The notes under the pieces are model-generated. The model had not been told where the DNA came from. It saw only the letters and a program-made list of their open reading frames with translations, and did not search any database. 64,000 nt of DNA from an uncultured Candidatus Saccharibacteria bacterium. Lineage in GTDB: Bacteria; Patescibacteriota; Doudnabacteria; UBA920. The DNA is taken from assembly GCA_964521955.1 (NCBI GenBank), contig CAZFTX010000002.1, forward strand, positions 28,785 to 92,784. Reading direction: 5' to 3'. Positions 1 to 64,000 of this stretch are shown here, in pieces. Each line of letters opens with the position of its first letter. Positions within the stretch are counted from its first letter, which is position 1. Position numbers and translations under genes: made by a program.

Positions 1-35
1 TCTACCGTCTTCTATAACTATTTTCATTATTGAAA

Positions 36-98
36 TTCTTTATTCCCTCCCCCTTGAGGGGGAGGGTGTCCTGACAGCTGTCAGGACGAGTGAGGGGG
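36..98 (-). terminator. Tandem GC-rich hairpins downstream of the response regulator gene. CCCTCCCCC-ttga-GGGGGAGGG, plus the perfect 20-nt palindrome GTCCTGACAGCTGTCAGGAC.
   Basis: Inverted repeats read directly. They sit immediately 3' of the minus-strand ORF ending at 104. Confidence 0.45.
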
Positions 99-103
99 GT
101 AAT

Positions 104-484
104 TTAAAGTCTAACCGTTCGGCTCAAAACGTCCTTAACTTTTTGAATAATGTCGTCTACCGACTGGTCACTCTTAAGCAAATAGTCGGAAGCTCCCGCC
201 TCAACAATTTTACTAATTGTATCCACGTCACCAATGTTTGTTAAAACAATCACTGGGATCTTCGCAGTTTCGGGCATGCTTTTTAATTCCCAAAGCACGG
301 AAATTCCGTCCAACTTAGGCATCATTATATCTAAAAGCACTAAGTCAGGTGCTGCTTCTTTACACTTTGCCACAGCCTCTTCACCGTCATAGGCTGGTGT
401 AGGCTCGTAGCCTTGAGCCTTAAGTGCGTCACAAAGCGAGTTGGAAATAAGCTTGTCGTCCTCTGCTACTAATATTTTTGTCAT
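104..484 (-). CDS. Single-domain response regulator (CheY-like receiver)
   Basis: 126 aa. N-terminal VAEDD, DLVLLDIMMPKLDG and later LT..GD...K motifs typical of REC domains. No output domain. Confidence 0.75.
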   Translation of the reverse strand: MTKILVAEDDKLISNSLCDALKAQGYEPTPAYDGEEAVAKCKEAAPDLVLLDIMMPKLDGISVLWELKSMPETAKIPVIVLTNIGDVDTISKIVEAGASDYLLKSDQSVDDIIQKVKDVLSRTVRL

Positions 485-564
485 ATGTTTCTAATATTTA
501 AGATAAACTTTAATTATATTGTATCCCTTTTCCCACTTATTTTCAATAAGATTAATTAATCTAC

Positions 565-2223
565 TTACAATGGCAGTGAAAAGTAAAAAGTGCTCCCTAA
601 GTTTTCCCCAGCACTCTCCACCCAAATTTTACCCCCATGGGAGTCAATAATCCCTTTAGAAACCACCAAACCTAAACCCGTACCCTTACGAGACCTATCC
701 CCGCTTTTAAGCTGTTTAAATTTGGAAAAAAGCTCACTTAGGTCTTCCCTAGCCACACCAATACCGCTGTCTTTTACCCCAACAACTGCTTGTTTGGCCT
801 CGGAGTCAGTCTTTAGGTCAATATCTATTGCACCTGAGTCCGTGTACTTAATGGCGTTACTAATAAGGTTACCCAACACTTGCGAAATTCTTACTCTGTC
901 AAATTTTAACTTTAATTTTTCAGGACAAGTCACGTTAATATTAATATGTTTAATTTCAGCTTGAGGTGTAAAAACTTTCGCTTGTTCTTTAACCACTTCA
1001 ACCAAGTCGTACTCTTGGGAGTTTAAGTCAAACTTACCGGCTTCTATTTTTGCCACGTCCAAAAGGTCGTTAACCAATTCCAACATATTGTTGGAAGCGG
1101 TTTCAATTGTAACAGCTGTTTCCTTTATTTTCTCCGGTGGCAAACCCTGAGCTGCAGAAAGGTTTTTAATTAAGCTCTCAGAAGACCAGCGCACAGCGGT
1201 TAAAGGCGCGCGAAGCTCGTGCACCATCATGGCGGTAAACTCCTGCCTTAGCTTCTCTAAAGACTTTTCTGTAGTAATGTCGTGCAAAAAAACTGAAACG
1301 CCAATTTTTTCTCCCGAAGAATTCTTTACCGGGTTTACTGTAACCTCCAAAGCTTTATTTTTCAAAAAAAGTTCTTCTACTAAAACCGTTTTATTTTCTG
1401 CCATAGCCTGGTCAACCATGGTTCTTAAGTCCAACTTTCCGGCAACTGCGTCTACAATGTCAAAAACAGTTAAATTCTCTTTATTTTTAATGTCTAAAAT
1501 CTTAGTCACCGCCGGGTTATACACAACCAACTGATGGTTTAAGTCCAAAGTGAAAACTCCGTCCGCTAAGGAATAAATAATAGCAGAAAGCTTACCTTTT
1601 TCACTTTCTAAAACGCCCTGAAGCTTAGAAACCGCAGTAGCCGCTTGGTTTATAATAGTGTACAAAATTGAAGCCTGGCTTTCACCGTACCTACCATGCT
1701 CAGTAGAAGCCACGTTTATAATTCCAACTAAGTTTCCGGAAATTACAACCGGCAAGTTAAAAAATGAATTTACACTGTCTTTTAAATTATCGTCTAAAAT
1801 ATTTCCGGTAATGCTTTCGTCTATAGTTCCTGGCTTAATTTCTTTGTTTAAAATAGCAGCGTAAGACTGAAGTGTTTTCTGTTTTACTTCATTAATAAAC
1901 TCGTGGCTAACCGTGTTTTCCACATGACATTTAAAAGCTACTTTACCTTCGGCCTCCACAACCATGTAGGAAACTGTGTCGTAACTAAGCAGGTTACCTA
2001 AACTGCTAGTAATAATATCTACAATTTTGTTGGTGTCTAAAGAGTAACCAATACGTTCGCTAATCTCTTTTAAAACTTGGGCCTGGTAAACTTTTTGCTG
2101 CAATTCCAAAGACTGTCCCGCCTCTTTTCTTAAGAACTTGCGTTCTCTTGTGGAGGTGTAGACATAAGCGATAACCACTACCGCTAACATGACAAAGTTA
2201 ATTACCAACAGAATACTAATCAT
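565..2223 (-). CDS. Sensor histidine kinase (membrane anchor, GAF/PAS-like sensor region, HisKA, HATPase_c)
   Basis: 552 aa. Hydrophobic N-terminus. H-box HELRAPLTAV. C-terminal G-boxes DSGIGV and GTGLGL. Directly upstream of the response regulator. Confidence 0.75.
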   Translation of the reverse strand: MISILLVINFVMLAVVVIAYVYTSTRERKFLRKEAGQSLELQQKVYQAQVLKEISERIGYSLDTNKIVDIITSSLGNLLSYDTVSYMVVEAEGKVAFKCHVENTVSHEFINEVKQKTLQSYAAILNKEIKPGTIDESITGNILDDNLKDSVNSFFNLPVVISGNLVGIINVASTEHGRYGESQASILYTIINQAATAVSKLQGVLESEKGKLSAIIYSLADGVFTLDLNHQLVVYNPAVTKILDIKNKENLTVFDIVDAVAGKLDLRTMVDQAMAENKTVLVEELFLKNKALEVTVNPVKNSSGEKIGVSVFLHDITTEKSLEKLRQEFTAMMVHELRAPLTAVRWSSESLIKNLSAAQGLPPEKIKETAVTIETASNNMLELVNDLLDVAKIEAGKFDLNSQEYDLVEVVKEQAKVFTPQAEIKHININVTCPEKLKLKFDRVRISQVLGNLISNAIKYTDSGAIDIDLKTDSEAKQAVVGVKDSGIGVAREDLSELFSKFKQLKSGDRSRKGTGLGLVVSKGIIDSHGGKIWVESAGENLGSTFYFSLPL

Positions 2224-2283
2224 TATACTAAATTGAACCGCCTATTTAGGCAGCGATTTGGTTTTGTTTCTATTTCTAAAAAC

Positions 2284-2553
2284 CTACATCCCGGCTTTCA
2301 AAGTGGGATATTTCTCCAAGAGCGTGTTTAAAGTCATTTGGGCAATTTGTCCGGAAAGAGCCATGTATTCGTTCGCTACACCTTTTAAAACCAAAGCGGG
2401 GTTACCGTCCATGTCTAAAACCGTACCGTCGTCTGAAACTTTAAGTCCGGCTACTTTCCTAGCCTTGTCCAAAGCAATGTTTGGCCCCAAAACTATCATT
2501 TGCTTTTGGATTAAGTCAGTTAACATTTTCCTATATTCGTCTTGGTCTGACAT
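2284..2553 (-). CDS. Hypothetical small protein (89 aa)
   Basis: Intact ORF in native composition. No recognisable motif. Confidence 0.3.
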   Translation of the reverse strand: MSDQDEYRKMLTDLIQKQMIVLGPNIALDKARKVAGLKVSDDGTVLDMDGNPALVLKGVANEYMALSGQIAQMTLNTLLEKYPTLKAGM

Positions 2554-2640
2554 ATATTATGTATACTCCTCTTAATTTTTCTCCTTAATACATGGAAAGT
2601 GATAAAGAAGGGTTATTAATTCTTTTGATAGATAATATTA

Positions 2641-2970
2641 TTATTGAATTTTTTCTAACTCTTGAAAGTCTATTTTTACACCGGTTTTTTCAGCAATAGC
2701 TTTAACCCACGAAATAATAACTGTTTCTCTAGCTTTTAATTCTAAATATCTTTTATCAGAAAGTTCTAAATAATTATTAACACTAGACTTTAAAGCTTCC
2801 ATCCCCTGTTCTAGTTTATCCATTCTTCCTTCAACTTTATCTAACCTACCCTCCACCTTATCAAGCCGACCATTCACACCATCAAATTGCTTTTGAACGC
2901 CATCAAAACCCTCGGCCACCATAACCGCCAAGTCATCTAAAGTTACATTTTTTACTTTAGCATCATTCAT
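2641..2970 (-). CDS. Hypothetical coiled-coil protein with heptad-like repeats DKVEGRLDKVEGRMDKLEQ
   Basis: ORF track gives 2641..3012. A more plausible start is MNDAKVK at 2970. Confidence 0.35.
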   Translation of the reverse strand: MNDAKVKNVTLDDLAVMVAEGFDGVQKQFDGVNGRLDKVEGRLDKVEGRMDKLEQGMEALKSSVNNYLELSDKRYLELKARETVIISWVKAIAEKTGVKIDFQELEKIQ

Positions 2971-3040
2971 GTCTTTATTATACCATAAAAATATAAAAAT
3001 CCATATTTCCATGCTAAACTATATTTATTAACAGATCCAA

Positions 3041-3661
3041 ATGAACTTAATAAAATTCATCATTACCGGCCTACTTGTTACCTTAGCCGGGGAATTCCAA
3101 ATAAACATTTTAGTTCAACACTTACCAACAAACAAATACCTTATGGTTTTTGTGGTTTATGGAATTTTACTAAGTATTTTTTATACTCTAGGCAAATTTT
3201 TAGATAAAAAATTTGCTTCAAATAAATCCGATTTATTGTACTACTTCATAGCGGGATTTGTTGGACTTTTAATTGAGTGGTTTTTAATTGGCAACTCTCT
3301 TTACCAAAGTCCTTCGGCAAACCAAGCCGGCATGTTTGCCTGGTGGGCAGCGGTTTTTTTAGTTCCCAGAATTTTTACTAAACTCCCCGACCCTGCAACC
3401 CAAATTGTAAAAAAAAGGATTTATGCAGTTCTAATCCCTTACTCAATTATTTCCACAGTATTTGTCGCCCAACAAGTAGCAGTTCCGGAAATTCATAGAG
3501 TTGCAGCAACCGCACTTACAATGATGTTTGGTTTTATTTTATTAAATTATTTTTTAGTAAACTATTTAATTGCCCAAAATCCTCATTTGCAAAAAAGGTT
3601 ACAATATTTTTACAGGTTTTTAGTTATATTGGCTTTAGCACAATTAGTTTTAATAAAATAA
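3041..3661 (+). CDS. Hypothetical polytopic membrane protein (206 aa)
   Basis: Five or six hydrophobic segments. Confidence 0.45.
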   Translation: MNLIKFIITGLLVTLAGEFQINILVQHLPTNKYLMVFVVYGILLSIFYTLGKFLDKKFASNKSDLLYYFIAGFVGLLIEWFLIGNSLYQSPSANQAGMFAWWAAVFLVPRIFTKLPDPATQIVKKRIYAVLIPYSIISTVFVAQQVAVPEIHRVAATALTMMFGFILLNYFLVNYLIAQNPHLQKRLQYFYRFLVILALAQLVLIK

Positions 3662-3710
3662 AGTAATCCCCAAGCCAAACTGCGCAGTATTTAACTCTCT
3701 ATAATAAAAG

Positions 3711-3777
3711 TGGGCAAGCATCCTTCAGGCTCAGGTCTTAACGACCCAAACCAAAATTCAGCTTGCCCACCCAGAGC
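3711..3777 (-). terminator. Hairpin GTGGGCAAGC...GCTTGCCCAC followed on the minus strand by TTTTATTAT. Putative terminator of the dinB / islet-1 transcription unit.
   Basis: Perfect 10-bp inverted repeat at 3711-3720 / 3761-3770. T-run on the minus strand. Confidence 0.45.
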
Positions 3778-3787
3778 CAGTTTGCGA

Positions 3788-4330
3788 CTAGAGCGCTAGT
3801 GACGTCTCAGCATTGACCGGGAAAAGCAGAGTATGCCCGATAGTCGCAAACCCGATCTCCCGGTTCATGACTCCACCTAGGACACTGAGAATATTCAAGT
3901 CGGTAGACCTTACCATAATTGTTAGTCCATCGACGTGGCCATTGTGCCCATCAGGTACATTTCCCAAACTCGACCAGACGCCTTCAATGAACACCCCCTC
4001 CAAAGGTGTCTCCTCCTCCACATCCTGACGACCTTCATTAATCCTTCGCACAAGCGCCATCAGATCAATCAGGATCGCGTTCATACCTCTACGTCTTACC
4101 TGCGCAGTATGTGGTAGCAAGAGCATCAACGACCGGTAAGACATGCTGGGAGACACAACTCTGATGTTGGGAACAAGAACACCCTCTGTAACAAGATCGG
4201 CAATTAGCCGTCGAGCCTTATCCGGAGAAACACCTACTGCTAAAACGATGTCATCGACTGAGGCTTGAGGGTTTCTCATGAAGGCCATCTGAACTTTCTG
4301 GCTGACTTCCTCCTTTTTTCCAGGCTTCAT
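3788..4330 (-). CDS. Hypothetical protein (180 aa) in GC-rich islet 1, with a possible HTH-like segment
   Basis: ORF with clearly higher GC than flanks. Start overlaps the upstream ORF stop (ATGA coupling). Candidate HTH segment DDIVLAVGVSPDKARRLIADLV. No family recognised. Confidence 0.4.
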   Translation of the reverse strand: MKPGKKEEVSQKVQMAFMRNPQASVDDIVLAVGVSPDKARRLIADLVTEGVLVPNIRVVSPSMSYRSLMLLLPHTAQVRRRGMNAILIDLMALVRRINEGRQDVEEETPLEGVFIEGVWSSLGNVPDGHNGHVDGLTIMVRSTDLNILSVLGGVMNREIGFATIGHTLLFPVNAETSLAL

Positions 4331-4851
4331 GACTGACGTCCTGTCTGACCGACTGCAACAAGTTGCCGAGCCGGAGGTAACAATAAAGTCTGCGATCCTA
4401 CTCCGGAGATTTGCGGCAACGATTCCACCGTAACCTCCAAAGCAATGCCCTGACGGTCAACCACAAGACATGCCCTCACCAGGCTTACAACCGCGGGCAA
4501 AATTTCGCTGGTAACTCCCCCCGGAAGCAAACCATTGATCTGATCAAGACTGTCCAGTGCTTCTAAGACAAGCTTGGTCTTCCGATTGGTCACCACCAAC
4601 ACAACTACCCAGCCCTCACCCACCAAACCATTTTTCTCTGGAAACGGCACTTTCATACCGACGATGGGCTTAAAACTGAATGTAGAACCTAAGTCCCACT
4701 TGCCTGTGCTGGCTTGTACTGCGAAGAACCAGGTTCTTTTACTGCTTCTTACCGGTCCAACTTCTTTCAGCACCTTAACTCTCTTTCTCCGCTTCTCACA
4801 ATCAAACTGACTTGCGGAAGGGAAGACAGTTATAAAAAAAATTACAACCAT
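4327..4851 (-). CDS. Hypothetical protein (174 aa, possibly shorter from M at ~4657) in GC-rich islet 1
   Basis: GGAAGGA about 5 nt before the ATG. Candidate promoter TTGACC-N18-TAAAGT upstream on the minus strand. The C-terminal half vaguely resembles a Roadblock/LC7-type fold (very tentative). Confidence 0.35.
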   Translation of the reverse strand: MVVIFFITVFPSASQFDCEKRRKRVKVLKEVGPVRSSKRTWFFAVQASTGKWDLGSTFSFKPIVGMKVPFPEKNGLVGEGWVVVLVVTNRKTKLVLEALDSLDQINGLLPGGVTSEILPAVVSLVRACLVVDRQGIALEVTVESLPQISGVGSQTLLLPPARQLVAVGQTGRQS

Positions 4852-4962
4852 TTTTCCTTCCGCAAATTTACCAAAATCCCCCTTAAAATTGACTCTATAC
4901 TTTACCTCAAAACCTCTATCTGGGTCAAGCCAAAATCGCCCTTCAACCCTGTACCCTAAAAG

Positions 4963-6345
4963 TTATATTTCCTTCACCCTGCCAAAACCCACACTATCCC
5001 TAAAAACTTTACCTGACTTTAAAACCGGAGCGCGTAAGATTGTAAACTCCCCGTATTTGTTGTTAATTTGGTCTAAAGCTTCACAAAGCTTTTTATTCTC
5101 CTCTCTGTGTCCAAACAAACTTAACTGCTGGCTGTAAGGCCGCAAATTAGCCACTGTAACACCAATAAGCTTAAACCCCCACTCCCCTTTAGGTTGCACT
5201 TGTTTAAAAATTGTTTTTGCTTGCAAAAAAATTTCCCGGCCTTCGGAAATAAAGTCTCCCAACTTTAAACTATTACCAAAACTTCGGTAGTTTTTGTCAT
5301 AACTAAAAAAATGCAAAACGTTGCCCTCTAAACCCTTTCTTCTCAACCTCCTCCCGACCATTTCACAAAGTTTATAAAGCACGGGAATAAAAAATTCCGG
5401 CTTTCTAAACTCTTTAGGCAAAGTGTACATGTGACCAATGGATTTTAACTCTTGATCCTGTTTTACATGTGCCTTCCAGCTAGAGCTTAACTGGCCTAAA
5501 TTGTACAAATGGTGTCCTTGCACGGGTCCAAATCGCCTGACCAAATGGCTCTTGGGATAATTTTTTAAATCCTCTAAGGTTTTAATACCTAAAGCGTATA
5601 AGTTTTTCTCCTGCCTATGTCCTATACCGGGTACGTCTGTAAGCTTAAGCTGTTTATATAAATCATTAGTAGTAAAACTTAAAGCTCCCAAATTTTCCAT
5701 TTTGATTTTTTCATTTTCATTTTCAGTAACGACTACTATTCCGTCCGGTTTTTTTAAGTCTGAACCAATTTTCGCCAAGGTTTTGTTTGAAGCTATGCCC
5801 ACAGAACAAGTTAAAACCTCCCCCATTTCTTTCTTCATTTGCAACTTAATGACTTTGGTAATTTTTACTGCTTCAGTAAATGGATCTACATAATTTTCTG
5901 ATTTATTGATTAACTGATTTAATGATTTTCGCTCATCAATTGAAGAATTGTTATTTAAAATTTGATATTTGTTTGATATTTGGTACTTGTTATTTGGCAT
6001 CCTGATATTACAAACTTTTGTAATATCCAAAAACACTTCGTCTATACTGTAAACCTCTACCAAAGCAGTAAATTCCGAAACCACCTTTACCATAGCTCTA
6101 TGGTAAAACCTATACCTTTCGGCCTGGGTATGGACTAAAACAATCTTCGGGCAAAGTTTTTTTGCTTCCCAAACCGGAGTTCCGGTTTTAATACCCAACT
6201 TTTTTGCTTCACGACTGGGGGAAATAATAATTCCACCCAAGTGTTCGCAGACCCCAACCGGTTTACCTCTAAGTTCGGGGTTGTCTGCTTGGGCAACCGA
6301 AGCAAAAAAACTATTCATATCTAAATGCAAAATGATTTGTTGCAT
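4963..6345 (-). CDS. dinB: DNA polymerase IV (Y-family translesion polymerase)
   Basis: 460 aa. N-terminal MQQIILHLDMNSFFASV and overall Y-family pattern. Contains a low-complexity NKYQISNKYQILNNN insert encoded by the direct DNA repeat tttgatatttg. Confidence 0.85.
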   Translation of the reverse strand: MQQIILHLDMNSFFASVAQADNPELRGKPVGVCEHLGGIIISPSREAKKLGIKTGTPVWEAKKLCPKIVLVHTQAERYRFYHRAMVKVVSEFTALVEVYSIDEVFLDITKVCNIRMPNNKYQISNKYQILNNNSSIDERKSLNQLINKSENYVDPFTEAVKITKVIKLQMKKEMGEVLTCSVGIASNKTLAKIGSDLKKPDGIVVVTENENEKIKMENLGALSFTTNDLYKQLKLTDVPGIGHRQEKNLYALGIKTLEDLKNYPKSHLVRRFGPVQGHHLYNLGQLSSSWKAHVKQDQELKSIGHMYTLPKEFRKPEFFIPVLYKLCEMVGRRLRRKGLEGNVLHFFSYDKNYRSFGNSLKLGDFISEGREIFLQAKTIFKQVQPKGEWGFKLIGVTVANLRPYSQQLSLFGHREENKKLCEALDQINNKYGEFTILRAPVLKSGKVFRDSVGFGRVKEI

Positions 6346-6645
6346 ACAAATAAATTATTCTAATTAACCTAATTTCCCTGCCTTGCCGGCAGGCAGGTAA
6401 TTACTCTAAAACTGCAACCCCTTAGAACAATTAGGTCAATTAGAGCACTTAGGTTAATTCTTGAATTATTAGGTGTTCATTCGTTCACCCTTTGTAGTTA
6501 TAATAAAACAGCCTTTTAAAGCTGTCAATTTAGATTCCTGAAGCTCGGGCTTTGCCCGGCTGAAGGAAAACAATATGGAAAAGGGAGGCCGAGCGTTAGC
6601 GAGGATTTGGAAGGGAAAAACCTATAGGTTTTTCACTCCAAGGAT

Positions 6646-7026
6646 TTAGTGATGATGTGCTGCGTGTTCCTTGCGAATTTGAATATGACGTTTATTGTGG
6701 AAGAAAAACACAGCAAACATCATGCACATGTGCCCTACCCAAAAAGCTCCCTGAGAAAACATTCCCATGCCTAAATATCCGGAAACTAAAATAAAGTCTA
6801 AAAATAAAAAAGCTAAAAACCAAAACACCGCAATTGCCCCGGCTTCTAAAAAGTTTAAGACCCCTAAGCGTCTAACCAAAAAAGTGGTAACAATTAAAAT
6901 CGCCCCCCAATACAAATATTGGGAGAGCTCACCCGAAAAAAAATTACCTTGAAAATAAACTACCTTGAGTAGAGTTAAAAACAGCCACTCGAAAAATGAA
7001 ATAAATAATACTTTTTTAAAAGTCAT
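6646..7026 (-). CDS. Hypothetical membrane protein
   Basis: 126 aa, three or four transmembrane segments. Confidence 0.35.
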   Translation of the reverse strand: MTFKKVLFISFFEWLFLTLLKVVYFQGNFFSGELSQYLYWGAILIVTTFLVRRLGVLNFLEAGAIAVFWFLAFLFLDFILVSGYLGMGMFSQGAFWVGHMCMMFAVFFFHNKRHIQIRKEHAAHHH

Positions 7027-7027
7027 T

Positions 7028-7504
7028 TTAAACTTTATTTGTAACTTTTTTTCTAACCACCCTCTTTTTTACAATACTTTTAACAGTTGGGGTTTTAGGT
7101 AAAGTTTTGGCTAAGTCTTCTAACTCCCAAGCGCTATTTTCTAATTTGTTACTAACTGACTCTAACCTGCTTCTTAAAACTCTAACTTTATTGAAAGGAA
7201 ACCAAAAGTTTGCCAAATGGCTCACAAACCCACCATGCGCACCTTCTTGATAAACTTGCTCAAACCAATAGGTACCAATCCATATCCCATACCACGCTCC
7301 TAAAAGCATGGCTAAAAGTAAAGTAAAATAATCCAACGCTAAAAATTGTAAGTAGCTTAGGCCAAAATAAAACCCTTCCGGACCGGGGTTAAAAAACACC
7401 AGGGCAACAAAAATAACAATTCTATGTAAAGTTAAAAAAAGTAAAACCCCTAAAAGGGAACATAAAAAAATATATACGGACTTTTTTAAAGTCAAATTTT
7501 TCAT
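7028..7504 (-). CDS. Hypothetical membrane protein
   Basis: 158 aa, several transmembrane segments, basic C-terminus. Confidence 0.35.
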   Translation of the reverse strand: MKNLTLKKSVYIFLCSLLGVLLFLTLHRIVIFVALVFFNPGPEGFYFGLSYLQFLALDYFTLLLAMLLGAWYGIWIGTYWFEQVYQEGAHGGFVSHLANFWFPFNKVRVLRSRLESVSNKLENSAWELEDLAKTLPKTPTVKSIVKKRVVRKKVTNKV

Positions 7505-7653
7505 TTTTGTTTCTGCAGTTAAATATTAACTGTATTATACCATAAAAATTAAAACTATACTTTTAATACCCCAAATTATACAAATGAGTTTATTTGGGGC
7601 ATTCAGATACTAATTCCATCCGCCAGTTGCGGAATTAGGATTATACGAGTGTC

Positions 7654-8661
7654 TTACTTGCTACTTAGAATGCTTTTTTTATAACTATCCAAGTTTTCCA
7701 CAGCCACGCCTGTGCCTTTCGCTACGCAAAGTAAGGGGTCTTCAGCAACAAAACACTGCACACCTAAAGTCTGAGAAATGTAGTGGTCTAAATTTCTTAA
7801 AAGCGCACCACCACCTGTCATAACCATACCTTTGTCAATAATATCACTTGCAAGTTCAGGAGGAGTCTCCTGCAAAACGGTTTTAATAGCTTTAATCATT
7901 TCAGAAAGTTCGTCAGAAATAGCCGTGACAACTTCATTGGTTGTAACAGTTACGGTTTTAGGTAACCCGGAAACCATATCTCTCCCCTTTACTTCCATTG
8001 CTTCTTCTTCACTTAAAGCAAGCGCACTTCCAATTGTAATTTTTATTTCTTCCGCTGTTCTGTCGCCTATGGCTAAACCGTGTTTTTTTCTTACGAACTC
8101 AACTATAGCTTGGTCTAACCTGTTACCTGCAACCCGAACTGAAGTGGAATTTACAATTCCCCCTAAAGATAAAACCGCTACGTCAGTCGTTCCGCCACCA
8201 ATATCAATAACTAAGTTCCCAGAAGCTGAAGCAATGGGAATTCCCGCACCAATTGCAGCAGCTACAGTTTCTTTAATTACAAAGGCACTCTTTGCTCCGG
8301 CAGAAGTTGCCGCGTCAATAACAGCACGCCTTTCTGTAGAAGTAATTCCACCCGGCACACTAATCATGACCTCGGGTCTAAAAAACCTTACATTACCCAA
8401 AGCTTTATTAATAAAATATTTAAGCATGGCTTCAGTAACCCTAAAGTCAGCTATTACTCCATCTTTCATTGGTCTTAAGGCCACTATGGTTTCAGGAGTA
8501 CGCCCCAACATTTCTTTTGCTTCTTGACCGACGGCTAAAACACGGTTGTCTTCTAAAGACACCGCCACCACAGTCGGCTCGTTTATAATAATTCCACGTT
8601 TCGGTACATAAACTAAAGTGTTAGCTGTACCCAAATCTATCCCAATTTTAGTTTCAAACAT
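7654..8661 (-). CDS. mreB: Rod shape-determining protein MreB (actin-like ATPase)
   Basis: MFETKIGIDLGTANTLVYV and an MreB-wide match. 335 aa. Confidence 0.9.
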   Translation of the reverse strand: MFETKIGIDLGTANTLVYVPKRGIIINEPTVVAVSLEDNRVLAVGQEAKEMLGRTPETIVALRPMKDGVIADFRVTEAMLKYFINKALGNVRFFRPEVMISVPGGITSTERRAVIDAATSAGAKSAFVIKETVAAAIGAGIPIASASGNLVIDIGGGTTDVAVLSLGGIVNSTSVRVAGNRLDQAIVEFVRKKHGLAIGDRTAEEIKITIGSALALSEEEAMEVKGRDMVSGLPKTVTVTTNEVVTAISDELSEMIKAIKTVLQETPPELASDIIDKGMVMTGGGALLRNLDHYISQTLGVQCFVAEDPLLCVAKGTGVAVENLDSYKKSILSSK

Positions 8662-8836
8662 ACCCGAAAATTATTCTAAGTACTCTAATTTATAATTACT
8701 CTAAAAACTGCTTCAAGATTTGTATTCTTTTTAGAATAATTAGGTCAATTAGATCAATTTTTATCAATCAAGGGTTATTATAACAGCAAAGAGTGCATTG
8801 TAACAAGCTTATAAATAGGCTAAAATACACTCATAT

Positions 8837-10138
8837 ATGTCAAAAAAGACCCGATATTTACTAATCTTTTTTTGTTTCTTGGTCTTTGTTTTATTAAGCC
8901 CGGCTATTGTAATTTATGTACAAGGCTTGTCTTATGACTTCCAGTCCGGTAAGTTCTTTAAAACCGGTATTTTGGCTGCGCGTGTTGAACCCGACACCGC
9001 CGAAATCTGGCTAGACAATACCTTAAAAAAAGAAGGCGAAGGCAATATTAAATTTCTTAAACCTGGAGAATATAACGTTAAAATTAGCAAGCCAGGCTTT
9101 TTTGATTGGTCTAAAAGACTACAAATTTATCCAAATGAAGTAACATGGATAAACCCTGCAAATTCAAAAATCTACCTGTTTTTAAAAGAACCCCCAATCC
9201 AAACTTTGACTGAATCAGTTTCAGATTTACAGACTTTTGGACAAAACATATATGCTCTAAAAGGACAAACCCTTAAAACTGGCACTTGGCAAGATGGTTT
9301 TAAAAATTCTACTGACTTAAATCATAGTTTTACAAAAATTTTGAAGGCTCAGGATCCTTTCCTAATTCTCGCCGCTGAAAAAGAAAACCTATCCAATCAA
9401 TTTTTTCTGTTTGACTTAAACTCCAAACAAATTTTTGACCTAAGCGAATTTATAACAACTGAAAAAGAAGCCGAACAGCTTATTTTTAAAAACAATAAAA
9501 TCTACAGCATACAATCTTTAGGCCTATATGAAATAGACTGGCAGCTCAAAACAAAAATTTTGCAAATACCAAATGCCAAAGCTGCTTTTTTTACTAACAG
9601 CGATCTTTACTTTTTAACCCAAACTGCAACCAGTACTAGTTTATTAGTCAAAAATCAAATATCTGAACAAGGAACAAACTTACCGTTGTCCTTACCACAA
9701 ACTGCTTCTGCGGAAATTTTCGTAAATAATCAAAAAGAAGTCTTTCTTTTTCTAGACCAAGACCTGTATAAACTTGCAGACCAGCCCAAAATTTTAGAAA
9801 AAAATATTGGGTTACTCCTTGCGGGTAAAGACAATCCTAACACAATAATTTTACTTAGCAGTGGTGAGCTAAAATTTTACGATGACACAAAAAAAGAGCT
9901 TAAATTAGTCACCAGAAGCTCTTTAAAAATTAACAACCCGGTTTTTAGACCAACTTTGGATTATTTGTTCTTAAACAAAGAAAACTCACTATATGCTATT
10001 GAACTAGACAACCGCGACAAGCAAAACGAATTTTTACTCTACCAGGCACTTGGCGACTTTAAATTTTTTATTGACTCAGAAGGAAAAAATGCTTTGGTTT
10101 TAGACGGCACAGAAATAAAAAAAGTAAAAATTCGATAA
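8837..10138 (+). CDS. Hypothetical exported/membrane-anchored protein with a PEGA-like domain
   Basis: N-terminal transmembrane segment. Segment EIWLDN...PGEYNVKISKPGFFDW resembles a PEGA domain. Confidence 0.4.
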   Translation: MSKKTRYLLIFFCFLVFVLLSPAIVIYVQGLSYDFQSGKFFKTGILAARVEPDTAEIWLDNTLKKEGEGNIKFLKPGEYNVKISKPGFFDWSKRLQIYPNEVTWINPANSKIYLFLKEPPIQTLTESVSDLQTFGQNIYALKGQTLKTGTWQDGFKNSTDLNHSFTKILKAQDPFLILAAEKENLSNQFFLFDLNSKQIFDLSEFITTEKEAEQLIFKNNKIYSIQSLGLYEIDWQLKTKILQIPNAKAAFFTNSDLYFLTQTATSTSLLVKNQISEQGTNLPLSLPQTASAEIFVNNQKEVFLFLDQDLYKLADQPKILEKNIGLLLAGKDNPNTIILLSSGELKFYDDTKKELKLVTRSSLKINNPVFRPTLDYLFLNKENSLYAIELDNRDKQNEFLLYQALGDFKFFIDSEGKNALVLDGTEIKKVKIR

Positions 10139-10151
10139 CCTTATCATTTCA

Positions 10152-10213
10152 GCACTGTCCAATTCTACCTGTCCCTCGAAGTTTTAACGAAGTGGGATAG
10201 AATTGGACAGTGA
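10152..10213. terminator. Long inverted repeat (CACTGTCCAATTCT...AGAATTGGACAGTG) between convergent genes. Bidirectional terminator candidate.
   Basis: 14-bp perfect arms read directly. Lies between the + ORF ending at 10138 and the - ORF ending at 10226. Confidence 0.5.
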
Positions 10214-10225
10214 AAACAAAGCAAT

Positions 10226-10630
10226 TTATTTAACAGCTTTGTCTATAGCTTCGTTAACTAAAGCATCAGCCTCGGAATTTTTTTCCCTAGGCACGTGAAC
10301 AAAAACAATATTTTTAAAATTATTTCCTAATCCAAAAACTTCTTGGGCTAGTTTTTTTAATTTCTCATCTTTGATTTTGTAAACCCCTTGCATTTGCCTA
10401 ACAATTAACTCCGAGTCCATTCTCACTAAAATTTCAACAGCTTTTATTTCACTAGCTAATTTTAGGCCTAAAATCAATGCTTTATACTCAGCTTCGTTGT
10501 TTGTAGCTGTGCCTATATATTCCCCTTGAGCTTTTAAGAGATTACCCGCTTCGTCTTTTAAAACAACCCCTATACCCGAAGGTCCTGGATTACCTCTGGC
10601 GCCGCCATCAGTATTTAGAATTATTTTCAT
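10226..10630 (-). CDS. rnhA: Ribonuclease H (RNase HI-like)
   Basis: KIILNTDGGARGNPGPSGIGVV is the characteristic RNase H N-terminus. D..E..D..D spacing present. ORF track starts at 10648; 10630 is the likely start. Confidence 0.7.
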   Translation of the reverse strand: MKIILNTDGGARGNPGPSGIGVVLKDEAGNLLKAQGEYIGTATNNEAEYKALILGLKLASEIKAVEILVRMDSELIVRQMQGVYKIKDEKLKKLAQEVFGLGNNFKNIVFVHVPREKNSEADALVNEAIDKAVK

Positions 10631-10710
10631 TATAGTACCCAGCACCAATTTACATAATCTATTAATTTTAAAACTTCATCTTGTATCCACTTCTTTTCTT
10701 TAAAAGAAGC

Positions 10711-12492
10711 TTAAACTCCACTTATGGTGCTTGGGTGAATCTTAACATCTAGAACTTTAAGTTTCAATTCCAAAGCGCCATTCCAAGAATCTTCCAACAA
10801 CTCTGCAGCAATATCCAAACTATCTCCAATTCGAAGCGCTTTAAAGCTTTCTGCTTTTGAAAATGCAATAGCTTTAAAACTCTTCCCTTGCGCTTCTAAA
10901 ACAAGCTGTAAATGTTGACTTGATGAACCTACGGTTTTTAAGGTTTTAACTCTCAAACCACTAACTAAAAATTTTGGGACTGGATTACCCAAGCCAAAAG
11001 GTTCTAGTTTTTCTATTTCTTTTAAAACTCCTAAGCTTAAACTAGAAGCCTGAACTTGAGCTTCTAACTCGAAAGTCGGCTGTTCTAAGTTTGTTGCTAA
11101 GTTCTTTTCAGCATACTCAGAAAGTTTTTCATAAAAGATAGGAAAATTTTTACTTAATAAAGTTAGTCCTGCCGCTTGTTGATGTCCACCAAATCTTAAC
11201 AACAAATCCTGAGAATACTTTAAAGCTTCAATCACACTAAACTCCCCCGTACCCCGGGCTGAACCTGTAGCTTCAGTTCCTGTTTGAGACAAAATAAAGG
11301 TAGGTTTTTTAAATTCTTCCGCAAGCTTACCAGCCACTAAACCAACCACACCTTTTGGCCAATCCTCCCCCATAAGCGCTAAAACCTTGCGGTCTTGTAA
11401 ACCCAATGCCTTTTCCCGAGCTTCGTCTAAAACTGAAGTAGTTATATCTTGCCTACGTTTGTTAATTTGTTCTAAAGCAATGGCTTTTTGTTGAGCTGAA
11501 ACCAAGTCTTTTTCTAAAAGCAATTCCAAAGCTATGTTTGCATGCTCTAAACGACCCGCAGCATTTAAACGCGGAGCAACTACAAATCCTAAAGTGTAAG
11601 TGTCAGGCTTTTTTTTTGCAAAATTTAAAGCTGCTTGAATACACAAAGCCCGTAGTCCAATCCATTTCGTTTTAGCCAAAACCCTTAACCCATATTTTAC
11701 CAAAGTCCTATTTTCTGAAATTAACTCATGACAATCCGCCACTGTACCAATTGCCACTAAGTCCAAAAGCCACTTCTCCCAACCCTCGACGTAAGTCGAG
11801 GGTTGCCCCGAGCGAGCGCTAGTGAGTCGAAGGGCTGCTTCGTCCCTTAGTCCTACACCCTTAGCCCTCTGCAATATCCCACACGCCAATTTAAAAGCCA
11901 CCCCCACTCCTGTAATTTCTGAAAAAGGATACTTAGTTTCAGGATCTTTGGGATTTATTAGTGCAAAGGCCTCAGGTCTCGGGCCAATAATTTCATGGTG
12001 ATCGGTAATAATAAAATCAACCCCGTTTTTTTTACAAAATTCGGCTGCTTCAGTAGAGTTAGTACCGCAATCAACTGTAATAATAATTTTTGCTCCCTGA
12101 TTTTTAATACTCTCAATCGCTTCCATATTTACCCCATAACCTTCCGTAAACCTGTCCGGGATATAACTATGAACTTCTTTACCCAAATAAGAAAAAGTCT
12201 GTTGTAAAACTGCATTGGCAGTAACAGCATCGGCGTCATAGTCACCATAAATCCAAATTTTTTCTTCAGATTCAATAGCTTGCCAAATTCTAGTAACAGC
12301 TTTTTCCATATCCTGAAATAAAAAAGGGCTATGTAGCCCCTCTTCATAACTAGTGTTTAAAAAACTCTCTATCTCTTCTTTTTCTTTTAAGCCCCGATTA
12401 TACAAAAGCTGTAAGACTAAAGAAGAAATGTGAGGAAATTTATCTTTAAACTCTAAAGGGATTTCGGGTTTTATTTTCCACTCTTTTGTCAT
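10711..12492 (-). CDS. recJ: Single-stranded-DNA-specific exonuclease RecJ (DHH/DHHA1)
   Basis: 593 aa. DHH motif ITDHHE and GGH in the DHHA1 region. Carries an in-frame GC-rich insertion at 11787-11860. Confidence 0.85.
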   Translation of the reverse strand: MTKEWKIKPEIPLEFKDKFPHISSLVLQLLYNRGLKEKEEIESFLNTSYEEGLHSPFLFQDMEKAVTRIWQAIESEEKIWIYGDYDADAVTANAVLQQTFSYLGKEVHSYIPDRFTEGYGVNMEAIESIKNQGAKIIITVDCGTNSTEAAEFCKKNGVDFIITDHHEIIGPRPEAFALINPKDPETKYPFSEITGVGVAFKLACGILQRAKGVGLRDEAALRLTSARSGQPSTYVEGWEKWLLDLVAIGTVADCHELISENRTLVKYGLRVLAKTKWIGLRALCIQAALNFAKKKPDTYTLGFVVAPRLNAAGRLEHANIALELLLEKDLVSAQQKAIALEQINKRRQDITTSVLDEAREKALGLQDRKVLALMGEDWPKGVVGLVAGKLAEEFKKPTFILSQTGTEATGSARGTGEFSVIEALKYSQDLLLRFGGHQQAAGLTLLSKNFPIFYEKLSEYAEKNLATNLEQPTFELEAQVQASSLSLGVLKEIEKLEPFGLGNPVPKFLVSGLRVKTLKTVGSSSQHLQLVLEAQGKSFKAIAFSKAESFKALRIGDSLDIAAELLEDSWNGALELKLKVLDVKIHPSTISGV

Positions 12493-14105
12493 ATATGCTT
12501 CGGTATAGGATCAATCAATTCTAACATACTAATCCCAGTCATTTCTATTGGTTTTTTAATATACATCAAATCTAAAACGGTCGGAGCAACATCGCAAATT
12601 ACGCCGGCAGGAATTTTTGCAGACATATTTGCAAACTTAATCTCTAAAGGTTTTTTGAACTGAAATTCTTTTGCAACCAAAATAAAAGGGATTGGGTTAG
12701 TCGTGTGGTCTTTATCTATACCTCCTGTTTTTGAACTAATCATTTGTTCAGCGTTACCATGGTCTGCGGTAATAATTAAAGCACCATCTACCTTTAAAAC
12801 AGCGTCCATAACTTTTTTTAAACACTGGTCTAAAAACTCTACCGCTTCTGTTGCGGCCTTTAAACTACCGGTATGTCCAACCATGTCAGTATTTGCATAA
12901 TTAGCCAGAAAAAAGTTAGTGGGTTTTTCTAAAATATTTTTAACTAAAGTCTGGGTCAACTCTCCGGCAGACATTTCCGGTTTGTCCAAATAATTTCTGT
13001 CATTTTCCGGGCTGGAAACAATAACCCTTTCCTCCCCCGGCCATGGTTCTGACCTGCCGCAATTAAAAAACGCAGTTACGTGAGCAAACTTTTCGCTTTC
13101 AGCAATGTGGAATTGTGAAAGTTTGGCTTCAGAAAGGAGTTGGCCTAAATTGTTTTTTAAATCTTGAGGCTTGAAAGCGACTTTCACATTTAAATTTTCC
13201 CGGTAAGCTGTCATGGTCACAAAAAACAAATTTTCTAAGTTAAAGTCCACTATTTTTTCTGGTAAAGCAGAACTTTCCACAAAAGCTTGGGTTAGCTCCA
13301 AAGCCCTGTCAGAACGAAAGTTTGCAAAAATTACCGCGTCATTATTTGAAATAACTCCGGTAGGCTTTTGCTCTTCGTCCAAAATAACCGTTGGCTTTAT
13401 TGTTTCATCAAAAATTTGTTTTGCATAATTTCCAACTATGCACTCTTCGGCACTTACCGCCGTCTCACCCAACCCCTTAACAAGGGCATCTAAAGTTAAC
13501 TTTATTTGTCCCCAATGCCCACCTCTGTCCATAGCATAAAACCTGCCGGTAATTGTAGCGATTTTACCCACTCCAATTTCCTGCATTTTAACTTTTAATT
13601 TCCGAATAGACTCTAAAGCAATTTTAGGTTCTGTGTCACGCCCGTCGGTAAACATGTGAACAAATACATTTTTTAAACCAACCTTAAAAGCTAACTCTAA
13701 AAGCGCATAAAAATGCTCGTCTAAAGCATGAACTCCGCCCGGACTGACTAAACCCAAAATATGCAAGGCTGAATTATTTTTTTTACAATGCTCTACTGCT
13801 TCAAGTAAAGTTTCGTTTTTATAAAAATCCCCGCTAGAAATTGCGCTACTTATTCTAGGCAAATCTTGGCCAACAATTCTACCGGCGCCAATGTTTAAAT
13901 GCCCCACTTCACTATTACCCATTTCTCCCCATGGTAAACCCACCAAAGGCCCAGAAGCTTGTATGGTAAAACAAGGGTAATTTTCCACTAGCATATCCAA
14001 AGTCGGAGTATTGGCAAGCGTCACCGCGTTGCCTTTAGAGGGCGGAGCAACACCAAAACCGTCCAAGATCACCAAGGCTACTTTTTTGTATGTTTTATGT
14101 TCCAT
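12489..14105 (-). CDS. gpmI: 2,3-bisphosphoglycerate-independent phosphoglycerate mutase
   Basis: 538 aa. VALVILDGFG and GNSEVGHLNIGAGR motifs. Confidence 0.9.
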   Translation of the reverse strand: MEHKTYKKVALVILDGFGVAPPSKGNAVTLANTPTLDMLVENYPCFTIQASGPLVGLPWGEMGNSEVGHLNIGAGRIVGQDLPRISSAISSGDFYKNETLLEAVEHCKKNNSALHILGLVSPGGVHALDEHFYALLELAFKVGLKNVFVHMFTDGRDTEPKIALESIRKLKVKMQEIGVGKIATITGRFYAMDRGGHWGQIKLTLDALVKGLGETAVSAEECIVGNYAKQIFDETIKPTVILDEEQKPTGVISNNDAVIFANFRSDRALELTQAFVESSALPEKIVDFNLENLFFVTMTAYRENLNVKVAFKPQDLKNNLGQLLSEAKLSQFHIAESEKFAHVTAFFNCGRSEPWPGEERVIVSSPENDRNYLDKPEMSAGELTQTLVKNILEKPTNFFLANYANTDMVGHTGSLKAATEAVEFLDQCLKKVMDAVLKVDGALIITADHGNAEQMISSKTGGIDKDHTTNPIPFILVAKEFQFKKPLEIKFANMSAKIPAGVICDVAPTVLDLMYIKKPIEMTGISMLELIDPIPKHI

Positions 14106-14171
14106 TTGCCCTTAAATTATAACACAAAAAACCTCTACCAATGGCAGAGGTTTTATTATTTAAGTATACGA

Positions 14172-14864
14172 TCACTGTTTTATCTTAATAAATTTGTTAC
14201 TATTCCAAAACTTATAAATAACCGATGTGTAAGCCCCAACCAAAAATGCCCAAATTAAATCCTCTACGGGAGCTTTTAGGATTATTATTCCTGAAAGCCT
14301 GTCAAGAAACCAAGCACTTTCTACCCAACCAGGACTTGTCCACTCTACCCATAAAAACCACAACAACCCCAATGGAACAGCTAATAATCCAATGATCAAA
14401 GACGGTAAAATTAAATCCCTACGAATAACCCAAATAAACGAAATTATCACTCCAAATGCAATAAGTGAGGAATAAAAGCTGTGAAAATTGAAAATAAAGA
14501 AAGCGGAATAATTTAATCCAAAAAACAGTAGAATGGTTAGAAAACCTAAAATTTGATTTTTTCTTTTTCTTTTTCTTTCTAACAGTTTTATTGATTTCTT
14601 TTTAAACAATATTTCATAAAGAACGCTAAATCCCCCAACTCCAAAAAAACAAAACATAAAATCTTCTATTCCCAGCTTAGTTCCAGTTATTGTTTCTGGG
14701 TGCCACCAGTCCACTAAAAAAAGAGGTTGTAAGGCAAAAGACAAAACACCCCATATCAACGACACTCGAACTAATTCTTTTCGCGTATCTTTTCTCCAAA
14801 AGAATATAGATAACCACGCTACTATAAAAATTAGATTTGCGACAAGATAACTATTTTTAAACAT
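14172..14864 (-). CDS. Hypothetical polytopic membrane protein
   Basis: 230 aa, about 6 transmembrane segments. Confidence 0.35.
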   Translation of the reverse strand: MFKNSYLVANLIFIVAWLSIFFWRKDTRKELVRVSLIWGVLSFALQPLFLVDWWHPETITGTKLGIEDFMFCFFGVGGFSVLYEILFKKKSIKLLERKRKRKNQILGFLTILLFFGLNYSAFFIFNFHSFYSSLIAFGVIISFIWVIRRDLILPSLIIGLLAVPLGLLWFLWVEWTSPGWVESAWFLDRLSGIIILKAPVEDLIWAFLVGAYTSVIYKFWNSNKFIKIKQ

Positions 14865-14879
14865 AAATACTACTGGTCC

Positions 14880-15257
14880 TTATTTTACAAGTGAATCCAT
14901 TACTCGATTTATTGCCCAAGTCCCCGAGCCAACAAAGGCCCAAAAAGGCACCGCTAGCCAACTTGTAGTTCTGTTAAAAAGTGGATATTTTTCATAAACC
15001 CAAAGATGCTTGCCGCGAATCCTTAAATATGTCATACCCACCATTGCTTCAAGAAAAATTCCACAAAGTGACCAAAAAACAAAAACAGAAATCACAACAT
15101 TCCCTTCGGACTTATACAACAGCAGCAAACAAACTAATGGCAACATAAAAACAGCTAAATATTCGTACCAAAAATATTTCTTTTTATAGTGCAAAAAATG
15201 AGAGGTAAGAAGAAACCCTACAGGTATGGAAAATAAATAAACCCAATAATATGTCAT
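14880..15257 (-). CDS. Hypothetical membrane protein
   Basis: 125 aa, about 4 transmembrane segments. Confidence 0.35.
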   Translation of the reverse strand: MTYYWVYLFSIPVGFLLTSHFLHYKKKYFWYEYLAVFMLPLVCLLLLYKSEGNVVISVFVFWSLCGIFLEAMVGMTYLRIRGKHLWVYEKYPLFNRTTSWLAVPFWAFVGSGTWAINRVMDSLVK

Positions 15258-15258
15258 T

Positions 15259-16485
15259 TTATTTTAAAGCTTCAATGCCCGGAAGTTTTTTTCCGGACAA
15301 AAATTCTAAACAAGCTCCCCCGCCCGTGGAGACATGATCTATATGCTCAAACTGGTGGGACTGTATAACCGCGTCCACAGTATCTCCGCCACCTACCACC
15401 ACAAAAGCTTGCCCTTTTCCGCGACCACCAATGAGCCTTGAAAGTGCAAAAGTTGCGTGGTGAAAAGGTTTTTTCTCAAACAAACCCAAAGGCCCGCTCC
15501 AAACTATAGTCTTAGCTTTTTTTAGCTCTTTAGCAAAAGCTAAAATAGTCTTCGGTCCGGCATCTAAAATACTTTCACTTTTCCTAACTTCAAAAGGCTC
15601 TTTTACTTTTATTGAATCCGGGTCTAAATTTTGGTCAGCAACTACCACGTCTAAAGGCAAAACAATTTTGTCTTTAAAATTTTTCATAATCTGAAAAGCG
15701 GCTTTGTCTTCACCATCTTCTATTTTTGACTGGCCGATTTCATAACCCTTGGTTTTAAAAATTAAGTTAGCTACTCCGCCGGCAACTAAAATTTTGTCCG
15801 CGTGCTTACCTAAATTTTCTAAAGTTCCCACCTTTTCAGTCAACTTAACTCCACCAGTCATGACTACAAAAGGTTTTTTAACATTCCTTAAAACGAATTC
15901 CAAAGAATTAATTTCTTTTTCTAAAAGTAGCCCCGCATAAGCCGATAGCTCTTTAGTAATAGCCACAACAGAAGCAACTTTTCTATGGATTTTGGAAAAA
16001 TCGTCCTGAACAAAAACTTCAGCCAAACTTCCTAGTTTTTTTGCAAAACTTGAATCGTTATCTAATTCTTCCTGGTAAAACTCCAAATTTTCAAGTACAA
16101 CAACGTTTTTATAAGCAATACTCTTAATTTGCTGTATATGCTTTTCTTCCCGAATATCTCCAGTATAAAAAACTAAATGCGGTATGTCGTAGTCAGGCAC
16201 CTCATGTTCAGTTGTGACAAACTTTAAATTCAACAAATTTGCCAAACTTTCTGCGGCTGACTTTAAACTTAATTTTAAATCAATCTTTCCTTTTGGCCTT
16301 CCTCTTTTACCACAAAGTACAACTTTATTACCATTTTTCCTTAAAAGCTCAATTGTGGGCAAAAAAGATTTTAACCTAAACTCATCGGCAGGTTTACCAT
16401 TGTCCAAAACAGGGACGTCCAAACTCCCTCTAACCAAAACCGTTTTGTCTTGAATTTTAGTTTTACTTAAATACTTTATAGCCAT
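15259..16485 (-). CDS. pgk: Phosphoglycerate kinase
   Basis: 408 aa. Conserved PGK regions (VLVR.DLNVP-like, GGGA, GGGD). Confidence 0.9.
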   Translation of the reverse strand: MAIKYLSKTKIQDKTVLVRGSLDVPVLDNGKPADEFRLKSFLPTIELLRKNGNKVVLCGKRGRPKGKIDLKLSLKSAAESLANLLNLKFVTTEHEVPDYDIPHLVFYTGDIREEKHIQQIKSIAYKNVVVLENLEFYQEELDNDSSFAKKLGSLAEVFVQDDFSKIHRKVASVVAITKELSAYAGLLLEKEINSLEFVLRNVKKPFVVMTGGVKLTEKVGTLENLGKHADKILVAGGVANLIFKTKGYEIGQSKIEDGEDKAAFQIMKNFKDKIVLPLDVVVADQNLDPDSIKVKEPFEVRKSESILDAGPKTILAFAKELKKAKTIVWSGPLGLFEKKPFHHATFALSRLIGGRGKGQAFVVVGGGDTVDAVIQSHQFEHIDHVSTGGGACLEFLSGKKLPGIEALK

Positions 16486-16513
16486 GGCGACACAAATATA
16501 CTAACATATCACA

Positions 16514-16900
16514 CTAATGACACAAATCAAACTTATCATTTATTACTCTTTTGGGTTTTATAAAAGTAGATCTAAAATTAACTATCATCCCTAGTTTTAC
16601 GTCCAAACCATATAAATAGCGTAACATTTGATAATAATCTTCTTTTGTAATAAATTTTTTTGCTTTAATATCAACTGGCAATCTATCTTCTATAACAAAG
16701 TCAACCCTATTACCTGCTGGAGATTCATTATTTAAACTTTTTATTTCACACTCTCTTTTATAACTAATATTATTAGATTCAAACTGCTTTTCTAATTCAT
16801 CACTATATTGCCTTTCGCTACAAAATCTACCTAATTTTTTATGAACTTTAAAACAACACCCCGCGATCTTGAAACTTAAATCTTTTTCAATGATCTCCAT
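16514..16900 (-). CDS. GxxExxY-family protein (PD-(D/E)XK-like), copy 1
   Basis: 128 aa. Pattern FKVHKKLG..ERQY, IVELKA-like DIKAKK and a C-terminal MLRYLYGLDVKLGMIVNF match the GxxExxY family. Paralogous to 20631..21035. Confidence 0.65.
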   Translation of the reverse strand: MEIIEKDLSFKIAGCCFKVHKKLGRFCSERQYSDELEKQFESNNISYKRECEIKSLNNESPAGNRVDFVIEDRLPVDIKAKKFITKEDYYQMLRYLYGLDVKLGMIVNFRSTFIKPKRVINDKFDLCH

Positions 16901-16928
16901 TTCGTGTTATTAGTGTATAATTCGTGTT

Positions 16929-17957
16929 TTAGTGTCTATACGACCCTGCGAGAATAACTTCTTCTACCAACCTGTTGGAGTAACCAAATTCATTGTCATA
17001 CCAAGCGACAACTTTTAAGAAATTCCCGTCCACCACTTGGGTTAAAGCCAAATCCACAATGCACGAAGCCGGATTGCCCACAATGTCAGAAAGTACTAAA
17101 GGCTCATTTGAAACTTCCAAAATACCTTTATACCTTTTACTTTCCGAAGCTTTGGTAAAAACTTTGTTTACTTGTTCTTTAGTCACGTCTTTCTTTAAAA
17201 GCATAACAAAATCCGAAAGGCTCCCAACAGGAGTTGGGACTCTAAAAGCTACACCGTCAAATTTACCTTTCAATTCGGGTATGGCTTGGGTTGCAGAAAT
17301 CGCTGCCCCCGTTGTAGTAGGAATAATATTTACAGCGGCAGCCCTGGCTCTTCTTAAGTCTCCTGACTTACCGCCTGGAGGCGGACCATCTACTAAGTTC
17401 TGCTCCGCTGTATAACTATGAATGGTAGACATGAAAGCTTTTTGTACGCCAAAATTAGAATGTATAACTTCCAAAACCGGCGCAATACAGTTTGTGGTAC
17501 AAGAAGCGTTGCTAATAATTGCGTGTCCGTTGTAATTGTCACTATTTACACCCAAAACTACAGTCGGAGTTACGCCTTCGTCTTTAGCCGGGGCAGAAAT
17601 AATTACTTTTTTTGCTCCTGCATGAATATGAGCCGAAGCTTTTTCACTGTCTGTAAACCTTCCGGTAGACTCAATAACCACGTCCACGCCTAAAGAACCC
17701 CAAGGAAGTTTCTGCGGTTCTTTTTCCCCAAAGACCGGATACTTTTTTCCGTCAACAATTATGTTTTTTGTGTCTGAACTAATTTCATGGTTAAACCTAC
17801 CATAGTTGGAGTCGTACTTTAAAAGATGGGCCAAAACCTGAGTCTCTGTTAAATCGTTTATTCCCACCACTTCTATTTCCTTTTTTTCTAAAGCAATTTT
17901 AAATGCCTGCCTGCCAATTCTACCAAAACCATTTATACCTAGTTTTATTTTTCCCAT
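16929..17957 (-). CDS. gap: Glyceraldehyde-3-phosphate dehydrogenase
   Basis: MGKIKLGINGFGRIGR, active-site SNASCTTNC. Confidence 0.9.
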   Translation of the reverse strand: MGKIKLGINGFGRIGRQAFKIALEKKEIEVVGINDLTETQVLAHLLKYDSNYGRFNHEISSDTKNIIVDGKKYPVFGEKEPQKLPWGSLGVDVVIESTGRFTDSEKASAHIHAGAKKVIISAPAKDEGVTPTVVLGVNSDNYNGHAIISNASCTTNCIAPVLEVIHSNFGVQKAFMSTIHSYTAEQNLVDGPPPGGKSGDLRRARAAAVNIIPTTTGAAISATQAIPELKGKFDGVAFRVPTPVGSLSDFVMLLKKDVTKEQVNKVFTKASESKRYKGILEVSNEPLVLSDIVGNPASCIVDLALTQVVDGNFLKVVAWYDNEFGYSNRLVEEVILAGSYRH

Positions 17958-18007
17958 TTTGTATTTATTAATTTTGTTATTTGAAGCTTAAAAAACTATT
18001 CTCTCTC

Positions 18008-18098
18008 TTGTCATTGCGAGGAGGCCTTGCGACGAAGCAATCTATAACCAGTTTAGATTGCCACGCCTTTCATTTCATTCAAGGCTCGCAATGACACA
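18008..18098 (-). promoter_or_regulatory. ~90-nt extended hairpin (TGTCATTGCGAG...CTCGCAATGACA with inner GCAATC/GATTGC) in the gap 5' region, 3' of the upstream small gene
   Basis: 12-bp perfect outer stem plus inner stems read directly. Confidence 0.4.
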
Positions 18099-18141
18099 CT
18101 GCTCATTATTATTTACTTAATTAAAGTATAGCCTATTTTTA

Positions 18142-18375
18142 CTATTCTTCTAAAAGCTTATACCTTTCAGCCATTTTTGTTTGTTTTTTCAAATTCTCTT
18201 TCTTAACGGACAGCTGAGCCTGAGTTGTAGGCATTTCTTGGTACTCAGAAGCAAAAAGCAGTTCAGTTCGCCAAAACAAAACGCTTCCAAAAGCAATTAT
18301 GCCCGCAAAAACTAAAAAACTTAATCTTAATAAAAAATTTGCGTCTTTTACTCCCGAACCAATAAGTCCTTCCAT
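18142..18375 (-). CDS. Hypothetical small membrane protein (77 aa)
   Basis: One transmembrane segment. TTGACA-like elements upstream. Confidence 0.3.
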   Translation of the reverse strand: MEGLIGSGVKDANFLLRLSFLVFAGIIAFGSVLFWRTELLFASEYQEMPTTQAQLSVKKENLKKQTKMAERYKLLEE

Positions 18376-18448
18376 AATTTAGTTTATTAGCCAATCAGCG
18401 GATCAGCTATGTCAAATGTTAAATGTCAATTGTAAAATGTTGAAAATT

Positions 18449-19465
18449 TCAGTCTTGCTTCTTCTCCACCATTCTTAAAATTTCTTTTTTTACAGCCTCA
18501 CTGGTAATGGCCACAGACTTAAAATTCTTTTGTTTTTTTAAATAATTTTCAATCTCTTTTTTGGTTAAAAGCCCGTCTTGCGGACCCACTTTTTGCACAA
18601 CACTACCGGCATTGACCGGACCCCAAGTTAAAGCTTCAGAATGTTTCCTACCATAAAACAAAGCTGCTATGTATGCTGTGGTAAACCCGTCACCCGCTCC
18701 AGTAGCTTCAAGCCTGGGACCAGAAAATTCCGAACAATAGAAAAAACCTTCTTCGCTAAAAGAGTAAGCGCCTTTTCTGCCGTCAGTTAAAGCAATTGCC
18801 TTAGGTCCTAATTTTGCAAGTTTTGTACACAACTCTTCCGGATCACGACCACAGTCACCAACCCAACCCTGAGCTTCTTCTACGTTTAAAGAAAGTAGAC
18901 TGGTTCTTTTAAGTATGGCTTCATTTGCCTTTACTCCTTTCCTTAACTGAAAAGTTCCGGGATTAAAACCTAAATTCACTTTGTATTTGTCTATATATGT
19001 ACTCAAATCTTTATAAATACTTTCAAAACCTTCACCCATGCTGGTTAAATACACCCAAGAAGCGGGGACAAAATTTGGCAATTTATAGGACCTGTGTTCA
19101 TGAAAAACTAAAATTGTTCTCTCCCCGTTAAAACTAATTACGGTGGAGGCATTGGTTCCGTGAGTGTCGTCTAAAATAATATAGCGAGTAGAAACTTTTT
19201 CTTTTTGCATTTTATGCAAAATTTCCCTACCTCCGGTGTCATGAGCCAAGATGCTGTAAAAAGCTGTTGTTAAACCTAACCGTGCGCTACCCACAGCGTT
19301 GTTTGCCGCATTACCAGCAACGGTTCTGTACATTTTATCTACCGGCAATTTGTCTCCCCAACTTAAAATCGCTTTTTGTTTTCCCTGGATATTTTTTATT
19401 TCAATATCATGGATAAAAAGGAAAGTATCAATTGTCGCGTCACCAATAGAAATTATATCAAACAT
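18449..19465 (-). CDS. PfkB-family carbohydrate/ribokinase-like kinase
   Basis: 338 aa. GAGDGFTTAYI (PfkB signature 2). Confidence 0.7.
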   Translation of the reverse strand: MFDIISIGDATIDTFLFIHDIEIKNIQGKQKAILSWGDKLPVDKMYRTVAGNAANNAVGSARLGLTTAFYSILAHDTGGREILHKMQKEKVSTRYIILDDTHGTNASTVISFNGERTILVFHEHRSYKLPNFVPASWVYLTSMGEGFESIYKDLSTYIDKYKVNLGFNPGTFQLRKGVKANEAILKRTSLLSLNVEEAQGWVGDCGRDPEELCTKLAKLGPKAIALTDGRKGAYSFSEEGFFYCSEFSGPRLEATGAGDGFTTAYIAALFYGRKHSEALTWGPVNAGSVVQKVGPQDGLLTKKEIENYLKKQKNFKSVAITSEAVKKEILRMVEKKQD

Positions 19466-19601
19466 AGCTTCTTCAATATTATTCTCTCCAACCTGTCCGC
19501 CATAGTTTTATGCGAAGACGGATTTATGGGAAGATGTCCCACAAGGGGCAGAGAGATTAATATAAATTAGAATAATTAGGTCAATTAGAAATTAGAGTAA
19601 C

Positions 19602-20594
19602 TTATTGCTTTCTTGCTAGTGCTCTTTTAACCGCTTCAATTACACTTTTTACTCCCATACCATAAACTTCAATTAATTCTTCCGGCTGACCGCTTTCACC
19701 AAAACTGTTAGGCATACCTACCATTTCAACCGGAACCGGACAATGCTGGGCTAAAACTTCACACACAGCAGACCCTGCTCCGGCCATGGTTTGGTGCTCT
19801 TCTAAAGTTACGACTGCTCCACACTTTTTTGCAGCGGCAATAATAGTTTCAGAATCTATGGGTTTTATAGTATGGTTGTTTACCACCATAACAGAAATTC
19901 CTTCTTTTTCAAGTTCCATAGCCGCCACTAAACCGTTGTACAAAACAGGACCTGAAGCAATAATAGCCACATCTTTCCCCTCCCTAAAGATTTCTGCCTT
20001 ACCAAGTTTAAAGGGAGTTTCTATTGTGGTTATAACCGGCGTTTTAGACCTTCCAAGCCTAAAATAAGCAGGTCCTTGTACTCTCCCTAAAGCTACAACA
20101 GCTTTTCTTGTTTCAATTGCATCGCACGGTACCACAACTGTCAGGTTAGGTAAAACCCTTGTTATAGCAATATCTTCCAAAGCTTGATGAGTGGCGCCGT
20201 CTGGACCTACTGTTACACCCGTGTGTGCCCCAGCAATTTTTACATTTGCCTGACTATAACAAACACTAACCCTTAGCTGATCCCAAGAACGTCCCGGAGA
20301 AAAAGTTGCATAAGAAGACACAAATGGCACCTTACCCTCTAAAGCCATACCAGCTGCTATACCCATCATATTTTGTTCTGCCACACCACATTCTACAAAT
20401 CTTTCAGGATATTTTTTTGCAAAATCTAAAACCTGGGTGCTTTCTGCGAGGTCTGCCGTTAAGACAACCACCTGTTCGTTTTCTGCGGCCAAGTCTAAAA
20501 CACCTTGCCCGTAACCTTTACGCGTTGGTTCTTTTTCTACTTCCTCTTTTCCAATTTTTTCATTCAAATGAATCATAATGATACTGATATACAA
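19602..20594 (-). CDS. Transketolase, C-terminal subunit (pyrimidine-binding plus C-terminal domain)
   Basis: 330 aa, transketolase C-terminal half. Likely true start at MIHLNE (~20576). Confidence 0.8.
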   Translation of the reverse strand: MYISIIMIHLNEKIGKEEVEKEPTRKGYGQGVLDLAAENEQVVVLTADLAESTQVLDFAKKYPERFVECGVAEQNMMGIAAGMALEGKVPFVSSYATFSPGRSWDQLRVSVCYSQANVKIAGAHTGVTVGPDGATHQALEDIAITRVLPNLTVVVPCDAIETRKAVVALGRVQGPAYFRLGRSKTPVITTIETPFKLGKAEIFREGKDVAIIASGPVLYNGLVAAMELEKEGISVMVVNNHTIKPIDSETIIAAAKKCGAVVTLEEHQTMAGAGSAVCEVLAQHCPVPVEMVGMPNSFGESGQPEELIEVYGMGVKSVIEAVKRALARKQ

Positions 20595-20630
20595 ATAACT
20601 TTAATACGGATGAAACTGATAATACTGATT

Positions 20631-21035
20631 CTATTTTTTCCAATTATCAATTTTCACAACTCTTCTTGGTTTTATGTATTTATCTCTAAAGTTAACAATA
20701 ATAGCAATCTTTAATCCAGTTTCTTGTAAGTATCTTTGAACCTGGTAATAATCTTCTTTAGTTATTATTCTCTTAGCTTTTAATTCTAAAGCGACCTTAT
20801 TCTCTACTACAAAATCTAATATATTTACCAAATCTCCGATACGCTTTTCTCTTTCAAATTTAATATTTTTTTCTTTAAACATTCTTTCTACAACATCACC
20901 ATATTGCTTTTCTTTAGCATATTGACTTAATTCATTATGGGCTGAAAATAGTACCCCATTAATTTGATAAGTAAGCTCTTCAAAAAACAACCCTTCTTTT
21001 TTAAAATCTGTATTATCTGTATCATTAGTATTCAT
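20631..21035 (-). CDS. GxxExxY-family protein, copy 2, inserted between the two transketolase subunit genes
   Basis: 134 aa. ALELKAK, ITKEDYYQVQRYLQETGLKIAIIVNF. Paralogous to 16514..16900. Confidence 0.65.
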   Translation of the reverse strand: MNTNDTDNTDFKKEGLFFEELTYQINGVLFSAHNELSQYAKEKQYGDVVERMFKEKNIKFEREKRIGDLVNILDFVVENKVALELKAKRIITKEDYYQVQRYLQETGLKIAIIVNFRDKYIKPRRVVKIDNWKK

Positions 21036-21056
21036 ATCCGTATATCGGCATCATAT

Positions 21057-21899
21057 TTACAAATGCTCGCTGTCTATCTTTCCCCTCAAAGTCCTTAATT
21101 CGTCCAAAGCTTTTTTTGCTTGTTCTTTGTCCGGAGGCATACCATGCCATTTATAATCATTTTCCATAAAATCAACTCCCTTGCCAGGAATTGTATGGGC
21201 AATAATAACCGTTGGCTTTTCAAAAATTGTTTCCGCTTCCCTAAAGGCATTAATAATACTTTGCATATTATGACCGTCGACTTCCAACACATGCCAGTTA
21301 AAAGCTTCATATTTGGCTTTTAAATTTTCCAAAGGCATTACTTCTTCGGTATGTCCGTCTATTTGAATATTGTTTCTGTCAATCACCGCTGTTAAGTTAT
21401 GAAGTTTGTATTTACCCGCGAACATCACAGCTTCCCAAATTTGGCCTTCCTGCTGTTCACCGTCTGACATAACTAAATACACCCTATGCTTTAAATGGTT
21501 CATTCTCGCAGCCATAGCCATACCCACACCCAAACTTGCACCTTGAGCCAAAGGTCCGGAAGAAGTTTCCAAGCCAGGCAAACTCAAATTATGAGGATGA
21601 CCATGCAAGCGAGTTCCAAGCTTTCTTAAAGTTTTCAGTTCTGACTTTTCAAAATATCCAGCTTCCGCCAAGCTGGCGTAAAGCACAGGACAAATATGTC
21701 CGCACGAAAGTACCAGTCTGTCCCTACCTGGCATTTTTGGATTTTTTGGATCATGCTTTAGAACTTCAAAATAAAGTGCGGTAAAAACATCGGCCATACC
21801 CAAAGGTCCGGCACTGTGTCCGCTTCCTGCCTCAAGCAGCATTTCTATTATGTCCTGCCGAATGTCATTGGCTTTATATTTTAATTCCTCGATTGTCAT
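21057..21899 (-). CDS. Transketolase, N-terminal subunit (thiamine diphosphate-binding)
   Basis: TPP-binding GDG...N motif region. ORF track extends to 22010 but overlaps rpe; start taken at MTIEEL. Confidence 0.8.
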   Translation of the reverse strand: MTIEELKYKANDIRQDIIEMLLEAGSGHSAGPLGMADVFTALYFEVLKHDPKNPKMPGRDRLVLSCGHICPVLYASLAEAGYFEKSELKTLRKLGTRLHGHPHNLSLPGLETSSGPLAQGASLGVGMAMAARMNHLKHRVYLVMSDGEQQEGQIWEAVMFAGKYKLHNLTAVIDRNNIQIDGHTEEVMPLENLKAKYEAFNWHVLEVDGHNMQSIINAFREAETIFEKPTVIIAHTIPGKGVDFMENDYKWHGMPPDKEQAKKALDELRTLRGKIDSEHL

Positions 21900-21934
21900 T
21901 TTTATTTCTTGTGTTTGATTTTTGTTGTATTTTT

Positions 21935-22573
21935 TTACCCCATAGCTTCGTGTAAACGATCCCACGCTTCTAACATATTTGGAGCTTTTACCAAAGCCGA
22001 GCCAACACAAATTAGGTCCGCACCCGCGTTTTTTAGAGTTTTAATATTTGTTTCGTTTACTCCGCCGTCTACTTCAATTATAGCACGTGGCACTAACCTT
22101 CTTAAATTTTTTACTTTCTCTATAGTCAAAGGAATTAAATCCTGTCCTTGCTTACTCGGCACAACGCACATGACTAAAATTTGGTCTACTTGCAACCCTT
22201 TAACCACTTCAACTTCAGTACTAGGATTAATAGCTAATCCGGTTTTAAAACCCATTTCTTTCAATTTTTTAAAATTTTTCTTTAACTCACTGCTGGGACT
22301 AAAGGCTTCGTAATGTAAAATAATGGTTTTAAAACCGCAAATTTGAAAATCTAAAAAATCCTGAGGTTCTTTTACCATTAAGTGCGCTTCCCAATGAAAA
22401 CTAGGGTTAAGCGGGTCAATTTCAGCTGCATCTAAAAGCTTATTTTCAATGTATTTACCGTCGCCAAAATCAACCTGAATTATTTCAAGGTTAGGAAGTT
22501 TGACCACTCTGGACATGCGGTGGTTAAAATCCTCTTTGGTTTTTTCTAATATTGCCGGAACAATTATAGCCAT
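21935..22573 (-). CDS. rpe: Ribulose-phosphate 3-epimerase (TIM barrel)
   Basis: 212 aa. IVPAIL...IQVDFGDG pattern similar to Rpe. Pentose-phosphate context. Confidence 0.6.
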   Translation of the reverse strand: MAIIVPAILEKTKEDFNHRMSRVVKLPNLEIIQVDFGDGKYIENKLLDAAEIDPLNPSFHWEAHLMVKEPQDFLDFQICGFKTIILHYEAFSPSSELKKNFKKLKEMGFKTGLAINPSTEVEVVKGLQVDQILVMCVVPSKQGQDLIPLTIEKVKNLRRLVPRAIIEVDGGVNETNIKTLKNAGADLICVGSALVKAPNMLEAWDRLHEAMG

Positions 22574-22602
22574 AATGTTTTATTTTGAAGGAAAAACCAA
22601 AA

Positions 22603-23046
22603 TTAAGATTCAAAACTCGCAACTTTTTTTAAACGACGCTGATGTCTTGGAAGCTTAGAAAAAGAAGTATTCATAAATTTTAAAACAATTTTTAAAGCTT
22701 CACCTCTAGTTATGTAGTCACTAGGTAAACATACCACGTTTGCGTTGTCGTCTTTCCTTGAACTTGCCACATGTTTTTCACTCCAGGAAGTAATAGCCCT
22801 AACTCCTTTAAACTTATTTGCGGCAATGCACATACCCTGACCATTTCTACAAATTAAAACTCCTAAATTCTTACTTGGACTGTCTGCCACTTTAGCAGAA
22901 ACTTTTTTAGCAAAGTCCGGATAGTCATCTTCCGGGTCTAAAACAAAAGGCCCCAAGTCTTCTACCTTTATACGTTTTTTTTCTAACTCTCCGACTATGT
23001 AGTTTTTTAAACCAAAACCTCCGTGATCTGAAGCAATATATAACAT
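22603..23046 (-). CDS. rpiB: Ribose-5-phosphate isomerase B
   Basis: MLYIASDHGGFGLK is the RpiB/LacAB N-terminus. Confidence 0.8.
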   Translation of the reverse strand: MLYIASDHGGFGLKNYIVGELEKKRIKVEDLGPFVLDPEDDYPDFAKKVSAKVADSPSKNLGVLICRNGQGMCIAANKFKGVRAITSWSEKHVASSRKDDNANVVCLPSDYITRGEALKIVLKFMNTSFSKLPRHQRRLKKVASFES

Positions 23047-23084
23047 ACAAATTAGCTTATCTGCCGATCCGCTGATCAGCTGAC

Positions 23085-23786
23085 TTACATATTAATAATT
23101 TGATTAAAATGTGATGGGATTAAACTTGCACCCCCAGGAAGCAAACCGTCTATATTCGGCTGTTCCAAAAAACTTTGTGCATTATTCAAATTTACACTTC
23201 CACCATAAATCACTTTGGAAACTTTATATCTGTTCTTAATATAAATTGAAATTTTTTCTGCGTGTTCAGGGGTAGCTACTTTTTTAGTGGCATAAGGATC
23301 TCCGGACGAAATAGCCCAAACAGGCTCGTATGCCACCACAACCTTGCTTGCATCCAAATGAAAAAGTCCTGTGTCCAACTGTTTTCTTAAAACATCTACC
23401 ACTTCCAGGTCATCCTGCTCAACTGTTGTTCCAAAACCCACACATAATACCGGAACAATCCCTGCTTCAATTAAAGCTTTAATTTTTAAATTTACATGCT
23501 CGTCAGTTTCACCCACCGCCCTCTTTTCACTGTGCCCTACCAAACAATACCGAACTTTCATACCCTTTAGCTGTTTTGGAGAAGTTTGACCGGTAAAAGG
23601 CCCTTTCTCTGTCCAAAAACAATCCTGTGCCCCTAGGTTTGGATAATCTATTTCTGATATATATATAGTTGGCGGACAAATTACCACTGTATTTTTAGCC
23701 CTTCTTTCAATAGACGCTGCAAGTTTTTTTGCGTCTTTAAGAGTTGAGGGATTCATTTTCCAATTGCCAATAATTAACTTTTTCAT
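23085..23786 (-). CDS. tpiA: Triosephosphate isomerase
   Basis: IIGNWKMN, AYEPVWAI, GGS. Confidence 0.85.
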   Translation of the reverse strand: MKKLIIGNWKMNPSTLKDAKKLAASIERRAKNTVVICPPTIYISEIDYPNLGAQDCFWTEKGPFTGQTSPKQLKGMKVRYCLVGHSEKRAVGETDEHVNLKIKALIEAGIVPVLCVGFGTTVEQDDLEVVDVLRKQLDTGLFHLDASKVVVAYEPVWAISSGDPYATKKVATPEHAEKISIYIKNRYKVSKVIYGGSVNLNNAQSFLEQPNIDGLLPGGASLIPSHFNQIINM

Positions 23787-23789
23787 AGC

Positions 23790-24806
23790 TTATTCGTTAC
23801 CTTTTAAAAATTTAGCGCTCACTTCCGGAGGAATTGGGTTTACCGGTATTCCTGTTGCAAACTCAAACCCTGCCCAAATGGTTATACGCGGAAAAATAGT
23901 TAAATGCCAATGATATTCTTTTTCACTATAACCACTATGATTCGTTTTAATATTATTTATAGGCAAAGTATGAATATAAAAATTCAGAGGCGGATCTGAA
24001 AGTTTAGTGTAAAGCTGTCCTAAAGTAACTTTTAAAACAAAGGAGAGATGTTGAATTTCTTTTTCACTCATGTCTTCAAACCTCGCTCCATGCGTTTTAG
24101 GCAATACCCAGGTTTCAAAAGGACTTCTGGAAGCATATGCGGAAATTACTACAAAATGTTCGCTTTCATAAACCAGTCTCTCTTTAGCCAAAATTTCTTC
24201 TTTAATAATGTCACAATATGCACAAGAACCGTTAGCCTGATAATAATGATAGCAACCTAAAATTTCGCTATGCACATGAGGTGGAACAATCGGGGTAGCA
24301 ATTAACTGATAATGAGGGTGAATTATGCTTGCACCAGCGTCCCTTCCATGATTGTGAAAAACTTGAACATATGCTAATTCCGGATGTTTAGCTAATTCTT
24401 TGTAACGATGAATGAAAGTTTTAATAGAAAGCTCAACTGTTGTAATTGACTGAAGAGCTACGGGCTCGTTATGTTTTTTGGTGATAATTACTTCGTGATC
24501 CCCGTCCCCGGAATGAGAAATGTAAAAATCCTTTTTAGTAAAATCCTTAACATGATCCAAAGAAGCAAATTTATTTTTTATTACCCTAATCTCCCAATCC
24601 TTACTTCTGGTTTTTTTTCCTACTTTATCAAATCTCTCAATTTCCTCATTTAATTCTTCATGTCCACTACAAAAAACACAAGTTGGGTCTTCTTCTGGCA
24701 CACCATGCATAACCGAATAAGTATGATACTCATCCGGCCTTTTGCTTCTAGACGGAGCAATTAGCACCCAGTTTTTTGTTATTGGATTTTGTCGAAATTC
24801 ACTCAT
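23790..24806 (-). CDS. galT: Galactose-1-phosphate uridylyltransferase (HIT-like)
   Basis: CVFCSGHE zinc motif and HPHYQ active-site HxHxQ. Confidence 0.75.
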   Translation of the reverse strand: MSEFRQNPITKNWVLIAPSRSKRPDEYHTYSVMHGVPEEDPTCVFCSGHEELNEEIERFDKVGKKTRSKDWEIRVIKNKFASLDHVKDFTKKDFYISHSGDGDHEVIITKKHNEPVALQSITTVELSIKTFIHRYKELAKHPELAYVQVFHNHGRDAGASIIHPHYQLIATPIVPPHVHSEILGCYHYYQANGSCAYCDIIKEEILAKERLVYESEHFVVISAYASRSPFETWVLPKTHGARFEDMSEKEIQHLSFVLKVTLGQLYTKLSDPPLNFYIHTLPINNIKTNHSGYSEKEYHWHLTIFPRITIWAGFEFATGIPVNPIPPEVSAKFLKGNE

Positions 24807-24950
24807 TTGGTTTTTTTAGAATGAAGATCCGCCCGAAGCCCTTTGGGCGAAGGAGGACCGAAATTCTGACATAAATGAATACTGAATCTAGAATGACGAA
24901 TTATGAATGGGACTGCAGATTTTAAATTCATAATTCATGACTCTTACTTC

Positions 24951-25337
24951 TTAATTCGCTTTTTGCTTGTCTAAATAATTTTGCAAAATAATCTGCGCTG
25001 CTAAACTGTCTACTTTTTTTCTACCGCCTGGTAAATTTCCGGCCATTTGTGAAGAAAGCCTTTCGTCCATAACTTCCACTTTCAAACCAGTCTTATTTTC
25101 AAGTTTTAACTTAAAATTTTCAACTTCCTTGGTTTTTTCAGTTTGCTCTCCGGACATGTTTAAAGGCCAACCTAAAACAATTAAGTTAAGATTGTGTTCT
25201 TTTATTAAGTTTAAAATTTGTTTCCAAAATTCATTTGGGCTTAAAATTTCAAGCTCCCTAGCCAAAGTTAAACTTTCGTCAGAAACTGCCAAACCAATTC
25301 GTTTTTCGCCGTAATCTATGCCTAAAATTTTGTGCAT
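24951..25337 (-). CDS. ruvX: Holliday junction resolvase-like YqgF/RuvX
   Basis: ILGIDYGEKRIGLAVSD N-terminus, 128 aa. Confidence 0.8.
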   Translation of the reverse strand: MHKILGIDYGEKRIGLAVSDESLTLARELEILSPNEFWKQILNLIKEHNLNLIVLGWPLNMSGEQTEKTKEVENFKLKLENKTGLKVEVMDERLSSQMAGNLPGGRKKVDSLAAQIILQNYLDKQKAN

Positions 25338-25415
25338 TTTGCCTATATTTATGTAATATATTATACCATATTTAAAAATCCCTTCAAAATTTTGAAGGGA
25401 TTTTTCTATTTTTAA

Positions 25416-27131
25416 CTATGGTGTTTCTGGAGGTGAACCAAGAGTTTGATCCAAAGGCTCTTGAGGCGTGAATTCTTCACAGCCCCTTGGGAAGCTAGCA
25501 CATTCTTGCTGAATTAAGTCTTCCCTATCAGGAGGTGGAGGAGGATCTTGAAAATTTGAACTGCCGACTGGTAAAACAGGAGAAATTTGAGCTGTTGCTA
25601 AACATGTGGACTGTTCTTTTAATACCCCAACTACTCCGCCATTTTGAGTCGCACCTTTAAACACAAACTGGTTAACTAAAGACTGGGTCAAACCGGAAAC
25701 AATGGTTTTAATAAAACTACTAGCATTAGCAATACCTAAGTTAAAGGCATTTTGAAAAGCTGCTTTTTGACTACTAACTATGCTGTTAATAGAGTTAGTT
25801 ATACCTTTGGACAACGTATCCCTGGGAGTTTTAAGACCGGAACTAGAAAGTTCTTTATCCGCAGCTTTTTCTGCCTCTGACTTAGTTGCAGCCGCTAAAT
25901 CTTCAAAATAAAGCCTCCAACCACTTTCAGAAGACATAAAGTCGCCCACTTTTGCTAACTTTTGGAAATATTTTGGATCGTTAGGGTCTAAAGTCCTTGG
26001 GTCAAAACCTAAATAAGTCTGAGCCTTGGCTTGAAAAACTGGTTTTAGGTCGTTGGGTTGTGCACCACACGAAAACTGGGGGATAAACCTTTTTACAATT
26101 TGCCTGTCCAACTGGTTAGAAACGTATTTTGTTAAATAATCCTGAGTATACTGTCCGCTAATAAGCGCGTCAGAATAAAACAAAAAGTTTGCTACCAAGT
26201 AATTCTGTTCAATTTTAGCAATAAACTTTGTTAAAAATTGGCTCATAAACTGAGCAGTCGCCGCAACCAACCCTTCTTTAACCGCATCCATTATAATTCT
26301 TGGAATATCACCAATAGTAATTGTCACATCACCGACTCCGAAAAGTGCATGGGCAGTTTTTATAAAAGCAAACCCTTTATTGTTTCCTTTTTCTGCAACA
26401 TAGTAGGGCGTAATTTGCGCATCGGTAATTTTGTACCCACCTGCTAAACGCGTAAGTTCTGTACCATAATCTCTCATGGAATCATTCACAGCCACCAGGG
26501 CTTGATATACGCTCGGCCAAGGATCCTGATTTTCTTCCACCGTAAACTTTTCAGCGTCGTTGACAACATTGCCGTAAGCCACAAAAGAACCAACCAAAGC
26601 TTTATGTAAAGCCAAAGCTTCACTTGGAACCGGGGTTTGATAAAGTTCTTTTAAAATAGTTTTAAACTCTGTATTTACTCTCTTTACTTCATTTAAGTCT
26701 TTGGAAAACAAGGCTTCGTTTGCTCCAGCAGTTTTACTGCCAAAAACCAAACCCAAACCTGCTGACTTAGACAAGTAATCCACAAAGCCTGCTTCTCCAC
26801 TATTTTCAACAACAATTAAATCTGAGGTTTTTATTTCCGGTTTTTTTACTGGTTCATTAGCTTTTAGTTGGGCGATCACTTCTTTTTCTATATCTGCTTC
26901 AGTAAAAAGCTCCTGGAAAAGCTCTTTACTTGCAACTGAGTCTATTTTTAAAGTCTCTAAATACTTAGCATAAGCCAACCGGTCAGCCTCTTCCTGAGCT
27001 TGTAGCTTTTTGTAGTCGTTCTGGTCTACATACCTAAAATCTGGTCTGCTTAAAAGCGAAACCAAACTTAAAATCAGTATTAAAACCACTGCGGTTACAA
27101 AGTATTGTTTTTGTTCTTTTGTTTCTAACAT
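25416..27131 (-). CDS. Hypothetical membrane-anchored/secreted protein with Pro-rich C-terminus (571 aa)
   Basis: N-terminal transmembrane segment. No catalytic motif recognised. Confidence 0.4.
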   Translation of the reverse strand: MLETKEQKQYFVTAVVLILILSLVSLLSRPDFRYVDQNDYKKLQAQEEADRLAYAKYLETLKIDSVASKELFQELFTEADIEKEVIAQLKANEPVKKPEIKTSDLIVVENSGEAGFVDYLSKSAGLGLVFGSKTAGANEALFSKDLNEVKRVNTEFKTILKELYQTPVPSEALALHKALVGSFVAYGNVVNDAEKFTVEENQDPWPSVYQALVAVNDSMRDYGTELTRLAGGYKITDAQITPYYVAEKGNNKGFAFIKTAHALFGVGDVTITIGDIPRIIMDAVKEGLVAATAQFMSQFLTKFIAKIEQNYLVANFLFYSDALISGQYTQDYLTKYVSNQLDRQIVKRFIPQFSCGAQPNDLKPVFQAKAQTYLGFDPRTLDPNDPKYFQKLAKVGDFMSSESGWRLYFEDLAAATKSEAEKAADKELSSSGLKTPRDTLSKGITNSINSIVSSQKAAFQNAFNLGIANASSFIKTIVSGLTQSLVNQFVFKGATQNGGVVGVLKEQSTCLATAQISPVLPVGSSNFQDPPPPPDREDLIQQECASFPRGCEEFTPQEPLDQTLGSPPETP

Positions 27132-27384
27132 ATTGATAGCCCTTTCAATTTTTCCGCCCTCTCCTGCTAAGGAGAGGGAAAGCCGGCAGGCTGGGGTGAG
27201 GTTTTTTTGAAAGGTATTCTCCTTTTATTATACCACATAAATAGCATAGCACATTGTTATTGTTTCTCTCTCCAATACATGGGAGAGGGTTAGCTTGTCC
27301 GCCGTAGCTTTAGCGTAGGAGGAGGATGAGGTCGAAACTAGATAAACCTCAATATTTACAAGCATTTTTCCATCTGCGCAATTC

Positions 27385-27413
27385 TTGACAAATCCCCATA
27401 AAAATGATATAAT
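27385..27413 (+). promoter_or_regulatory. Consensus sigma70-type promoter TTGACA-17 nt-TATAAT driving islet 2
   Basis: TTGACA at 27385-27390, 17-nt spacer, TATAAT at 27408-27413, read directly. Confidence 0.6.
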
Positions 27414-27515
27414 AGTGAATAATTTTATTGTTTGGAAATTGCTCATTTTGTGGTCAATTTTTTCTCAGTAACCAAGTAAGATCCAAGGAAACTGAGAAAC
27501 GGTAGGAGGTTTTTT

Positions 27516-27947
27516 ATGATTAAGAGGTTCAAGCTTGAACCGGGAATGTTCGGTGACGAACGGCAGTCGATCAAGGCCCTGGGGAGCGGCGGTAGCTGGG
27601 ACTTACGTTTTGGCCAAAACCGTGCGGACTGTTTTGTCCGCAACGCAAACTGGTACAACGGCCGCGGCGAAAAAATTGGACGAGGCGACTTGTCCTTACG
27701 CGATTTGTACGGGATTTCATGTTCAATCTTGGACGATGAAATCTTCATCATCGTTCCAGGACACGAACTGCCGCGAAGCGACAAAGAAGTCGCCGGCAAA
27801 GCCGAGTACGCCGTCATGTTCGGGGGAAAGTACTTCCTCGTGAACAGCAATGGTCAACGTGGTCAACACCGGGTGCGAGCAATGGACTTTGAGATCATCC
27901 CTCACACCAGCCTGCTCGGCAAAATGCAGCTGCCGGCCACCGCCTAA
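27516..27947 (+). CDS. Islet-2 protein A, hypothetical 143 aa (no recognised family)
   Basis: AGGAGG at 27504-27509 with a 6-nt spacer to the ATG. High GC. The overlapping antisense ORFs 27443..27850(-) and 27535..27843(+) lack signals. Confidence 0.5.
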   Translation: MIKRFKLEPGMFGDERQSIKALGSGGSWDLRFGQNRADCFVRNANWYNGRGEKIGRGDLSLRDLYGISCSILDDEIFIIVPGHELPRSDKEVAGKAEYAVMFGGKYFLVNSNGQRGQHRVRAMDFEIIPHTSLLGKMQLPATA

Positions 27948-27952
27948 CCTAT

Positions 27953-28323
27953 CCCAAGAGGTCACTTGGGAAAGCACGGGGAACTGCCACGTTCCCCTAC
28001 CCTTCTAAGTTCACTATTTCGATAATGAATTTAAAAGGGGGGCTAGCTCACAATGCTAAAAGCACTGAGCATAAACTAGACTCTCTTCGGTGCACAGCCG
28101 GGAGGGGGCGCCGCAAAAGGCGTTTAACTTATCTGTGCAAGACCCTTGTTTTAGCGCCACAAGGCGCTCAATAGCAATAACCCTCATAGCACGGAGGAAC
28201 GTACCATGTAAGTCACCCGGGCGTAGTCAAGCAGTATCCGACTACGCCCACCCTTCTAAGTTTGTCACTTGATGATAAGTTTAAAAGGGTAAAACCCTAT
28301 ATCTCAACGTTCAGGAGGAAACA
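27953..28323 (+). ncRNA. Hairpin-rich intergenic region with two hairpin plus ~40-nt direct-repeat modules (CCCTTCTAAGTT...TTTAAAAGGG) flanking a ~200-nt core with at least 5 hairpins. Candidate structured RNA or regulatory array.
   Basis: Hairpins at 27978-27997 and 28219-28249, each followed by a module (27999-28040; 28250-28290). Further hairpins include AGCGCC-acaa-GGCGCT and GCTCA...TGAGC. Confidence 0.35.
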
Positions 28324-28755
28324 ATGCCACAGGCATTCAAAGATTTTTACTGGGATTTGGCTAAGACGCTCTTAACCGGGCTCGGTTGGTCAGTTCTGGG
28401 ACTGCTCATTGGTCTCAATGAGACCTTTGACACCAGCAAGGTCCACGCTGACAACTTCTGGGCTGCTGCCATGTTCTACGGTTTATGGACGGGGTACAAA
28501 CTCGTCTACGGCACCGAGGGAAGACTACGCCTCATCAAATCAATGCTACTTATCCTGCCAATCATGGGGCTTTCAGCACTCTTTGTCCCGCGCTGGCTGG
28601 GCAACTCGCACATCCCTTTGGGGTGGTTTAGTTGGTTCATGACCTACGGGTTGTGGACTGCGGGCTTAGGTTGTGGAGCAGTCTTTGCCACAACTTTGAG
28701 CCTGACTGTAGCGGGGGTAAACCACCTTAGGCAGTGGTTTTCAGCGGAGAACTGA
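28324..28755 (+). CDS. Islet-2 protein B, hypothetical 4-transmembrane membrane protein (143 aa)
   Basis: AGGAGG at 28313-28318 with a 5-nt spacer. Four hydrophobic helices, Trp/Gly-rich. Confidence 0.5.
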   Translation: MPQAFKDFYWDLAKTLLTGLGWSVLGLLIGLNETFDTSKVHADNFWAAAMFYGLWTGYKLVYGTEGRLRLIKSMLLILPIMGLSALFVPRWLGNSHIPLGWFSWFMTYGLWTAGLGCGAVFATTLSLTVAGVNHLRQWFSAEN

Positions 28756-28769
28756 GACCTTCCGCCCTA

Positions 28770-28820
28770 CCCGGGAGTCGCGCAATGCGCGCGACTCCCG
28801 GGTATTTCTTTTTTATTTTA
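28770..28820 (+). terminator. Rho-independent terminator (14-bp perfect stem CCCGGGAGTCGCGC / GCGCGACTCCCGGG plus T-run)
   Basis: Read directly. Followed by the 18-bp perfect palindrome TTGTCGCAATTGCGACAA at 28849-28866. Confidence 0.75.
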
Positions 28821-28891
28821 AATTCTGACAAACAACATATCTGAACTTTTGTCGCAATTGCGACAAAATATTAGATATGAAAATACAAGTA

Positions 28892-30502
28892 TTATTCAAC
28901 CAATTCACCACCAAAAATTTGCAAAGCCCCGGCTAAAGCTTCTGTAGGAGAAGTGGCTTGGGAAGTTTCTTCTATCTTTTCAACACGAATAAAAACCCCC
29001 AATTTTACACCAGAAACTTGCTCTAAAACCTGATGAATCATTTGCTTGTTTTTCTGATTTTCCAAGTTTTGTTTATGAAAAGCAAACTTTGACCCTAAAA
29101 AAATTTTTCCATCATTTATTTCCAAAAGCTGACAACTTCTGACCATGTTAGCTAAAGGACTATTTAACTTTTTTAATTCAGAAATAAACTTTGGCCAAAA
29201 ACTTTCCACCTCTTCCCTAGAAATAACAACATTCTGTCCTGACTGAATCACTTCTTCCACCGCAACAACCTTAGGAATTTCCTCAACCAAAGCTTCCTGA
29301 GAAACACTCTTAATGTTTGACTGTGTAATGTTCTCATTTCTGTTATTGTTATTAGTTATAACTGATCCCCCGTTCCCCCCGCCCGCTCTTTTAAGTGCGG
29401 CTTCAACTGAAGCTAAAAGCATGGGTAATTCGGGATTTGGAGCGTCATAAAGTTCTTTATATGCCCTTAAAAAAAGCCTAATAATAAACATTAATTCTCC
29501 TTGGCTGAACTTGTCTGCAAACTCTAAAGCTTTCTGTCCATGCTCCCCTTCTAAGGAAGTTGCGTTTAAAGTAAGTTTAACGTTTAAAATTTTTCTTAAA
29601 TATTCCAAAAAATCCCGAGAGAAAACTAAAAAATCTTGACCTTTTTCTACCAACTCTTCGTAAAATCCGGGTAAATTTTTTGCTTGTCCGGTTTCAATTA
29701 ATTCCAATAAATTTTCACTTACTTTGATATCTACAAAACCTAGAAGTTGACGGCATTCTTCCAAAGAAGGATTAGCTCCCAAAGTTAAAATCTTGTCTAA
29801 CAAAGAAAGGGCGTCCCTAACACTGCCTTGAGCATTTTCTGCAACCAAAGAAATCGCAGCTAAATCTAAAGCTAAACCTTCTTTTTGCACAACGCTAGTT
29901 AAGTGTTCTTCTAAGTCTTTTTTGCTTAAAGCTTTAAAATCAAAACGTTGAGTACGGGAAACAATTGTAGCCGGGACTTTACTTATTTCAGTAGTCGCTA
30001 AAATAAAAATTGCATGCTTAGGCGGCTCTTCTAAAGTTTTAAGTAGGGCATTAAAAGCCCCTTTAGAAAGCATATGAACTTCGTCTATAATGAAAACTTT
30101 ATATTTCCCGGAGCTGGGAGCAAAACGAATATGTTCAATTAACTCCCGAATGTTGTCTACGCCGGTGTTAGAAGCTGCGTCTATTTCTAAAAGATCTAAA
30201 AACCTACCTTCAGTAATTTGTTTACAACTCTCACATACACCGCAAGCGTCACCCTCCTCCGTTCTTTGAAAACAATTCACTGCTTTGGCCAGAATTCTAG
30301 CCACCGAAGTCTTACCCACTCCCCGGCTCCCTGTAAACAAATAGGCATGAGCGGGCTCGCCTAAAGCGGCCTGGTTTTTTAAGGCTTGAACAATGTATTT
30401 TTGGTTTAAAACCTCAGCAAATGTTTGGGGTCTGTGTTTCCTGTATAGTACGGCCATAATCGTTTCAGAACTTAAGCACCTCCTATTTTTCAAACGAGCC
30501 AA
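28892..30502 (-). CDS. dnaX: DNA polymerase III subunit gamma/tau
   Basis: YRKHRPQTF, GSRGVGKTS Walker A, DEVHML. Likely true start at MAVLY (30457). Confidence 0.85.
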   Translation of the reverse strand: MARLKNRRCLSSETIMAVLYRKHRPQTFAEVLNQKYIVQALKNQAALGEPAHAYLFTGSRGVGKTSVARILAKAVNCFQRTEEGDACGVCESCKQITEGRFLDLLEIDAASNTGVDNIRELIEHIRFAPSSGKYKVFIIDEVHMLSKGAFNALLKTLEEPPKHAIFILATTEISKVPATIVSRTQRFDFKALSKKDLEEHLTSVVQKEGLALDLAAISLVAENAQGSVRDALSLLDKILTLGANPSLEECRQLLGFVDIKVSENLLELIETGQAKNLPGFYEELVEKGQDFLVFSRDFLEYLRKILNVKLTLNATSLEGEHGQKALEFADKFSQGELMFIIRLFLRAYKELYDAPNPELPMLLASVEAALKRAGGGNGGSVITNNNNRNENITQSNIKSVSQEALVEEIPKVVAVEEVIQSGQNVVISREEVESFWPKFISELKKLNSPLANMVRSCQLLEINDGKIFLGSKFAFHKQNLENQKNKQMIHQVLEQVSGVKLGVFIRVEKIEETSQATSPTEALAGALQIFGGELVE

Positions 30503-30514
30503 GCCCGCTTTGCA

Positions 30515-30616
30515 AATAGGTTCTGACCAATTTCTTCGTTATTTTCCTGAAGGTTTTTCTCACCGTAGCTTAACTACGCCTCGAAATATCCTCAGAAAAT
30601 GCCTCGAACTTGGTTC
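30515..30616 (-). repeat. Family-3 repeat (~100 nt) in the dnaX 5' leader, about 87% identical to the inverted copy at 49148-49247
   Basis: Hand alignment, about 13 differences per 100 nt. Confidence 0.6.
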
Positions 30617-30723
30617 AGTGCTTAAATTCTGTTTCTGTATATATATTACTTACTTTCACTAACAAGTATAACTAAAAAAAGCCTGGTTGTACAAACCCAG
30701 ACTTAAACTAAAAAGTATACTTA

Positions 30724-31389
30724 CTATTTAAAAACGATAAGCTTATAGCCTATGAAGTTCCAAATCAAAGAACCAAAAGTTGCGACAATTTTAGCAATAT
30801 TTACATTCAGTTGTTCGTTTGCAACCAAACCTTGATTCGAAACCAAAGCTAACAAAACGCTATTAATAATTAATCCCACGACGCTAACTAAAAAGAAAGG
30901 CAAAAAAGAACCTTTCTGATTTGAAGATTGTTGTCCAAAAAAGCCAAAACTGTGCAAAATTATAACCTGCACAATTACATAGATAACTAAAACAATTAAA
31001 TAAAAATAAGCCGGGGCAACCATTTTAGCACCTAAAACAGCTAAAACAAAAGCTAAAAACCCAATCACGCCAACCAAAACTAACCTAAAAAAGTTTTTAA
31101 CTGCTGAAATAGTTTCCGCTGTACTTCCAAAAGTCCAATATTTATTCCAAAAGTAACTCTGTACCACTGCCAAAAGAAAACCCGGTACGTTTATTCCACC
31201 TAACCCAAAACCAGACTTAATGTTAAAAGCCTGAGTAAAGAAATTCAAAATTAAAAAGTCTAAAGCCGTGTTTAAAACGCCAATAGCTACAAACCTTAAC
31301 AATTGCAAAATTATTGGCTTTCTTTGTAGAAGGTCAGTTATTTTTTGACTTAAACTTGTATTGTTTGAAGCTAATACTCCTTCGGTCAT
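30724..31389 (-). CDS. GtrA-like polytopic membrane protein
   Basis: 221 aa. N-terminal RFVAIGVLNTALDFLILNFF resembles the GtrA family. Confidence 0.4.
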   Translation of the reverse strand: MTEGVLASNNTSLSQKITDLLQRKPIILQLLRFVAIGVLNTALDFLILNFFTQAFNIKSGFGLGGINVPGFLLAVVQSYFWNKYWTFGSTAETISAVKNFFRLVLVGVIGFLAFVLAVLGAKMVAPAYFYLIVLVIYVIVQVIILHSFGFFGQQSSNQKGSFLPFFLVSVVGLIINSVLLALVSNQGLVANEQLNVNIAKIVATFGSLIWNFIGYKLIVFK

Positions 31390-31419
31390 AGTTGTCGTGA
31401 TAGTTATTGTTTCTAAATC

Positions 31420-32037
31420 CTACAACTCCTCGTCTTCGTCGATAAGTGATTTTCCTTCACCTTCTGTACCCAACTCCACATCCGTACTAGAAATAGCATT
31501 AGCTTTTTTTATAACATTTTCAACCGCGGCCCATTCTGCGGTTTGACCTTCTGGAACTACAACTGTAACTTCGTCACCGGCTTCGGCTTTAAAATAAGTC
31601 AAAGAAGCTAATAAAACTTTATAAGTTTTACCTTCAGCCAAAACTTTAAAGTCACCTTTTTCGTCCACCAAAAGAATACCCAACATTTTCTTTCTCTCCA
31701 TTGGGCCAATTTGCTTATATATAAATGAGCCATCTTCGGAAATAGTTAACTTTAAAACATCTCCTTCAATAAGCTTAGATTTAGAAGCATAGTTGGCAGG
31801 AACCGGATACTGCTTTTTGTCCGGACCAATCATATTCTGTCCATCAAAAACACCTTCAATAACTTTTCCACCTTCACTAATACCTAAATTCACAGCTTTG
31901 TCGGCAAGGTTTGCCAGGTTGGCTTTAGTAGCCGGACCGCCCATCATATCACGCAAAAGCTGTTTGGCTGACTGGATATTCTTTTCCGCAGAATCTATCA
32001 TCTGCGCAATTAAAGCTAAATTCGAAGTCTTGTCCAT
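31420..32037 (-). CDS. Hypothetical soluble protein (205 aa)
   Basis: Intact ORF. Acidic C-terminus. Confidence 0.35.
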   Translation of the reverse strand: MDKTSNLALIAQMIDSAEKNIQSAKQLLRDMMGGPATKANLANLADKAVNLGISEGGKVIEGVFDGQNMIGPDKKQYPVPANYASKSKLIEGDVLKLTISEDGSFIYKQIGPMERKKMLGILLVDEKGDFKVLAEGKTYKVLLASLTYFKAEAGDEVTVVVPEGQTAEWAAVENVIKKANAISSTDVELGTEGEGKSLIDEDEEL

Positions 32038-32133
32038 AAAAAATAGTTTTGTTTTAGACTAATTTTTGTTTCAGAGTACAATAAAATGACATAAATATTA
32101 TATCACAAAGCCAAGATTTTTAGCAAATTATGT

Positions 32134-32379
32134 CTAGTGGTGCCCGTGATCAGCTTTTCCACCTCCACCACCTCCACCTTTTTGAACACCTAAAACCCTT
32201 TCTATTGGATTGGCTAAAAATTGGTAAGCTAAAGCCCCGACAGCAAATAGAAACTCTCTGCGTGTAGTTATATCAGCCAAATTAACCGGGGCCTTTAACA
32301 TTTCAAAAAAACCAGCTTCTTTATTACCGCCCCCATGCCCACCACTTTCATGACCTCCATGACCACCATGATCGCTCAT
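32134..32379 (-). CDS. Small His/Gly-rich protein with a central hydrophobic helix (81 aa)
   Basis: MSDHGGHGGHESGGHGGG ... GGGGGGGKADHGHH termini. 4-nt overlap with the upstream gene. Confidence 0.35.
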   Translation of the reverse strand: MSDHGGHGGHESGGHGGGNKEAGFFEMLKAPVNLADITTRREFLFAVGALAYQFLANPIERVLGVQKGGGGGGGKADHGHH

Positions 32380-32630
32380 ATTTTTATACTTCCTTCTGGC
32401 TTAGGAAAAACATAAGTTTCGTCTTTTAACAAAACAATAAGTTTTTCCAAAATTGGATATTCTTGTAAATTTTGATTTAAAAAATTTATTAAATCCTGTC
32501 TGTTTTTTACCGTATCTAAAAAAGGTTCGTATTTTTGCATAAGCAAGGCCAGCTGTTTTCCAGTAATATTTTTTAGGTTATATTGTTCATCTAAAAACCT
32601 ACAATAAATGTTAATATAATTTTCTTCCAT
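32376..32630 (-). CDS. Hypothetical protein (84 aa)
   Basis: Translationally coupled to the downstream His/Gly-rich ORF. Confidence 0.3.
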   Translation of the reverse strand: MEENYINIYCRFLDEQYNLKNITGKQLALLMQKYEPFLDTVKNRQDLINFLNQNLQEYPILEKLIVLLKDETYVFPKPEGSIKI

Positions 32631-32698
32631 AAGGTAATTTTACCTCAAAACTGGTCCTGAAATCAATAACCTTTATTATCCTCTAATGACTTATTGAT

Positions 32699-35245
32699 CT
32701 ATAAACTACTTTCTACGTTAGGAAGCGCTTCACTCATATTTTCAGCTACCTGACTAGATTCCAAAAGTTCTGACTCAACTTCAGAACGGGCTCTGCCATG
32801 TTTAAGCCTAGAAAGTTGTCTAATTGCTAAACTTAGTTCCTCTGAATTCCCCCCAGACAAAGGCAAGGTGCTTAAGTTAAAAGGCTTAGAAGCTGTACCT
32901 TGAATCATAAGCTTGGCGTAAGCGTTAAAACGCTCTATATTTACCAAATCAAACTCGTTGAAAGTGGGGGCAAATTCTTTTGCTAAAACCTCCGCGTCTT
33001 CAGCCCCGGTTCTAAACACCATCATGGTACCGGCATTACCAAACACCGCGTCCCTTAGGTCTTTAGAAGCCGCGCCTTGCGCTCCGGCTTGCTGTTCTAA
33101 CTGACCTAAATACTGGTGCGCCATAATTAAATTAAGTTTATACTTTCTAGCTTCTGAAAGAATGGAGGAAAAAGCGTCAGTAATAAAGTTTTGAAACTCG
33201 TCCACGTACAAATAAAAGTCTTTACGCTTGTCTTCGGAAATGTCTGCCCTAGAAAGCGCTGCCATTTGAATTTTACTTACTAAAATCAAGCCCAAAAGCT
33301 TAGCGTTAATTTCTCCGGTTCTGCCTTTAGAAAGGTTTACTAAAAGCACTTTGCCTTCGTCCATTATTTTTCTAAAGTTAAACCCTGACTTAGACTGACC
33401 AACAATGTTGCGCATCATAGTGTTTTCTACAAAACGTCCAACTTTAGAAATTAAATACCCCAACATTTCCGACTTATGAAAGTCGGAAGTCTTTGCCATT
33501 TCTTTTTCCCAAAAAAGCTTAACCACCGGGTCTTTAACTTTAGAAACTTTATATTTTTGAAACTCGGTGTCAGTAAAAATCCTAGGAATGTCGGCAATGG
33601 TTCCGGGGTGTTCTTCATCTGCCATGAGCGTTAACATGGCGTTGCGCATGTTATGCTCAAACATTGGCCCAAGCATAGCCGGGTCAGTAACTAATTTATA
33701 GAAAATGGAAATCATTTCCTGTACGGCAAAGTCTTTCTGTTCTTCACTGTCCACCTCTAACATGTTTAAACCCACTGGTCTCTCCATGTCAAAAGGCTCA
33801 AACAAAATTATATCTTCCGCCCGCTCTTTCGGCGCCCGAGTTAAAATGTCTTGAATTAAGTCCCCGTGCGGGTCAATTACACACATGCCTTCGCCGTTTT
33901 TTAAGTCCTGCAAAGCCATGTTTGCCAAAAGCCACGACTTACCACTACCTGTACGCCCCAAAATATATGTATGCCTTCTCCTGTCTTCCCGCATTTGAAA
34001 AATTGGGGTCTCTAAACCGCGATAAATGTTTTTACCCAAAAGTATACCGGATTCAGGTATGTTAATTGGCGGAGGAGCTTTTTTTGACACCAGCCACTTT
34101 ACATTCGGAGTTTCAATATACGGTGTTGGCAAATGCCATAAACTTGCCATTTCTTCAGTATTTAAAATTCCACTTCGTCCGTTGTCCCTGAAAATTCTAA
34201 AAATATAATCTTTTAAAATATCACTCTTATTTCTTTTCTTAACTTTAAACCCGTTAAAAGGTGGCATGTTGAACTGCAAAAAACTGGCTAACAAGTTTCG
34301 CATGTGAAGTTGACTGTTACTAGAAGTTTCAGAAGAAGTCACCAGCCTAACATTTACTTTATAACCAGGACGACTGGCTTTTTCTTCCAACTTCTTAACT
34401 ATCTCTTGTTGCATAGGTGTAAGCTGAATCGGAGAATAATACCCACTTAAATCTTTGTGGGAATGTGAACCTTGAAAATTTTTACTTCCCCCTCCGGACA
34501 AACTCCTTCCCACAGCTTTCAAGAATCCAGTAAATAGCCTGTACACGTGCCCACGTTCAACTAACTCAGGGTTTTTTCCCTGCTGAATTTCTAAAGCCAT
34601 TTTCCTTGGCCTCCCTTGCCAAAGTGTGCCTGCCGGACTAATTACAAACTGTACCGCTGCGCCTTCGTTTTCGGTCAGCTTGCTCATGGCGTTTGTAATT
34701 GCATTTAACGGGTCGGTTTCGGTATGTTTGTAAGTTCTGAAAGGGTAAACGTACTGCTTAGAAAGCTGTAATTCTTCTACTTCAATATATCCTTTGTCAG
34801 AAAAAGGGTTATAGCCTTTGACTTGTTCAATAAAAGCGTGAGGGTATTGCGCTTGGACTTGCTTTTCGACTAACTGCTGCAGATGCGCGGGACAATTTAT
34901 GTAAAATGAAATTTTCTTGTCTGTACAGGCAATTTCAAAACTGTAATAATCTTTACCCTGAAGCCAACCTTTACGCCCGCCGGATTCTGAAAGGGCGGTA
35001 AAAAGTTGTTCGGCAATGGCGATTAAGTTCTTTTTTTCTTCGTCATTTTTTTGTCTTTCTTTTTCATCAGAATTCTCCTTAGGCATCAAAATTTCCAAAA
35101 ACACCCAGTCCATGGTTCTTGGCACTACATGTTTAGTGTGATAAACATGCCTTTTGTAGAAATAAAAAAAGACAGCGGCAAAGACCGCGGTCAAAACTAT
35201 TAGCGCACCCAGCGCCAGTTGAATTGTACTGAATTCAAAGGCCAT
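32699..35245 (-). CDS. VirB4/TrbE-like P-loop ATPase (type IV secretion / conjugation-type), N-terminal membrane anchor
   Basis: 848 aa. Walker A GRTGSGKS at about aa 424 and Walker B LYVDEF. ARKYKLNLIMAHQ resembles the VirB4/VirD4 C-terminal motif. Confidence 0.5.
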   Translation of the reverse strand: MAFEFSTIQLALGALIVLTAVFAAVFFYFYKRHVYHTKHVVPRTMDWVFLEILMPKENSDEKERQKNDEEKKNLIAIAEQLFTALSESGGRKGWLQGKDYYSFEIACTDKKISFYINCPAHLQQLVEKQVQAQYPHAFIEQVKGYNPFSDKGYIEVEELQLSKQYVYPFRTYKHTETDPLNAITNAMSKLTENEGAAVQFVISPAGTLWQGRPRKMALEIQQGKNPELVERGHVYRLFTGFLKAVGRSLSGGGSKNFQGSHSHKDLSGYYSPIQLTPMQQEIVKKLEEKASRPGYKVNVRLVTSSETSSNSQLHMRNLLASFLQFNMPPFNGFKVKKRNKSDILKDYIFRIFRDNGRSGILNTEEMASLWHLPTPYIETPNVKWLVSKKAPPPINIPESGILLGKNIYRGLETPIFQMREDRRRHTYILGRTGSGKSWLLANMALQDLKNGEGMCVIDPHGDLIQDILTRAPKERAEDIILFEPFDMERPVGLNMLEVDSEEQKDFAVQEMISIFYKLVTDPAMLGPMFEHNMRNAMLTLMADEEHPGTIADIPRIFTDTEFQKYKVSKVKDPVVKLFWEKEMAKTSDFHKSEMLGYLISKVGRFVENTMMRNIVGQSKSGFNFRKIMDEGKVLLVNLSKGRTGEINAKLLGLILVSKIQMAALSRADISEDKRKDFYLYVDEFQNFITDAFSSILSEARKYKLNLIMAHQYLGQLEQQAGAQGAASKDLRDAVFGNAGTMMVFRTGAEDAEVLAKEFAPTFNEFDLVNIERFNAYAKLMIQGTASKPFNLSTLPLSGGNSEELSLAIRQLSRLKHGRARSEVESELLESSQVAENMSEALPNVESSL

Positions 35246-35278
35246 TTATTTTTGTTTTTGAAACTTTTACCTTTTAAC

Positions 35279-35635
35279 CTAATTCTTTCTATTCTGACTT
35301 AACCTTAAAATATTATCTAAAAGTTGCTTAGCGTTAGTACCCTTATCACCTTGTCCCAGGGCAATTTGCTCATCATGAATAATGTTTTCAAGTTGAGCGG
35401 ATGAAAGCATGGGAGCTTCAGCCTCACCAACATCAACATTATTTTCTACTGCTTGAATATTCCCTAAAGCACTCTTAACACCTACTTCGAGATTTATTGG
35501 TTTATCAGAATGCTCTGTATCAATGTCTTCAACTCGCTTTCTAGCTTCTTGTGTTTCGACGGAACCAAAACCGGCCTCTAAAGAGGCCTCGGGAATTGAT
35601 TGTAGTTGTTTTTCAGGAACTCCAATTTCTGGCAT
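35279..35635 (-). CDS. Hypothetical protein (118 aa)
   Basis: ORF only. Confidence 0.3.
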   Translation of the reverse strand: MPEIGVPEKQLQSIPEASLEAGFGSVETQEARKRVEDIDTEHSDKPINLEVGVKSALGNIQAVENNVDVGEAEAPMLSSAQLENIIHDEQIALGQGDKGTNAKQLLDNILRLSQNRKN

Positions 35636-35755
35636 AAAATAACTTATATATTATAACATATTTAAACTCAAACGACTGATTATTGTACATTTTTTTGCCG
35701 TTTCTGTCAATTCTGTAGGCATCTGTAATTTGATATTTTTCTGCAGCTTCTGTAG

Positions 35756-36121
35756 CTAAACCTTCCCCTCTTTCTCCCATTTCTTTTCAAGCTTTCTAAT
35801 TTGGGGTTCGTCAAAACCTAAGTGATGACCAATTTCATGCCAAACCACCCTCCTAACCAACCTTGGGATGTTTTCTTCACCTCCGGAAAACTGTTCTATC
35901 GTGCCTTTCCAAATAGTTATTTTATCAGGCAAAACTGGCGAAGTGCCATAAGCACTTCCTCGGTGAAGTTTGGACACACCATGATACAGCCCAAACAAAG
36001 AATTGTCGGGGCTAAAACCTTCTTCCAAAACTATGTCAACGTTATTTATTTTTTCCCGAATCGCCTCGGGCAACGCTTCAATAGCCTCATTTATATAATT
36101 TTCAAACTGTTCTTTTTCCAT
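35756..36121 (-). CDS. Zincin-like metallopeptidase-family protein (HExxH)
   Basis: WHEIGHHLGFDE zinc-binding motif. 121 aa. Confidence 0.55.
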   Translation of the reverse strand: MEKEQFENYINEAIEALPEAIREKINNVDIVLEEGFSPDNSLFGLYHGVSKLHRGSAYGTSPVLPDKITIWKGTIEQFSGGEENIPRLVRRVVWHEIGHHLGFDEPQIRKLEKKWEKEGKV

Positions 36122-36713
36122 TTAAATAAAAATTTAGTTTGCTCTCATAATCTTCAAAGTCACTATAAAACTCCGCGTGAAAACCAAAGGCTTTCGCTGC
36201 TTCCACGTTTTTCATGTCATCATCTAAAACTAATGACTCTTCTTTTTTTACGTTAGATAACTTTTTTAAAACTTCGGTCCAAAACTCTGGTTGTTTCTTA
36301 AAACAACCTAACTCACACGAAGGAAAAACCCCGTCTACCAAACTGTCAAAACCTAAATTTTTTTTAAAAAATTCTACTCTATACTTTTCATTGTTAGTAG
36401 TAACGAAGCATTTAATCCCCTGATTTCTTAAATTTTTTATGCTTTCTACCACTCTGCCGTCCAGTTCGTTACCGTACCTAAACCATTCACCCAAAATTTC
36501 ATCAACTGACTTTTTTATTCCCCATTTTTCCAAGTAAGGAGCAAACTTTTCTTTCAAATCAGCTTTTCCGGCTTCACATAACAAAAAATCGCCTTTGTAA
36601 AAAGCATTCAAACTTTCTAAAGATATATTATATTCTTTAGCCAGTTCTTTACTGTAGTAATCATGTTTTTTAATGATTACCCCGTCAGCGTCAAAAAATA
36701 TTGTTTTAATCAT
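36102..36713 (-). CDS. HAD-superfamily hydrolase
   Basis: FFDADGVI motif I. Confidence 0.65.
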   Translation of the reverse strand: MIKTIFFDADGVIIKKHDYYSKELAKEYNISLESLNAFYKGDFLLCEAGKADLKEKFAPYLEKWGIKKSVDEILGEWFRYGNELDGRVVESIKNLRNQGIKCFVTTNNEKYRVEFFKKNLGFDSLVDGVFPSCELGCFKKQPEFWTEVLKKLSNVKKEESLVLDDDMKNVEAAKAFGFHAEFYSDFEDYESKLNFYLNGKRTV

Positions 36714-37471
36714 AACCCCGTAATTTTTTTCACTTGCGGATACAGTTCATTGTAACTTTGTATATTCCCGCCCACAAAGATTCTATCCCTCGGTTGGATT
36801 TTCTCGCCTCCATCTATATTGGTAAACCTGCCTCCGGCCTCTTTAATTATAAGCTGCCCGGCGAATTCAGGAAAAGTATCTTTCGTAAAAGCAATTACCC
36901 CGTCGGCTCGACCACTAGCAACCTTACAATAATTTACCGCCATCGAATAGAAATTTTTATCAACTTCTTTGTCCTTAACGAATTCCAAAACCTTTGTTAT
37001 AACCTCGGGTTCTTTCCAAGCAAGCGATGGCCTAATAATTACTCTATTCGTTCTGTCACTTACCTGAATCGCCTTACCGTTTAAATATGCACCTTGCTGG
37101 CCATAAGCTGTAAATAATTCTTTCACGCTCGGATCATAAACTACCGCGAACTGGGGTTGATGGTTAACCAAATGCGTTAAAACAATCGCATAATGCGATT
37201 TACCTTCAATAAACCTATGTGTCCCGCTGATAGGATCAATCACCCATAAATTTGCCGATCGTTCAAAAACATTGTTTTCTTCCTCTGCATAAACCTTCTG
37301 GTCGCGTCCAAACCGACTCACCAGGGATTTTAAGCCTCTTTCGATTGCCAAATCTTCTTCGGTCAGATTGATTTTCATGACGCCGATGTCTTTAACATTA
37401 CCAGCTCTCAAAAGCAACCTGTTCCCCGAGTCAACAATGAAATCTATAATATCCTTATATTTTTCTTCCAT
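36710..37471 (-). CDS. Inositol monophosphatase-family protein
   Basis: WVIDPISGT (DPIDGT-like) and WD..AG-like regions. Confidence 0.6.
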   Translation of the reverse strand: MEEKYKDIIDFIVDSGNRLLLRAGNVKDIGVMKINLTEEDLAIERGLKSLVSRFGRDQKVYAEEENNVFERSANLWVIDPISGTHRFIEGKSHYAIVLTHLVNHQPQFAVVYDPSVKELFTAYGQQGAYLNGKAIQVSDRTNRVIIRPSLAWKEPEVITKVLEFVKDKEVDKNFYSMAVNYCKVASGRADGVIAFTKDTFPEFAGQLIIKEAGGRFTNIDGGEKIQPRDRIFVGGNIQSYNELYPQVKKITGL

Positions 37472-37568
37472 ATACGGTAAGATAAAATTTAAAACCCGCC
37501 CTCGACTTCGCTCGGAACAGGTTTATTCTAACATTATTCGCTTGAACCTAAAACCTTGTACTTAAACC

Positions 37569-38861
37569 TTAAAACCCTTCGTAATCGTGCATGGTTAACT
37601 GCGCTTCTATTTTCTTGATAATTTCAATAACTACAGACACCACAATCAAAAGCGAAGTACCACCAATAGCAAAACTTCCGGGTATGTTTAACAGCTTTGG
37701 AACAATTAGAGGGAAAACTGCAATTAAAGCTAAGAAAAATGCACCAGCTAAAGTAATGCGGTTAAGCACACTGGAAAGGAAATCTGCAGTTTGAGCACCC
37801 GGCCTAAGCCCCGGTACAAACCCACCGTTTTTCTGAACATTTTCCGCTATTTCTTGAGGATTAAATACCACAGCCGTATAAAAGTAAGTAAATGCCATTA
37901 CTAACACAAAATAAGTTATACCATAAAACCAGCCTTGCTGAGAATTAAAGAGGTTAATAACTGTCTGGGCAAAATTCGCCAGAGCAGCTGATTTTGCGTT
38001 AATAAAGAACTGAGCAATTAATGCCGGAAAAATCATTAAAGAAATTGCAAAGATAATTGGAATTACACCGGCCTGGTTTAACCTTAAAGGTAAATGAGTA
38101 TTTACCCCGCCAAAAAGTTTATTACCCCGAACTCTTTTAGCATAGGCAATAGGTATGTTTCTTTGGGCTTCCGTTACCAAAACAACACCGGCTATAACTA
38201 TTAAAACCAAGGCTACAATTCCTAAAATTGTTGGGACAGCATTTGGGTTACCACTGAAAAGTTGGTAAGCCTGGTTAAATGAAGCCGGTAACTGCGCAAC
38301 TATACCTGCGAAAATAATTAAAGAAATACCGTTACCAATGTCAAACTCTGACATAATTTCACCCAACCACATAATTAACATAGTTCCGGCTGTAACTGAA
38401 AGCAAAGTAATAAACCACTGAAAAGGTGTGAATCCGGAAAGCAGTTGCCCTTGACTTTGGTTTTGCAAAAGACGGATAGTTCCAAAACCTTGCAAAAGAG
38501 CTAAAGGAATGGCTAAATAGCGAGTATACTGGTTAATCTGAGCCCTACCGGCTTCCCCGCCTTCTTTAGACATTTCCGCAAAGGAAGGCACAACTATGGT
38601 CAAAAGTTGCATAATAATAGAAGCAGTAATATATGGGCTAACTCCCAGCATAGCTATGGAAAAGTTAGTTAAAGCGCCACCGGAAAAAATATTAAGTAAA
38701 CCTAAAAACTGGCTCTGATCCAAAATAGCTTTAAACTGACTTGCGTCTACCCCGGGAATTGGTACATGAGCTAAAACTCTGGTAACCAAAAGCAAACAAA
38801 GCACAATAAAAATCTTATTGCGCAAGTCAGGCGTTTTCCAAATAAGGGTGAATTTATTCAC
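37569..38861 (-). CDS. secY: Preprotein translocase subunit SecY
   Basis: 430 aa, 10 transmembrane segments, position after rplO. Confidence 0.9.
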   Translation of the reverse strand: MNKFTLIWKTPDLRNKIFIVLCLLLVTRVLAHVPIPGVDASQFKAILDQSQFLGLLNIFSGGALTNFSIAMLGVSPYITASIIMQLLTIVVPSFAEMSKEGGEAGRAQINQYTRYLAIPLALLQGFGTIRLLQNQSQGQLLSGFTPFQWFITLLSVTAGTMLIMWLGEIMSEFDIGNGISLIIFAGIVAQLPASFNQAYQLFSGNPNAVPTILGIVALVLIVIAGVVLVTEAQRNIPIAYAKRVRGNKLFGGVNTHLPLRLNQAGVIPIIFAISLMIFPALIAQFFINAKSAALANFAQTVINLFNSQQGWFYGITYFVLVMAFTYFYTAVVFNPQEIAENVQKNGGFVPGLRPGAQTADFLSSVLNRITLAGAFFLALIAVFPLIVPKLLNIPGSFAIGGTSLLIVVSVVIEIIKKIEAQLTMHDYEGF

Positions 38862-38865
38862 AGAA

Positions 38866-38975
38866 TAATTTTATGATTAAATAAGATTTAATGATTGACC
38901 AAGATTTATACTGCACTAATTTTTTGTCATTCTTGATCATTCTTGATCATTCTTGATCATTTCACTCATTATACC
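38866..38975 (-). repeat. Family-2 intergenic repeat (secY-rplO spacer), variant with 3x tandem TCATTCTTGA
   Basis: Shares GATTAAATAAGATTTAATGATTGACCA...TTGTCATTCTTG with the four other copies. Confidence 0.6.
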
Positions 38976-38980
38976 ACGAC

Positions 38981-39418
38981 TTATTTACCTACAGTACCGC
39001 CGGCTTTTTCAACCGCTTCTTTTACAGAAGCTGAAACAGGAACTTTCAAATTCAATTTCTTTTTGATTTCACCTTTTAAAATTTTCACTGAGGCATGTTT
39101 CTTGTCTACCAAACCTTTGGCTTTCAAGCTTTCTAAAGTGACCGCACTGCCGTCTTCAAAAACATTTAACTTAGTCAAACTTAAAACAACGGGTTTTGTA
39201 TTTAAAGAATTAAAACCTCTAAGTTTAGGTGTTTGTCTAATTAAAGGCTGGCGACCACCTTCAAAACCTGCGGGCATTTTACTATGACCTGTTCTGGCAG
39301 TTTGTCCTTTACCACCACGGGTAGAATAAGTACCGTGTCCGCTTCCCAAACCACGACCAACAACTTTTCTGCGGTGAGTAGACTTTGGATTTCTTTTGAT
39401 TGAATGAAGTTTTAACAT
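38981..39418 (-). CDS. rplO: 50S ribosomal protein L15
   Basis: Translation plus operon position. Confidence 0.9.
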   Translation of the reverse strand: MLKLHSIKRNPKSTHRRKVVGRGLGSGHGTYSTRGGKGQTARTGHSKMPAGFEGGRQPLIRQTPKLRGFNSLNTKPVVLSLTKLNVFEDGSAVTLESLKAKGLVDKKHASVKILKGEIKKKLNLKVPVSASVKEAVEKAGGTVGK

Positions 39419-39420
39419 AT

Positions 39421-39522
39421 CTTTACTAATTACGAATCGATACTAATTTACGAATACTAAATAAATAAAATTAACCTTAGAACCAAGAATTAGTATATTT
39501 GTACTAATTCGTAATTCGTAAA
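39421..39522 (-). repeat. Family-1 intergenic MITE-like repeat (rplO-rpsE spacer)
   Basis: TACTAATTACGAAT ... ATTCGTAATTCGTA terminal inverted repeats. 8 copies in the window. Confidence 0.7.
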
Positions 39523-39524
39523 TA

Positions 39525-40022
39525 CTATTTTCTCATCTTCGCTAACTGCTCTTTGCTTTTCATCTTCTTAAAAGCTGCGAAAGTGGCTTTTACGTTGTTA
39601 ACTTTGTTATTTGAGCCAAGCATTTTGCAAACTATATTTTTAATTCCGGCAAGTTCCATAACACTACGAACAGCACCACCGGCAATAACACCTGTACCAG
39701 GCCTAGCTGGTTTTAACATTAAAGAAGAAGACTTGTACTTAATTTTAAGTTCATGAGGAATAGTTTCAGCAACTAAAGGCAAGGTTACCATGTTCTTTTT
39801 AGCAGCATTTACAGCTTTATTTACACTTTCAGAAACATCAGCGCCTTTTTTCAGACCCATACCAACTTTACCTTTATGGTCACCAATAACAACTAACGCG
39901 CGAAAACGCATGCGTTTACCACCGGCAACTACACGCGTAACTCTTTTGACTTCAACCACTTTTTGGTCAAACTCACTGCGTTCTCTGTTATCACCTTTTT
40001 GTTGTCTGCGTCTTTTTTCCAT
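39525..40022 (-). CDS. rpsE: 30S ribosomal protein S5
   Basis: Translation plus position. Confidence 0.9.
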   Translation of the reverse strand: MEKRRRQQKGDNRERSEFDQKVVEVKRVTRVVAGGKRMRFRALVVIGDHKGKVGMGLKKGADVSESVNKAVNAAKKNMVTLPLVAETIPHELKIKYKSSSLMLKPARPGTGVIAGGAVRSVMELAGIKNIVCKMLGSNNKVNNVKATFAAFKKMKSKEQLAKMRK

Positions 40023-40045
40023 AAATATATCTAAACTACTATTAA

Positions 40046-40402
40046 TTAAAACTTAAGGCCACCTTCTCTAGCTGCTTCGGCTAAAGCCTTTACTCTACCG
40101 TGATAAGCATAACCACCTCGATCAAAAACAATTTGTTTAATGCCTTTAGCTGTTGCTTTTTCTGCAACCAATTTACCAACAGCAGAAGCAATTTCGGTTT
40201 TTTTACCTTTAATCTTAACTTCTTTACTGCTGGCAGAAACTAAAGTTTTTCCTGAACTGTCATCTATAGCTTGTGCATAAATATGAGCACTTGCCTTAAA
40301 GACATTCAACCTTGGAATAGTGGCTGTGCCAAAAACACGGCTTCTGACTCGATTGTGCCTTATTTCTCTCTTTATTCGCTTATGCTTTGCTGCTGATTTC
40401 AT
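40046..40402 (-). CDS. rplR: 50S ribosomal protein L18
   Basis: Translation plus position. Confidence 0.9.
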
Positions 40403-40430
40403 AACTTTAAAATTAAACTAATGAGAAAGA

Positions 40431-40985
40431 CTACTTACCTCCACCGACTACTTTAACCACTTTACCGGCTTTTCTAATAATAGTTTCGTCTAAATACTTA
40501 ATTCCTTTGCCTTTGTAAGGTTCTGGTTTTTTCAGTTCTCTAACTTCTGCAGCAAACTGACCAACTCTTTGCTTGTCAGCACCGGCAATAGTAATAACGT
40601 TTTTTTCAACAGTAACGGTTAAGTCTTTTGGAATTGGTACAATTACAGGATGAGAAAACCCTAAGCGCATTTCTAAATTAGTCGTTTTCAATTCAACTTT
40701 AAAACCTACGCCGTTAATTTCCAACTTCTTTTCAAAGCCTTTAGTTACTCCGTCAGCCATATTTTGAACAAGCGAGCGGAATAAACCCCACAATGAACGT
40801 TCTTTCTTATTTTCCTTTAAAGCAACATCAACTAAAATTTCTTTTTCAGAAACAGTAACTTGAACTTTTGGATGAATTTCCAAAACCAAAGTACCCTTAG
40901 GACCGGTGACAGTCAAAGTATTGTCTTTCATTTCTGCCTTAACTCCTGCAGAAAGCACTATTGGTTTTTTTCCTATTCTAGACAT
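40431..40985 (-). CDS. rplF: 50S ribosomal protein L6
   Basis: Translation plus position. Confidence 0.9.
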   Translation of the reverse strand: MSRIGKKPIVLSAGVKAEMKDNTLTVTGPKGTLVLEIHPKVQVTVSEKEILVDVALKENKKERSLWGLFRSLVQNMADGVTKGFEKKLEINGVGFKVELKTTNLEMRLGFSHPVIVPIPKDLTVTVEKNVITIAGADKQRVGQFAAEVRELKKPEPYKGKGIKYLDETIIRKAGKVVKVVGGGK

Positions 40986-41092
40986 AATATAATTTCTCGA
41001 TTAAATAAAATTTATGAATTGACCATAATTTATTCTTGCGGTAATTTTTGTCACTCTTGGCAATTTTGATCATTTTTGGTCATTTACTTTAC
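40986..41092 (-). repeat. Family-2 intergenic repeat (rplF-rpsH spacer)
   Basis: About 90% identical to 41482-41588. Confidence 0.7.
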
Positions 41093-41481
41093 CAGATCTG
41101 ACAAATAACTTCCCCGCCTAAATGGGCTTTACGAGCTTGCTTGTCGCTCATGAGGCCTTTGGAAGTAGAAACCACTGTAACTCCGAAACCACTGTTAGTT
41201 CTTGGCAGCTTTTCTACGGACAAGTAAATTCTCTGCCCTGGTTTGCTAACTCTCTTTACACCAGAAATAACCGGATCGCCTTCTGTAGAATATTTTAAAC
41301 CAATCTGTAATTGCTTTATTTTACCCGTTATTTCTTGCACGCTTGAAACAAAACCTTCCTTTAAAAGCATGTTAGCCAGGTTTGCTTTAAACTTTGAGTA
41401 TGGCAAAACCAGGTCGCCTTTTTTAGCGGCTGTTGCGTTGCGAATTCTGGTTAACATGTCAGATATTGGATCGGTATACAT
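41089..41481 (-). CDS. rpsH: 30S ribosomal protein S8
   Basis: Translation plus position. Confidence 0.9.
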   Translation of the reverse strand: MYTDPISDMLTRIRNATAAKKGDLVLPYSKFKANLANMLLKEGFVSSVQEITGKIKQLQIGLKYSTEGDPVISGVKRVSKPGQRIYLSVEKLPRTNSGFGVTVVSTSKGLMSDKQARKAHLGGEVICQIW

Positions 41482-41588
41482 AATATAATTTCTTGATTAA
41501 ATAAAATTTATGAATTGACCATGATTTATTCTTGCAGTAATCTTTGTCATTCTTGGCAATTTTGATCATTTTTGGTCATTTACTTTAC
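41482..41588 (-). repeat. Family-2 intergenic repeat (rpsH-rpsZ spacer)
   Basis: Near-identical to 40986-41092. Confidence 0.7.
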
Positions 41589-41779
41589 CAGCTTGCTTTG
41601 ACTACTCCCGGAATTTCACCTTTACTAGCCAATTCTCTAAAGCAAATACGACACATATTGAAGTCTCTCATATAGCCGGCTTTTCTGCCGCATTTCCAAC
41701 AGCGTCTAATTATTCTGGTAGAATACTTAGCCTTAACCATACTTCTTTTTGCTCGTGCAATATGTGCTTTTGTAGCCAT
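41585..41779 (-). CDS. rpsZ: 30S ribosomal protein S14 type Z (zinc-binding)
   Basis: 64 aa with [20 protein letters not shown]ys4. Confidence 0.85.
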
Positions 41780-41798
41780 TTTCTAAAATTAATCTTAA

Positions 41799-42338
41799 TT
41801 ACTGCTTAAAGGGGAAACCCATCTCTTTTAATAATTCTCGGGAAACGTCGTCATTACCTGAATTGATTACAATTGTAACTTCCATTCCAAATATATGTTC
41901 TAAAGCTGCAGAAGAAATTTCCGGAAAAACCAAATGTTCTTTTAAACCCAAGTTATAGTTACCTCTGCCATCAAAACCTTTTGAGGAAACACCTTGAAAG
42001 TCTCTAACTCTTGGCAGGGAAATGTTAATTAACTTGTCCAGGAAACTATACATTCTAAAGCCTCTTAAGGTGGCAGTCAAGCCAACGATTTGGTTTTCTC
42101 TAACCTTAAATCCTGCAATGGACTTTCTAGCTTTAGTTCTCACCGGAGCTTGGCCCAAAATTTGCTTTAAGTCTTCAACCATTTTATCAACGGTTTTTGA
42201 ATCCTTAATAAGCTTACCAATACCTACGTTAATAACAATTTTCTGCACCTTAGGCACTTCCATAACATTCTTAAAACTGAACTTCTTTTTCAAGCTTGGT
42301 ACAATGTCTTTATTAAATTTTTCCTGTAATCTTTCCAT
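41799..42338 (-). CDS. rplE: 50S ribosomal protein L5
   Basis: Translation plus position. Confidence 0.9.
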   Translation of the reverse strand: MERLQEKFNKDIVPSLKKKFSFKNVMEVPKVQKIVINVGIGKLIKDSKTVDKMVEDLKQILGQAPVRTKARKSIAGFKVRENQIVGLTATLRGFRMYSFLDKLINISLPRVRDFQGVSSKGFDGRGNYNLGLKEHLVFPEISSAALEHIFGMEVTIVINSGNDDVSRELLKEMGFPFKQ

Positions 42339-42344
42339 AATAGT

Positions 42345-42472
42345 TTATTCCTTATTGATTCTCTCTCCAGGAGATGGAGAGAGTTAGAGAGAGGTCGGAT
42401 TTTTCAAACCTCTCTGTCCCGATTTCATCGGGACATCTCCCCATGCATTGGGGAGAACAGTATTGTACTTCG
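42345..42472 (-). ncRNA. rplX-rplE spacer containing four consecutive GC-rich hairpins. Candidate structured leader or processing element.
   Basis: CTCTCTCC..GGAGAGAG, AGAGAGAGG..CCTCTCTGT, GTCCCGAT-ttca-TCGGGAC, TCTCCCCA-tgcat-TGGGGAGA, read directly. Confidence 0.35.
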
Positions 42473-42474
42473 TT

Positions 42475-42798
42475 CTATACGGGCTTTCCACTGTCTTTAC
42501 CTATTCTTTGCTTTACACCACTTTCTGTAAACTTATATCCTATACGACTGGGATTACCTGAGTTACTGTCTATAAGTATCAGCTTGGAAACGGACATACC
42601 GGCTGGAAACTGAATCTTCTTGCCCGGTTCGCCGGCTTTCTTACTTCTCTCAAAGCGAGTATGAACGTTAATGTTCTCAACAACCACTTTACCAAGTTTT
42701 GGTAAAACGGTAAGAACTTTACCAGTTTTGCCCTTGTCTTTACCAGAAAGGACTTTAACTGTGTCGCCTTTTTTAATTTTCATCTTTGCAATCTTCAT
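42475..42798 (-). CDS. rplX: 50S ribosomal protein L24
   Basis: KOW motif. Position. Confidence 0.9.
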
Positions 42799-42800
42799 AC

Positions 42801-42900
42801 CTTTACAAATTACGAATTGATACTAATATACGAATCTTTAATAAATAAGTTTTTCTTTGGAATCATGAATTAGTATATTTGTACTAATTCGTAATTCGTA
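42801..42900 (-). repeat. Family-1 repeat (rplX-rplN spacer)
   Basis: As for the family. Confidence 0.7.
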
Positions 42901-42904
42901 CTTT

Positions 42905-43297
42905 CTATATGACTTCCGGGGCAAGGGAAATTATTTTCTTAAAACCATCTTTATAATTACCCAAAGCTTTTTCACGAATCTCTCTCGGAATTGGCCCGAA
43001 AATACGGGTTCCCTTAGGTTCGCCGGTTTCTTTGTTTACCAACACCCCGGCATTCTCATCAAAGCGAATATAGGAACCGTCTTTTCTGCGAATTTCTTTG
43101 CGTAAACGTACAATCACAGCATATACTTTATCACCCTTTTTTACAGAAGAATTTGGAGAAACTTGTCTTACAGAACCCGCAACAATGTCACCCACAGTAG
43201 CAAAACGATTACTGTTTTTACCGTTCACGCTAAACACATTAACGACTTTCGCGCCGGTGTTATCTGCTATTTTAATGTAAGATCTTACTTGTAACAT
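42905..43297 (-). CDS. rplN: 50S ribosomal protein L14
   Basis: Translation plus position. Confidence 0.9.
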
Positions 43298-43298
43298 A

Positions 43299-43402
43299 CT
43301 TTTACCAATTACGAATAGATACTAATATACGAATATTTAATAAATAGGGTTTTTCTTTGAAATCAGGAATTAGTATATTCGTACTAATTCGTAATTCGTA
43401 AA
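43299..43402 (-). repeat. Family-1 repeat (rplN-rpsQ spacer)
   Basis: As for the family. Confidence 0.7.
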
Positions 43403-43403
43403 C

Positions 43404-43649
43404 TTATACTTTTCTTACTACTTTAAACCTCTTATCTTTACTCTTTGGAGCAATGGATTCTATTTCTACCTTTTCACCAGTCTTGTATTCGTTTTTCTCG
43501 TCATGAGCTTTAAATCTTTTGGAAACTGTATAAGACTTGTGATATTTGGCATGCCTCTTACGCATATCTACCTTGACCACTACGGTTTTATCCATTTTGT
43601 CAGAAACAACCAAGCCAATCATTAATTGTTTTTTAGAAGTAATTGTCAT
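43404..43649 (-). CDS. rpsQ: 30S ribosomal protein S17
   Basis: Translation plus position. Confidence 0.9.
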   Translation of the reverse strand: MTITSKKQLMIGLVVSDKMDKTVVVKVDMRKRHAKYHKSYTVSKRFKAHDEKNEYKTGEKVEIESIAPKSKDKRFKVVRKV

Positions 43650-43658
43650 ATATAAAAA

Positions 43659-43862
43659 TTATTTACTCTCGCTTGAAACTTTAATATTACCTAAAAAAGT
43701 CATTACTCTAGCAATATCTTTTTTAACCTGCCCTAATTTACTTACGTTCTTTAACTGGTTCAGTTTTAACTTCAAAGTCAAATCATGCGCTTCCGACTTT
43801 AAGTCTTGGAGCATTTTCTTTACTTCGGCTTCAGATTTGGTTGTAAGTTCTTTGTACTTCAT
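43659..43862 (-). CDS. rpmC: 50S ribosomal protein L29
   Basis: Translation plus position. Confidence 0.85.
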   Translation of the reverse strand: MKYKELTTKSEAEVKKMLQDLKSEAHDLTLKLKLNQLKNVSKLGQVKKDIARVMTFLGNIKVSSESK

Positions 43863-43966
43863 CTTTTACTAATTACGAATAGATACTAATATACGAATCT
43901 TTAATAAATAGGGTTTTCTTTGGAATCAGGAATTAGTATATTCGTACTAATTCGTAATTCGTAAAA
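43863..43966 (-). repeat. Family-1 repeat (rpmC-rplP spacer)
   Basis: As for the family. Confidence 0.7.
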
Positions 43967-43969
43967 TTT

Positions 43970-44386
43970 CTACCCGCGGTGTTCTTTTTCTAAAAATTTA
44001 GATTTAACCGGCAGTTTGTAACTGGCAAGCCTCATGGCTTCCTGAGCTTGTTCTTTAGTAACTCCGTCCATTTCAAACAAAATTTTCCCTTTTTTTACAA
44101 CTGCTACAAAATGGTCAACCGCACCTTTACCTCCACCCATAGGACTTTCGTTTCCATGCACAGTTACAGGCTTGTCAGCAAAAACGCGAATCCAAATCTT
44201 ACCGCCTCTTTGTACGTATCTGGTCATGGCGCGCCTGGCGGACTCAATTTGTCTTGCAGTCACCCAAGAACCTTCAACAGCTTTAAGGGCAAAAGTACCG
44301 AAAGCAATCTGCTCACCGGCAGTTGCTTGGCCTTTAGTGTCACCACGGTGGTGTTTGCGGTGTTTTAATTTTTTAGGGATAAACAT
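43970..44386 (-). CDS. rplP: 50S ribosomal protein L16
   Basis: Translation plus position. Confidence 0.9.
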
Positions 44387-44430
44387 ATCTTTACGAATTA
44401 CGAATCAATACTAATTTACGAATAATTAAA
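44387..44430 (-). repeat. Family-1 repeat, left half only (rplP-rpsC spacer)
   Basis: CTTTACGAATTACGAATCAATACTAATTTACGAAT then diverges. Confidence 0.55.
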
Positions 44431-44433
44431 TAG

Positions 44434-45111
44434 TTATGCTTTTTCTACTACACTTTTCTTAGCTTCAACATTTTTTTCCTGGAAAACATCACCTTTGTAA
44501 ATCCATACCTTTACACCAACAGTTCCGTAAGTAGTGTAAGCTGTACTTCGAGCAAAATCAATCTCAGCTCTTAAAGTATGTAAAGGAATTTTTCCTGAAG
44601 AAAGGTGTTCAGTTCTGGCAATTTCTGCGCCATTGAGCCTACCACCAATTGCAACTTTTGCTCCCTTAGCGCCGGCATTCATAACTTGTTCCAAAGCTTG
44701 CTTCATGAGTCTTCTGAAAGCTACGCGTTTTTCAATCTGTTCTGTAATAAAGTCGGCAATAACTTGAGCTTGAAGGTTAACTTCCCGAATCTCCTCTATA
44801 TTAATCTTCAATTCTTTCTTAATATTCAACTTAGCCTTAACCTTCTTCTTTAAATCTTCAATTCCTGCGCCACCTTTACCAATAATCAAACCCGGTTTAG
44901 TAGTTTTAATAACCACAGTAATTGTTCCATCGTTAAAGCGTTCAATATCAACTCTAACTAACCCGGCCTTTTTAAGATGTTTTTCCAAATAAGTACGAAT
45001 TTTAACGTCTTCCTGAAGCTGTTCTCTGTAAGCGCCACGAGAAAACCACTTGGATTTCCAAGTATCGGTAATTTTAAGTCTTAATGAAGTTGGGTTAATC
45101 TTATGTCCCAT
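44434..45111 (-). CDS. rpsC: 30S ribosomal protein S3
   Basis: KH domain and S3 C-terminal domain. Confidence 0.9.
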   Translation of the reverse strand: MGHKINPTSLRLKITDTWKSKWFSRGAYREQLQEDVKIRTYLEKHLKKAGLVRVDIERFNDGTITVVIKTTKPGLIIGKGGAGIEDLKKKVKAKLNIKKELKINIEEIREVNLQAQVIADFITEQIEKRVAFRRLMKQALEQVMNAGAKGAKVAIGGRLNGAEIARTEHLSSGKIPLHTLRAEIDFARSTAYTTYGTVGVKVWIYKGDVFQEKNVEAKKSVVEKA

Positions 45112-45125
45112 AAATCTTTACTAAT

Positions 45126-45230
45126 TACGAATCAATACTAATTTACGAATTGGTTAATAAATAAGGTTTTTTTTAGAATCAGGAATTAGTATATTCGTAC
45201 TAATTCGTAATTCGTAAAAAGTTATTCTCC
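45126..45230 (-). repeat. Family-1 repeat (rpsC-rplV spacer)
   Basis: As for the family. Confidence 0.7.
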
Positions 45231-45797
45231 CGACTTTCTGTTAAAGAGTCTGCGCTTTTGAGTAACTGTGTTCATCTTTCTTTGTTCGTCAGTCTTAATT
45301 ACTCTCTGCTTCTTTACTTCCTTAACTTTCTTTTCACCTTCAACTGCTTGTTCCGGTATCTTACCTTCCACTACTTCGTCTTTCTTTGCTTTTAAGAAGT
45401 CTAAATTCCTGCCGGCCTTTTTACCTTTCGCTACTTTTTCTTCCAAAACAATGTTTATATGAGACATCTTTCTGCGGATAACGAAAGCACTGCCACGAGC
45501 TCTTGGAAAATATCTCTTCATTACTTTACCCATGTCGGCGGTAATGCTTTTAATAACTAAACTTGCCGGGTCTAAGGCAAAGTTATGTTGAGCGTTGGCA
45601 ACTGCAGACTTAATAAGTTTTAAAACCATTGGGGCAGCTTTTTTGGTCGTATGCTGAAGTTCTACCATTGCATCCACTACGTTCATACCTTTGACCAAGT
45701 TTGTAACCAATCGCACCTTTCGTGGCGCAATATGAAGATCCTTGGCAAATGCCGTGACAAGTTTTGGGGTATTAAGTTTTTTAATTGCTGCGGTCAT
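45222..45797 (-). CDS. rplV: 50S ribosomal protein L22 (with extended basic C-terminus)
   Basis: L22 core plus about 70 aa Lys/Glu-rich tail. Confidence 0.85.
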   Translation of the reverse strand: MTAAIKKLNTPKLVTAFAKDLHIAPRKVRLVTNLVKGMNVVDAMVELQHTTKKAAPMVLKLIKSAVANAQHNFALDPASLVIKSITADMGKVMKRYFPRARGSAFVIRRKMSHINIVLEEKVAKGKKAGRNLDFLKAKKDEVVEGKIPEQAVEGEKKVKEVKKQRVIKTDEQRKMNTVTQKRRLFNRKSGE

Positions 45798-45906
45798 GTA
45801 CGTAATTGATCAAGATTAAATAAGATTTATTGATTGACAATGATTTAAATTGCAGTAATTTTTGTCATTCTTGGCAATTTTGATCATTTTTGGTCATTTA
45901 CTTTAC
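45798..45906 (-). repeat. Family-2 repeat (rplV-rpsS spacer)
   Basis: As for the family. Confidence 0.7.
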
Positions 45907-46235
45907 TTCTTGGCTGGTGTCTTTGCTTCATCCATCTTAGCTTTTTCTGCTGCGGCGGCTGCTAACTCTTGGTCTTTAGCCATTTTACCACCATGACGGT
46001 TAAACTTACGCGTTAAAGCAAATTCACCCAATTTATGTCCAACCATATTTTCAGTCACAAAAACTGACACGTGAGTTCGGCCATTATGCACTAAAAAAGT
46101 AAATCCGACAAACTCAGGTGCAATAGCCGAATCCCTAGACCAAGTTTTAATTTGGTCCTTGCCGGCTTTGCCTGCCAAAACTTTTTTTACAAGTTTTGGG
46201 TCAATATATGGTCCTTTTTTTAAACTTCTAGACAT
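45903..46235 (-). CDS. rpsS: 30S ribosomal protein S19
   Basis: Translation plus position. Confidence 0.9.
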
Positions 46236-46237
46236 AT

Positions 46238-46322
46238 TTTTACTAATTACGAATTTTAATAAATAGGTTGTTTCTTTAGAATCAAGAATTAGTATATTCG
46301 TACCAATTCGTAATTCGTAAAA
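46238..46322 (-). repeat. Family-1 repeat, internally deleted copy (rpsS-rplB spacer)
   Basis: Both terminal inverted repeats retained; middle shortened. Confidence 0.6.
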
Positions 46323-46324
46323 AA

Positions 46325-47161
46325 CTACTTGCTTCTGCGCTTAATAATCATGTGGTTACTGTATTTCTTCTTAAGTCTGGTCTTAACACCCATTGCATGT
46401 TTACCCCACGGAGTCTTTGGATACTTCATACCAATTGGGTTATGACCTTCACCACCACCATGAGGGTGATCTACCGGGTTCATGGCTTTACCACGAACAG
46501 TTGGACGTATGCCCATGTGTCTGGACCTACCGGCTTTTCCAATTCTGACATTCATCCAGTCTGCGTTAGCTAACTGACCCATAGTTGCAGCACAAGTGTC
46601 TTTAATCTTGCGAATTTCACCTGAAGGCATTTTCAAAAGTGCATAACCTGCTTCCATGTTCTGTAAAATAGCATAAGCACCGGCACTGCGAGCAATTCTT
46701 CCGCCTTGGCCCGGAGCTAACTCAATGTCGTGAATAAAACTTCCAACCGGAATATTTTTTAAAGCTAAACGGTTACCGGGTAAAATTTCAGCTGTGTCAC
46801 TAAACATAACTCTGTCACCAACTTTTAAACCTTGTGGGGTTAAAATATAGCGCTTTACACCGTCCGCATATGCAAGTAAGGAAATAAAAGCGGTACGTCC
46901 CGGGTCGTATTCAACGGTCTTAACTAAAGCTGGAACATTCTTTTTATCTGTTCTGGAAAAATCTAAAATTCTAAGTTTTTTTCTTGCACCGCCGCCATGA
47001 TGTCTAACACTAATTTTTCCGCTGTTGTTTCGGCCACCAGCTCTGCCTTTAGCAACTACCATCCCTTTTGGGGTTTTGGACTTTTTATGCAATACCGAAT
47101 AGTCGGTCACACTGTGAATGCGCCTGCCTGCGGATGTTGGTTTGTAAAGTTTAACGGCCAT
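46325..47161 (-). CDS. rplB: 50S ribosomal protein L2
   Basis: Translation plus position. Confidence 0.9.
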
Positions 47162-47243
47162 AATATTTTAGTTGAAAGTTATCAGGTTATAAAGTTTTTA
47201 AAGTAATTACTTGATGAACTTGAAGGACTTTATAAACTTGTTA

Positions 47244-47600
47244 CTAAACTGCTTCAGCTGTGGCAATTCTGTCACCTTTTCTTAAAGTTACAATTGCTTT
47301 CTTAAAGTCAGAAGTTCTACCGGCCATGTTTTTAAAATTCCTTGTCTTGCCTTGCATCTTAACAATATTGACTCTGACAACTCTAACTTTATAGGAAGTT
47401 TCAATAGCTTTTTTAACTTCAATCTTGTTGGCTTTATTGGCAACCACGAAAACATACTTGTCTTGACTGTTGAGCTTTGTGGCTTTTTCGGAAATTCTTG
47501 GCTGCACAATCACTGACTGTAGCGCAACTGAAGACATTAAGACTTCTTGGGAAGCCTCTTGTTTCTCTGGGGTTTCAGTTTTTTTAGTAAATAAAGCCAT
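47244..47600 (-). CDS. rplW: 50S ribosomal protein L23 (possibly starting at the internal Met, ~47537)
   Basis: Translation plus position. Confidence 0.8.
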   Translation of the reverse strand: MALFTKKTETPEKQEASQEVLMSSVALQSVIVQPRISEKATKLNSQDKYVFVVANKANKIEVKKAIETSYKVRVVRVNIVKMQGKTRNFKNMAGRTSDFKKAIVTLRKGDRIATAEAV

Positions 47601-47692
47601 AAACTAATTTAAAATCCTAATTATTCGAATTCGTATCCCAATGCTCCGAAAATTTTATTTGGATCATTAGGATAGAATTAGGGTTATTCGGA

Positions 47693-48352
47693 TTATGTTG
47701 TCTTCTTAATATCTTTTAAATATGTTTTTTCAATTACTGCAAGACTGTCTTTAAAAACTAACAAGCTATCAGACTTTAAAACATCCACCACATTCATACT
47801 GTTAGCTAACATATAGTTAATTCCCGGAACGTTTCTTAAAGCACGGGAAATGTTTTTATCGCTCTTAGGGACAACTAGAGTAACTTTTGTACCAATTTCC
47901 TTAATCGCTTTTTTAAAACCGGCTAAAACTTTAACAAATTCTTTAGTCTTCACTGGTTCTAAAACTATTCGGTCAACAACCACAAAATTTCCGTGTTTAA
48001 CCTTGTCTGAAACGCACATAAACAAAGCCTGTTTTTTAGCTTTCTTATTTATCTTCAATTCCCAGTTACGGCTTGCTCTTGGACCAAAAGTCACACCACC
48101 ATGTCTCCAAATAGGACTGCGGATACTACCAACGCGGGCTCTACCTGTTCCTTTTTGCTTCCAGGGTTTTTTACCACCACCGGCAACTTCGCCTCGAGTT
48201 TTGGTGTTTGAAGTCCCTTTGCGAGCACCTCTTTGCTGAATCCTTACCGCTTCTGCAACCAAATGTTCTTTTGGAGCAACGCCAAAAATCTTGGAATTGA
48301 GTTCCACTTCACCAACATTTTCAGCTTTTTGGTTATAGACTGGTAATTTCAT
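47693..48352 (-). CDS. rplD: 50S ribosomal protein L4
   Basis: Translation plus position. Confidence 0.9.
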   Translation of the reverse strand: MKLPVYNQKAENVGEVELNSKIFGVAPKEHLVAEAVRIQQRGARKGTSNTKTRGEVAGGGKKPWKQKGTGRARVGSIRSPIWRHGGVTFGPRASRNWELKINKKAKKQALFMCVSDKVKHGNFVVVDRIVLEPVKTKEFVKVLAGFKKAIKEIGTKVTLVVPKSDKNISRALRNVPGINYMLANSMNVVDVLKSDSLLVFKDSLAVIEKTYLKDIKKTT

Positions 48353-48353
48353 A

Positions 48354-48432
48354 CTTTACTAATATACGAATCTTTAATAAATAAGTTTTTTCTTTGGAAT
48401 CAGGAATTAGTATATTCGTACTAATTCGTAAA
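48354..48432 (-). repeat. Family-1 repeat, 5'-truncated copy (rplD-rplC spacer)
   Basis: Right half and right terminal inverted repeat retained. Confidence 0.6.
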
Positions 48433-48434
48433 AA

Positions 48435-49124
48435 CTATTTCTTCTTTTTCCCATCTGACTCCGGTTCAGATTTGGTTAAGGGTTTTACTTTACCGGTAGA
48501 AATTATTCTAACAAAGCCGTTTCTATGTCCAGGTACTGCACCTCGCAAGCTAATTAAATTCTTTGCAGGGTCCACTTCTACCACCTGGAGATTTTTTACA
48601 GTTACTTGCTCAACACCCATATGTCCGGACATTCTTAAACCTTTACGAGTATGTTGAGGAAACCTTTGACCAATAGAACCTACTGACCTTGGCTTGTTAT
48701 GACCGTGAGAAGCCGGAAACCCTTTAAAGCCGTGTCTCTTCATGGCACCGGCAAAACCGCGGCCTTTTGAAACACCCACTACGTTTACCAACTCACCAAC
48801 CTGAAAACCGGACAAGTCTAGTTTTTGGCCACGTTCCATTTTACCTTCCGGAGAAGTTCTAAACTCTGCTAAAACAGAAAAAGCGCCCAAATCCTTCAGG
48901 TGACCTGAAAGTGCTTTAGATGCTTTTGCTTTTTTGCCGTCCTTTGAAACTTTTTTTGGTCCAATACCAACCTGCACTGCGTTGTATTTGTCCTTGCCTT
49001 CAGCAGTTTTAACTTGTGTCACGGTCATGACCCCGGCCTTAATAACAGTAATAGGAAAAGCCTCACCAGTTTTCTGGTCAAAATATTGACTCATATTTAG
49101 CTTTTTTCCTAAGGCAAAGTTCAT
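48435..49124 (-). CDS. rplC: 50S ribosomal protein L3
   Basis: Translation plus position. Confidence 0.9.
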   Translation of the reverse strand: MNFALGKKLNMSQYFDQKTGEAFPITVIKAGVMTVTQVKTAEGKDKYNAVQVGIGPKKVSKDGKKAKASKALSGHLKDLGAFSVLAEFRTSPEGKMERGQKLDLSGFQVGELVNVVGVSKGRGFAGAMKRHGFKGFPASHGHNKPRSVGSIGQRFPQHTRKGLRMSGHMGVEQVTVKNLQVVEVDPAKNLISLRGAVPGHRNGFVRIISTGKVKPLTKSEPESDGKKKK

Positions 49125-49147
49125 ATAAATAAGTTAGGGCTTAAGCA

Positions 49148-49247
49148 TTAATCCAAGTGCGAGGCATTTTCCTGAGGATTTTACGAGCCGTAGCTGAGCT
49201 ACGGTGAGGAAAACCTTGAGGGAAATAACGAAGCAATTGGATTAAAC
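49148..49247 (+). repeat. Family-3 repeat inside the unusually long (342-nt) rpsJ-rplC spacer. Inverted partner of 30515-30616.
   Basis: Hand alignment at about 87% identity. Spacer also has hairpins GACCGGC-tcc-GCCGGTC and GCGGGC-tttta-CCCGC. Confidence 0.6.
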
Positions 49248-49466
49248 CTGGCTTTAGGACCGGCTCCGCCGGTCAGAAAGACAGGGGTGCGTAAGTCCTA
49301 AAATAAAAGCGGGCTTTTACCCGCAATAATAAATAGAGAAAATTCTCTTTTACTTATGTAGGTAAATCGTTCTCTAGTATGCTGAGCTTAAAAGCTTTGA
49401 CTTACTAGAACTAATCTACAATTATTAAATATCTGTGTAATCTGTTTTTTATCAGTGTATCAGTGG

Positions 49467-49805
49467 TTAACTCATTTTAATCTCTACATCCACACCAGCC
49501 GGTAAGTTCAAATTTGTGAGTGCGTCTATGGTTTTAGGTGTAGCTTCTAAAATATCTATAAGTCTTTTATGCACGCGCATTTCAAACTGCTCACGACTGT
49601 CTTTGTGCACAAAAGTTGACTTTAGCACAGTATATTTCGTCTTTTCAGTCGGCAAAGGAATAGGACCAGAAATTCTGGCACCTGTTCTTTTCGCAGTATC
49701 CACAATTTGCTTAACGCTTTGGTCAATAAGCTTATGGTCATAAGCCCTGACTTTTATGCGGATTTTTGCGCCTTGGGCGGTTTCTACTTTAGCTGTCTTT
49801 TGCAT
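49467..49805 (-). CDS. rpsJ: 30S ribosomal protein S10
   Basis: Translation plus position. Confidence 0.9.
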
Positions 49806-49985
49806 TGAGTGATAATGTGCAAATTAAAAATTGGCTTTAAAATGTCTAGCCACTTGCAATAGTTTATAGGAACTTTATGCTTTTGTCAAATAAACATAGG
49901 AGTAAAAACCAAGAAAAAATAATGATTTGATATATTGACAAATATAATATTTTGTGCTATAATATAACCTATTAACTCCTTTTAG

Positions 49986-50630
49986 TTAAGAGGGTTTTTT
50001 GTTTTTATATTTCATCGTTATTGAGTCTTTATGTCGGTGATAAATATATGATGGAAAGTTTACTTTCAATATTTTCGCTTTACTTTTGATCACTGTTTGG
50101 AAAAATACAGAATCGTTACCATATGCTTCGTTTGGAAAATATCCAACTTTTTTAAATATTTCTTGCTTTACTACAAAAGTACCCCCGAGAGCCACTTCAT
50201 TAACATGTATCAACTTTCCTGGACGAAACTTATCTGGCACAAATTCTTCTCCAATAGTCTTTACACCCCCATACAAAAAATCAATCTCTGGGTTTTTCTT
50301 TAAAATCTCCTTTCTAAAAGCCAAATGATCAGATGAATACTCATCGTCATCGTCTAAAAAAGTAACGTACTTACCTTTTGCTTTTTCTATGCCTAAATTC
50401 TTAGAGATTGCCGAACCAACATGATCATGATTAAAATATATGATATTTTTATTTTCTTTTAAAATCTGAGTAATTTTTTGCGATAGCTCAAGATTTCCTG
50501 AATCATCAGAAATAATTAACTCCCAATTGTTCTCTGTTTGAGCCAATACCGAATCAATTGCCCTAACAAGCTTTTTGGGTCTATTATATGCTGAAATAAT
50601 TACTGAAAAGAATGGTTGTGTTTTTTTCAT
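49986..50630 (-). CDS. Family-2 glycosyltransferase (short, 214 aa)
   Basis: FSVIISAYNR...DDSGN...DDDD motifs of GT2. Confidence 0.65.
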   Translation of the reverse strand: MKKTQPFFSVIISAYNRPKKLVRAIDSVLAQTENNWELIISDDSGNLELSQKITQILKENKNIIYFNHDHVGSAISKNLGIEKAKGKYVTFLDDDDEYSSDHLAFRKEILKKNPEIDFLYGGVKTIGEEFVPDKFRPGKLIHVNEVALGGTFVVKQEIFKKVGYFPNEAYGNDSVFFQTVIKSKAKILKVNFPSYIYHRHKDSITMKYKNKKPS

Positions 50631-50648
50631 AGGATACTTATTATAACA

Positions 50649-50682
50649 AAACTCCGCCCCTTATGGGGCGGAGTTTTGTTAC
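50649..50682 (-). terminator. Terminator hairpin AACTCCGCCCC-ttat-GGGGCGGAGTT plus T-run, 3' of tuf
   Basis: 11-bp perfect stem read directly. Confidence 0.7.
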
Positions 50683-50720
50683 TGTGTTAATCAGTAACTA
50701 TCCGTGTTTATCGGTTTTAA

Positions 50721-51902
50721 TTACTTAATAATTTTTGTGACAACTCCGGCACCTACAGTTTTACCACCTTCACGAATAGCAAACTTACCTTTTTCTTCCA
50801 AAGCAACTGGAGTAATAAGTTTTACAACTAACTTTACAGTATCACCAGGCATAACCATTTCCTGACCTTCAGGCAATGTTACGTCTCCGGTTACGTCTGT
50901 GGTTCTTACGTAAAACTGTGGTTTATAACCTTTAAAGAAAGGAGTGTGGCGTCCGCCTTCTTCTTTGCTTAGAACGTAAACTTCAGTTTCAAATTCAGTG
51001 TGAGGGTTAATACTTCCCGGTTTGCAAAGCACTTGTCCGCGCTCAACTTCGTCTTTCTTTGTACCGCGAAGCAAAATACCAGCATTGTCACCGGCCATAC
51101 CACTGTCTAACTGTTTGTTGAACATTTCAATACCGGTTACAACGGTTTTTGAAGTTGGTCTTAAACCAACAATTTCTACTTCTTCGTTAATCTTAATCTG
51201 ACCACGTTCAATTCTCCCTGTAACCACGGTACCCCGGCCTTCAATAGAGAAAATATCTTCAATAGGCATTAAGTAAGGCTTGTCAGTTTCGCGAACTGGG
51301 TCAGGAATGTAGGAATCCAATTTAGAAACTAATTCCAAAATAGTTTTTTCGTATTCAGCGTCACCTTCCAAAGCTTTCAAAGCACTTCCGCGAATAATTG
51401 GGGTGTCTTTGCCTGGAAATTCATATTTAGTCAAAAGGTCGCGAATTTCTTCTTCAACCAAGTCCAAAAGTTCTTTATCTTGAACCATGTCACACTTGTT
51501 CATGTAAACCACAATGTAAGGCACACCAACTTGGCGAGCTAACAAAATGTGTTCACGAGTTTGAGGCATAGGACCGTCTACAGCAGAAACAACCAAGATA
51601 GCGCCGTCCATTTGAGCGGCACCAGTAATCATGTTCTTAATATAGTCAGCGTGTCCAGGACAGTCTACGTGAGCGTAGTGTCTTTTTTCTGATTCATATT
51701 CTACGTGAGCGGTGTTAATAGTAATACCGCGAGCTTTTTCTTCAGGAGCGTTGTCAATGCTGTCATAAGCACGAGCTTTAGCTCCACCAGTCTTTGCTAA
51801 AACAGTGGTAATCGCCGCTGTTAAAGTGGTCTTTCCATGGTCAACGTGACCAATGGTTCCTACGTTGACGTGGGTCTTGGAACGGTCAAACTTATCTGCC
51901 AT
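50721..51902 (-). CDS. tuf: Elongation factor Tu
   Basis: [22 protein letters not shown]. Confidence 0.95.
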
Positions 51903-52160
51903 TTTTTTACCTTTCGTTGTCGTCCGCCAACTGGCGGATCACGACATATCGCCCGAGACCCCCTCACTACTACATCTATCGACTAAACGATGCAGTGCCG
52001 AGGGTATCTCTTTCTTTCCTTTCGGAATCCAGGGCTAAAATTAATTGTTTGCTAAAACTTATTTTAATGATATTTATGCATTCTGTCAATTATGCTTGTT
52101 AGCCTATCAGTGGATCAGAAATACTGATTAGCTGATTTGCTGACTAGCTGATTAACTAAA

Positions 52161-52550
52161 CTACAAATCGTCTATATCTACCTTCGGACCTTCAAAGTCA
52201 AAGCTAGGGTCAATAACTTCTTCGCGCAAATCCACACGAATATGATTGGTTGATTGACTGACTTGTTGATTTACTGATTTATTGATTGGCTGATGAGCTG
52301 ATTGGCTAATTTGCTGATCGGCTAATTTGCTGATCGGCTGATCGGCGGTTGTGTCCCTGAGCTGTGCTTCTATTATTTTTCGGTTGATATTTTCAACTTC
52401 ATTTACCTGTTTTTGCAATTTACCTAAAAGCAATTTTTGATATTCTTCTAAAGGTAAAATAACTAACTTAGCCTCCCCCGTTTCGTCCAAGACAAAAAAC
52501 TTTCCCCCGTCAGCTTTTGCTAAGTTGATTAAGTCCTGAATTGAAGCCAT
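52161..52550 (-). CDS. Hypothetical protein with a C-terminal low-complexity Q/S-rich 8-aa repeat encoded by a 24-nt repeat (8-nt sub-period TGATYGGC)
   Basis: N-terminal 70 aa look globular. DNA array at 52241-52360 read directly. Confidence 0.35.
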   Translation of the reverse strand: MASIQDLINLAKADGGKFFVLDETGEAKLVILPLEEYQKLLLGKLQKQVNEVENINRKIIEAQLRDTTADQPISKLADQQISQSAHQPINKSVNQQVSQSTNHIRVDLREEVIDPSFDFEGPKVDIDDL

Positions 52551-52637
52551 ATTTACAAGCTTAAAATGTAAATCTCAAAATGTAAAATGTAGGTGCCCCA
52601 AAGGGACTCTATAATTTTCCATTTTGATTTTTCAATT

Positions 52638-54761
52638 TTACATTCCCTTACGTACATTGATCCCCGCTCTACTTTCAATAATTCCTGCAGCAACGTTCTT
52701 TGGTACTTCAGCGTAGTGGTCAAATTCCATAGTGTAAGAAGCTTGACCTTGAGTCATGCTTCTTAAAGCAGTAGCATAACCGAACATTTCAGAAAGCGGT
52801 ACAAAAGCGTCTATGACTTTTAAGTGCAAACGGTCTGTCATTTCGTTTATTTGAGCACGCTTGCTATTTAAGTCTCCAATCACGTCACCCATGTTGGTTT
52901 CTGGAGTTATAACTTCAACTTTCATTACCGGTTCCAAAATAATTGGAGTTGCTTTTTTCACAGCGTCTTGCAAAGCTTTGGAAGCAGCAATTTTGAAGGC
53001 CATTTCAGAAGAGTCAACTTCGTGGTAAGAACCGTCGTAAACAGCAGCTCTAAAGTCTACAAGTGGGTAACCGGCAATCACACCATTTGCTGCAGATTCT
53101 TGAATACCTTTGTCGATTGGTTTTATGTATTCTTTTGGAATAACACCACCAACAATTTCATCCAAAAACTCGTAACCTTTTCCGCGTTCCAAAGGCTCCA
53201 CACGGAGGTACACATGACCGTACTGACCACGTCCACCAGTTTGGCGAATGTACTTATTTTCAGCCTCAGCAGTTTGTTTGATAGTTTCTTTGTAAGCAAC
53301 TTCAGGCTTACCAACATTAGCTTCAACTTTAAACTCGCGCTTCATACGATCAACAATAATTTCCAAATGAAGCTCGCCCATACCGGCAATAATTGTCTGT
53401 TGAGTTTCTTCGTTAGTAGAAAGCCTAAAAGTTGGATCTTCTTCTGCAAGTTTTTGCAAAGCAATACCCATTTTTTCCTGGTCAGCTTTAGTCTTAGGCT
53501 CAATAGCCATGGAAATAACCGGTTCAGCAAATTTGATTGATTCCAATTGAATAGACTTTTCCACGTCACACAAAGTGTCTCCGGTAAAAGTATTTTTTGG
53601 TCCTACCAAAGCACAAATATCACCGGCAAAAACTTCTTTCACTTCATCTCTTTGATCAGCGCGCATTCTTACAATACGTCCAACACGTTCTTTGTCTCCG
53701 GTTCTGGCGTTTAATACGTAACTACCAGCTTCCAATTTTCCAGCATAAACACGGAAAAAACAAAGCCTGCCCACAAAAGGGTCGGTCGCAATCTTAAAAG
53801 CTAAAGCTGTGAAAGGTTCGTCGTCGTTTGGTTTTCTTTCAATTTCAGCATTGGTTTTTAAGTCGTGGCCTTTAACCACGCCTCTGTCTACAGGATTTGG
53901 TAAAAAGTTAGTGACCGCGTCTAAAACTGTCTGTACAATAATCCCACGACCGTCCCCACCCAACACTGGGAAAAACTTAGCACTCTGAACAGCTTTACGA
54001 ATTGCGGTTAAAAACTCTTGTTCGGTCAATTCCTGACCAGCCAAATATTTTTCCATTAAAGCGTCGTCTGACTCCACAACTTTTTCTAAAAGTTTGTGTC
54101 TGTATTCTTTAGCTTTTTCTAACATGTCAGCCGGGACTTCACCTATAGTAAACTCTTTGTCTGTGTAGTCTTTGTAGGTGTAAGCCTTCATGTTAATTAA
54201 GTCAACTACGCCTTTAATTTCTTTTTCAAAACCAATTGGCAATTGAATTGGAAAAGCGTTTGGAGAAAGTCTTTTGTGAATAGAGTCCAAGCTCTTGTAA
54301 AAATCTCCGCCAGTTTGGTTAATTTTGTTTATAAAACACATGCGAGGCACGCCGTATTTGTCGGCTTGGCGCCAGACGGTTTCACTCTGAGGTTCTACAC
54401 CCATTTTGCCGTCAAAAACCGTAACAGCCCCGTCTAACACACGCAAACTGCGCTCTACTTCTACAGTAAAATCCACGTGACCCGGAGTGTCGATAATGTT
54501 AATTTTGTGTTTTACATCACCTGCAAGTTTAATAAACTTCGGCGTCCAATAACAAGTCACCGCGGCCGCAGTAATGGTAATACCACGTTCGCGTTCTTGC
54601 TCCATCCAATCTGTAGTGGTTTCACCTTCGTGCACCGCACCAATTTTGTGAATCATACCGGTATTAAACAAAATACCTTCTGTAACAGTAGTTTTACCCG
54701 CGTCGATGTGGGCAATAATTCCTATGTTTCTAGTTACGTCTATGGGATATTCTCGAGACAT
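52638..54761 (-). CDS. fusA: Elongation factor G
   Basis: [17 protein letters not shown], 707 aa. Confidence 0.95.
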
Positions 54762-54928
54762 ATATAAGTTAGCTTATAGCTGATAGCTTGTAGCTTATTA
54801 GCTTTAAAAAATTAATAATACTTTTATTTCTTTTCCGAGACTTCGGATTTATTCCGAGCCGAGGATATTTTTTTGGAAAAGATGCTAGAAGGAAAACCTT
54901 TTTTCTAAAAAGGTGGTCCTTTTACACC

Positions 54929-55456
54929 CTACCTTCTGTTAAACCTAGCAAAGTGAGCAAACGCCTTGTTTGCTTCTGCCATACGGTGAACGTCTTCTCT
55001 CTTTTTCATAGCTGCACCTTGTTTGTTGTAAGCATCCATAATTTCACCGGCAAGCTTTTCTTTCATTGGAGCGCCTTTTTTAGCTTTAGCTGCGGCAATC
55101 ACCCAGCGCATACCAAGTGTTGTTTTTCTGGGTTCCAAAACTTCCATTGGCACCTGGTAGTTAGCGCCACCAATTCTTCGGCTCTTTAATTCCATTAAAG
55201 GAGAAACATTTTTCAAAGCTATGTCGAAAACTTGTCTGCCTTCCAACTTCTTTTCAGGTGCGTCAGCATTTGGAGAAGCTTCAACTTCAGTTAGTTTTTT
55301 AGTAACAATATCTAAAGCGTCGTAGAAAATTTTACGGGCAACGTTCTTCTTGCCTCTTTCCATGAGATAGTTTATAAATTTTGCATATTTAACACTCCCA
55401 TATTTTGGGTCCGGGTCTGGAGTGTGTTTGTCGTAACTTCGTGATTTTCTTGGCAT
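54929..55456 (-). CDS. rpsG: 30S ribosomal protein S7
   Basis: Translation plus position. Confidence 0.9.
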   Translation of the reverse strand: MPRKSRSYDKHTPDPDPKYGSVKYAKFINYLMERGKKNVARKIFYDALDIVTKKLTEVEASPNADAPEKKLEGRQVFDIALKNVSPLMELKSRRIGGANYQVPMEVLEPRKTTLGMRWVIAAAKAKKGAPMKEKLAGEIMDAYNKQGAAMKKREDVHRMAEANKAFAHFARFNRR

Positions 55457-55561
55457 AAACTAATTGATCAAGATTAAATAAGATTTAATGATTGACCATG
55501 ATTTTAATTGCATTAATTTCTGGCAATTTTGTTCATTTTTGGTCAATTTTGTTCATTTGAA
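55457..55561 (-). repeat. Family-2 repeat (rpsG-rpsL spacer)
   Basis: As for the family. Confidence 0.7.
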
Positions 55562-55975
55562 CTACTTGTTCTTTGCTCCATACTTACTGCGAGAGCGTTT
55601 TCGACCGTCAACACCTAAAGTATCTAACTTTCCTCTAACAATATGATAACGAACACCAGGCAAATCTTTTACTCTTCCGCCACGGATCATGACCACAGAG
55701 TGTTCTTGCAGGTTATGACCAATACCAGGAATGTAAGCAATAACTTCCATACCGTTGGTGAGTTTAACTTTCGCCACTTTACGCAAAGCAGAGTTCGGCT
55801 TTTTTGGTGTGGTGGTATAAACTTTCAAACACACTCCACGCATAAAAGGCGCACCTGTCTTGATAAAGAGGGTTTTGTTTTTAATTAAGTTTATTCTGCG
55901 CTGCAAAGCCGGGGACTTACTTTTGGTCGTAAGTGGTCTCCTGCCTTTTCTGACTAACTGGTTGATTGTTGGCAT
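55562..55975 (-). CDS. rpsL: 30S ribosomal protein S12
   Basis: Start taken at [15 protein letters not shown] track extends to 56020. Confidence 0.9.
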
Positions 55976-56339
55976 AAGAATTAATTTGAGAAGACCAAAC
56001 CTACGGTTTTTTCTTCTCAATACTCATCTTTTTCCCTTAGCTGTTTCCTCGGCCTCGGAGTAAGTCCGCTGGCCTTAGAGCTATTAATTAATTTATTAAT
56101 TTGCACAATAAAAACTGATTATAGACATCAGTTTACGCCTACTTCGCTTGTTTAGGTACTCTCCCGAAACCAGTGGGAGTAACTTCCCTAACAAATCGAC
56201 AAAATTGAGTAATTCGTTCACAAAGTGTTTTGTGAATGGGTTTCTTATTCAATTGCTATAAATTATACCCTATTTACACCAAATGTCAAATGTGATATTT
56301 TACTTAGTCGTATCACAACGAAATCTAGGGAGGACCAGA

Positions 56340-56680
56340 TGGAGATATGTTATAAACTAGTATGGGAAGGGTCTAGAGGACGTGGTCCCGACAACCAAGT
56401 TTTGATTGGGTTGCAGGTCTACCGATACCTGCCACCGGTCGAACACATGTACCTTGAATTTCCAACCAAGAAATCAAAGGAGCAACCTGAGGAGGACATC
56501 TTTACCCCAACCTTCATAGTCACGGAATACAGAAACAGAGCTGACACAGGCGAAACAACCCTGTGCTTATTGCTTATCCAAGACGCGACCATGCCTCAAG
56601 AGCAAAAACTGCTTGAGCAAAGAGCTGTCATTCAAATTCTCCGTAAGGACTACGACTGGAAGTGGGGCAACCCCTACTAA
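56340..56680 (+). CDS. Islet-3 hypothetical protein (113 aa)
   Basis: GGGAGGA 4 nt before ATG (MEICYKLVWEG...). GC-rich. The N-terminal extension in the ORF track (from 56225) is AT-rich and lacks an SD. Confidence 0.45.
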
Positions 56681-56701
56681 GCCACACAACCGCGCACAAG
56701 A

Positions 56702-56748
56702 AAGCGCCCCGACAATAGCACGTCAGGGCGCTTCGTTTTTTTTATTCG
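56702..56748 (+). terminator. Rho-independent terminator AAGCGCCC...GGGCGCTT plus T8
   Basis: Read directly after the islet-3 ORF. Confidence 0.6.
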
Positions 56749-56825
56749 TGTTTTTCGTGTGCAATTCGCCTGCCCGCCATCAGCTGGAGCCTTAGGCGAC
56801 TGCAGGCGGGTGTATTAATGTCTCT

Positions 56826-57449
56826 TTAGAAAAGTCTCAAACCAAACAAATTACTAAAGAAAATTATTACCGGCAAAAGTATTCGGTCCAAAAGCCCCAT
56901 ATACAAAAAAACTAAAACCAAAATAAAACCATACCTTTCCCACTCCAAAATTTTATACATCCATTCGTCCGGAGCCATGCTGGCAACTATTTTACTCCCG
57001 TCCAAAGGCGGAATAGGAATTAAGTTAAAAGTGCCTAAAACAATATTTATTAAAGCCGCCTGCAAAAGAATCGGACCGGATACGTAATTTGCCAATCCAA
57101 GTTTAATAGGAATAATAAACAACACGGCTAAAATAAAGTTAGAAACCGGTCCGGCTAAAGAAACTAAAGCCATGCCGCTTTTTGGGTTTTTTAAATTTCC
57201 AAAATTCACCGGAACCGGCTTAGCCGCGCCCAAAATAATTGGACTACCGGCAGCCAAAAGCAAAATTGGCAAAAGTATACTGCCAAAAGGGTCTATGTGA
57301 GGTATGGGATTTAAAGTTATCCTACCTTCGTCCCTAGCAGTACTGTCCCCTAATTTTTCAGCCATAAGCCCATGAGCCACCTCATGCACTATGGCGGAAA
57401 ATATTAAGATTATAAAAGTAATAAATATGTTCATAATATTATTGAGCAA
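56826..57449 (-). CDS. Site-2 protease-family (M50) membrane metalloprotease
   Basis: HEVAHG zinc motif within a transmembrane helix. 207 aa polytopic. Confidence 0.7.
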   Translation of the reverse strand: MLNNIMNIFITFIILIFSAIVHEVAHGLMAEKLGDSTARDEGRITLNPIPHIDPFGSILLPILLLAAGSPIILGAAKPVPVNFGNLKNPKSGMALVSLAGPVSNFILAVLFIIPIKLGLANYVSGPILLQAALINIVLGTFNLIPIPPLDGSKIVASMAPDEWMYKILEWERYGFILVLVFLYMGLLDRILLPVIIFFSNLFGLRLF

Positions 57450-57748
57450 AAATAAGTAAAAATGACATAATTGACATAAATTAATTACTATCAGCTTTTA
57501 TTTTTGTCATTTAAAATTTTCGTCGTTTTTGTCATTTCTATTACGCTTGACCATTATACCAAACTGTGTTAAAGTATTCTAGTTGCTTTAACAACATTTT
57601 TTTATTTACTAAATTATTTAATAGATTTTCGGCAACGAATTTATTTCGTGCCGAAAAAGACTTCTCCGGGAAAGAGAGGCTCCGAGTGAAAACGAGGAGA
57701 ATTGGAAGAGAAAAACCCGGAGGGGTTGTCTCTCTAAACTAAAATTTT

Positions 57749-57928
57749 ATGCCAAGAATGTGTGCCGTCTGCGGCAAAACTTATTCCAGAACCATCAAGC
57801 GCTCTCATAGCATGAGACCTTCAATAGTTAGACTACTTCCAAATTTACAGTACGCTGTGTTTGACGGCCAAAGGGTCAAAGCTTGCACCCGTTGCATTAA
57901 GACCAAAGCCAAAGTAGCAAAGGTTTAA
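57749..57928 (+). CDS. rpmB: 50S ribosomal protein L28 (59 aa; below the ORF-track cutoff)
   Basis: MPRMCAVCGK...RSHSM...LPNLQ matches the L28 pattern. Frame checked to TAA at 57926-57928. Confidence 0.7.
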   Translation: MPRMCAVCGKTYSRTIKRSHSMRPSIVRLLPNLQYAVFDGQRVKACTRCIKTKAKVAKV

Positions 57929-57981
57929 AACAATCGCTAACCTTCGCGCGGATATATAACGCGGAACTCTCGCAAATTCAA

Positions 57982-58018
57982 ATACCCTGATACATCAAAG
58001 TATCAGGGTATTTGTTTA
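57982..58018 (+). terminator. Terminator ATACCCTGATAC-atcaaag-GTATCAGGGTAT plus TTTGTTT after rpmB
   Basis: 12-bp perfect stem. Confidence 0.7.
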
Positions 58019-58055
58019 ATCTGCTTTTGTTTATTTCTAAATCAATATAAATTGA

Positions 58056-59102
58056 CTATTTTATTACTATCTTTTGTTCCCTGTCTTTAGGGACAAGTTC
58101 CATCCATATTGGCCCGGGAGTAAAATTTATTTCATTTTCAAACTCGTCGTAAAACCTTGTTCTCCCGTCTTCTTTTTTCCAAATACCTTTCATACTTACC
58201 CCGTTTAGAAAAATAACCGCTTTCCCACCGGAATTTAAGTCTATATCTACGGAAAGTAAAGGATCTTTGGGCACTGGTGTAACTTCCACAATTTGTAGAA
58301 CTATATTTTTTGCAACTATTTGCTTGCCTGTGTTTTCGTCTATGTGCGGTTGAAAATACTGCAAACGGCTATATTCATTTGTTTCTTTGTTATATTCCCA
58401 AGTAACTTCATACCCCGGACGAGAGAAATCTATAAAAATACTTTTTACTGTGGTGGTTGGAAGCTCCCCCGCTTCTTGAAACCGCCAGGGACTAAAAGTG
58501 GCTTTGGCTTCGTACTTGTAAAAGCTTATTAAATCCCGAAGTTTCGAAGTTGATGTAAAAATATGGTGAGGTTGTACTTTTCCTTTTTTTCTGGGAAAGT
58601 AATCAAAATTAAAGTATTCGTTTGCATCGTCTAAATTTTTATACTTCCCGTTTTTTAACTGAGCAATAACTTCATTGCTTCCGCCCACATGAGCGTAAAG
58701 CGCGTGCCATTCGTCTGCAATTTCTGCGTAATATTCCCTAGCACTTCTCACAGGTCCAATACTTGAAACTTCCTGAGCTTGAAAAATAGCTAAAAAGCGA
58801 GTTATTCCCCCTTCAGACAAAGCTTCGTAAACTATGTCTGCTTGCGAAAGTCCCGACTGAGGCCAAGAATCCGGATGATTTTCTACCATAACTGCTAAAG
58901 GCCTTAACTGGGAGAGTTCTTTGGAAACCTGCATACCGTTTACAGAATAAAATTTTTCTTCTTGTTCTTGTAAAACCGGCGTGTTTAATGCACGTTTTTT
59001 TTCATACTTAGAAAAAAAGATTAATATTACGCTTAAAAAAATAATCCCTGCTATACAGACAATGGTAATTTTAGTGCTTTTTGAAAGTTTTTTCAATTTC
59101 AT
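58056..59102 (-). CDS. DUF3048-family (YerB-like) membrane-anchored protein
   Basis: N-terminal transmembrane segment. PLAVMVENHPDSWPQSGLSQADIVYE...GGITRFLAIF resembles DUF3048. Confidence 0.55.
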   Translation of the reverse strand: MKLKKLSKSTKITIVCIAGIIFLSVILIFFSKYEKKRALNTPVLQEQEEKFYSVNGMQVSKELSQLRPLAVMVENHPDSWPQSGLSQADIVYEALSEGGITRFLAIFQAQEVSSIGPVRSAREYYAEIADEWHALYAHVGGSNEVIAQLKNGKYKNLDDANEYFNFDYFPRKKGKVQPHHIFTSTSKLRDLISFYKYEAKATFSPWRFQEAGELPTTTVKSIFIDFSRPGYEVTWEYNKETNEYSRLQYFQPHIDENTGKQIVAKNIVLQIVEVTPVPKDPLLSVDIDLNSGGKAVIFLNGVSMKGIWKKEDGRTRFYDEFENEINFTPGPIWMELVPKDREQKIVIK

Positions 59103-59120
59103 TTAAATATTTTAGCATAA

Positions 59121-59155
59121 AAAAGCGAAGAGGACGGGAACCTACGGTAGGTTCG
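59121..59155 (-). terminator. Terminator hairpin GAGGACG-GGAACCTAC-gg-TAGGTTC-g-CGTCCTC plus T-run (minus strand), 3' of islet-4 ORF 1
   Basis: Read directly. Confidence 0.6.
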
Positions 59156-59201
59156 CGTCCTCGGATGTTCTCGTGCATATGACGCTGTTGTATGACTGGT
59201 G

Positions 59202-59534
59202 TCACTTCAGCTGCATGAATGAGGGTAAGTGATTCCTGCGAAAGTCACCAATCAACTTAGGATCCATAAATCGGAAACCCAATTTGTTTGCCACTTCAGC
59301 AATGCCATTGGTGCTCACCACGATGATTTGGGGTTTCCCCATGAGATTCATCTTAGAAACCCTTTCCAAAAGGGAGGAATCTTTGGTGTACAACAACAGT
59401 AGTTTGCACCCAGAGATTTTCTCTTTGTCGGGACTCAGAAACTCAATCTCCCCCTGAAATTGGATTGGTAATTCACAGGCAAGCCAATGAACTACTGCCA
59501 GGTTCGCTCCTTCACCACACACGGCAACTTTCAT
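59202..59534 (-). CDS. Islet-4 hypothetical protein 1 (110 aa from MKVAVCGEG)
   Basis: GAGGAGG 5 nt before ATG. GC-rich. Weak N-terminal similarity (MKV..GEIE) to the neighbouring ORF. Confidence 0.45.
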   Translation of the reverse strand: MKVAVCGEGANLAVVHWLACELPIQFQGEIEFLSPDKEKISGCKLLLLYTKDSSLLERVSKMNLMGKPQIIVVSTNGIAEVANKLGFRFMDPKLIGDFRRNHLPSFMQLK

Positions 59535-59812
59535 TTCGTCCTCCTCAGGATGTTTTCTCACAAAAAAATAACTCCGAAATTCGGAGTTATATTACTGGGA
59601 GAAAAATATATTGATTACCGCTGTTTGGGCGGTTTTTTGTTCTGAAATTCTGTTTTATTGAATCTCTTTTCATGTAGTTCTTAAAAAGCAGAATACACCA
59701 ACTAAAACCTTATGTCAAATTTTTATCTGCGGATAAACGAATTAATACAAGATTACACTGATAAAAAGAACCTCGCGGACAAGCCGCGAGGCGAGAAAGT
59801 ACAAAGGAGTCT

Positions 59813-60061
59813 TTACTCTCGAAGAATGCGAAATTCGAATCCGCAAAGTGCGCTAATGTCGTTCTGGGTGATTCCATTCTCGTTTGGCAACAAGCACAAA
59901 ACGCGACCTATTTCACCCGGCTCAATGGCCTGAACGAAAAACCTAACAGGTTCCCGGTTAAAGGCCTCAACAGATACTTCAGAGCCGACATAAGGCAGCT
60001 CTTTCAATTCAATCTCCCCATGAAGATCTGGAGGCCCTAAAACAATGATTGGCACTTTCAT
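59813..60061 (-). CDS. Islet-4 hypothetical protein 2 (82 aa from MKVPIIVLG)
   Basis: AAGGAGAG 5 nt before ATG. Terminator hairpins CCTCGCGG-acaag-CCGCGAGG (59771-59791) and AACTCCGAA-at-TTCGGAGTT (59570-59588) follow on the minus strand. Confidence 0.45.
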   Translation of the reverse strand: MKVPIIVLGPPDLHGEIELKELPYVGSEVSVEAFNREPVRFFVQAIEPGEIGRVLCLLPNENGITQNDISALCGFEFRILRE

Positions 60062-60140
60062 CAAGTCTCTCCTTTACAGAACCAGAATAACACAAATACT
60101 CCAATACTAGCGAGTATTGGAGTATTTGTTGATTAATATA

Positions 60141-60596
60141 CTAAATACTTTTTTGTTCTAAAGGTTTATTTCGTAAAAGGATTGCCATAACCGCGGCAAT
60201 TAAGGCAAGATTTTTAATTATATACTGGCCTTCCAAAGTAGGGACAAAAGCTTTTTGCCAACCAACTTCAGGTAAAAACACCAAAGGCATGAAAGTAGTT
60301 ATCATATGTAATACAAACAAAACTGCAACAAAACTGGTCAACTTTGGAAACAAAAATAAAATGCCTATGAGCATTTCAAATAATGCAAAAAGTACTATAA
60401 ACTGGGAAAAAGTTAGAAAAGGCAAAGTTTTATGCTGTAAGTCGGAAACTAAAGGATTAGCAGGACTTATATCTATAATTTTTAGAAAACCAAACCAAAA
60501 ATAAATAACAAACAAAGCAAACCTGGCAAAAGCACTGTAATGCTTCTGACAAAAAGAAACTACTTTATTTTCTAAGTTTTGTAATATTGAGTTCAT
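60141..60596 (-). CDS. DoxX-like membrane protein (151 aa, 4 transmembrane segments)
   Basis: Hydrophobicity pattern. A 13-bp perfect-stem terminator (60093-60122) follows. Confidence 0.4.
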   Translation of the reverse strand: MNSILQNLENKVVSFCQKHYSAFARFALFVIYFWFGFLKIIDISPANPLVSDLQHKTLPFLTFSQFIVLFALFEMLIGILFLFPKLTSFVAVLFVLHMITTFMPLVFLPEVGWQKAFVPTLEGQYIIKNLALIAAVMAILLRNKPLEQKSI

Positions 60597-60627
60597 ATAA
60601 ATTTATTATATCACTATTTTACTTCCA

Positions 60628-60703
60628 AATGGTCGGGATGCCGGGAATTGAACCCGGTCTACATGCACCCCATGCATGCGTACTGCCGGTATACTACATC
60701 CCG
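60628..60703 (-). tRNA. tRNA-Pro (anticodon GGG), CCA encoded
   Basis: Hand-folded cloverleaf: acceptor CGGGATG/CATCCCG, anticodon stem CATGC/GCATG with loop AUGGGGU, T-arm CCGGG-TTCAATT-CCCGG. Confidence 0.8.
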
Positions 60704-60744
60704 ATCATTTGAAAACAACAATGCTAATTATACAAAACTAACTT

Positions 60745-60840
60745 AAAATATGCGAATAAAAAAGAAAGCGCCCGGGAACTTTCTGGTCTTCAGAATCTAG
60801 CTAGGTGGTCTGAAGAACCTTACTTTTCCCGGGCACATCC
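60745..60840 (-). terminator. Long imperfect hairpin (GCCCGGGAA...TTCCCGGGC with inner GGTCTTCAGA/TCTGAAGAACC) plus TTTCTTTTTTATT on the minus strand. Terminator of the islet-5 genes.
   Basis: Read directly. Confidence 0.5.
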
Positions 60841-60941
60841 GCAAGGTCGCTATGTCTACTGGTACGGCTCCACGAAAGAGCCTGCTTGGTGGAAACAAAG
60901 CGCCTTACGAAACTTGAAGATGATGAGTATTTAAAGAGTGC

Positions 60942-61151
60942 TTAGTCCATGCGCTCTTCCCAGCCTTTGCGGTCGCGGACTTGTTGCATCTCTACACACC
61001 TCTCAGTGAGGCTAGTGTTTGCAGGCTTTTGATGGCTGGTGCTCATTTGTTTCAGCCTGCCAAGCTTTTCTGTAGCGGCAGTTGCCTGAACGAAAATTCC
61101 CACATTTGAGGTGCCTAGAGGGACACCTCGCTCATCTCCATTCATATTCAC
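60942..61151 (-). CDS. Islet-5 hypothetical protein (69 aa)
   Basis: AGGAGG 6 nt before ATG. GC-rich. Confidence 0.4.
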   Translation of the reverse strand: MNMNGDERGVPLGTSNVGIFVQATAATEKLGRLKQMSTSHQKPANTSLTERCVEMQQVRDRKGWEERMD

Positions 61152-61417
61152 CTCCTGGTGATTGTATTTGTGATTTTGGCGGGCAGATGTATCGTAACCC
61201 TAAGGCGCTTCTCCGCAGATCCTTTGTTAAAGGGACCGCAGGGAACTATAGCCGGTAAGTTTTCGCTCTGTGGACCGAAAGGTCCGATACATTCGCACTT
61301 TCGTGCCCTGCCCATACTTGTAGGACGATTCCTGGTTTTCAGGACCGTCCGAATCTTTGCAAGCTTGAATGCTCGCGACTTTGTATAAAAATCATTTTTA
61401 CACAATGTCTCAAGCAC
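61148..61417 (-). CDS. Islet-5 ORF (89 aa, very basic). May instead be a structured leader RNA.
   Basis: ORF overlaps multiple hairpins (GGACG..CGTCC, GGACC-tttc-GGTCC). No SD. Confidence 0.2.
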   Translation of the reverse strand: MLETLCKNDFYTKSRAFKLAKIRTVLKTRNRPTSMGRARKCECIGPFGPQSENLPAIVPCGPFNKGSAEKRLRVTIHLPAKITNTITRR

Positions 61418-61749
61418 TAAATTTTTTATCCAACTTCGTTTACCTCAAGTAGACTTCGTCGATTCGCCGCTAAGATGCAAAATATTAATATTGGCGAAAA
61501 AAATACCCCTTTTTGAGGGGCAGGTTCAAATTTCTTTTCTTCTTTAAAAACCTTAACCCCTAAATTTCACAGCCCAAGACAAAGTCTTGACCAAGACCTT
61601 GCTAAATGGAATGCAAATTGGAGTAAAATGTTTATTCATACCTCGTTGGCAATATTACACCTGTTAAAAAAAGCTGTCAAATAAATTATCCACACGCCTT
61701 CGCCAAGGCTTCGGCGTGCAAGCACTCTTAATCCTTAAGATTGCATGAA

Positions 61750-62769
61750 CTAAACAGTTAAATATTCACTCCCGGAGTTTTTGTGCTCTTCACTCATTTT
61801 TTCAATAATACTGTCCAACTCCTCGTCACTAAAAAATTCAATGGTAATTTTTCCACCAATCCCCTGCCTCTGTATTCTAACCTGAGTTCCCAGCTTACCA
61901 CGAAGCTCTGTTTCCAAAGCCATTAACTTAGGGTCGGGTACGGCTGCGTCCATTTGCTTTTTCACAGTAAGCTCTCGAACTTTGTTTTCCACCTGTCTTA
62001 CGTTAAGTCCGTCCTGCAAAATTAACCTGTACATTAAAAGCATTTTGTCCGGATCAACCAAACCTAAAATTGCCCTAGCATGCCCTTCGGTAATTTTTTG
62101 TTCAATTACCGCTCTTTGAATTTCGGCAGGCAAGTTTAAAAGCCTAACTGTATTAGCCACAGCCGGGCGAGACTTGCCCACCTTTTTAGCCACCTGGTCC
62201 TGGGTCAGACTAAAAGTCTTCATTAACCTTTCGTACGCCAAAGCTTCTTCAATTGGGTTTAACTCCTGTCTCTGAATGTTTTCAATTAAAGCGACTTCCA
62301 ACTTTGTCTGGTCTACCATTTGCTCTTTAACAATAGCGGGAATTTTTTCTAAACCAGCAAGCTGTGAAGCCCTAAAACGCCTCTCCCCGACTACAATTTC
62401 AAACCCTACAGTGGTTTTAGTGACCACCACCGGCTGAATAACCCCATGTTCTTTTATGGAGTCGGCAAGTTCTTTTAAGGCTTCCGGTTCAAAAACCTTT
62501 CTTGGCTGAAAAGGGTTAGGAACTATTTTTGCAACTTCAATTTCCTGAATTTTTGCATCTTCGTAAGAAACTTTTTCGGAAACTAAATTTGGCTTTGGCA
62601 TTTCAGGCGCAAAAGCGGTTTGAGCACTTAACCCGGGGTAACCCGACGGTACAGACGAGCTTGAAACCAAACTTACCGGTTCTAAAGGCTGAATAGTAAT
62701 ATTTGGCTGTTGAGAATTTATTTCTTCCATAAAACAATAAGTCCTAGTAATACTGTAAAATTTTACCAA
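61750..62769 (-). CDS. parB: ParB/Spo0J-family partition protein with extended N-terminus
   Basis: ParB box region IVGERRFRA and HTH KVGKSRPAVANTVRLL. Confidence 0.8.
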   Translation of the reverse strand: MVKFYSITRTYCFMEEINSQQPNITIQPLEPVSLVSSSSVPSGYPGLSAQTAFAPEMPKPNLVSEKVSYEDAKIQEIEVAKIVPNPFQPRKVFEPEALKELADSIKEHGVIQPVVVTKTTVGFEIVVGERRFRASQLAGLEKIPAIVKEQMVDQTKLEVALIENIQRQELNPIEEALAYERLMKTFSLTQDQVAKKVGKSRPAVANTVRLLNLPAEIQRAVIEQKITEGHARAILGLVDPDKMLLMYRLILQDGLNVRQVENKVRELTVKKQMDAAVPDPKLMALETELRGKLGTQVRIQRQGIGGKITIEFFSDEELDSIIEKMSEEHKNSGSEYLTV

Positions 62770-62865
62770 ATTTACTGGTAAACAGCAACTTGTTAAATAT
62801 AATTTAAAGTCTTTACCTAAAGCTTAAGCTTTGCTAAAATAAGTAAGCAAATTTAATCCCCAAAA

Positions 62866-62949
62866 TGGCCGAGTGGCGGAATGGCAGACGCACGCGACTC
62901 AAAATCGCGCGGGGAAACCCATGAGGGTTCGACTCCCTCCTTGGCCACC
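62866..62949 (+). tRNA. tRNA-Leu (anticodon CAA), long variable arm, CCA encoded
   Basis: Acceptor GGCCGAG/CTTGGCC, anticodon stem CGCGA/TCGCG with loop CUCAAAA, variable arm CGGGGAAACCCATGA, T-arm GAGGG-TTCGACT-CCCTC. Confidence 0.8.
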
Positions 62950-62995
62950 AAAAAGAATTCATGCTTTTGAAAAAGCATGAATTCTTTTTTATTTT
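62950..62995 (+). terminator. Terminator AAAAGAATTCATGCTTTTT-gaaa-AAGCATGAATTCTTTT plus T-run after tRNA-Leu
   Basis: Read directly. Confidence 0.7.
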
Positions 62996-63795
62996 ATAAA
63001 ATATACCAACAAGACTATTGCAGCGACTATTAACCTATACCAGGTAAAAACTTTAAAGTCATTGTTAGAAAGATATTTGAGCAAAAATTTAATTGCCAAA
63101 AAACCAAACACAGCAGAAGACAAAAGACCTGCCCAAAACTCAATTGTTGCCGCCCCATTTTTAAATTCATTTACTTTCACCAAACCTGCCCCGAAAATAA
63201 TTGGTATGGACATTAAGAAAGAAAACCGGGCTGCGTCTGCGCGTTTAAAACCTAAAGCTAAGCCTGTTGCCATGGTGCTACCACTTCTAGAAACTCCGGG
63301 AATAATCGCTAAGGCTTGGCTTAAGCCAATGAGCAAAGAATCTTTTAAAGTTACTTTATTTAAGTTTTTTTCTTTTTTACCTAACCTGTCCACAACGAAA
63401 ATTACCACACCAAACACACTTAAAGTTAAAGCAACCAACAACGGATTTCTAAAACCTTTTTCTGCTTGTTTTTCTAAAAGCATTCCTACTACTGCTCCGG
63501 GTATACTCGCCGCTATTATTAGCCAAGAAAGTTTTTGATAAATATTATTTTCAAAATCACGACTAACTATAAAAAGTGAATGCCAAAAACCTTTTGCCAA
63601 AAGCCAAATATCGTTTTTAAAATAAACCAAAACTGAAAGCAAGGTACCCATGTGCAAAGCGACACTAAACCCTAAACCTTTGTCCTCCCAACCAAAAAGC
63701 CAAGGGACAAAAACTAAATGGCCCGAAGAAGAAATAGGTAAAAATTCACCCAAACCTTGAACCATCCCCAAAATAATTGACTGAAATATATCCAC
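62989..63795 (-). CDS. uppP: Undecaprenyl-diphosphatase
   Basis: MDIFQSIILGMVQGLGEFLPISSSGHL N-terminus, 268 aa. Confidence 0.85.
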   Translation of the reverse strand: MDIFQSIILGMVQGLGEFLPISSSGHLVFVPWLFGWEDKGLGFSVALHMGTLLSVLVYFKNDIWLLAKGFWHSLFIVSRDFENNIYQKLSWLIIAASIPGAVVGMLLEKQAEKGFRNPLLVALTLSVFGVVIFVVDRLGKKEKNLNKVTLKDSLLIGLSQALAIIPGVSRSGSTMATGLALGFKRADAARFSFLMSIPIIFGAGLVKVNEFKNGAATIEFWAGLLSSAVFGFLAIKFLLKYLSNNDFKVFTWYRLIVAAIVLLVYFIK

Positions 63796-63805
63796 GCAAT
63801 TTTTT

Positions 63806-64000
63806 TTAGCTAATAAATTTTCGAATTATTGTGCCGGCTAAAACACCAACCACCGCTCCAGCTAAAACATCGGAAACGTAATGCACGCCTGAAATCACCC
63901 TGGATATTCCAACCATTAAACCAATAATTCCGGTAAGCACGGCTAATTTACCGTTTATTGGATAAATATATGCCGCAACTGAAAAAAGCACGGCTGTATG
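63806..64000 (-). CDS. PAP2-family phosphatase, C-terminal part (gene runs off the window end)
   Basis: SGH...D motif region RVISGVHYVSDV. Confidence 0.5.
   Translation of the reverse strand, partial: HTAVLFSVAAYIYPINGKLAVLTGIIGLMVGISRVISGVHYVSDVLAGAVVGVLAGTIIRKFIS

Follow-up and report, generated by a model that had tools for sequence, protein, structure and literature searches.

The normally compact ribosomal-protein operons of this lineage, represented here by an uncultured CPR (Patescibacteria) bacterium, are saturated with a class of palindromic elements, and the approximately 100-nt repeat of the S10/spc operons, here called family 1, is one member of this fast-changing, lineage-wide hairpin class and not a stand-alone oddity. 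In agreement with the first-pass annotation of the analysed stretch of 64 kb (from here: the window), the repeats of family 1 are palindromic, non-coding and MITE-like. We give an even chance to the reading that it is a REPIN/MITE-like copied palindrome, i.e. selfish DNA of the REP/REPIN or MITE type rather than a conserved regulatory RNA.

In the window, family 1 comprises seven full or partial copies and one half copy, 85–96% identical by BLAST against copy c4, which served as the reference for all coordinates and identities of the family (Table 1). BLAST and probe searches recovered all eight copies noted previously, with the terminal inverted repeats, the asymmetric core and the downstream genes (rplO, rplX, rplN, rpmC, rplP, rpsC, rpsS and rplD) as described; the positions agreed within 1–3 nt, except for c6, which had been placed about 10 nt too far to the right (45126–45230). 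The flanking genes, L2, S19, L14 and L16 among them, were confirmed by Pfam. Chance is excluded by the matches to a 32-nt arm probe (six, 0 expected) and to a 14-nt TIR probe (14, 0.8 expected). Within the window the copies are confined to the spacers of the S10/spc operon, which provide 20 of the ~74 junctions (8/8 copies, p ~8e-6), as had been claimed, and the words TACGAAT and ATTCGTA are nearly missing elsewhere in the 64 kb. The family is not an assembly artefact, since its copies recur in assemblies from other samples: c7 is identical in the independent assembly L001, c2 is reproduced with one difference in contig L038, and c5 (identical) and c6 are found in contig L039, the end of which holds the first bases of c4.

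Table 1 Spacer elements of families 1 and 2 and further spacer elements in the window
Element	Position	Strand	Spacer	Remarks
c1	39422..39522	-	rpsE-rplO	85% to c4; MFE -20.2 kcal/mol, z -2.4
c2	42802..42900	-	rplN-rplX	94% to c4; MFE -28.3 kcal/mol, z -5.5
c3	43299..43402	-	rpsQ-rplN	96% to c4; MFE -25.7 kcal/mol, z -4.6
c4	43863..43965	-	rplP-rpmC	Reference copy; MFE -25.5 kcal/mol, z -5.1
c5	44389..44430 (about)	-	rpsC-rplP	Half copy, aligns to 3' arm only; no fold
c6	45117..45218	-	rplV-rpsC	91% to c4; MFE -24.6 kcal/mol, z -4.6
c7	46238..46321	-	rplB-rpsS	92.5% to c4; 17-nt internal deletion between two ATTCGTA words
c8	48357..48431	-	rplC-rplD	96% to c4 over 75 nt; outer word missing in both arms
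Family-2 related element	38862..38980	-	rplO-secY	Second family at ribosomal-protein junctions
Family-2 copy	40986..41088	-	rpsH-rplF	95% to 41482 copy; weak fold, z -0.3
Family-2 copy	41482..41584	-	rpsN-rpsH	
Family-2 copy	45798..45902	-	rpsS-rplV	91% identical
Family-2 copy	55457..55561	-	rpsL-rpsG	
GC-rich four-hairpin spacer	42339..42474	-	rplX-rplE	Unrelated; MFE -55.6 kcal/mol, z -6.6
Single-copy element	47162..47243	-	rplW-rplB	Related species carries family 2 here
Single-copy hairpin element	47601..47692	-	rplD-rplW	MFE -22.1 kcal/mol, z -3.5

Each family-1 copy is a long imperfect hairpin with the arm words TACGAAT/TACTAAT and ATTCGTA/ATTAGTA, the foot of which lies 1–4 nt past the upstream stop codon and 1–5 nt ahead of the downstream ATG (2 and 3 nt, respectively, in c1). 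The z-scores of the full copies are about -4 to -5.5 (c1: -2.4); the sole fold of c8 is a local 9-bp hairpin (GAATTAGTA-CGAATA-TACTAATTC). The elements terminate in GTAAA(A/G), with the ATG 0–5 nt beyond. No special mechanism is needed to explain why copies end right at a start codon, because native spacers in relatives (L030, L041) measure 1–25 nt and any insert there necessarily abuts the stop codon on one side and the start codon on the other.

In four related species nearly all long ribosomal-protein spacers share one plan, in which 3–4 tandem 7-nt words are followed by a loop and 3–4 complementary words, and the autocorrelation over 59 such spacers from five genomes is strong at lag 7 (z = 17.8) and lag 14 (z = 9.6). 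The words change between spacers, and in each genome a family of its own predominates: a GTAG-word family with 7–8 copies in L040 (GCA_964474825.1), TACTAAA in L036 and ACAAAT in L033.

We propose that copying places elements in the very short gaps between the stop and start codons of operons, where they are quickly replaced or lost. The copies may stem from mobility, by an ssDNA/Y1-type or another mechanism. Folding of the entire ~100-nt insert into one hairpin in the mRNA is the probable reason why the cell's most constrained operon tolerates it: the hairpin foot would leave 3–9 unpaired bases between stop codon and ATG, about the native spacer length, so that termination-reinitiation (translational coupling) could continue.

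The content of the spacers is subject to very fast turnover. Strain L038 shares 99% identity with the window in the L14 and L24 genes and has the same first 185 nt of L5, but the 3' end of a family-2 element replaces family 1 at the S17-L14 junction (the c3 site), and an 85-nt AT-rich element entirely replaces the GC-rich four-hairpin spacer between L24 and L5. In the sister species L002 (rplB 91% identical in nucleotides, 100% in amino acids) family 2 occupies three junctions at which the window has three other elements; the family-2 element after rplB stands where the window has c7. The 3' end of family 2 is located upstream of rplW in L003, and the word hairpin that adjoins the conserved leader upstream of tuf in the window is missing in L042. 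In L041 and at half of the L030 junctions there are no elements at all and the gene order is unchanged; relatives thus lack the long spacers with operon structure unaffected, an outcome that the first-pass annotation had named as speaking against its proposals. The replacement of whole spacers without a footprint counts against transposition and could be due to allele shuffling by homologous recombination instead, the L5 gene of L038 being visibly mosaic.

All eight copies in this genome are co-oriented according to forward versus reverse alignment (two-sided p = 0.008 if the copies are independent), which corroborates the bias observed before. The class does not, however, follow a rule of uniform orientation: in relatives a family also has inverted copies within the same operon, a clear one at L3-L4 of L033 and less clear ones at L22-S3 and L16-L29 of L036, and in other genomes the family-1 core runs with the flanking genes in 10 instances and against them in five. 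Over five families, 22 copies are in the reference orientation and three are inverted, a strong bias that could reflect selection. The co-orientation seen here would, under the copied-palindrome reading, result from the way the copies are made, by strand-specific or local copying, and not from an obligatory RNA function.

An exact match to the 24-nt core of family 1 is present in 10 species genomes out of 185,579, and 15 metagenome contigs contain it as well. It is common to several CPR lineages and genuine Bacteroidota, in both orientations; the Bacteroidota contigs with the exact 24-mer carry ccmC/E/F and cysDN, and arms of 24–40 nt are identical in the two groups. Elsewhere the core lies mostly between adjacent co-oriented genes (groES-groEL, dnaK-dnaJ, mraZ-rsmH, cysD-cysN, rplP-rpmC), and in several genomes and both orientations the GTAAAG terminus is often located 0–4 nt ahead of an ATG. 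A short relative of the element occupies the rplP-rpmC junction, the same as that of c4, in the Saccharibacteria MAG L008.

These positions, together with the enclosure of the entire spacer in a hairpin whose foot adjoins the stop and start codons, would also suit a selected cis-acting RNA. The hairpins might mark sites of processing by RNase III or another enzyme, might stabilise the mRNA, or might hide the downstream start region until upstream termination, the last of which would impose 1:1 translational coupling in a genome poor in SD sites; such a role is compatible with a mobile origin through exaptation. The genome is indeed SD-poor, which supports the first-pass annotation, with SD-like 4-mers ahead of only 11 of 75 genes, and the 22:3 orientation bias and the slightly better folding of the sense strand in 6/7 family-1 copies point in the same direction. 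Nevertheless, of 49 long spacers 24 fold better as the sense and 25 as the antisense strand (Wilcoxon p = 0.36), compensatory changes affect 0 of 23 predicted pairs of the spacer elements, and the elements have no match in Rfam even at E <= 1. By contrast, the S10-L3 leader of the same operon is conserved throughout the clade with covariation in 11 of 26 pairs. The RNA-level function suggested earlier is therefore not borne out by any RNA-sense signature. Moreover, family 2 shows next to no folding at the equivalent junctions (z -0.3 to -1.5), strains and species have exchanged or lack elements at constant operon order, relatives carry inverted copies in the same operon, and the half copy c5 and the truncated c8 are retained though unable to form the hairpin. 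We consider a selected RNA element unlikely, if still credible.

The elements might also have arisen in place as a mutational by-product, with slippage generating tandem heptamers in AT-rich spacers, fold-back template switching generating the inverted array, and gene conversion or recombination between strains, not transposition, yielding multi-copy families. An in-place origin is favoured by the strong 7-nt periodicity, by the many single-copy word types per genome (the eight long spacers of L030 all have different words), by the internal, word-unit deletions in c7 and c8, which fall between direct word repeats and fit slippage, by partnerless arms (upstream of fusA at 54762–54810; L011, L013, L017) and by the mosaic recombination tract in L038. 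Among the long simple repeats of bacteria, heptamers are also the commonest type according to the summary of Mrazek 2007 in PMC4679880. An origin in place is hardly reconcilable with eight copies that are 85–96% identical over ~100 nt, including the non-repetitive loop, between flanks without homology, nor with identical arms in CPR and Bacteroidota or the exchange of family 1 for family 2 between 99%-identical flanks, and we regard it as improbable.

A DNA-level array of protein-binding sites or promoters, with TACGAAT words as operators, nucleoid-protein sites or promoter elements for per-gene control, would account for the repeated, regularly spaced words and the cross-phylum core, but is very improbable given that promoter-like sites, including the -10-like elements proposed earlier, are at chance level (27 found, 27.9 expected), that the words vary among spacers and genomes and do not occur in the remaining 55 kb of the window, and that relatives lack the elements.

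The copied-palindrome reading has its own difficulties. No target-site duplication flanks any family-1 copy, which counts against a mobile palindrome. Neither the window nor 358 kb of related loci yielded a transposase or Y1/RAYT motif, and TnpA and TnpB were not found either; this is weak evidence, as the window is all that was seen of this genome. The combination of many word families with one architecture in genomes of ~1 Mb is hard to understand in terms of ordinary unrelated MITE families.

REP, BIME and REPIN elements are palindromic repeats with a GTAG tag that owe their mobility to RAYT Y1 transposases (Di Nocera 2013, PMC3733652; Quentin 2018, PMC6006769); Bacteroidota are known to have RAYT subclasses whose REPs are atypical. 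Like these, family 1 consists of non-coding imperfect palindromes in inverted pairs that form a larger hairpin, lies between co-directional genes directly past stop codons, is transcribed within operons, and is polymorphic among strains without target-site duplication. Relatives of family 1 even end in CTAC...GTAG (L005, L015, L022 and the L036 family), whereas the copies in the window end in TTTAC...GTAAA. Further differences are the arms of tandem 7-nt words with regular central mismatches, the lack of a RAYT gene in the sequences at hand, the concentration of copies in one operon instead of dispersal, and the near-identical core across phyla, REPs being usually species-specific.

Neisseria Correia/NEMIS, enterobacterial ERIC/IRU and pneumococcal RUP/BOX elements are bacterial MITEs that fold into transcribed hairpins. 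They resemble family 1 in their length of ~100–150 bp, terminal inverted repeats, lack of an ORF and location in transcribed intergenic regions; their long RNA hairpins are possible substrates of RNase III/E and can have orientation-dependent effects on neighbouring genes. Insertion of Correia elements produces a TA target duplication, which is not seen with family 1, and ERIC copies lie in either orientation. Known hairpin MITEs have one conserved sequence per taxon; here, dozens of word variants share one architecture, and we know of no such MITE that fills nearly every S10/spc junction.

An origin from IS200/IS605-derived PATEs, as raised in the first-pass annotation, is possible. PATEs are likewise non-autonomous, hairpin-bearing and without target duplication, a strand bias is expected for them, and TTAC, the IS608 target, is present at the family-1 ends. 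However, a PATE carries a pair of unlike subterminal hairpins and lacks terminal inverted repeats, while family 1 is a single long palindrome in which TTAC belongs to both arms, and inverted copies occur in the same operon of relatives. Integron attC sites offer a structural analogy only, with one structured imperfect palindrome per gene, diverse sequence, constant architecture and mostly one orientation; the RYYYAAC/GTTRRRY core sites and an integrase are absent here, and the intervening genes are not cassettes but universal ribosomal-protein genes in fixed order.

Tandem TAACTGA heptamers have been described directly upstream of start codons in Beggiatoaceae, Cyanobacteria and Bacteroidetes (MacGregor 2015, PMC4679880). 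Family 1 shares with them the 7-nt period, the distance of a few nt from start codons, also inside ribosomal-protein operons, the rarity of SD sites in the spacers concerned, and a patchy distribution across phyla including Bacteroidetes, which suggests horizontal spread. In the TAACTGA arrays a single heptamer is repeated directly and perfectly, and no inverted partner accompanies it, whereas family 1 has 3–4 degenerate words per arm and a complementary array that completes the hairpin. Tandem heptamer repeats also constitute the cyanobacterial STRR sequences.

The ribosomal-protein genes of the S10/spc region, called from ORFs and synteny with Pfam matches to L2, S19, L14, L16 and S3 among others, lie on the minus strand of the window, and the L30 gene is absent between S5 and L15. 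By its L2 homologues, the organism belongs to the Patescibacteria/CPR. The eight copies (c1 to c8) of a ~100-nt repeat, here called family 1, that the first-pass annotation had noticed between these genes are real: the eight spacers have related sequence, with 85–96% identity to the reference copy c4, and probe counts far exceeded the shuffled expectation. Their coordinates stood with the sole correction of c6, which had been placed ~10 nt off. Copies c2, c5, c6 and c7 as well as the first bases of c4 were recovered in contigs from other samples. All eight copies fall within one 9-kb operon segment of the 64 kb and are restricted to 20 of the ~74 window junctions (p about 8e-6). Within the window, the words TACGAAT and ATTCGTA are nearly limited to family-1 spacers.

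Read in mRNA sense, the full family-1 copy consists of a 5′ arm, TTTAC-GAAT-TACGAAT-TAG-TACGAAT-A-TACTAAT, followed by a loop of ~30 nt and a 3′ arm, ATTCGTA-T-ATTAGTA-TCN-ATTCGTA-ATTAGTA-AAG. The arms pair with each other in a stem of ~35 bp with an MFE of −20 to −28 kcal/mol and, for full copies, a z of −4 to −5.5. As read from the sequences, TACGAAT mostly faces ATTAGTA and TACTAAT mostly faces ATTCGTA, which leaves a mid-heptad mismatch in many words. Within the 5′ arm, a perfect stem of 9 bp is closed by a 6-nt loop, GAATTAGTA-CGAATA-TACTAATTC, and extends to a local hairpin of ~15 bp; copies that lack the 3′ arm form the 9-bp hairpin. Among the incomplete copies, c7 has a 17-nt gap between two ATTCGTA words, in c8 both arms are short of their outer word, and c5 is the 3′ arm alone. 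The foot of the arm-to-arm hairpin is located 1–4 nt past the upstream stop and 1–5 nt ahead of the ATG, and the stop-to-start distance in the modelled fold would approximate that of a native 3–9-nt spacer.

Comparison of the same operon in relatives with about 77–82% L2 identity placed family 1 in a wider class of spacers. Nearly all junctions are 60–135 nt long in the loci L033, L036 and L040 (GCA_964474825.1). In L030, half of the junctions measure 1–25 nt and eight measure 56–91 nt, while in the Doudnabacteria locus L041 they are mostly 3–35 nt long. The long spacers follow a near-universal plan of a few tandem words of 7–8 nt, a loop and the complementary words. The words themselves vary (TACGAAT, TACTAAA, TACGGAT, ACAAAT, CAGTG, ATAAGT, CGCTGA, AGTAG and others) and are degenerate, as in TACGAAT, TAGTACGAAT and ATACTAAT, with a complementary array as partner. 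Within the arms of 59 long spacers, autocorrelation was maximal at lags of 7 (z = 17.8) and 14 (z = 9.6). The dominant multi-copy family is specific to each genome; in L040 it is a GTAG-word family with 7–8 copies. Word hairpins occur beyond the ribosomal operons of the window as well (see table), and family 1 was not found among them. A second family of the window, family 2, is confined to ribosomal-protein junctions there, with all copies co-oriented. It hardly folds, and the generalization that every spacer is a hairpin is therefore false.

Coordinates of repeat-containing spacers, structured regions and ORFs in the window
Feature	Position (nt)	Strand	Remarks
S10/spc segment with family 1	39.4–48.4 kb	minus	copies c1 to c8
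Family 2	38862–38980, 40986–41088, 41482–41584, 45798–45902, 55457–55561		~103 nt, words ATGAYCAAAA
L24-L5 spacer	42339–42474		136 nt, GC-rich; four strong hairpins in a row (−55.6 kcal/mol, z −6.6); neighbours AT-rich
Word hairpins beyond ribosomal operons (examples)	6346–6645, 8662–8836, 24807–24950, 51903–52160		the last one upstream of tuf
CTAATTG / AATTAG word family	6343–6471, 8659–8780, 19466–19500		direct orientation, non-ribosomal intergenic
Tandem 8-nt words AAGCTAAT AAGCTAC AAGCTATC...	54762–54810	minus	abut the fusA ATG upstream; without inverted partner
AATCAGY words	52245–52303		inside ORF 52161–52550
S10-L3 structure	49125–49466, especially 49290–49440	minus	hairpin and T-run at 49309–49324
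PDDEXK_3 ORFs (PF13366)	16514–16900, 20631–21035	minus	small PD-(D/E)XK ORFs
214-aa ORF	49986–50630	minus	between tuf and rpsJ

Spacers turn over rapidly between strains and species. In the near-identical strain L038, the L14 and L24 genes are 99% identical to those of the window, L5 shows no difference over its first 185 nt, and the family-1 copy at the L14-L24 junction differs by one base. Nevertheless, the S17-L14 junction of this strain carries the end of a family-2 element versus family 1 in the window, and an unrelated AT-rich element of 85 nt replaces the GC-rich L24-L5 spacer between identical flanks. In its later part, L5 of L038 has diverged by 5.6%, and this mosaic pattern indicates that homologous recombination between strains is active, which may shuffle spacer alleles. 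In the sister species represented by contigs L002 and L003 (rplB 91% identical in nucleotides, 100% in amino acids), family 2 occupies three junctions that hold other elements in the window. Empty junctions in an unchanged operon order also exist, in the relatives L030 and L041. A search for extra strain variants via S19 returned the independent contig L001 alone.

Upstream of tuf, the word hairpin of the window is absent from the corresponding stretch of L042 (positions 471–659), while a GC-rich structured tuf leader of ~175 nt with a promoter-like site, TTGACA-17-TAAAAT, differs between the two by a single base. The AATCAGY words in this region encode a variable low-complexity stretch that is different in L042. 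Short Logan contigs may be chimeric at repeats. One example is L002, which runs from L2 through a family-2 element into rplF (L6) instead of rpsS (positions 1051–1611); the assembler most likely joined two stretches via the repeat. Therefore, only its L2-to-family-2 junction was used. Such joins are a warning for the binning and assembly of these genomes.

The uniform orientation noticed in the first-pass annotation holds within the window, where 8/8 copies scored better aligned forward than reversed, but it is not a rule: BLAST and global alignment identified inverted copies in the same operon of the relatives L033 (clear) and L036 (weaker). Hence, both orientations are viable within one operon. 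We consider the overall orientation bias of 22:3 to be real. Nearly all window genes are located on one strand, and the bias there fits the direction of transcription or of replication alike. The elements indeed abut the ATG, as had been reported, but this position is explained by insertion into spacers of 1–25 nt. The suspected scarcity of Shine-Dalgarno (SD) sequences was confirmed, with SD-like 4-mers ahead of 11/75 window genes; the 20 nt upstream of the gene starts are A/T-rich, with a T at position −1 in 48/75.

The family-1 core extends across phyla. The 24-mer ACGAATTRGTACRAATATACTAAT was found in 10 of 185,579 species genomes, and a 22-mer inside it in 15 metagenome contigs. Carriers belong to Parcubacteria, Wolfebacteria and Saccharibacteria and also include Bacteroidota contigs that are genuine by gene content (ccmC/E/F, cysDN). 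MAG labels can err, as in L013, which is labelled Gammaproteobacteria and resembles CPR. The carrier loci usually have one element, with a loop of 5–60 nt and a 3′ arm that is sometimes missing. The core is mostly located between adjacent co-oriented genes, namely rplP-rpmC (the junction of c4), mraZ-rsmH, dnaK-dnaJ, groES-groEL, cysD-cysN, trmD-rplS and ccm genes, and in these other genomes it is oriented with the flanking genes in 10 cases and opposed in 5. Near-identical cores in CPR and Bacteroidota point to gene flow between the groups or to a common mobilizing or recognition factor. Phages were considered as vector, but a single 19-mer match in IMG/VR without the flanking words is probably due to chance.

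Among the closest known kinds are MITEs that form hairpins, for example Correia and ERIC. Family 1 shares with MITEs the terminal inverted repeats (TACTAATTACGAAT / ATTCGTAATTCGTA, matching at 13/14 positions), a small size of 82–110 nt, the lack of coding capacity and presence/absence polymorphism at orthologous sites, but it differs in having no target-site duplication: direct repeats were found neither in the flanks of the eight copies nor in the filled-versus-empty comparison at tuf. REP/BIME/REPIN elements are similarly close (PMC3733652, PMC6006769), with a short imperfect palindromic unit (20–40 bp) and inverted doublets making a larger hairpin, whereas the window copies end in TTTAC...GTAAA(G) without the GTAG/CGTC tag. 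Ends of the form CTAC...GTAG are present in relatives (L005, L015, L022 and the L036 family). PATEs derived from IS200/IS605 have distinct subterminal hairpins and no terminal inverted repeats, unlike the single palindrome of family 1. PATEs insert 3′ of a set sequence of four or five nucleotides, in an orientation that follows replication; TTAC is present at both family-1 ends, but within the arms. Integron attC sites have R″/R′ cores (RYYYAAC...GTTRRRY), different from the TTTAC/GTAAA ends. No transposase was found by Pfam among 10 unannotated ORFs of the window, which covers <10% of the genome; two PDDEXK_3 proteins were the only matches there. A scan of 358 kb of sequence gave no HUH/Y motif (Y1/RAYT), no autonomous IS with ends like those of family 1 was seen in the sequences analysed, and the window has no integrase-like ORF. 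None of the known kinds joins a heptad-word palindrome, near-saturation of S10/spc, fast allele replacement and a cross-phylum core, and no published description of CPR/Patescibacteria repeats of this sort, or of the sequence, was found in the searchable literature.

On balance, the elements are best read as palindromic DNA that is copied in a selfish manner, of the REP/REPIN/MITE kind, because the multi-copy families include a non-repetitive loop, because the elements are present, absent or replaced at orthologous junctions and dispensable in relatives, and because sequence and pairing are unconserved while the core is common to several phyla. The hairpin geometry might explain how insertions of this sort persist in an operon with coupled translation.

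A selected RNA role, in processing, stability or enforced coupling, remains a live alternative and may be combined with mobility. Family-1 copies have a slight folding advantage in sense (6/7), but the 49 long spacers split 24:25 (p = 0.36), and RNA-sense selection by G-U asymmetry was rejected. Rfam gave no match to the spacer elements, either with the gathering score or with E <= 1 as cut-off, and compensatory changes affected 0/23 predicted pairs among the family-1 copies. By contrast, the S10-L3 spacer structure is clade-wide, with compensatory changes in 11/26 pairs; a true conserved RNA is therefore detectable in these data when present. This structure, kept in L030, L033, L036, L040 and L041, has a terminator-like end (GCGGG...CCCGC plus U-run) and, as Rfam does not match it either, is put forward as a candidate for a new ribosomal-protein leader or attenuator between rpsJ and rplC.

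Genesis in place, by heptamer slippage and fold-back, is likewise a live alternative that may act together with mobility. Another of the closest known kinds is the tandem heptamers just 5′ of start codons, ribosomal operons included, which occur patchily, with Bacteroidetes among the carriers (PMC4679880). Heptamers of the TAACTGA/STRR type share the tandem direct repeats and the 7-nt period with the spacers studied here, but they are perfect copies without inverted partner, whereas here degenerate words face a complementary array.

It is conceivable, though unlikely, that the spacers form an unrecognized structure-defined class, the heptad-word hairpin with periodic central mismatches, which a strand-specific, structure-recognizing enzyme would copy into stop/start junctions, which would be swapped between CPR and Bacteroidota, and which would serve as interchangeable "operon punctuation", the terminating ribosome moving over the foot of the hairpin onto the start codon that follows. 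Bacteroidota initiate translation largely without SD pairing; together with the SD-poor genome of the window, this is suggestive of such a class. A promoter or −10 element inside the spacers, as previously proposed, can be dismissed, as promoter-like sites occurred at chance level in our scan.

Few known operons are as compact and as conserved as the S10/spc cluster. Its near-saturation by ~100-nt palindromes that are swapped between near-identical strains implies that operons of this type tolerate far more intercistronic sequence than assumed, if it is folded away. For SD-poor CPR bacteria, these genomes offer a natural system in which to study mRNA processing and the coupling of translation, and the spacers are potential strain-level markers.

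Several small ORFs were noticed besides the repeats. Each of the two PDDEXK_3 ORFs stands alone, with housekeeping genes on either side (gap/pgk and the split transketolase genes), and L013 encodes a protein of apparently similar sequence. ORFs of PF05635 (23S rRNA IVS protein/Avd-like) are located beside fusA and gatC in L033. Both kinds are possibly selfish genes. The N-terminus of the 214-aa ORF appears glycosyltransferase-like by eye; relatives have different small ORFs at this place, and the tuf-rpsJ gap varies across the clade.

What the first reader, a model, noticed from the sequence alone, without database searches (positions are those of the whole stretch)
59105..61440. Two GC-rich islets flank tRNA-Pro. 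Islet 4 carries a pair of MKV...GEIE small-protein genes, each with its own SD and terminator.
Islet 4 holds ORFs 59202..59534 and 59813..60061, with weak N-terminal similarity (MKV..GEIE). Islet 5 holds 60942..61151 plus a hairpin-dense segment. They sit on either side of the native DoxX-like gene and tRNA-Pro(GGG). tRNA loci are classic integration hot spots, but no integrase or direct repeat of the tRNA 3' end was found, so these would be remnants or cargo only. Each islet ORF is followed by a clean hairpin terminator. The 61148-61417 ORF is highly basic and overlaps stacked hairpins, so it may be a structured 5' leader rather than a protein.
Basis: partly seen in the sequence, partly recalled or inferred. 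Interest (0 to 1): 0.55.

Follow-up and report, generated by a model that had tools for sequence, protein, structure and literature searches.

The report
Hypervariable small-gene islets beside tRNA-Pro
In a small Patescibacteria (CPR) chromosome, the GC-rich patches beside tRNA-Pro are small orphan genes that differ between near-identical strains, and one of them follows a previously undescribed, conserved structured RNA leader; this is interesting strain-level variation, but its function is unknown.

Summary
The features are real: the ORFs, Shine-Dalgarno (SD) sites, hairpin terminators, tRNA-Pro(GGG) and the DoxX-like gene are all at the stated coordinates. The interpretation needs revising.

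**Islet 4.**
- ORF1 (59202-59534) and ORF2 (59813-60061) are not detectable paralogues.
- Both are orphans among billions of database proteins.
- ORF1 sits in a replaceable slot between a conserved leader and a conserved terminator. Relatives with 91-95% identical flanks carry at least two other unalignable ORFs there.
- ORF2 lies in a roughly 420-460 bp insertion that those relatives lack.

**Islet 5.**
- It is not strain-specific cargo. It occurs between ParB and tRNA-Pro in all five close relatives sampled.
- It comprises a ~275-380 nt structured leader (61148-61421; z = -7.5, covariation, no Rfam match), an SD held in a 4-bp hairpin, a 67-73-codon ORF, and conserved 3' hairpins.
- The ORF is always open, but its alleles are hyperdivergent and mosaic.
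- The 89-codon ORF over the leader is not a gene.

**Wider context.**
- Core genes here almost never have an SD (2/64); islet ORFs almost always do (7/8).
- I found no integrase, no tRNA repeat and no phage or plasmid similarity.

The most likely reading is fast-evolving accessory small proteins whose alleles are exchanged by recombination in conserved flanks. Their function is unknown.

The parts
59119..59162 (-). Conserved GC-rich terminator hairpin (GAGGACGCGAACCTACCGTAGGTTCCCGTCCTC plus T-run). It forms the 3' frame of slot A and lies just upstream of the DUF3048 gene.
   Evidence: Sequence. Local z is -4.5 to -4.9. It is conserved in L002, L003, L004 and L113.
59163..59538 (-). Variable slot A. 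In this genome it holds ORF1 with its SD. Relatives hold unalignable ORFs of similar size here.
   Evidence: BLASTN breakpoints against L002/L003/L004: flanks are 91-93% identical and nothing aligns inside. A third allele is visible in L113.
59202..59534 (-). ORF1, 110 aa (MKVAVCGEG...), with SD GAGGAGG at 59540-59546. An orphan small protein with a coding-like composition.
   Evidence: only itself found. GC1/2/3 = 0.49/0.33/0.53. The AF2 single-sequence model has beta-alpha-beta topology at pLDDT 57.5. Foldseek gives only generic flavodoxin/receiver folds, E >= 0.007.
59539..59722 (-). Conserved spacer and leader. It contains a promoter-like TTGACA-17-TATTCT (59718-59690), hairpin 59617-59633, and the intrinsic terminator hairpin 59568-59590 plus U7, which ends about 25 nt before ORF1.
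   Evidence: 91% identical to L002 and L004. (z = -4.5).
59723..60182 (-). Segment B, present only in this strain. It carries a new DoxX C-terminal tail, a perfect 17-bp hairpin (60092-60129), ORF2 with its SD, a terminator and an AT-rich tail. Relatives have 23-26 nt here.
59813..60061 (-). ORF2, 82 aa (MKVPIIVLGPPDLHGEIEL...), with SD AAGGAG at 60069-60074. An orphan.
   Evidence: GC1/2/3 = 0.59/0.34/0.46. The AF2 model is all-beta at pLDDT 51.8, which is uninformative.
59770..59792 (-). Intrinsic terminator after ORF2 (GCCTCGCGG...CCGCGAGGT plus T-run).
60141..60596 (-). Core DoxX-like membrane protein gene, 151 aa. It has no SD; a TATAAT box lies 9 nt before the ATG.
60630..60703 (-). tRNA-Pro(GGG), with a promoter-like TTCGCA-18-TATAAT at 60756-60727.
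60755..60941 (-). Islet 5 3' UTR. It has two conserved hairpins. The distal one (60770-60834 plus T-run) is a long intrinsic terminator.
   Evidence: z = -5.4. Seven pairs carry compensatory changes across 4 strains.
60942..61145 (-). ORF3, 67 aa (MNGDERGVPLG...GWEERMD). A hypervariable small ORF.
   Evidence: The frame is open in all 4 alleles, while other frames have 2-5 stops in three alleles; in L111 two reverse frames are also open. The alleles form a homology chain: window-L111 SW 69, L111-L112 SW 74, window-L112 not significant. Window vs L110: 9 nonsynonymous and 4 synonymous codon differences.
61149..61160 (-). 4-bp hairpin CACC-AGGA-GGUG that holds the ORF3 SD (AGGAGG, 61151-61156).
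   Evidence: Helix 12 is conserved, with one C-G to U-G change.
61148..61421 (-). Conserved structured leader RNA, 274 nt here and 344-377 nt in three relatives. It has 12 helices in two multi-helix domains and covers the spurious 89-codon ORF 61148-61417.
   Evidence: z = -7.5. 96.9% of cells are paired against 37-49% in slid controls. Six pairs have compensatory changes against 1-3 in controls. No Rfam family matches. nhmmer and the covariance model find only the 5 orthologous copies.
61504..61680 (-). Upstream unit: a near-consensus promoter TTGACA-17-TAATAT (61680-61652), a 28-codon sORF (61553-61639) and terminator 61504-61522. In L111 the structured RNA begins 12 nt after this terminator, so the leader and ORF3 may be transcribed by read-through.

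Best explanation
The two islets are different things that share one design: a small SD-led ORF whose sequence is hypervariable between strains, set inside a conserved RNA and terminator frame. The host is a Patescibacteria (CPR) chromosome whose core genes barely use SD sites.

- **Slot A (ORF1).** This slot is always occupied, but by alleles that cannot be aligned with each other.
- **Segment B (ORF2).** This is an extra, strain-private insertion.
- **Islet 5.** This is a resident transcription unit. A ~275-380 nt structured leader ends in a small hairpin holding the SD. It is followed by a 67-73-codon ORF with mosaic, hyperdivergent alleles and by conserved 3' hairpins that end in a terminator.

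Shown:
- the anatomy;
- strain variability with sharp boundaries;
- conservation and covariation of the RNA frame;
- reading frames kept open;
- orphan status of the proteins;
- the SD contrast between islet ORFs and core genes;
- independent assortment of alleles at the two loci.

Inferred:
- The ORFs encode real, fast-evolving accessory small proteins.
- Their alleles are kept diverse by diversifying or balancing selection and are swapped between strains by homologous recombination in the conserved flanks.
- The leader gates ORF3 translation through the SD hairpin.
- The proteins act in some conflict or interaction, with phage, host or sibling strains.
For: Strain variability:
- Flanks are 91-95% identical, but nothing aligns inside slot A. 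Segment B is absent from L002, L003 and L004.
- A third slot-A allele is visible in L113.
- Homology decays gradually into the slot. The SD region and the last ~15 nt are recognisably related but diverged.
- A global nucleotide alignment of the two coding sequences scores above codon shuffles (z = 2.4, p = 0.017).

Islet 5:
- It is present in L106, L110, L111 and L112.
- The leader is 80-94% identical across these strains, while the ORF is unalignable between the window and L112.
- The L111 allele bridges both types.
- The ORF3 frame is open in all four alleles.
- Allele combinations differ between strains. The window has ORF3-w with A-w. SRR31968663 has an ORF3-w-like allele with A-L002. SRR32414321 has ORF3-L112 with A-L002. 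This indicates recombination between loci about 1.6 kb apart.

Coding signal:
- GC by codon position is coding-like.
- The ORF bodies show no excess RNA structure.

SD contrast:
- Islet ORFs have an SD in 7 of 8 cases; core genes in 2 of 64.

RNA structure:
-.
Against: - There is no expression or protein evidence.
- All the ORFs are orphans. No family, defence-system or phage-family match was found.
- Substitutions between close alleles are mostly nonsynonymous: 8 to 1 codons for the L002/L004 allele and 9 to 4 for ORF3. This is also what neutral, non-coding drift gives.
- AF2 confidence is low.
- ORF1 is immediately preceded by an intrinsic terminator and has no obvious promoter of its own.
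- Only 4-5 strains are available. The covariation statistics are therefore modest, and the shuffle control is known to be liberal for related sequences.
- Replacement by unrelated foreign cassettes, as opposed to divergent alleles of one gene, cannot be separated for slot A.
Confidence: 0.5

Rival explanations
1. One reading: the islets are degraded remnants or cargo of an integrative element that used tRNA-Pro as its attachment site, and the integrase has since been lost.
For: - The islets are adjacent to tRNA-Pro. Their composition looks foreign and they use an SD.
- The neighbourhood rearranges. tRNA-Pro is inverted and abuts the islet-5 terminator in L110 and L111.
- L002 has a different 1-kb islet with a 247-aa ORF where the window has tRNA-Pro.
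- More distant relatives hold unrelated small ORFs between ParB and tRNA-Pro.
Against: - No copy of the tRNA 3' or 5' part occurs anywhere in 64 kb.
- No integrase was found among the ORFs checked.
- Islet 5 is conserved in every close relative.
- Equivalent islets lie far from tRNAs.
- There is no similarity to phage, plasmid or viral contigs.
- Slot A and segment B are separated from the tRNA by a core gene.
Confidence: 0.15
2. The islets are non-coding. They are structured RNA genes, or in the case of slot A a variable spacer, and the ORFs are incidental.
For: - Structure z-scores are strong and covariation is seen in the islet-5 5' and 3' parts.
- The ORFs are orphans.
- Substitution patterns look near-neutral.
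- Structure-prediction confidence is low.
Against: - The ORF bodies themselves have z near 0.
- The SD and ATG are conserved in position. The frame stays open through alleles too divergent to align, while other frames mostly carry 2-5 stops.
- GC1 > GC3 > GC2 periodicity is typical of coding sequence.
- The ORF3 N- and C-terminal peptide motifs are conserved.
Confidence: 0.15
3. A dedicated mechanism makes the ORFs hypervariable: either a diversity-generating retroelement or another targeted mutator, or integron-like site-specific cassette exchange at the hairpins.
For: - Divergence is confined sharply to the ORF, between conserved hairpin-containing frames.
- Divergence in the ORF far exceeds that of adjacent non-coding RNA.
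- Short in-frame nucleotide patches are shared between neighbouring islet ORFs.
Against: - No template repeat was seen in the locus, and no reverse transcriptase or integrase among the ORFs checked.
- The hairpins are simple perfect terminator stems without attC features.
- The mosaic L111 allele and reassorted allele combinations are what ordinary recombination among old alleles produces.
- The shared patches have marginal statistics (BLAST E 0.04-0.16).
Confidence: 0.05
4. Artefact: chimeric assembly or binning contamination has placed foreign GC-rich DNA into a low-GC genome.
For: The composition and SD usage differ from the rest of the window. ORF1 and ORF2 are seen only in this genome and in one read set.
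Against: - A separate Logan assembly of SRR16481186 reproduces 60316-56788 exactly.
- Independent samples carry islet 5 and occupied slot A at the same junctions.
Confidence: 0.02

Closest known systems
Replacement-type flexible genomic islands and hypervariable regions of streamlined bacteria (as described for Prochlorococcus, Pelagibacter and O-antigen-type loci; from my own knowledge)
   Same: The chromosomal position is fixed and the flanks are conserved. Strains more than 90% identical elsewhere carry non-homologous or unalignable content. Alleles reassort by homologous recombination. Many of the genes are orphans.
   Different: The scale is tiny, with single ORFs of 67-119 codons rather than multi-gene islands. 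The variable part is framed by conserved RNA hairpins or a structured leader. GC is higher than the host and translation is SD-led in a genome that otherwise lacks SDs.
Integron gene cassettes / CALIN arrays
   Same: They are small, mostly orphan, apparently promoter-less ORFs. Each is followed by a hairpin, and they vary between strains.
   Different: The hairpins are short perfect terminator stems with T-runs. They lack R''/L''/L'/R' boxes and extrahelical bases. No IntI is present, and boundaries do not fall at GTTRRRY.
tRNA-targeting integrative elements and islands (for example tycheposons and classical tRNA-att islands)
   Same: They lie next to a tRNA gene, carry variable cargo, and the tRNA neighbourhood rearranges between strains.
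   Different: There is no duplicated tRNA segment and no recombinase. The element nearest the tRNA (islet 5) is the conserved one.
Phage morons
   Same: Each is a single gene with its own signals and terminator, and a composition unlike its surroundings.
   Different: There is no prophage context and no similarity to any phage record or viral contig.
Structured cis-regulatory leaders (riboswitches, ribosomal-protein or T-box leaders) and large ornate RNAs found near tRNAs (ROOL, GOLLD)
   Same: It is a long, multi-helix, conserved RNA 5' of an ORF, with the SD held in a helix. It is adjacent to a tRNA gene, as ROOL and GOLLD often are.
   Different: No Rfam family matches, even at E <= 10. It is restricted to one narrow clade. 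The regulated ORF is hypervariable, which is unlike metabolite-sensing leaders. It contains an ORF, unlike ROOL and GOLLD.

Membership tests
Paralogous gene pair (ORF1/ORF2) | Significant sequence similarity between the two proteins | tested here: not met
   BLASTP best E = 2.4. Smith-Waterman p = 0.24 against shuffles. hhalign picks out only a 10-12 residue motif, P-x-x-[LF]-x-G-E-I-E, at E 0.2-0.7.
tRNA-integrated mobile element | Direct repeat of the tRNA 3' (or 5') segment marking attL/attR | tested here: not met
   30-, 18- and 25-nt tRNA-Pro probes with up to 3 mismatches hit only the gene itself in 64 kb.
tRNA-integrated mobile element | Integrase or recombinase gene in or next to the element | tested here: not met
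   No recombinase domain in any ORF from 58056 to 62769 or in 10 further window ORFs. Not every window ORF was scanned.
Integron cassette array / CALIN | attC sites: imperfect 57-141 nt hairpins with RYYYAAC...GTTRRRY boxes at cassette borders | tested here: not met
   The border hairpins are 23-33 nt near-perfect stems followed by T-runs. The borders do not fall in a GTTRRRY motif.
Any Rfam RNA family (riboswitches, T-box, RNase P, tmRNA, group I/II introns, ROOL, GOLLD, HEARO, OLE, raiA and others) | Covariance-model match | tested here: not met
   The window was tested at gathering threshold, 58500-62500 at E <= 1, 60700-61700 at E <= 10 and the relatives at E <= 1. Only tRNAs and noise were found.
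Conserved structured RNA (generic) | Stability beyond shuffles, and base pairs kept by compensatory change across homologues | tested here: met
   z = -7.5. 81 pairs are 96.9% paired, against 37-49% when slid. Six pairs have double changes against 1-3 in controls. Covariation score is 0.159 against <= 0.064. Only 5 sequences, so the support is moderate.
Protein-coding gene (ORF3) | Reading frame preserved across divergent homologues | tested here: met
   All 4 alleles are open from the same SD-ATG to the same 3' position (67-73 codons). Other frames have 2-5 stops in three alleles; in L111 two reverse frames are also open. Expression was not tested.
Protein-coding gene (ORF1, ORF2) | Homologues, purifying selection or expression | tested here: inconclusive
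   There are no homologues. Only compositional periodicity and the SD support coding. The allele in relatives shows 8 nonsynonymous and 1 synonymous codon changes.
Known anti-phage defence or phage protein families | Profile match in PADLOC or PHROGs | tested here: not met
   (nothing below E = 0.009).
Diversity-generating retroelement target | Reverse transcriptase plus a template repeat near-identical to the variable region | tested here: inconclusive
   No repeat of ORF1 or ORF3 sequence was found within 58900-61800. No reverse transcriptase among the ORFs scanned. The rest of the window was not searched for such a repeat, and the rest of the genome is unavailable.

The most novel reading that the evidence does not exclude
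The conserved RNA frames are functional parts of a dedicated system that displays hypervariable small proteins. On this reading, a new ~300-nt RNA class (the islet-5 leader) and the conserved hairpin frames define 'slots'. In these slots SD-led mini-genes are diversified or exchanged at rates far above the genome background. Possible drivers are targeted recombination or mutation and GC-biased gene conversion, which would also explain why the slots are GC-rich. Canonical SD translation would set these genes apart from the SD-less core proteome of a CPR bacterium.
Probability: 0.12. Interest if true: 0.75.

Novelty: new variant of a known kind. Interest (0 to 1): 0.45.

Why it matters
CPR/Patescibacteria have tiny, streamlined genomes, and their strain-level accessory content is poorly understood. 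In this case the accessory fraction appears as single-gene, GC-rich, SD-led orphan islets, and their alleles turn over between strains that are over 90% identical elsewhere. If these islets encode real proteins, they are prime candidates for the molecules that mediate host, phage or sibling-strain interactions in an episymbiont. The SD-versus-no-SD split would then offer a simple sequence marker for finding such genes. The islet-5 leader is a clean candidate for a new structured RNA. It has defined helices, natural size variants (a ~75-nt expansion in three strains) and a testable SD-hairpin mechanism.

Tried and rejected
- **RNase P RNA.** I noticed by eye that parts of the leader resemble RNase P CR-I/CR-V (GGGCAGGG..., ACAGAG...CCGGCUAU). 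No RNase P model matches even at E <= 10 in a 1-kb search, and the proposed P4 strands do not pair, so I rejected this.
- **tmRNA, group I/II intron with ORF, T-box, ROOL/GOLLD/HEARO.** No Rfam hit.
- **Homologue searches for ORF1 and ORF2.** The word-indexed search of 5.8 billion proteins and an exhaustive HMMER search for ORF1 returned only the query itself.
- **Family and structure searches.** Pfam, PHROGs, PADLOC, NCBIfam and PDB sequence searches found nothing.
- **Structure prediction.** AF2 without an alignment gave low-confidence models. Foldseek returned only generic Rossmann-like folds.
- **Phage, plasmid and viral-contig searches.** Only the tRNA matched.
- **Closer genomes.** GTDB representative genomes and JGI metagenomes, searched through the DoxX-like protein, gave nothing above 62% identity. 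The useful relatives came from exact-protein and cluster look-ups instead.
- **Shared border motif or inverted repeats among the islets.** None found. The 20-nt imperfect inverted repeat flanking islet 5 (I7) is AT-rich and partly part of a leader helix.
- **A direct repeat flanking ORF1** (GAGAAAACATCCTGAGGAGGACG / GAGAACATCCGAGGACG). It is not reproduced in the relatives' allele, so I do not treat it as a target-site duplication.
- **Remote copies of the leader.** nhmmer and a covariance model of domain 2 found only the five orthologues. MAFFT misaligned L110 in one attempt. The model alignment therefore used L110 with its two insertions removed by hand.
- **Literature searches on CPR and SD, leaderless translation or hypervariable islands.** Nothing relevant was found.


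Full report
**What is there**

The window is a 38% GC chromosome segment. ParB homologues and neighbouring loci are annotated as Patescibacteria / Candidate Phyla Radiation. On the minus strand the order is:
- ParB (61750-62769);
- a promoter, 28-codon sORF and terminator unit (61680-61504);
- islet 5 (61421-60755);
- tRNA-Pro(GGG) (60703-60630);
- a DoxX-like membrane gene (60596-60141);
- ORF2 (60061-59813);
- a conserved spacer (59722-59539);
- ORF1 (59534-59202);
- a GC-rich terminator (59162-59119);
- a DUF3048 gene (59102-58056).

GC enrichment is modest (0.46-0.48). Third-codon-position GC separates the islet ORFs better: 0.46-0.53 against 0.18-0.43 in core genes.

**Are ORF1 and ORF2 a pair?**

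They are not, by any test I could run.
- BLASTP gives no alignment better than E = 2.4.
- The Smith-Waterman score is within the shuffle distribution (p = 0.24).
- The shared element is an in-frame 19-nt stretch, 17/19 identical, that encodes GEIE. Its BLAST E-value in a small all-against-all comparison is 0.16.
- hhalign picks the same short motif, P-x-x-[LF]-x-G/V-E-[IL]-E, in ORF1, ORF2 and the relatives' slot-A protein, at E 0.2-0.7. I record this as unexplained, not as homology.

Both proteins are orphans.
- The word-indexed search of 5.8 billion proteins returned only the query itself.
- An exhaustive HMMER scan of 1.84 billion representatives, run for ORF1, did the same.
- Nothing matched in Pfam, PHROGs, PADLOC, NCBIfam or PDB sequences.

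Their GC by codon position looks coding (0.49/0.33/0.53 and 0.59/0.34/0.46), and the ORF bodies are not unusually structured. The AF2 single-sequence models are weak, with pLDDT 57.5 (beta-alpha-beta) and 51.8. Foldseek finds only generic flavodoxin or receiver folds.

**Relatives**

Cluster and exact-protein look-ups recovered short contigs from other samples whose core genes are 87-98% identical.

*DoxX-DUF3048 spacer.*
- Flanks of L002, L003 and L004 are 91-95% identical to the window.
- Window 59163-59538 (ORF1 with its SD) is replaced by an unalignable 387-bp segment. That segment carries a different SD-led 119-aa ORF.
- Window 59723-60182 (ORF2, its hairpins and a new DoxX C-terminal tail) corresponds to only 23-26 nt in the relatives.
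- L113 shows a third sequence at the 3' end of slot A.
- The borders are not clean insertion scars. The SD region and the last ~15 nt are recognisably homologous but more diverged than the flanks.
- A global nucleotide alignment of ORF1 with the 119-aa ORF scores above codon shuffles (z = 2.4, p = 0.017).

This pattern suggests old, highly diverged alleles of one locus rather than insertion of unrelated DNA. I cannot settle the question.

**Islet 5 is conserved**

L106, L110, L111 and L112 all carry it directly downstream of ParB.

*Leader RNA (61148-61421).*
- It folds with z = -7.5, and the minimum-free-energy and centroid structures are identical.
- A five-sequence alignment gives 81 consensus pairs in 12 helices. 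Of the cells, 96.9% are paired against 37-49% for slid controls.
- Six pairs carry compensatory double changes against 1-3 in controls. The covariation score is 0.159 against at most 0.064.
- Three strains have a ~75-nt expansion inside one hairpin. L110 has a further palindromic insertion. This is typical of peripheral variation in a structured RNA.

*SD hairpin and ORF3.*
- The leader ends in a conserved 4-bp hairpin, CACC-AGGA-GGUG, that contains the SD. ORF3 follows.
- ORF3 is open from the same ATG in all four strains that cover it (67, 67, 73 and 69 codons). Other frames mostly carry 2-5 stops.
- Its sequence is hyperdivergent. The window and L112 alleles are not significantly similar as proteins.
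- L111 matches the window at the C-terminus (SW 69) and L112 at the N-terminus (SW 74), both beyond all 500 shuffles. The alleles are therefore mosaic.
- The adjacent leader is 82-94% identical, so divergence is confined to the ORF.

*3' UTR.* Its two hairpins, the second a long terminator, are conserved with seven compensatory pairs.

*Searches for the RNA elsewhere.*
- No Rfam family matches the window or the relatives.
- nhmmer and a covariance model of domain 2 find only these five copies among 113 loci.
- With filters off there is nothing convincing in relatives whose ParB is about 82% identical. Those relatives instead hold unrelated small ORFs between ParB and tRNA-Pro.

**Recombination**

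Allele combinations differ between strains.
- The window has ORF3-w with the ORF1 allele.
- The SRR31968663 strain has a window-like ORF3 with the 119-aa allele.
- The SRR32414321 strain has the L112-type ORF3 with the 119-aa allele.

Loci about 1.6 kb apart therefore assort independently.

**SD contrast**

Of 64 core ORFs of at least 100 codons, 2 have an SD 5-mer core at -18 to -4. Of 8 islet ORFs, 7 do. This includes the other GC-rich islets at 3659-4832, 27447-28867 and 56225-56857. Some core genes have a -10 box just before the ATG (14/64). Seven ribosomal-protein-region genes share an AU-rich upstream motif. The islet genes therefore use a different translation-initiation signal from the rest of the genome.

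**Mobile-element tests**

- No tRNA-Pro partial repeat was found.
- No recombinase was found in the locus or in ten other ORFs.
- The borders have no attC-like features.
- No border motif is shared among the islets.
- Nothing resembles phage, plasmid or viral contigs.
- The tRNA neighbourhood does rearrange. tRNA-Pro is inverted against the islet-5 terminator in L110 and L111. In L002 a different islet with a 247-aa ORF precedes DoxX.

**Interpretation**

Shown:
- small SD-led ORFs in conserved RNA and terminator frames;
- sharp, strain-level hypervariability of the ORFs;
- a conserved, novel structured leader;
- allele reassortment.

Inferred, at about 50% confidence:
- The ORFs are real, fast-evolving accessory proteins.
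- Their diversity is maintained by selection and shuffled by homologous recombination.
- The leader and SD hairpin control ORF3 translation.
- High GC reflects either a foreign gene pool or GC-biased conversion at a recombination hot spot.

Substitution patterns between close alleles are close to neutral expectation: 8 to 1 and 9 to 4 nonsynonymous to synonymous codons. ORF1 sits directly behind a terminator with no promoter of its own. A non-coding or decaying-gene reading therefore stays open at about 15%. The tRNA-integrated remnant reading gets about 15%, a dedicated diversification mechanism about 5%, and an assembly artefact about 2%.

**Verdict**

This is a real, moderately interesting locus. 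I file it as a small-scale variant of replacement-type flexible islands, plus a candidate new structured RNA. It is not a paralogous gene pair, and there is no demonstrable tRNA-integrated element.

Noticed in passing
window 3659-4832, 27447-28867, 56225-56857: Three more GC-rich islets (0.47-0.51 GC) hold SD-led orphan ORFs of 180, 174, 143, 143 and 113 aa with no family match. The islet at 56225-56857 is shared by L113. In L004 a different GC-rich sequence replaces it just downstream of the M50 peptidase gene, so hypervariable islets look like a genome-wide habit.
   Followed up: partly
whole window, for example upstream of 39418, 42798, 43297, 44386, 45111, 46235, 48352: Core genes almost never have an SD (2/64). 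Seven genes in the ribosomal-protein region are preceded by a conserved, often tandem AU-rich motif, ATTCGTAAnTTAGTA...ATTCGTAATTAGTAAAG, right before the ATG. This may be an alternative translation-initiation or regulatory signal.
   Followed up: partly
window 61504-61680 (minus strand): A near-consensus promoter (TTGACA-17-TAATAT, with a TG upstream of the -10 box), a 28-codon sORF (61553-61639, MNKHFTPICIPFSKVLVKTLSWAVKFRG) and a clean terminator. The unit is conserved in all relatives, with 5 synonymous and 2 nonsynonymous changes. It is probably a real micro-protein or a small RNA. In L111 the structured leader starts 12 nt after its terminator.
   Followed up: partly
window 61690-61735: A ~50-nt GC-rich palindromic hairpin (CACGCCGAAGCCTTGGCGAAGGCGTG) sits just after the ParB stop. 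It is present in the window and L110 but absent from L106, L111 and L112. It is a presence/absence polymorphism that resembles a miniature mobile or REP-like hairpin.
   Followed up: no
L110 10069-10116; L111 8741-8795; L111 6114-6197; L108 5313-5999: tRNA-Pro is inverted relative to ParB in L110 and L111, and also in the more distant L109. tRNA-Leu(CAA) orientation also flips between relatives. A LAGLIDADG ORF sits between tRNA-Leu and ParB in L111 and L108.
   Followed up: partly
window 59923-59940 vs 61079-61096; 59440-59458 vs 60006-60024: ORF2 shares an in-frame 18-nt patch (16/18, encoding FVQA) with ORF3 and a 19-nt patch (17/19, encoding GEIE) with ORF1. Each is marginal on its own (BLAST E 0.04 and 0.16). 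Two such patches in one 249-nt ORF are unexplained.
   Followed up: partly
L110 9402-9470, L112 2184-2258, L111 8074-8168 (no counterpart in the window or L106): A ~75-nt expansion lies inside the GGACGG...CCGUCC hairpin of the leader RNA. L110 additionally has a tandem TTGCGCAA palindrome inserted in domain 2. These are natural size variants useful for defining the RNA's core.
   Followed up: partly
L002 1-1061: In the SRR31968662/3 strain the DNA upstream of the DoxX -10 box is a different GC-rich islet. It has an SD-led 247-aa orphan ORF and its own terminator, in place of tRNA-Pro.
   Followed up: partly
L108 7338-8117; L109 7029-8158; L107 4810-5148: More distant relatives (ParB about 82% identical) hold unrelated small ORFs between ParB and tRNA-Pro. 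Several have CxxC...CxxC zinc-ribbon-like motifs.
   Followed up: no
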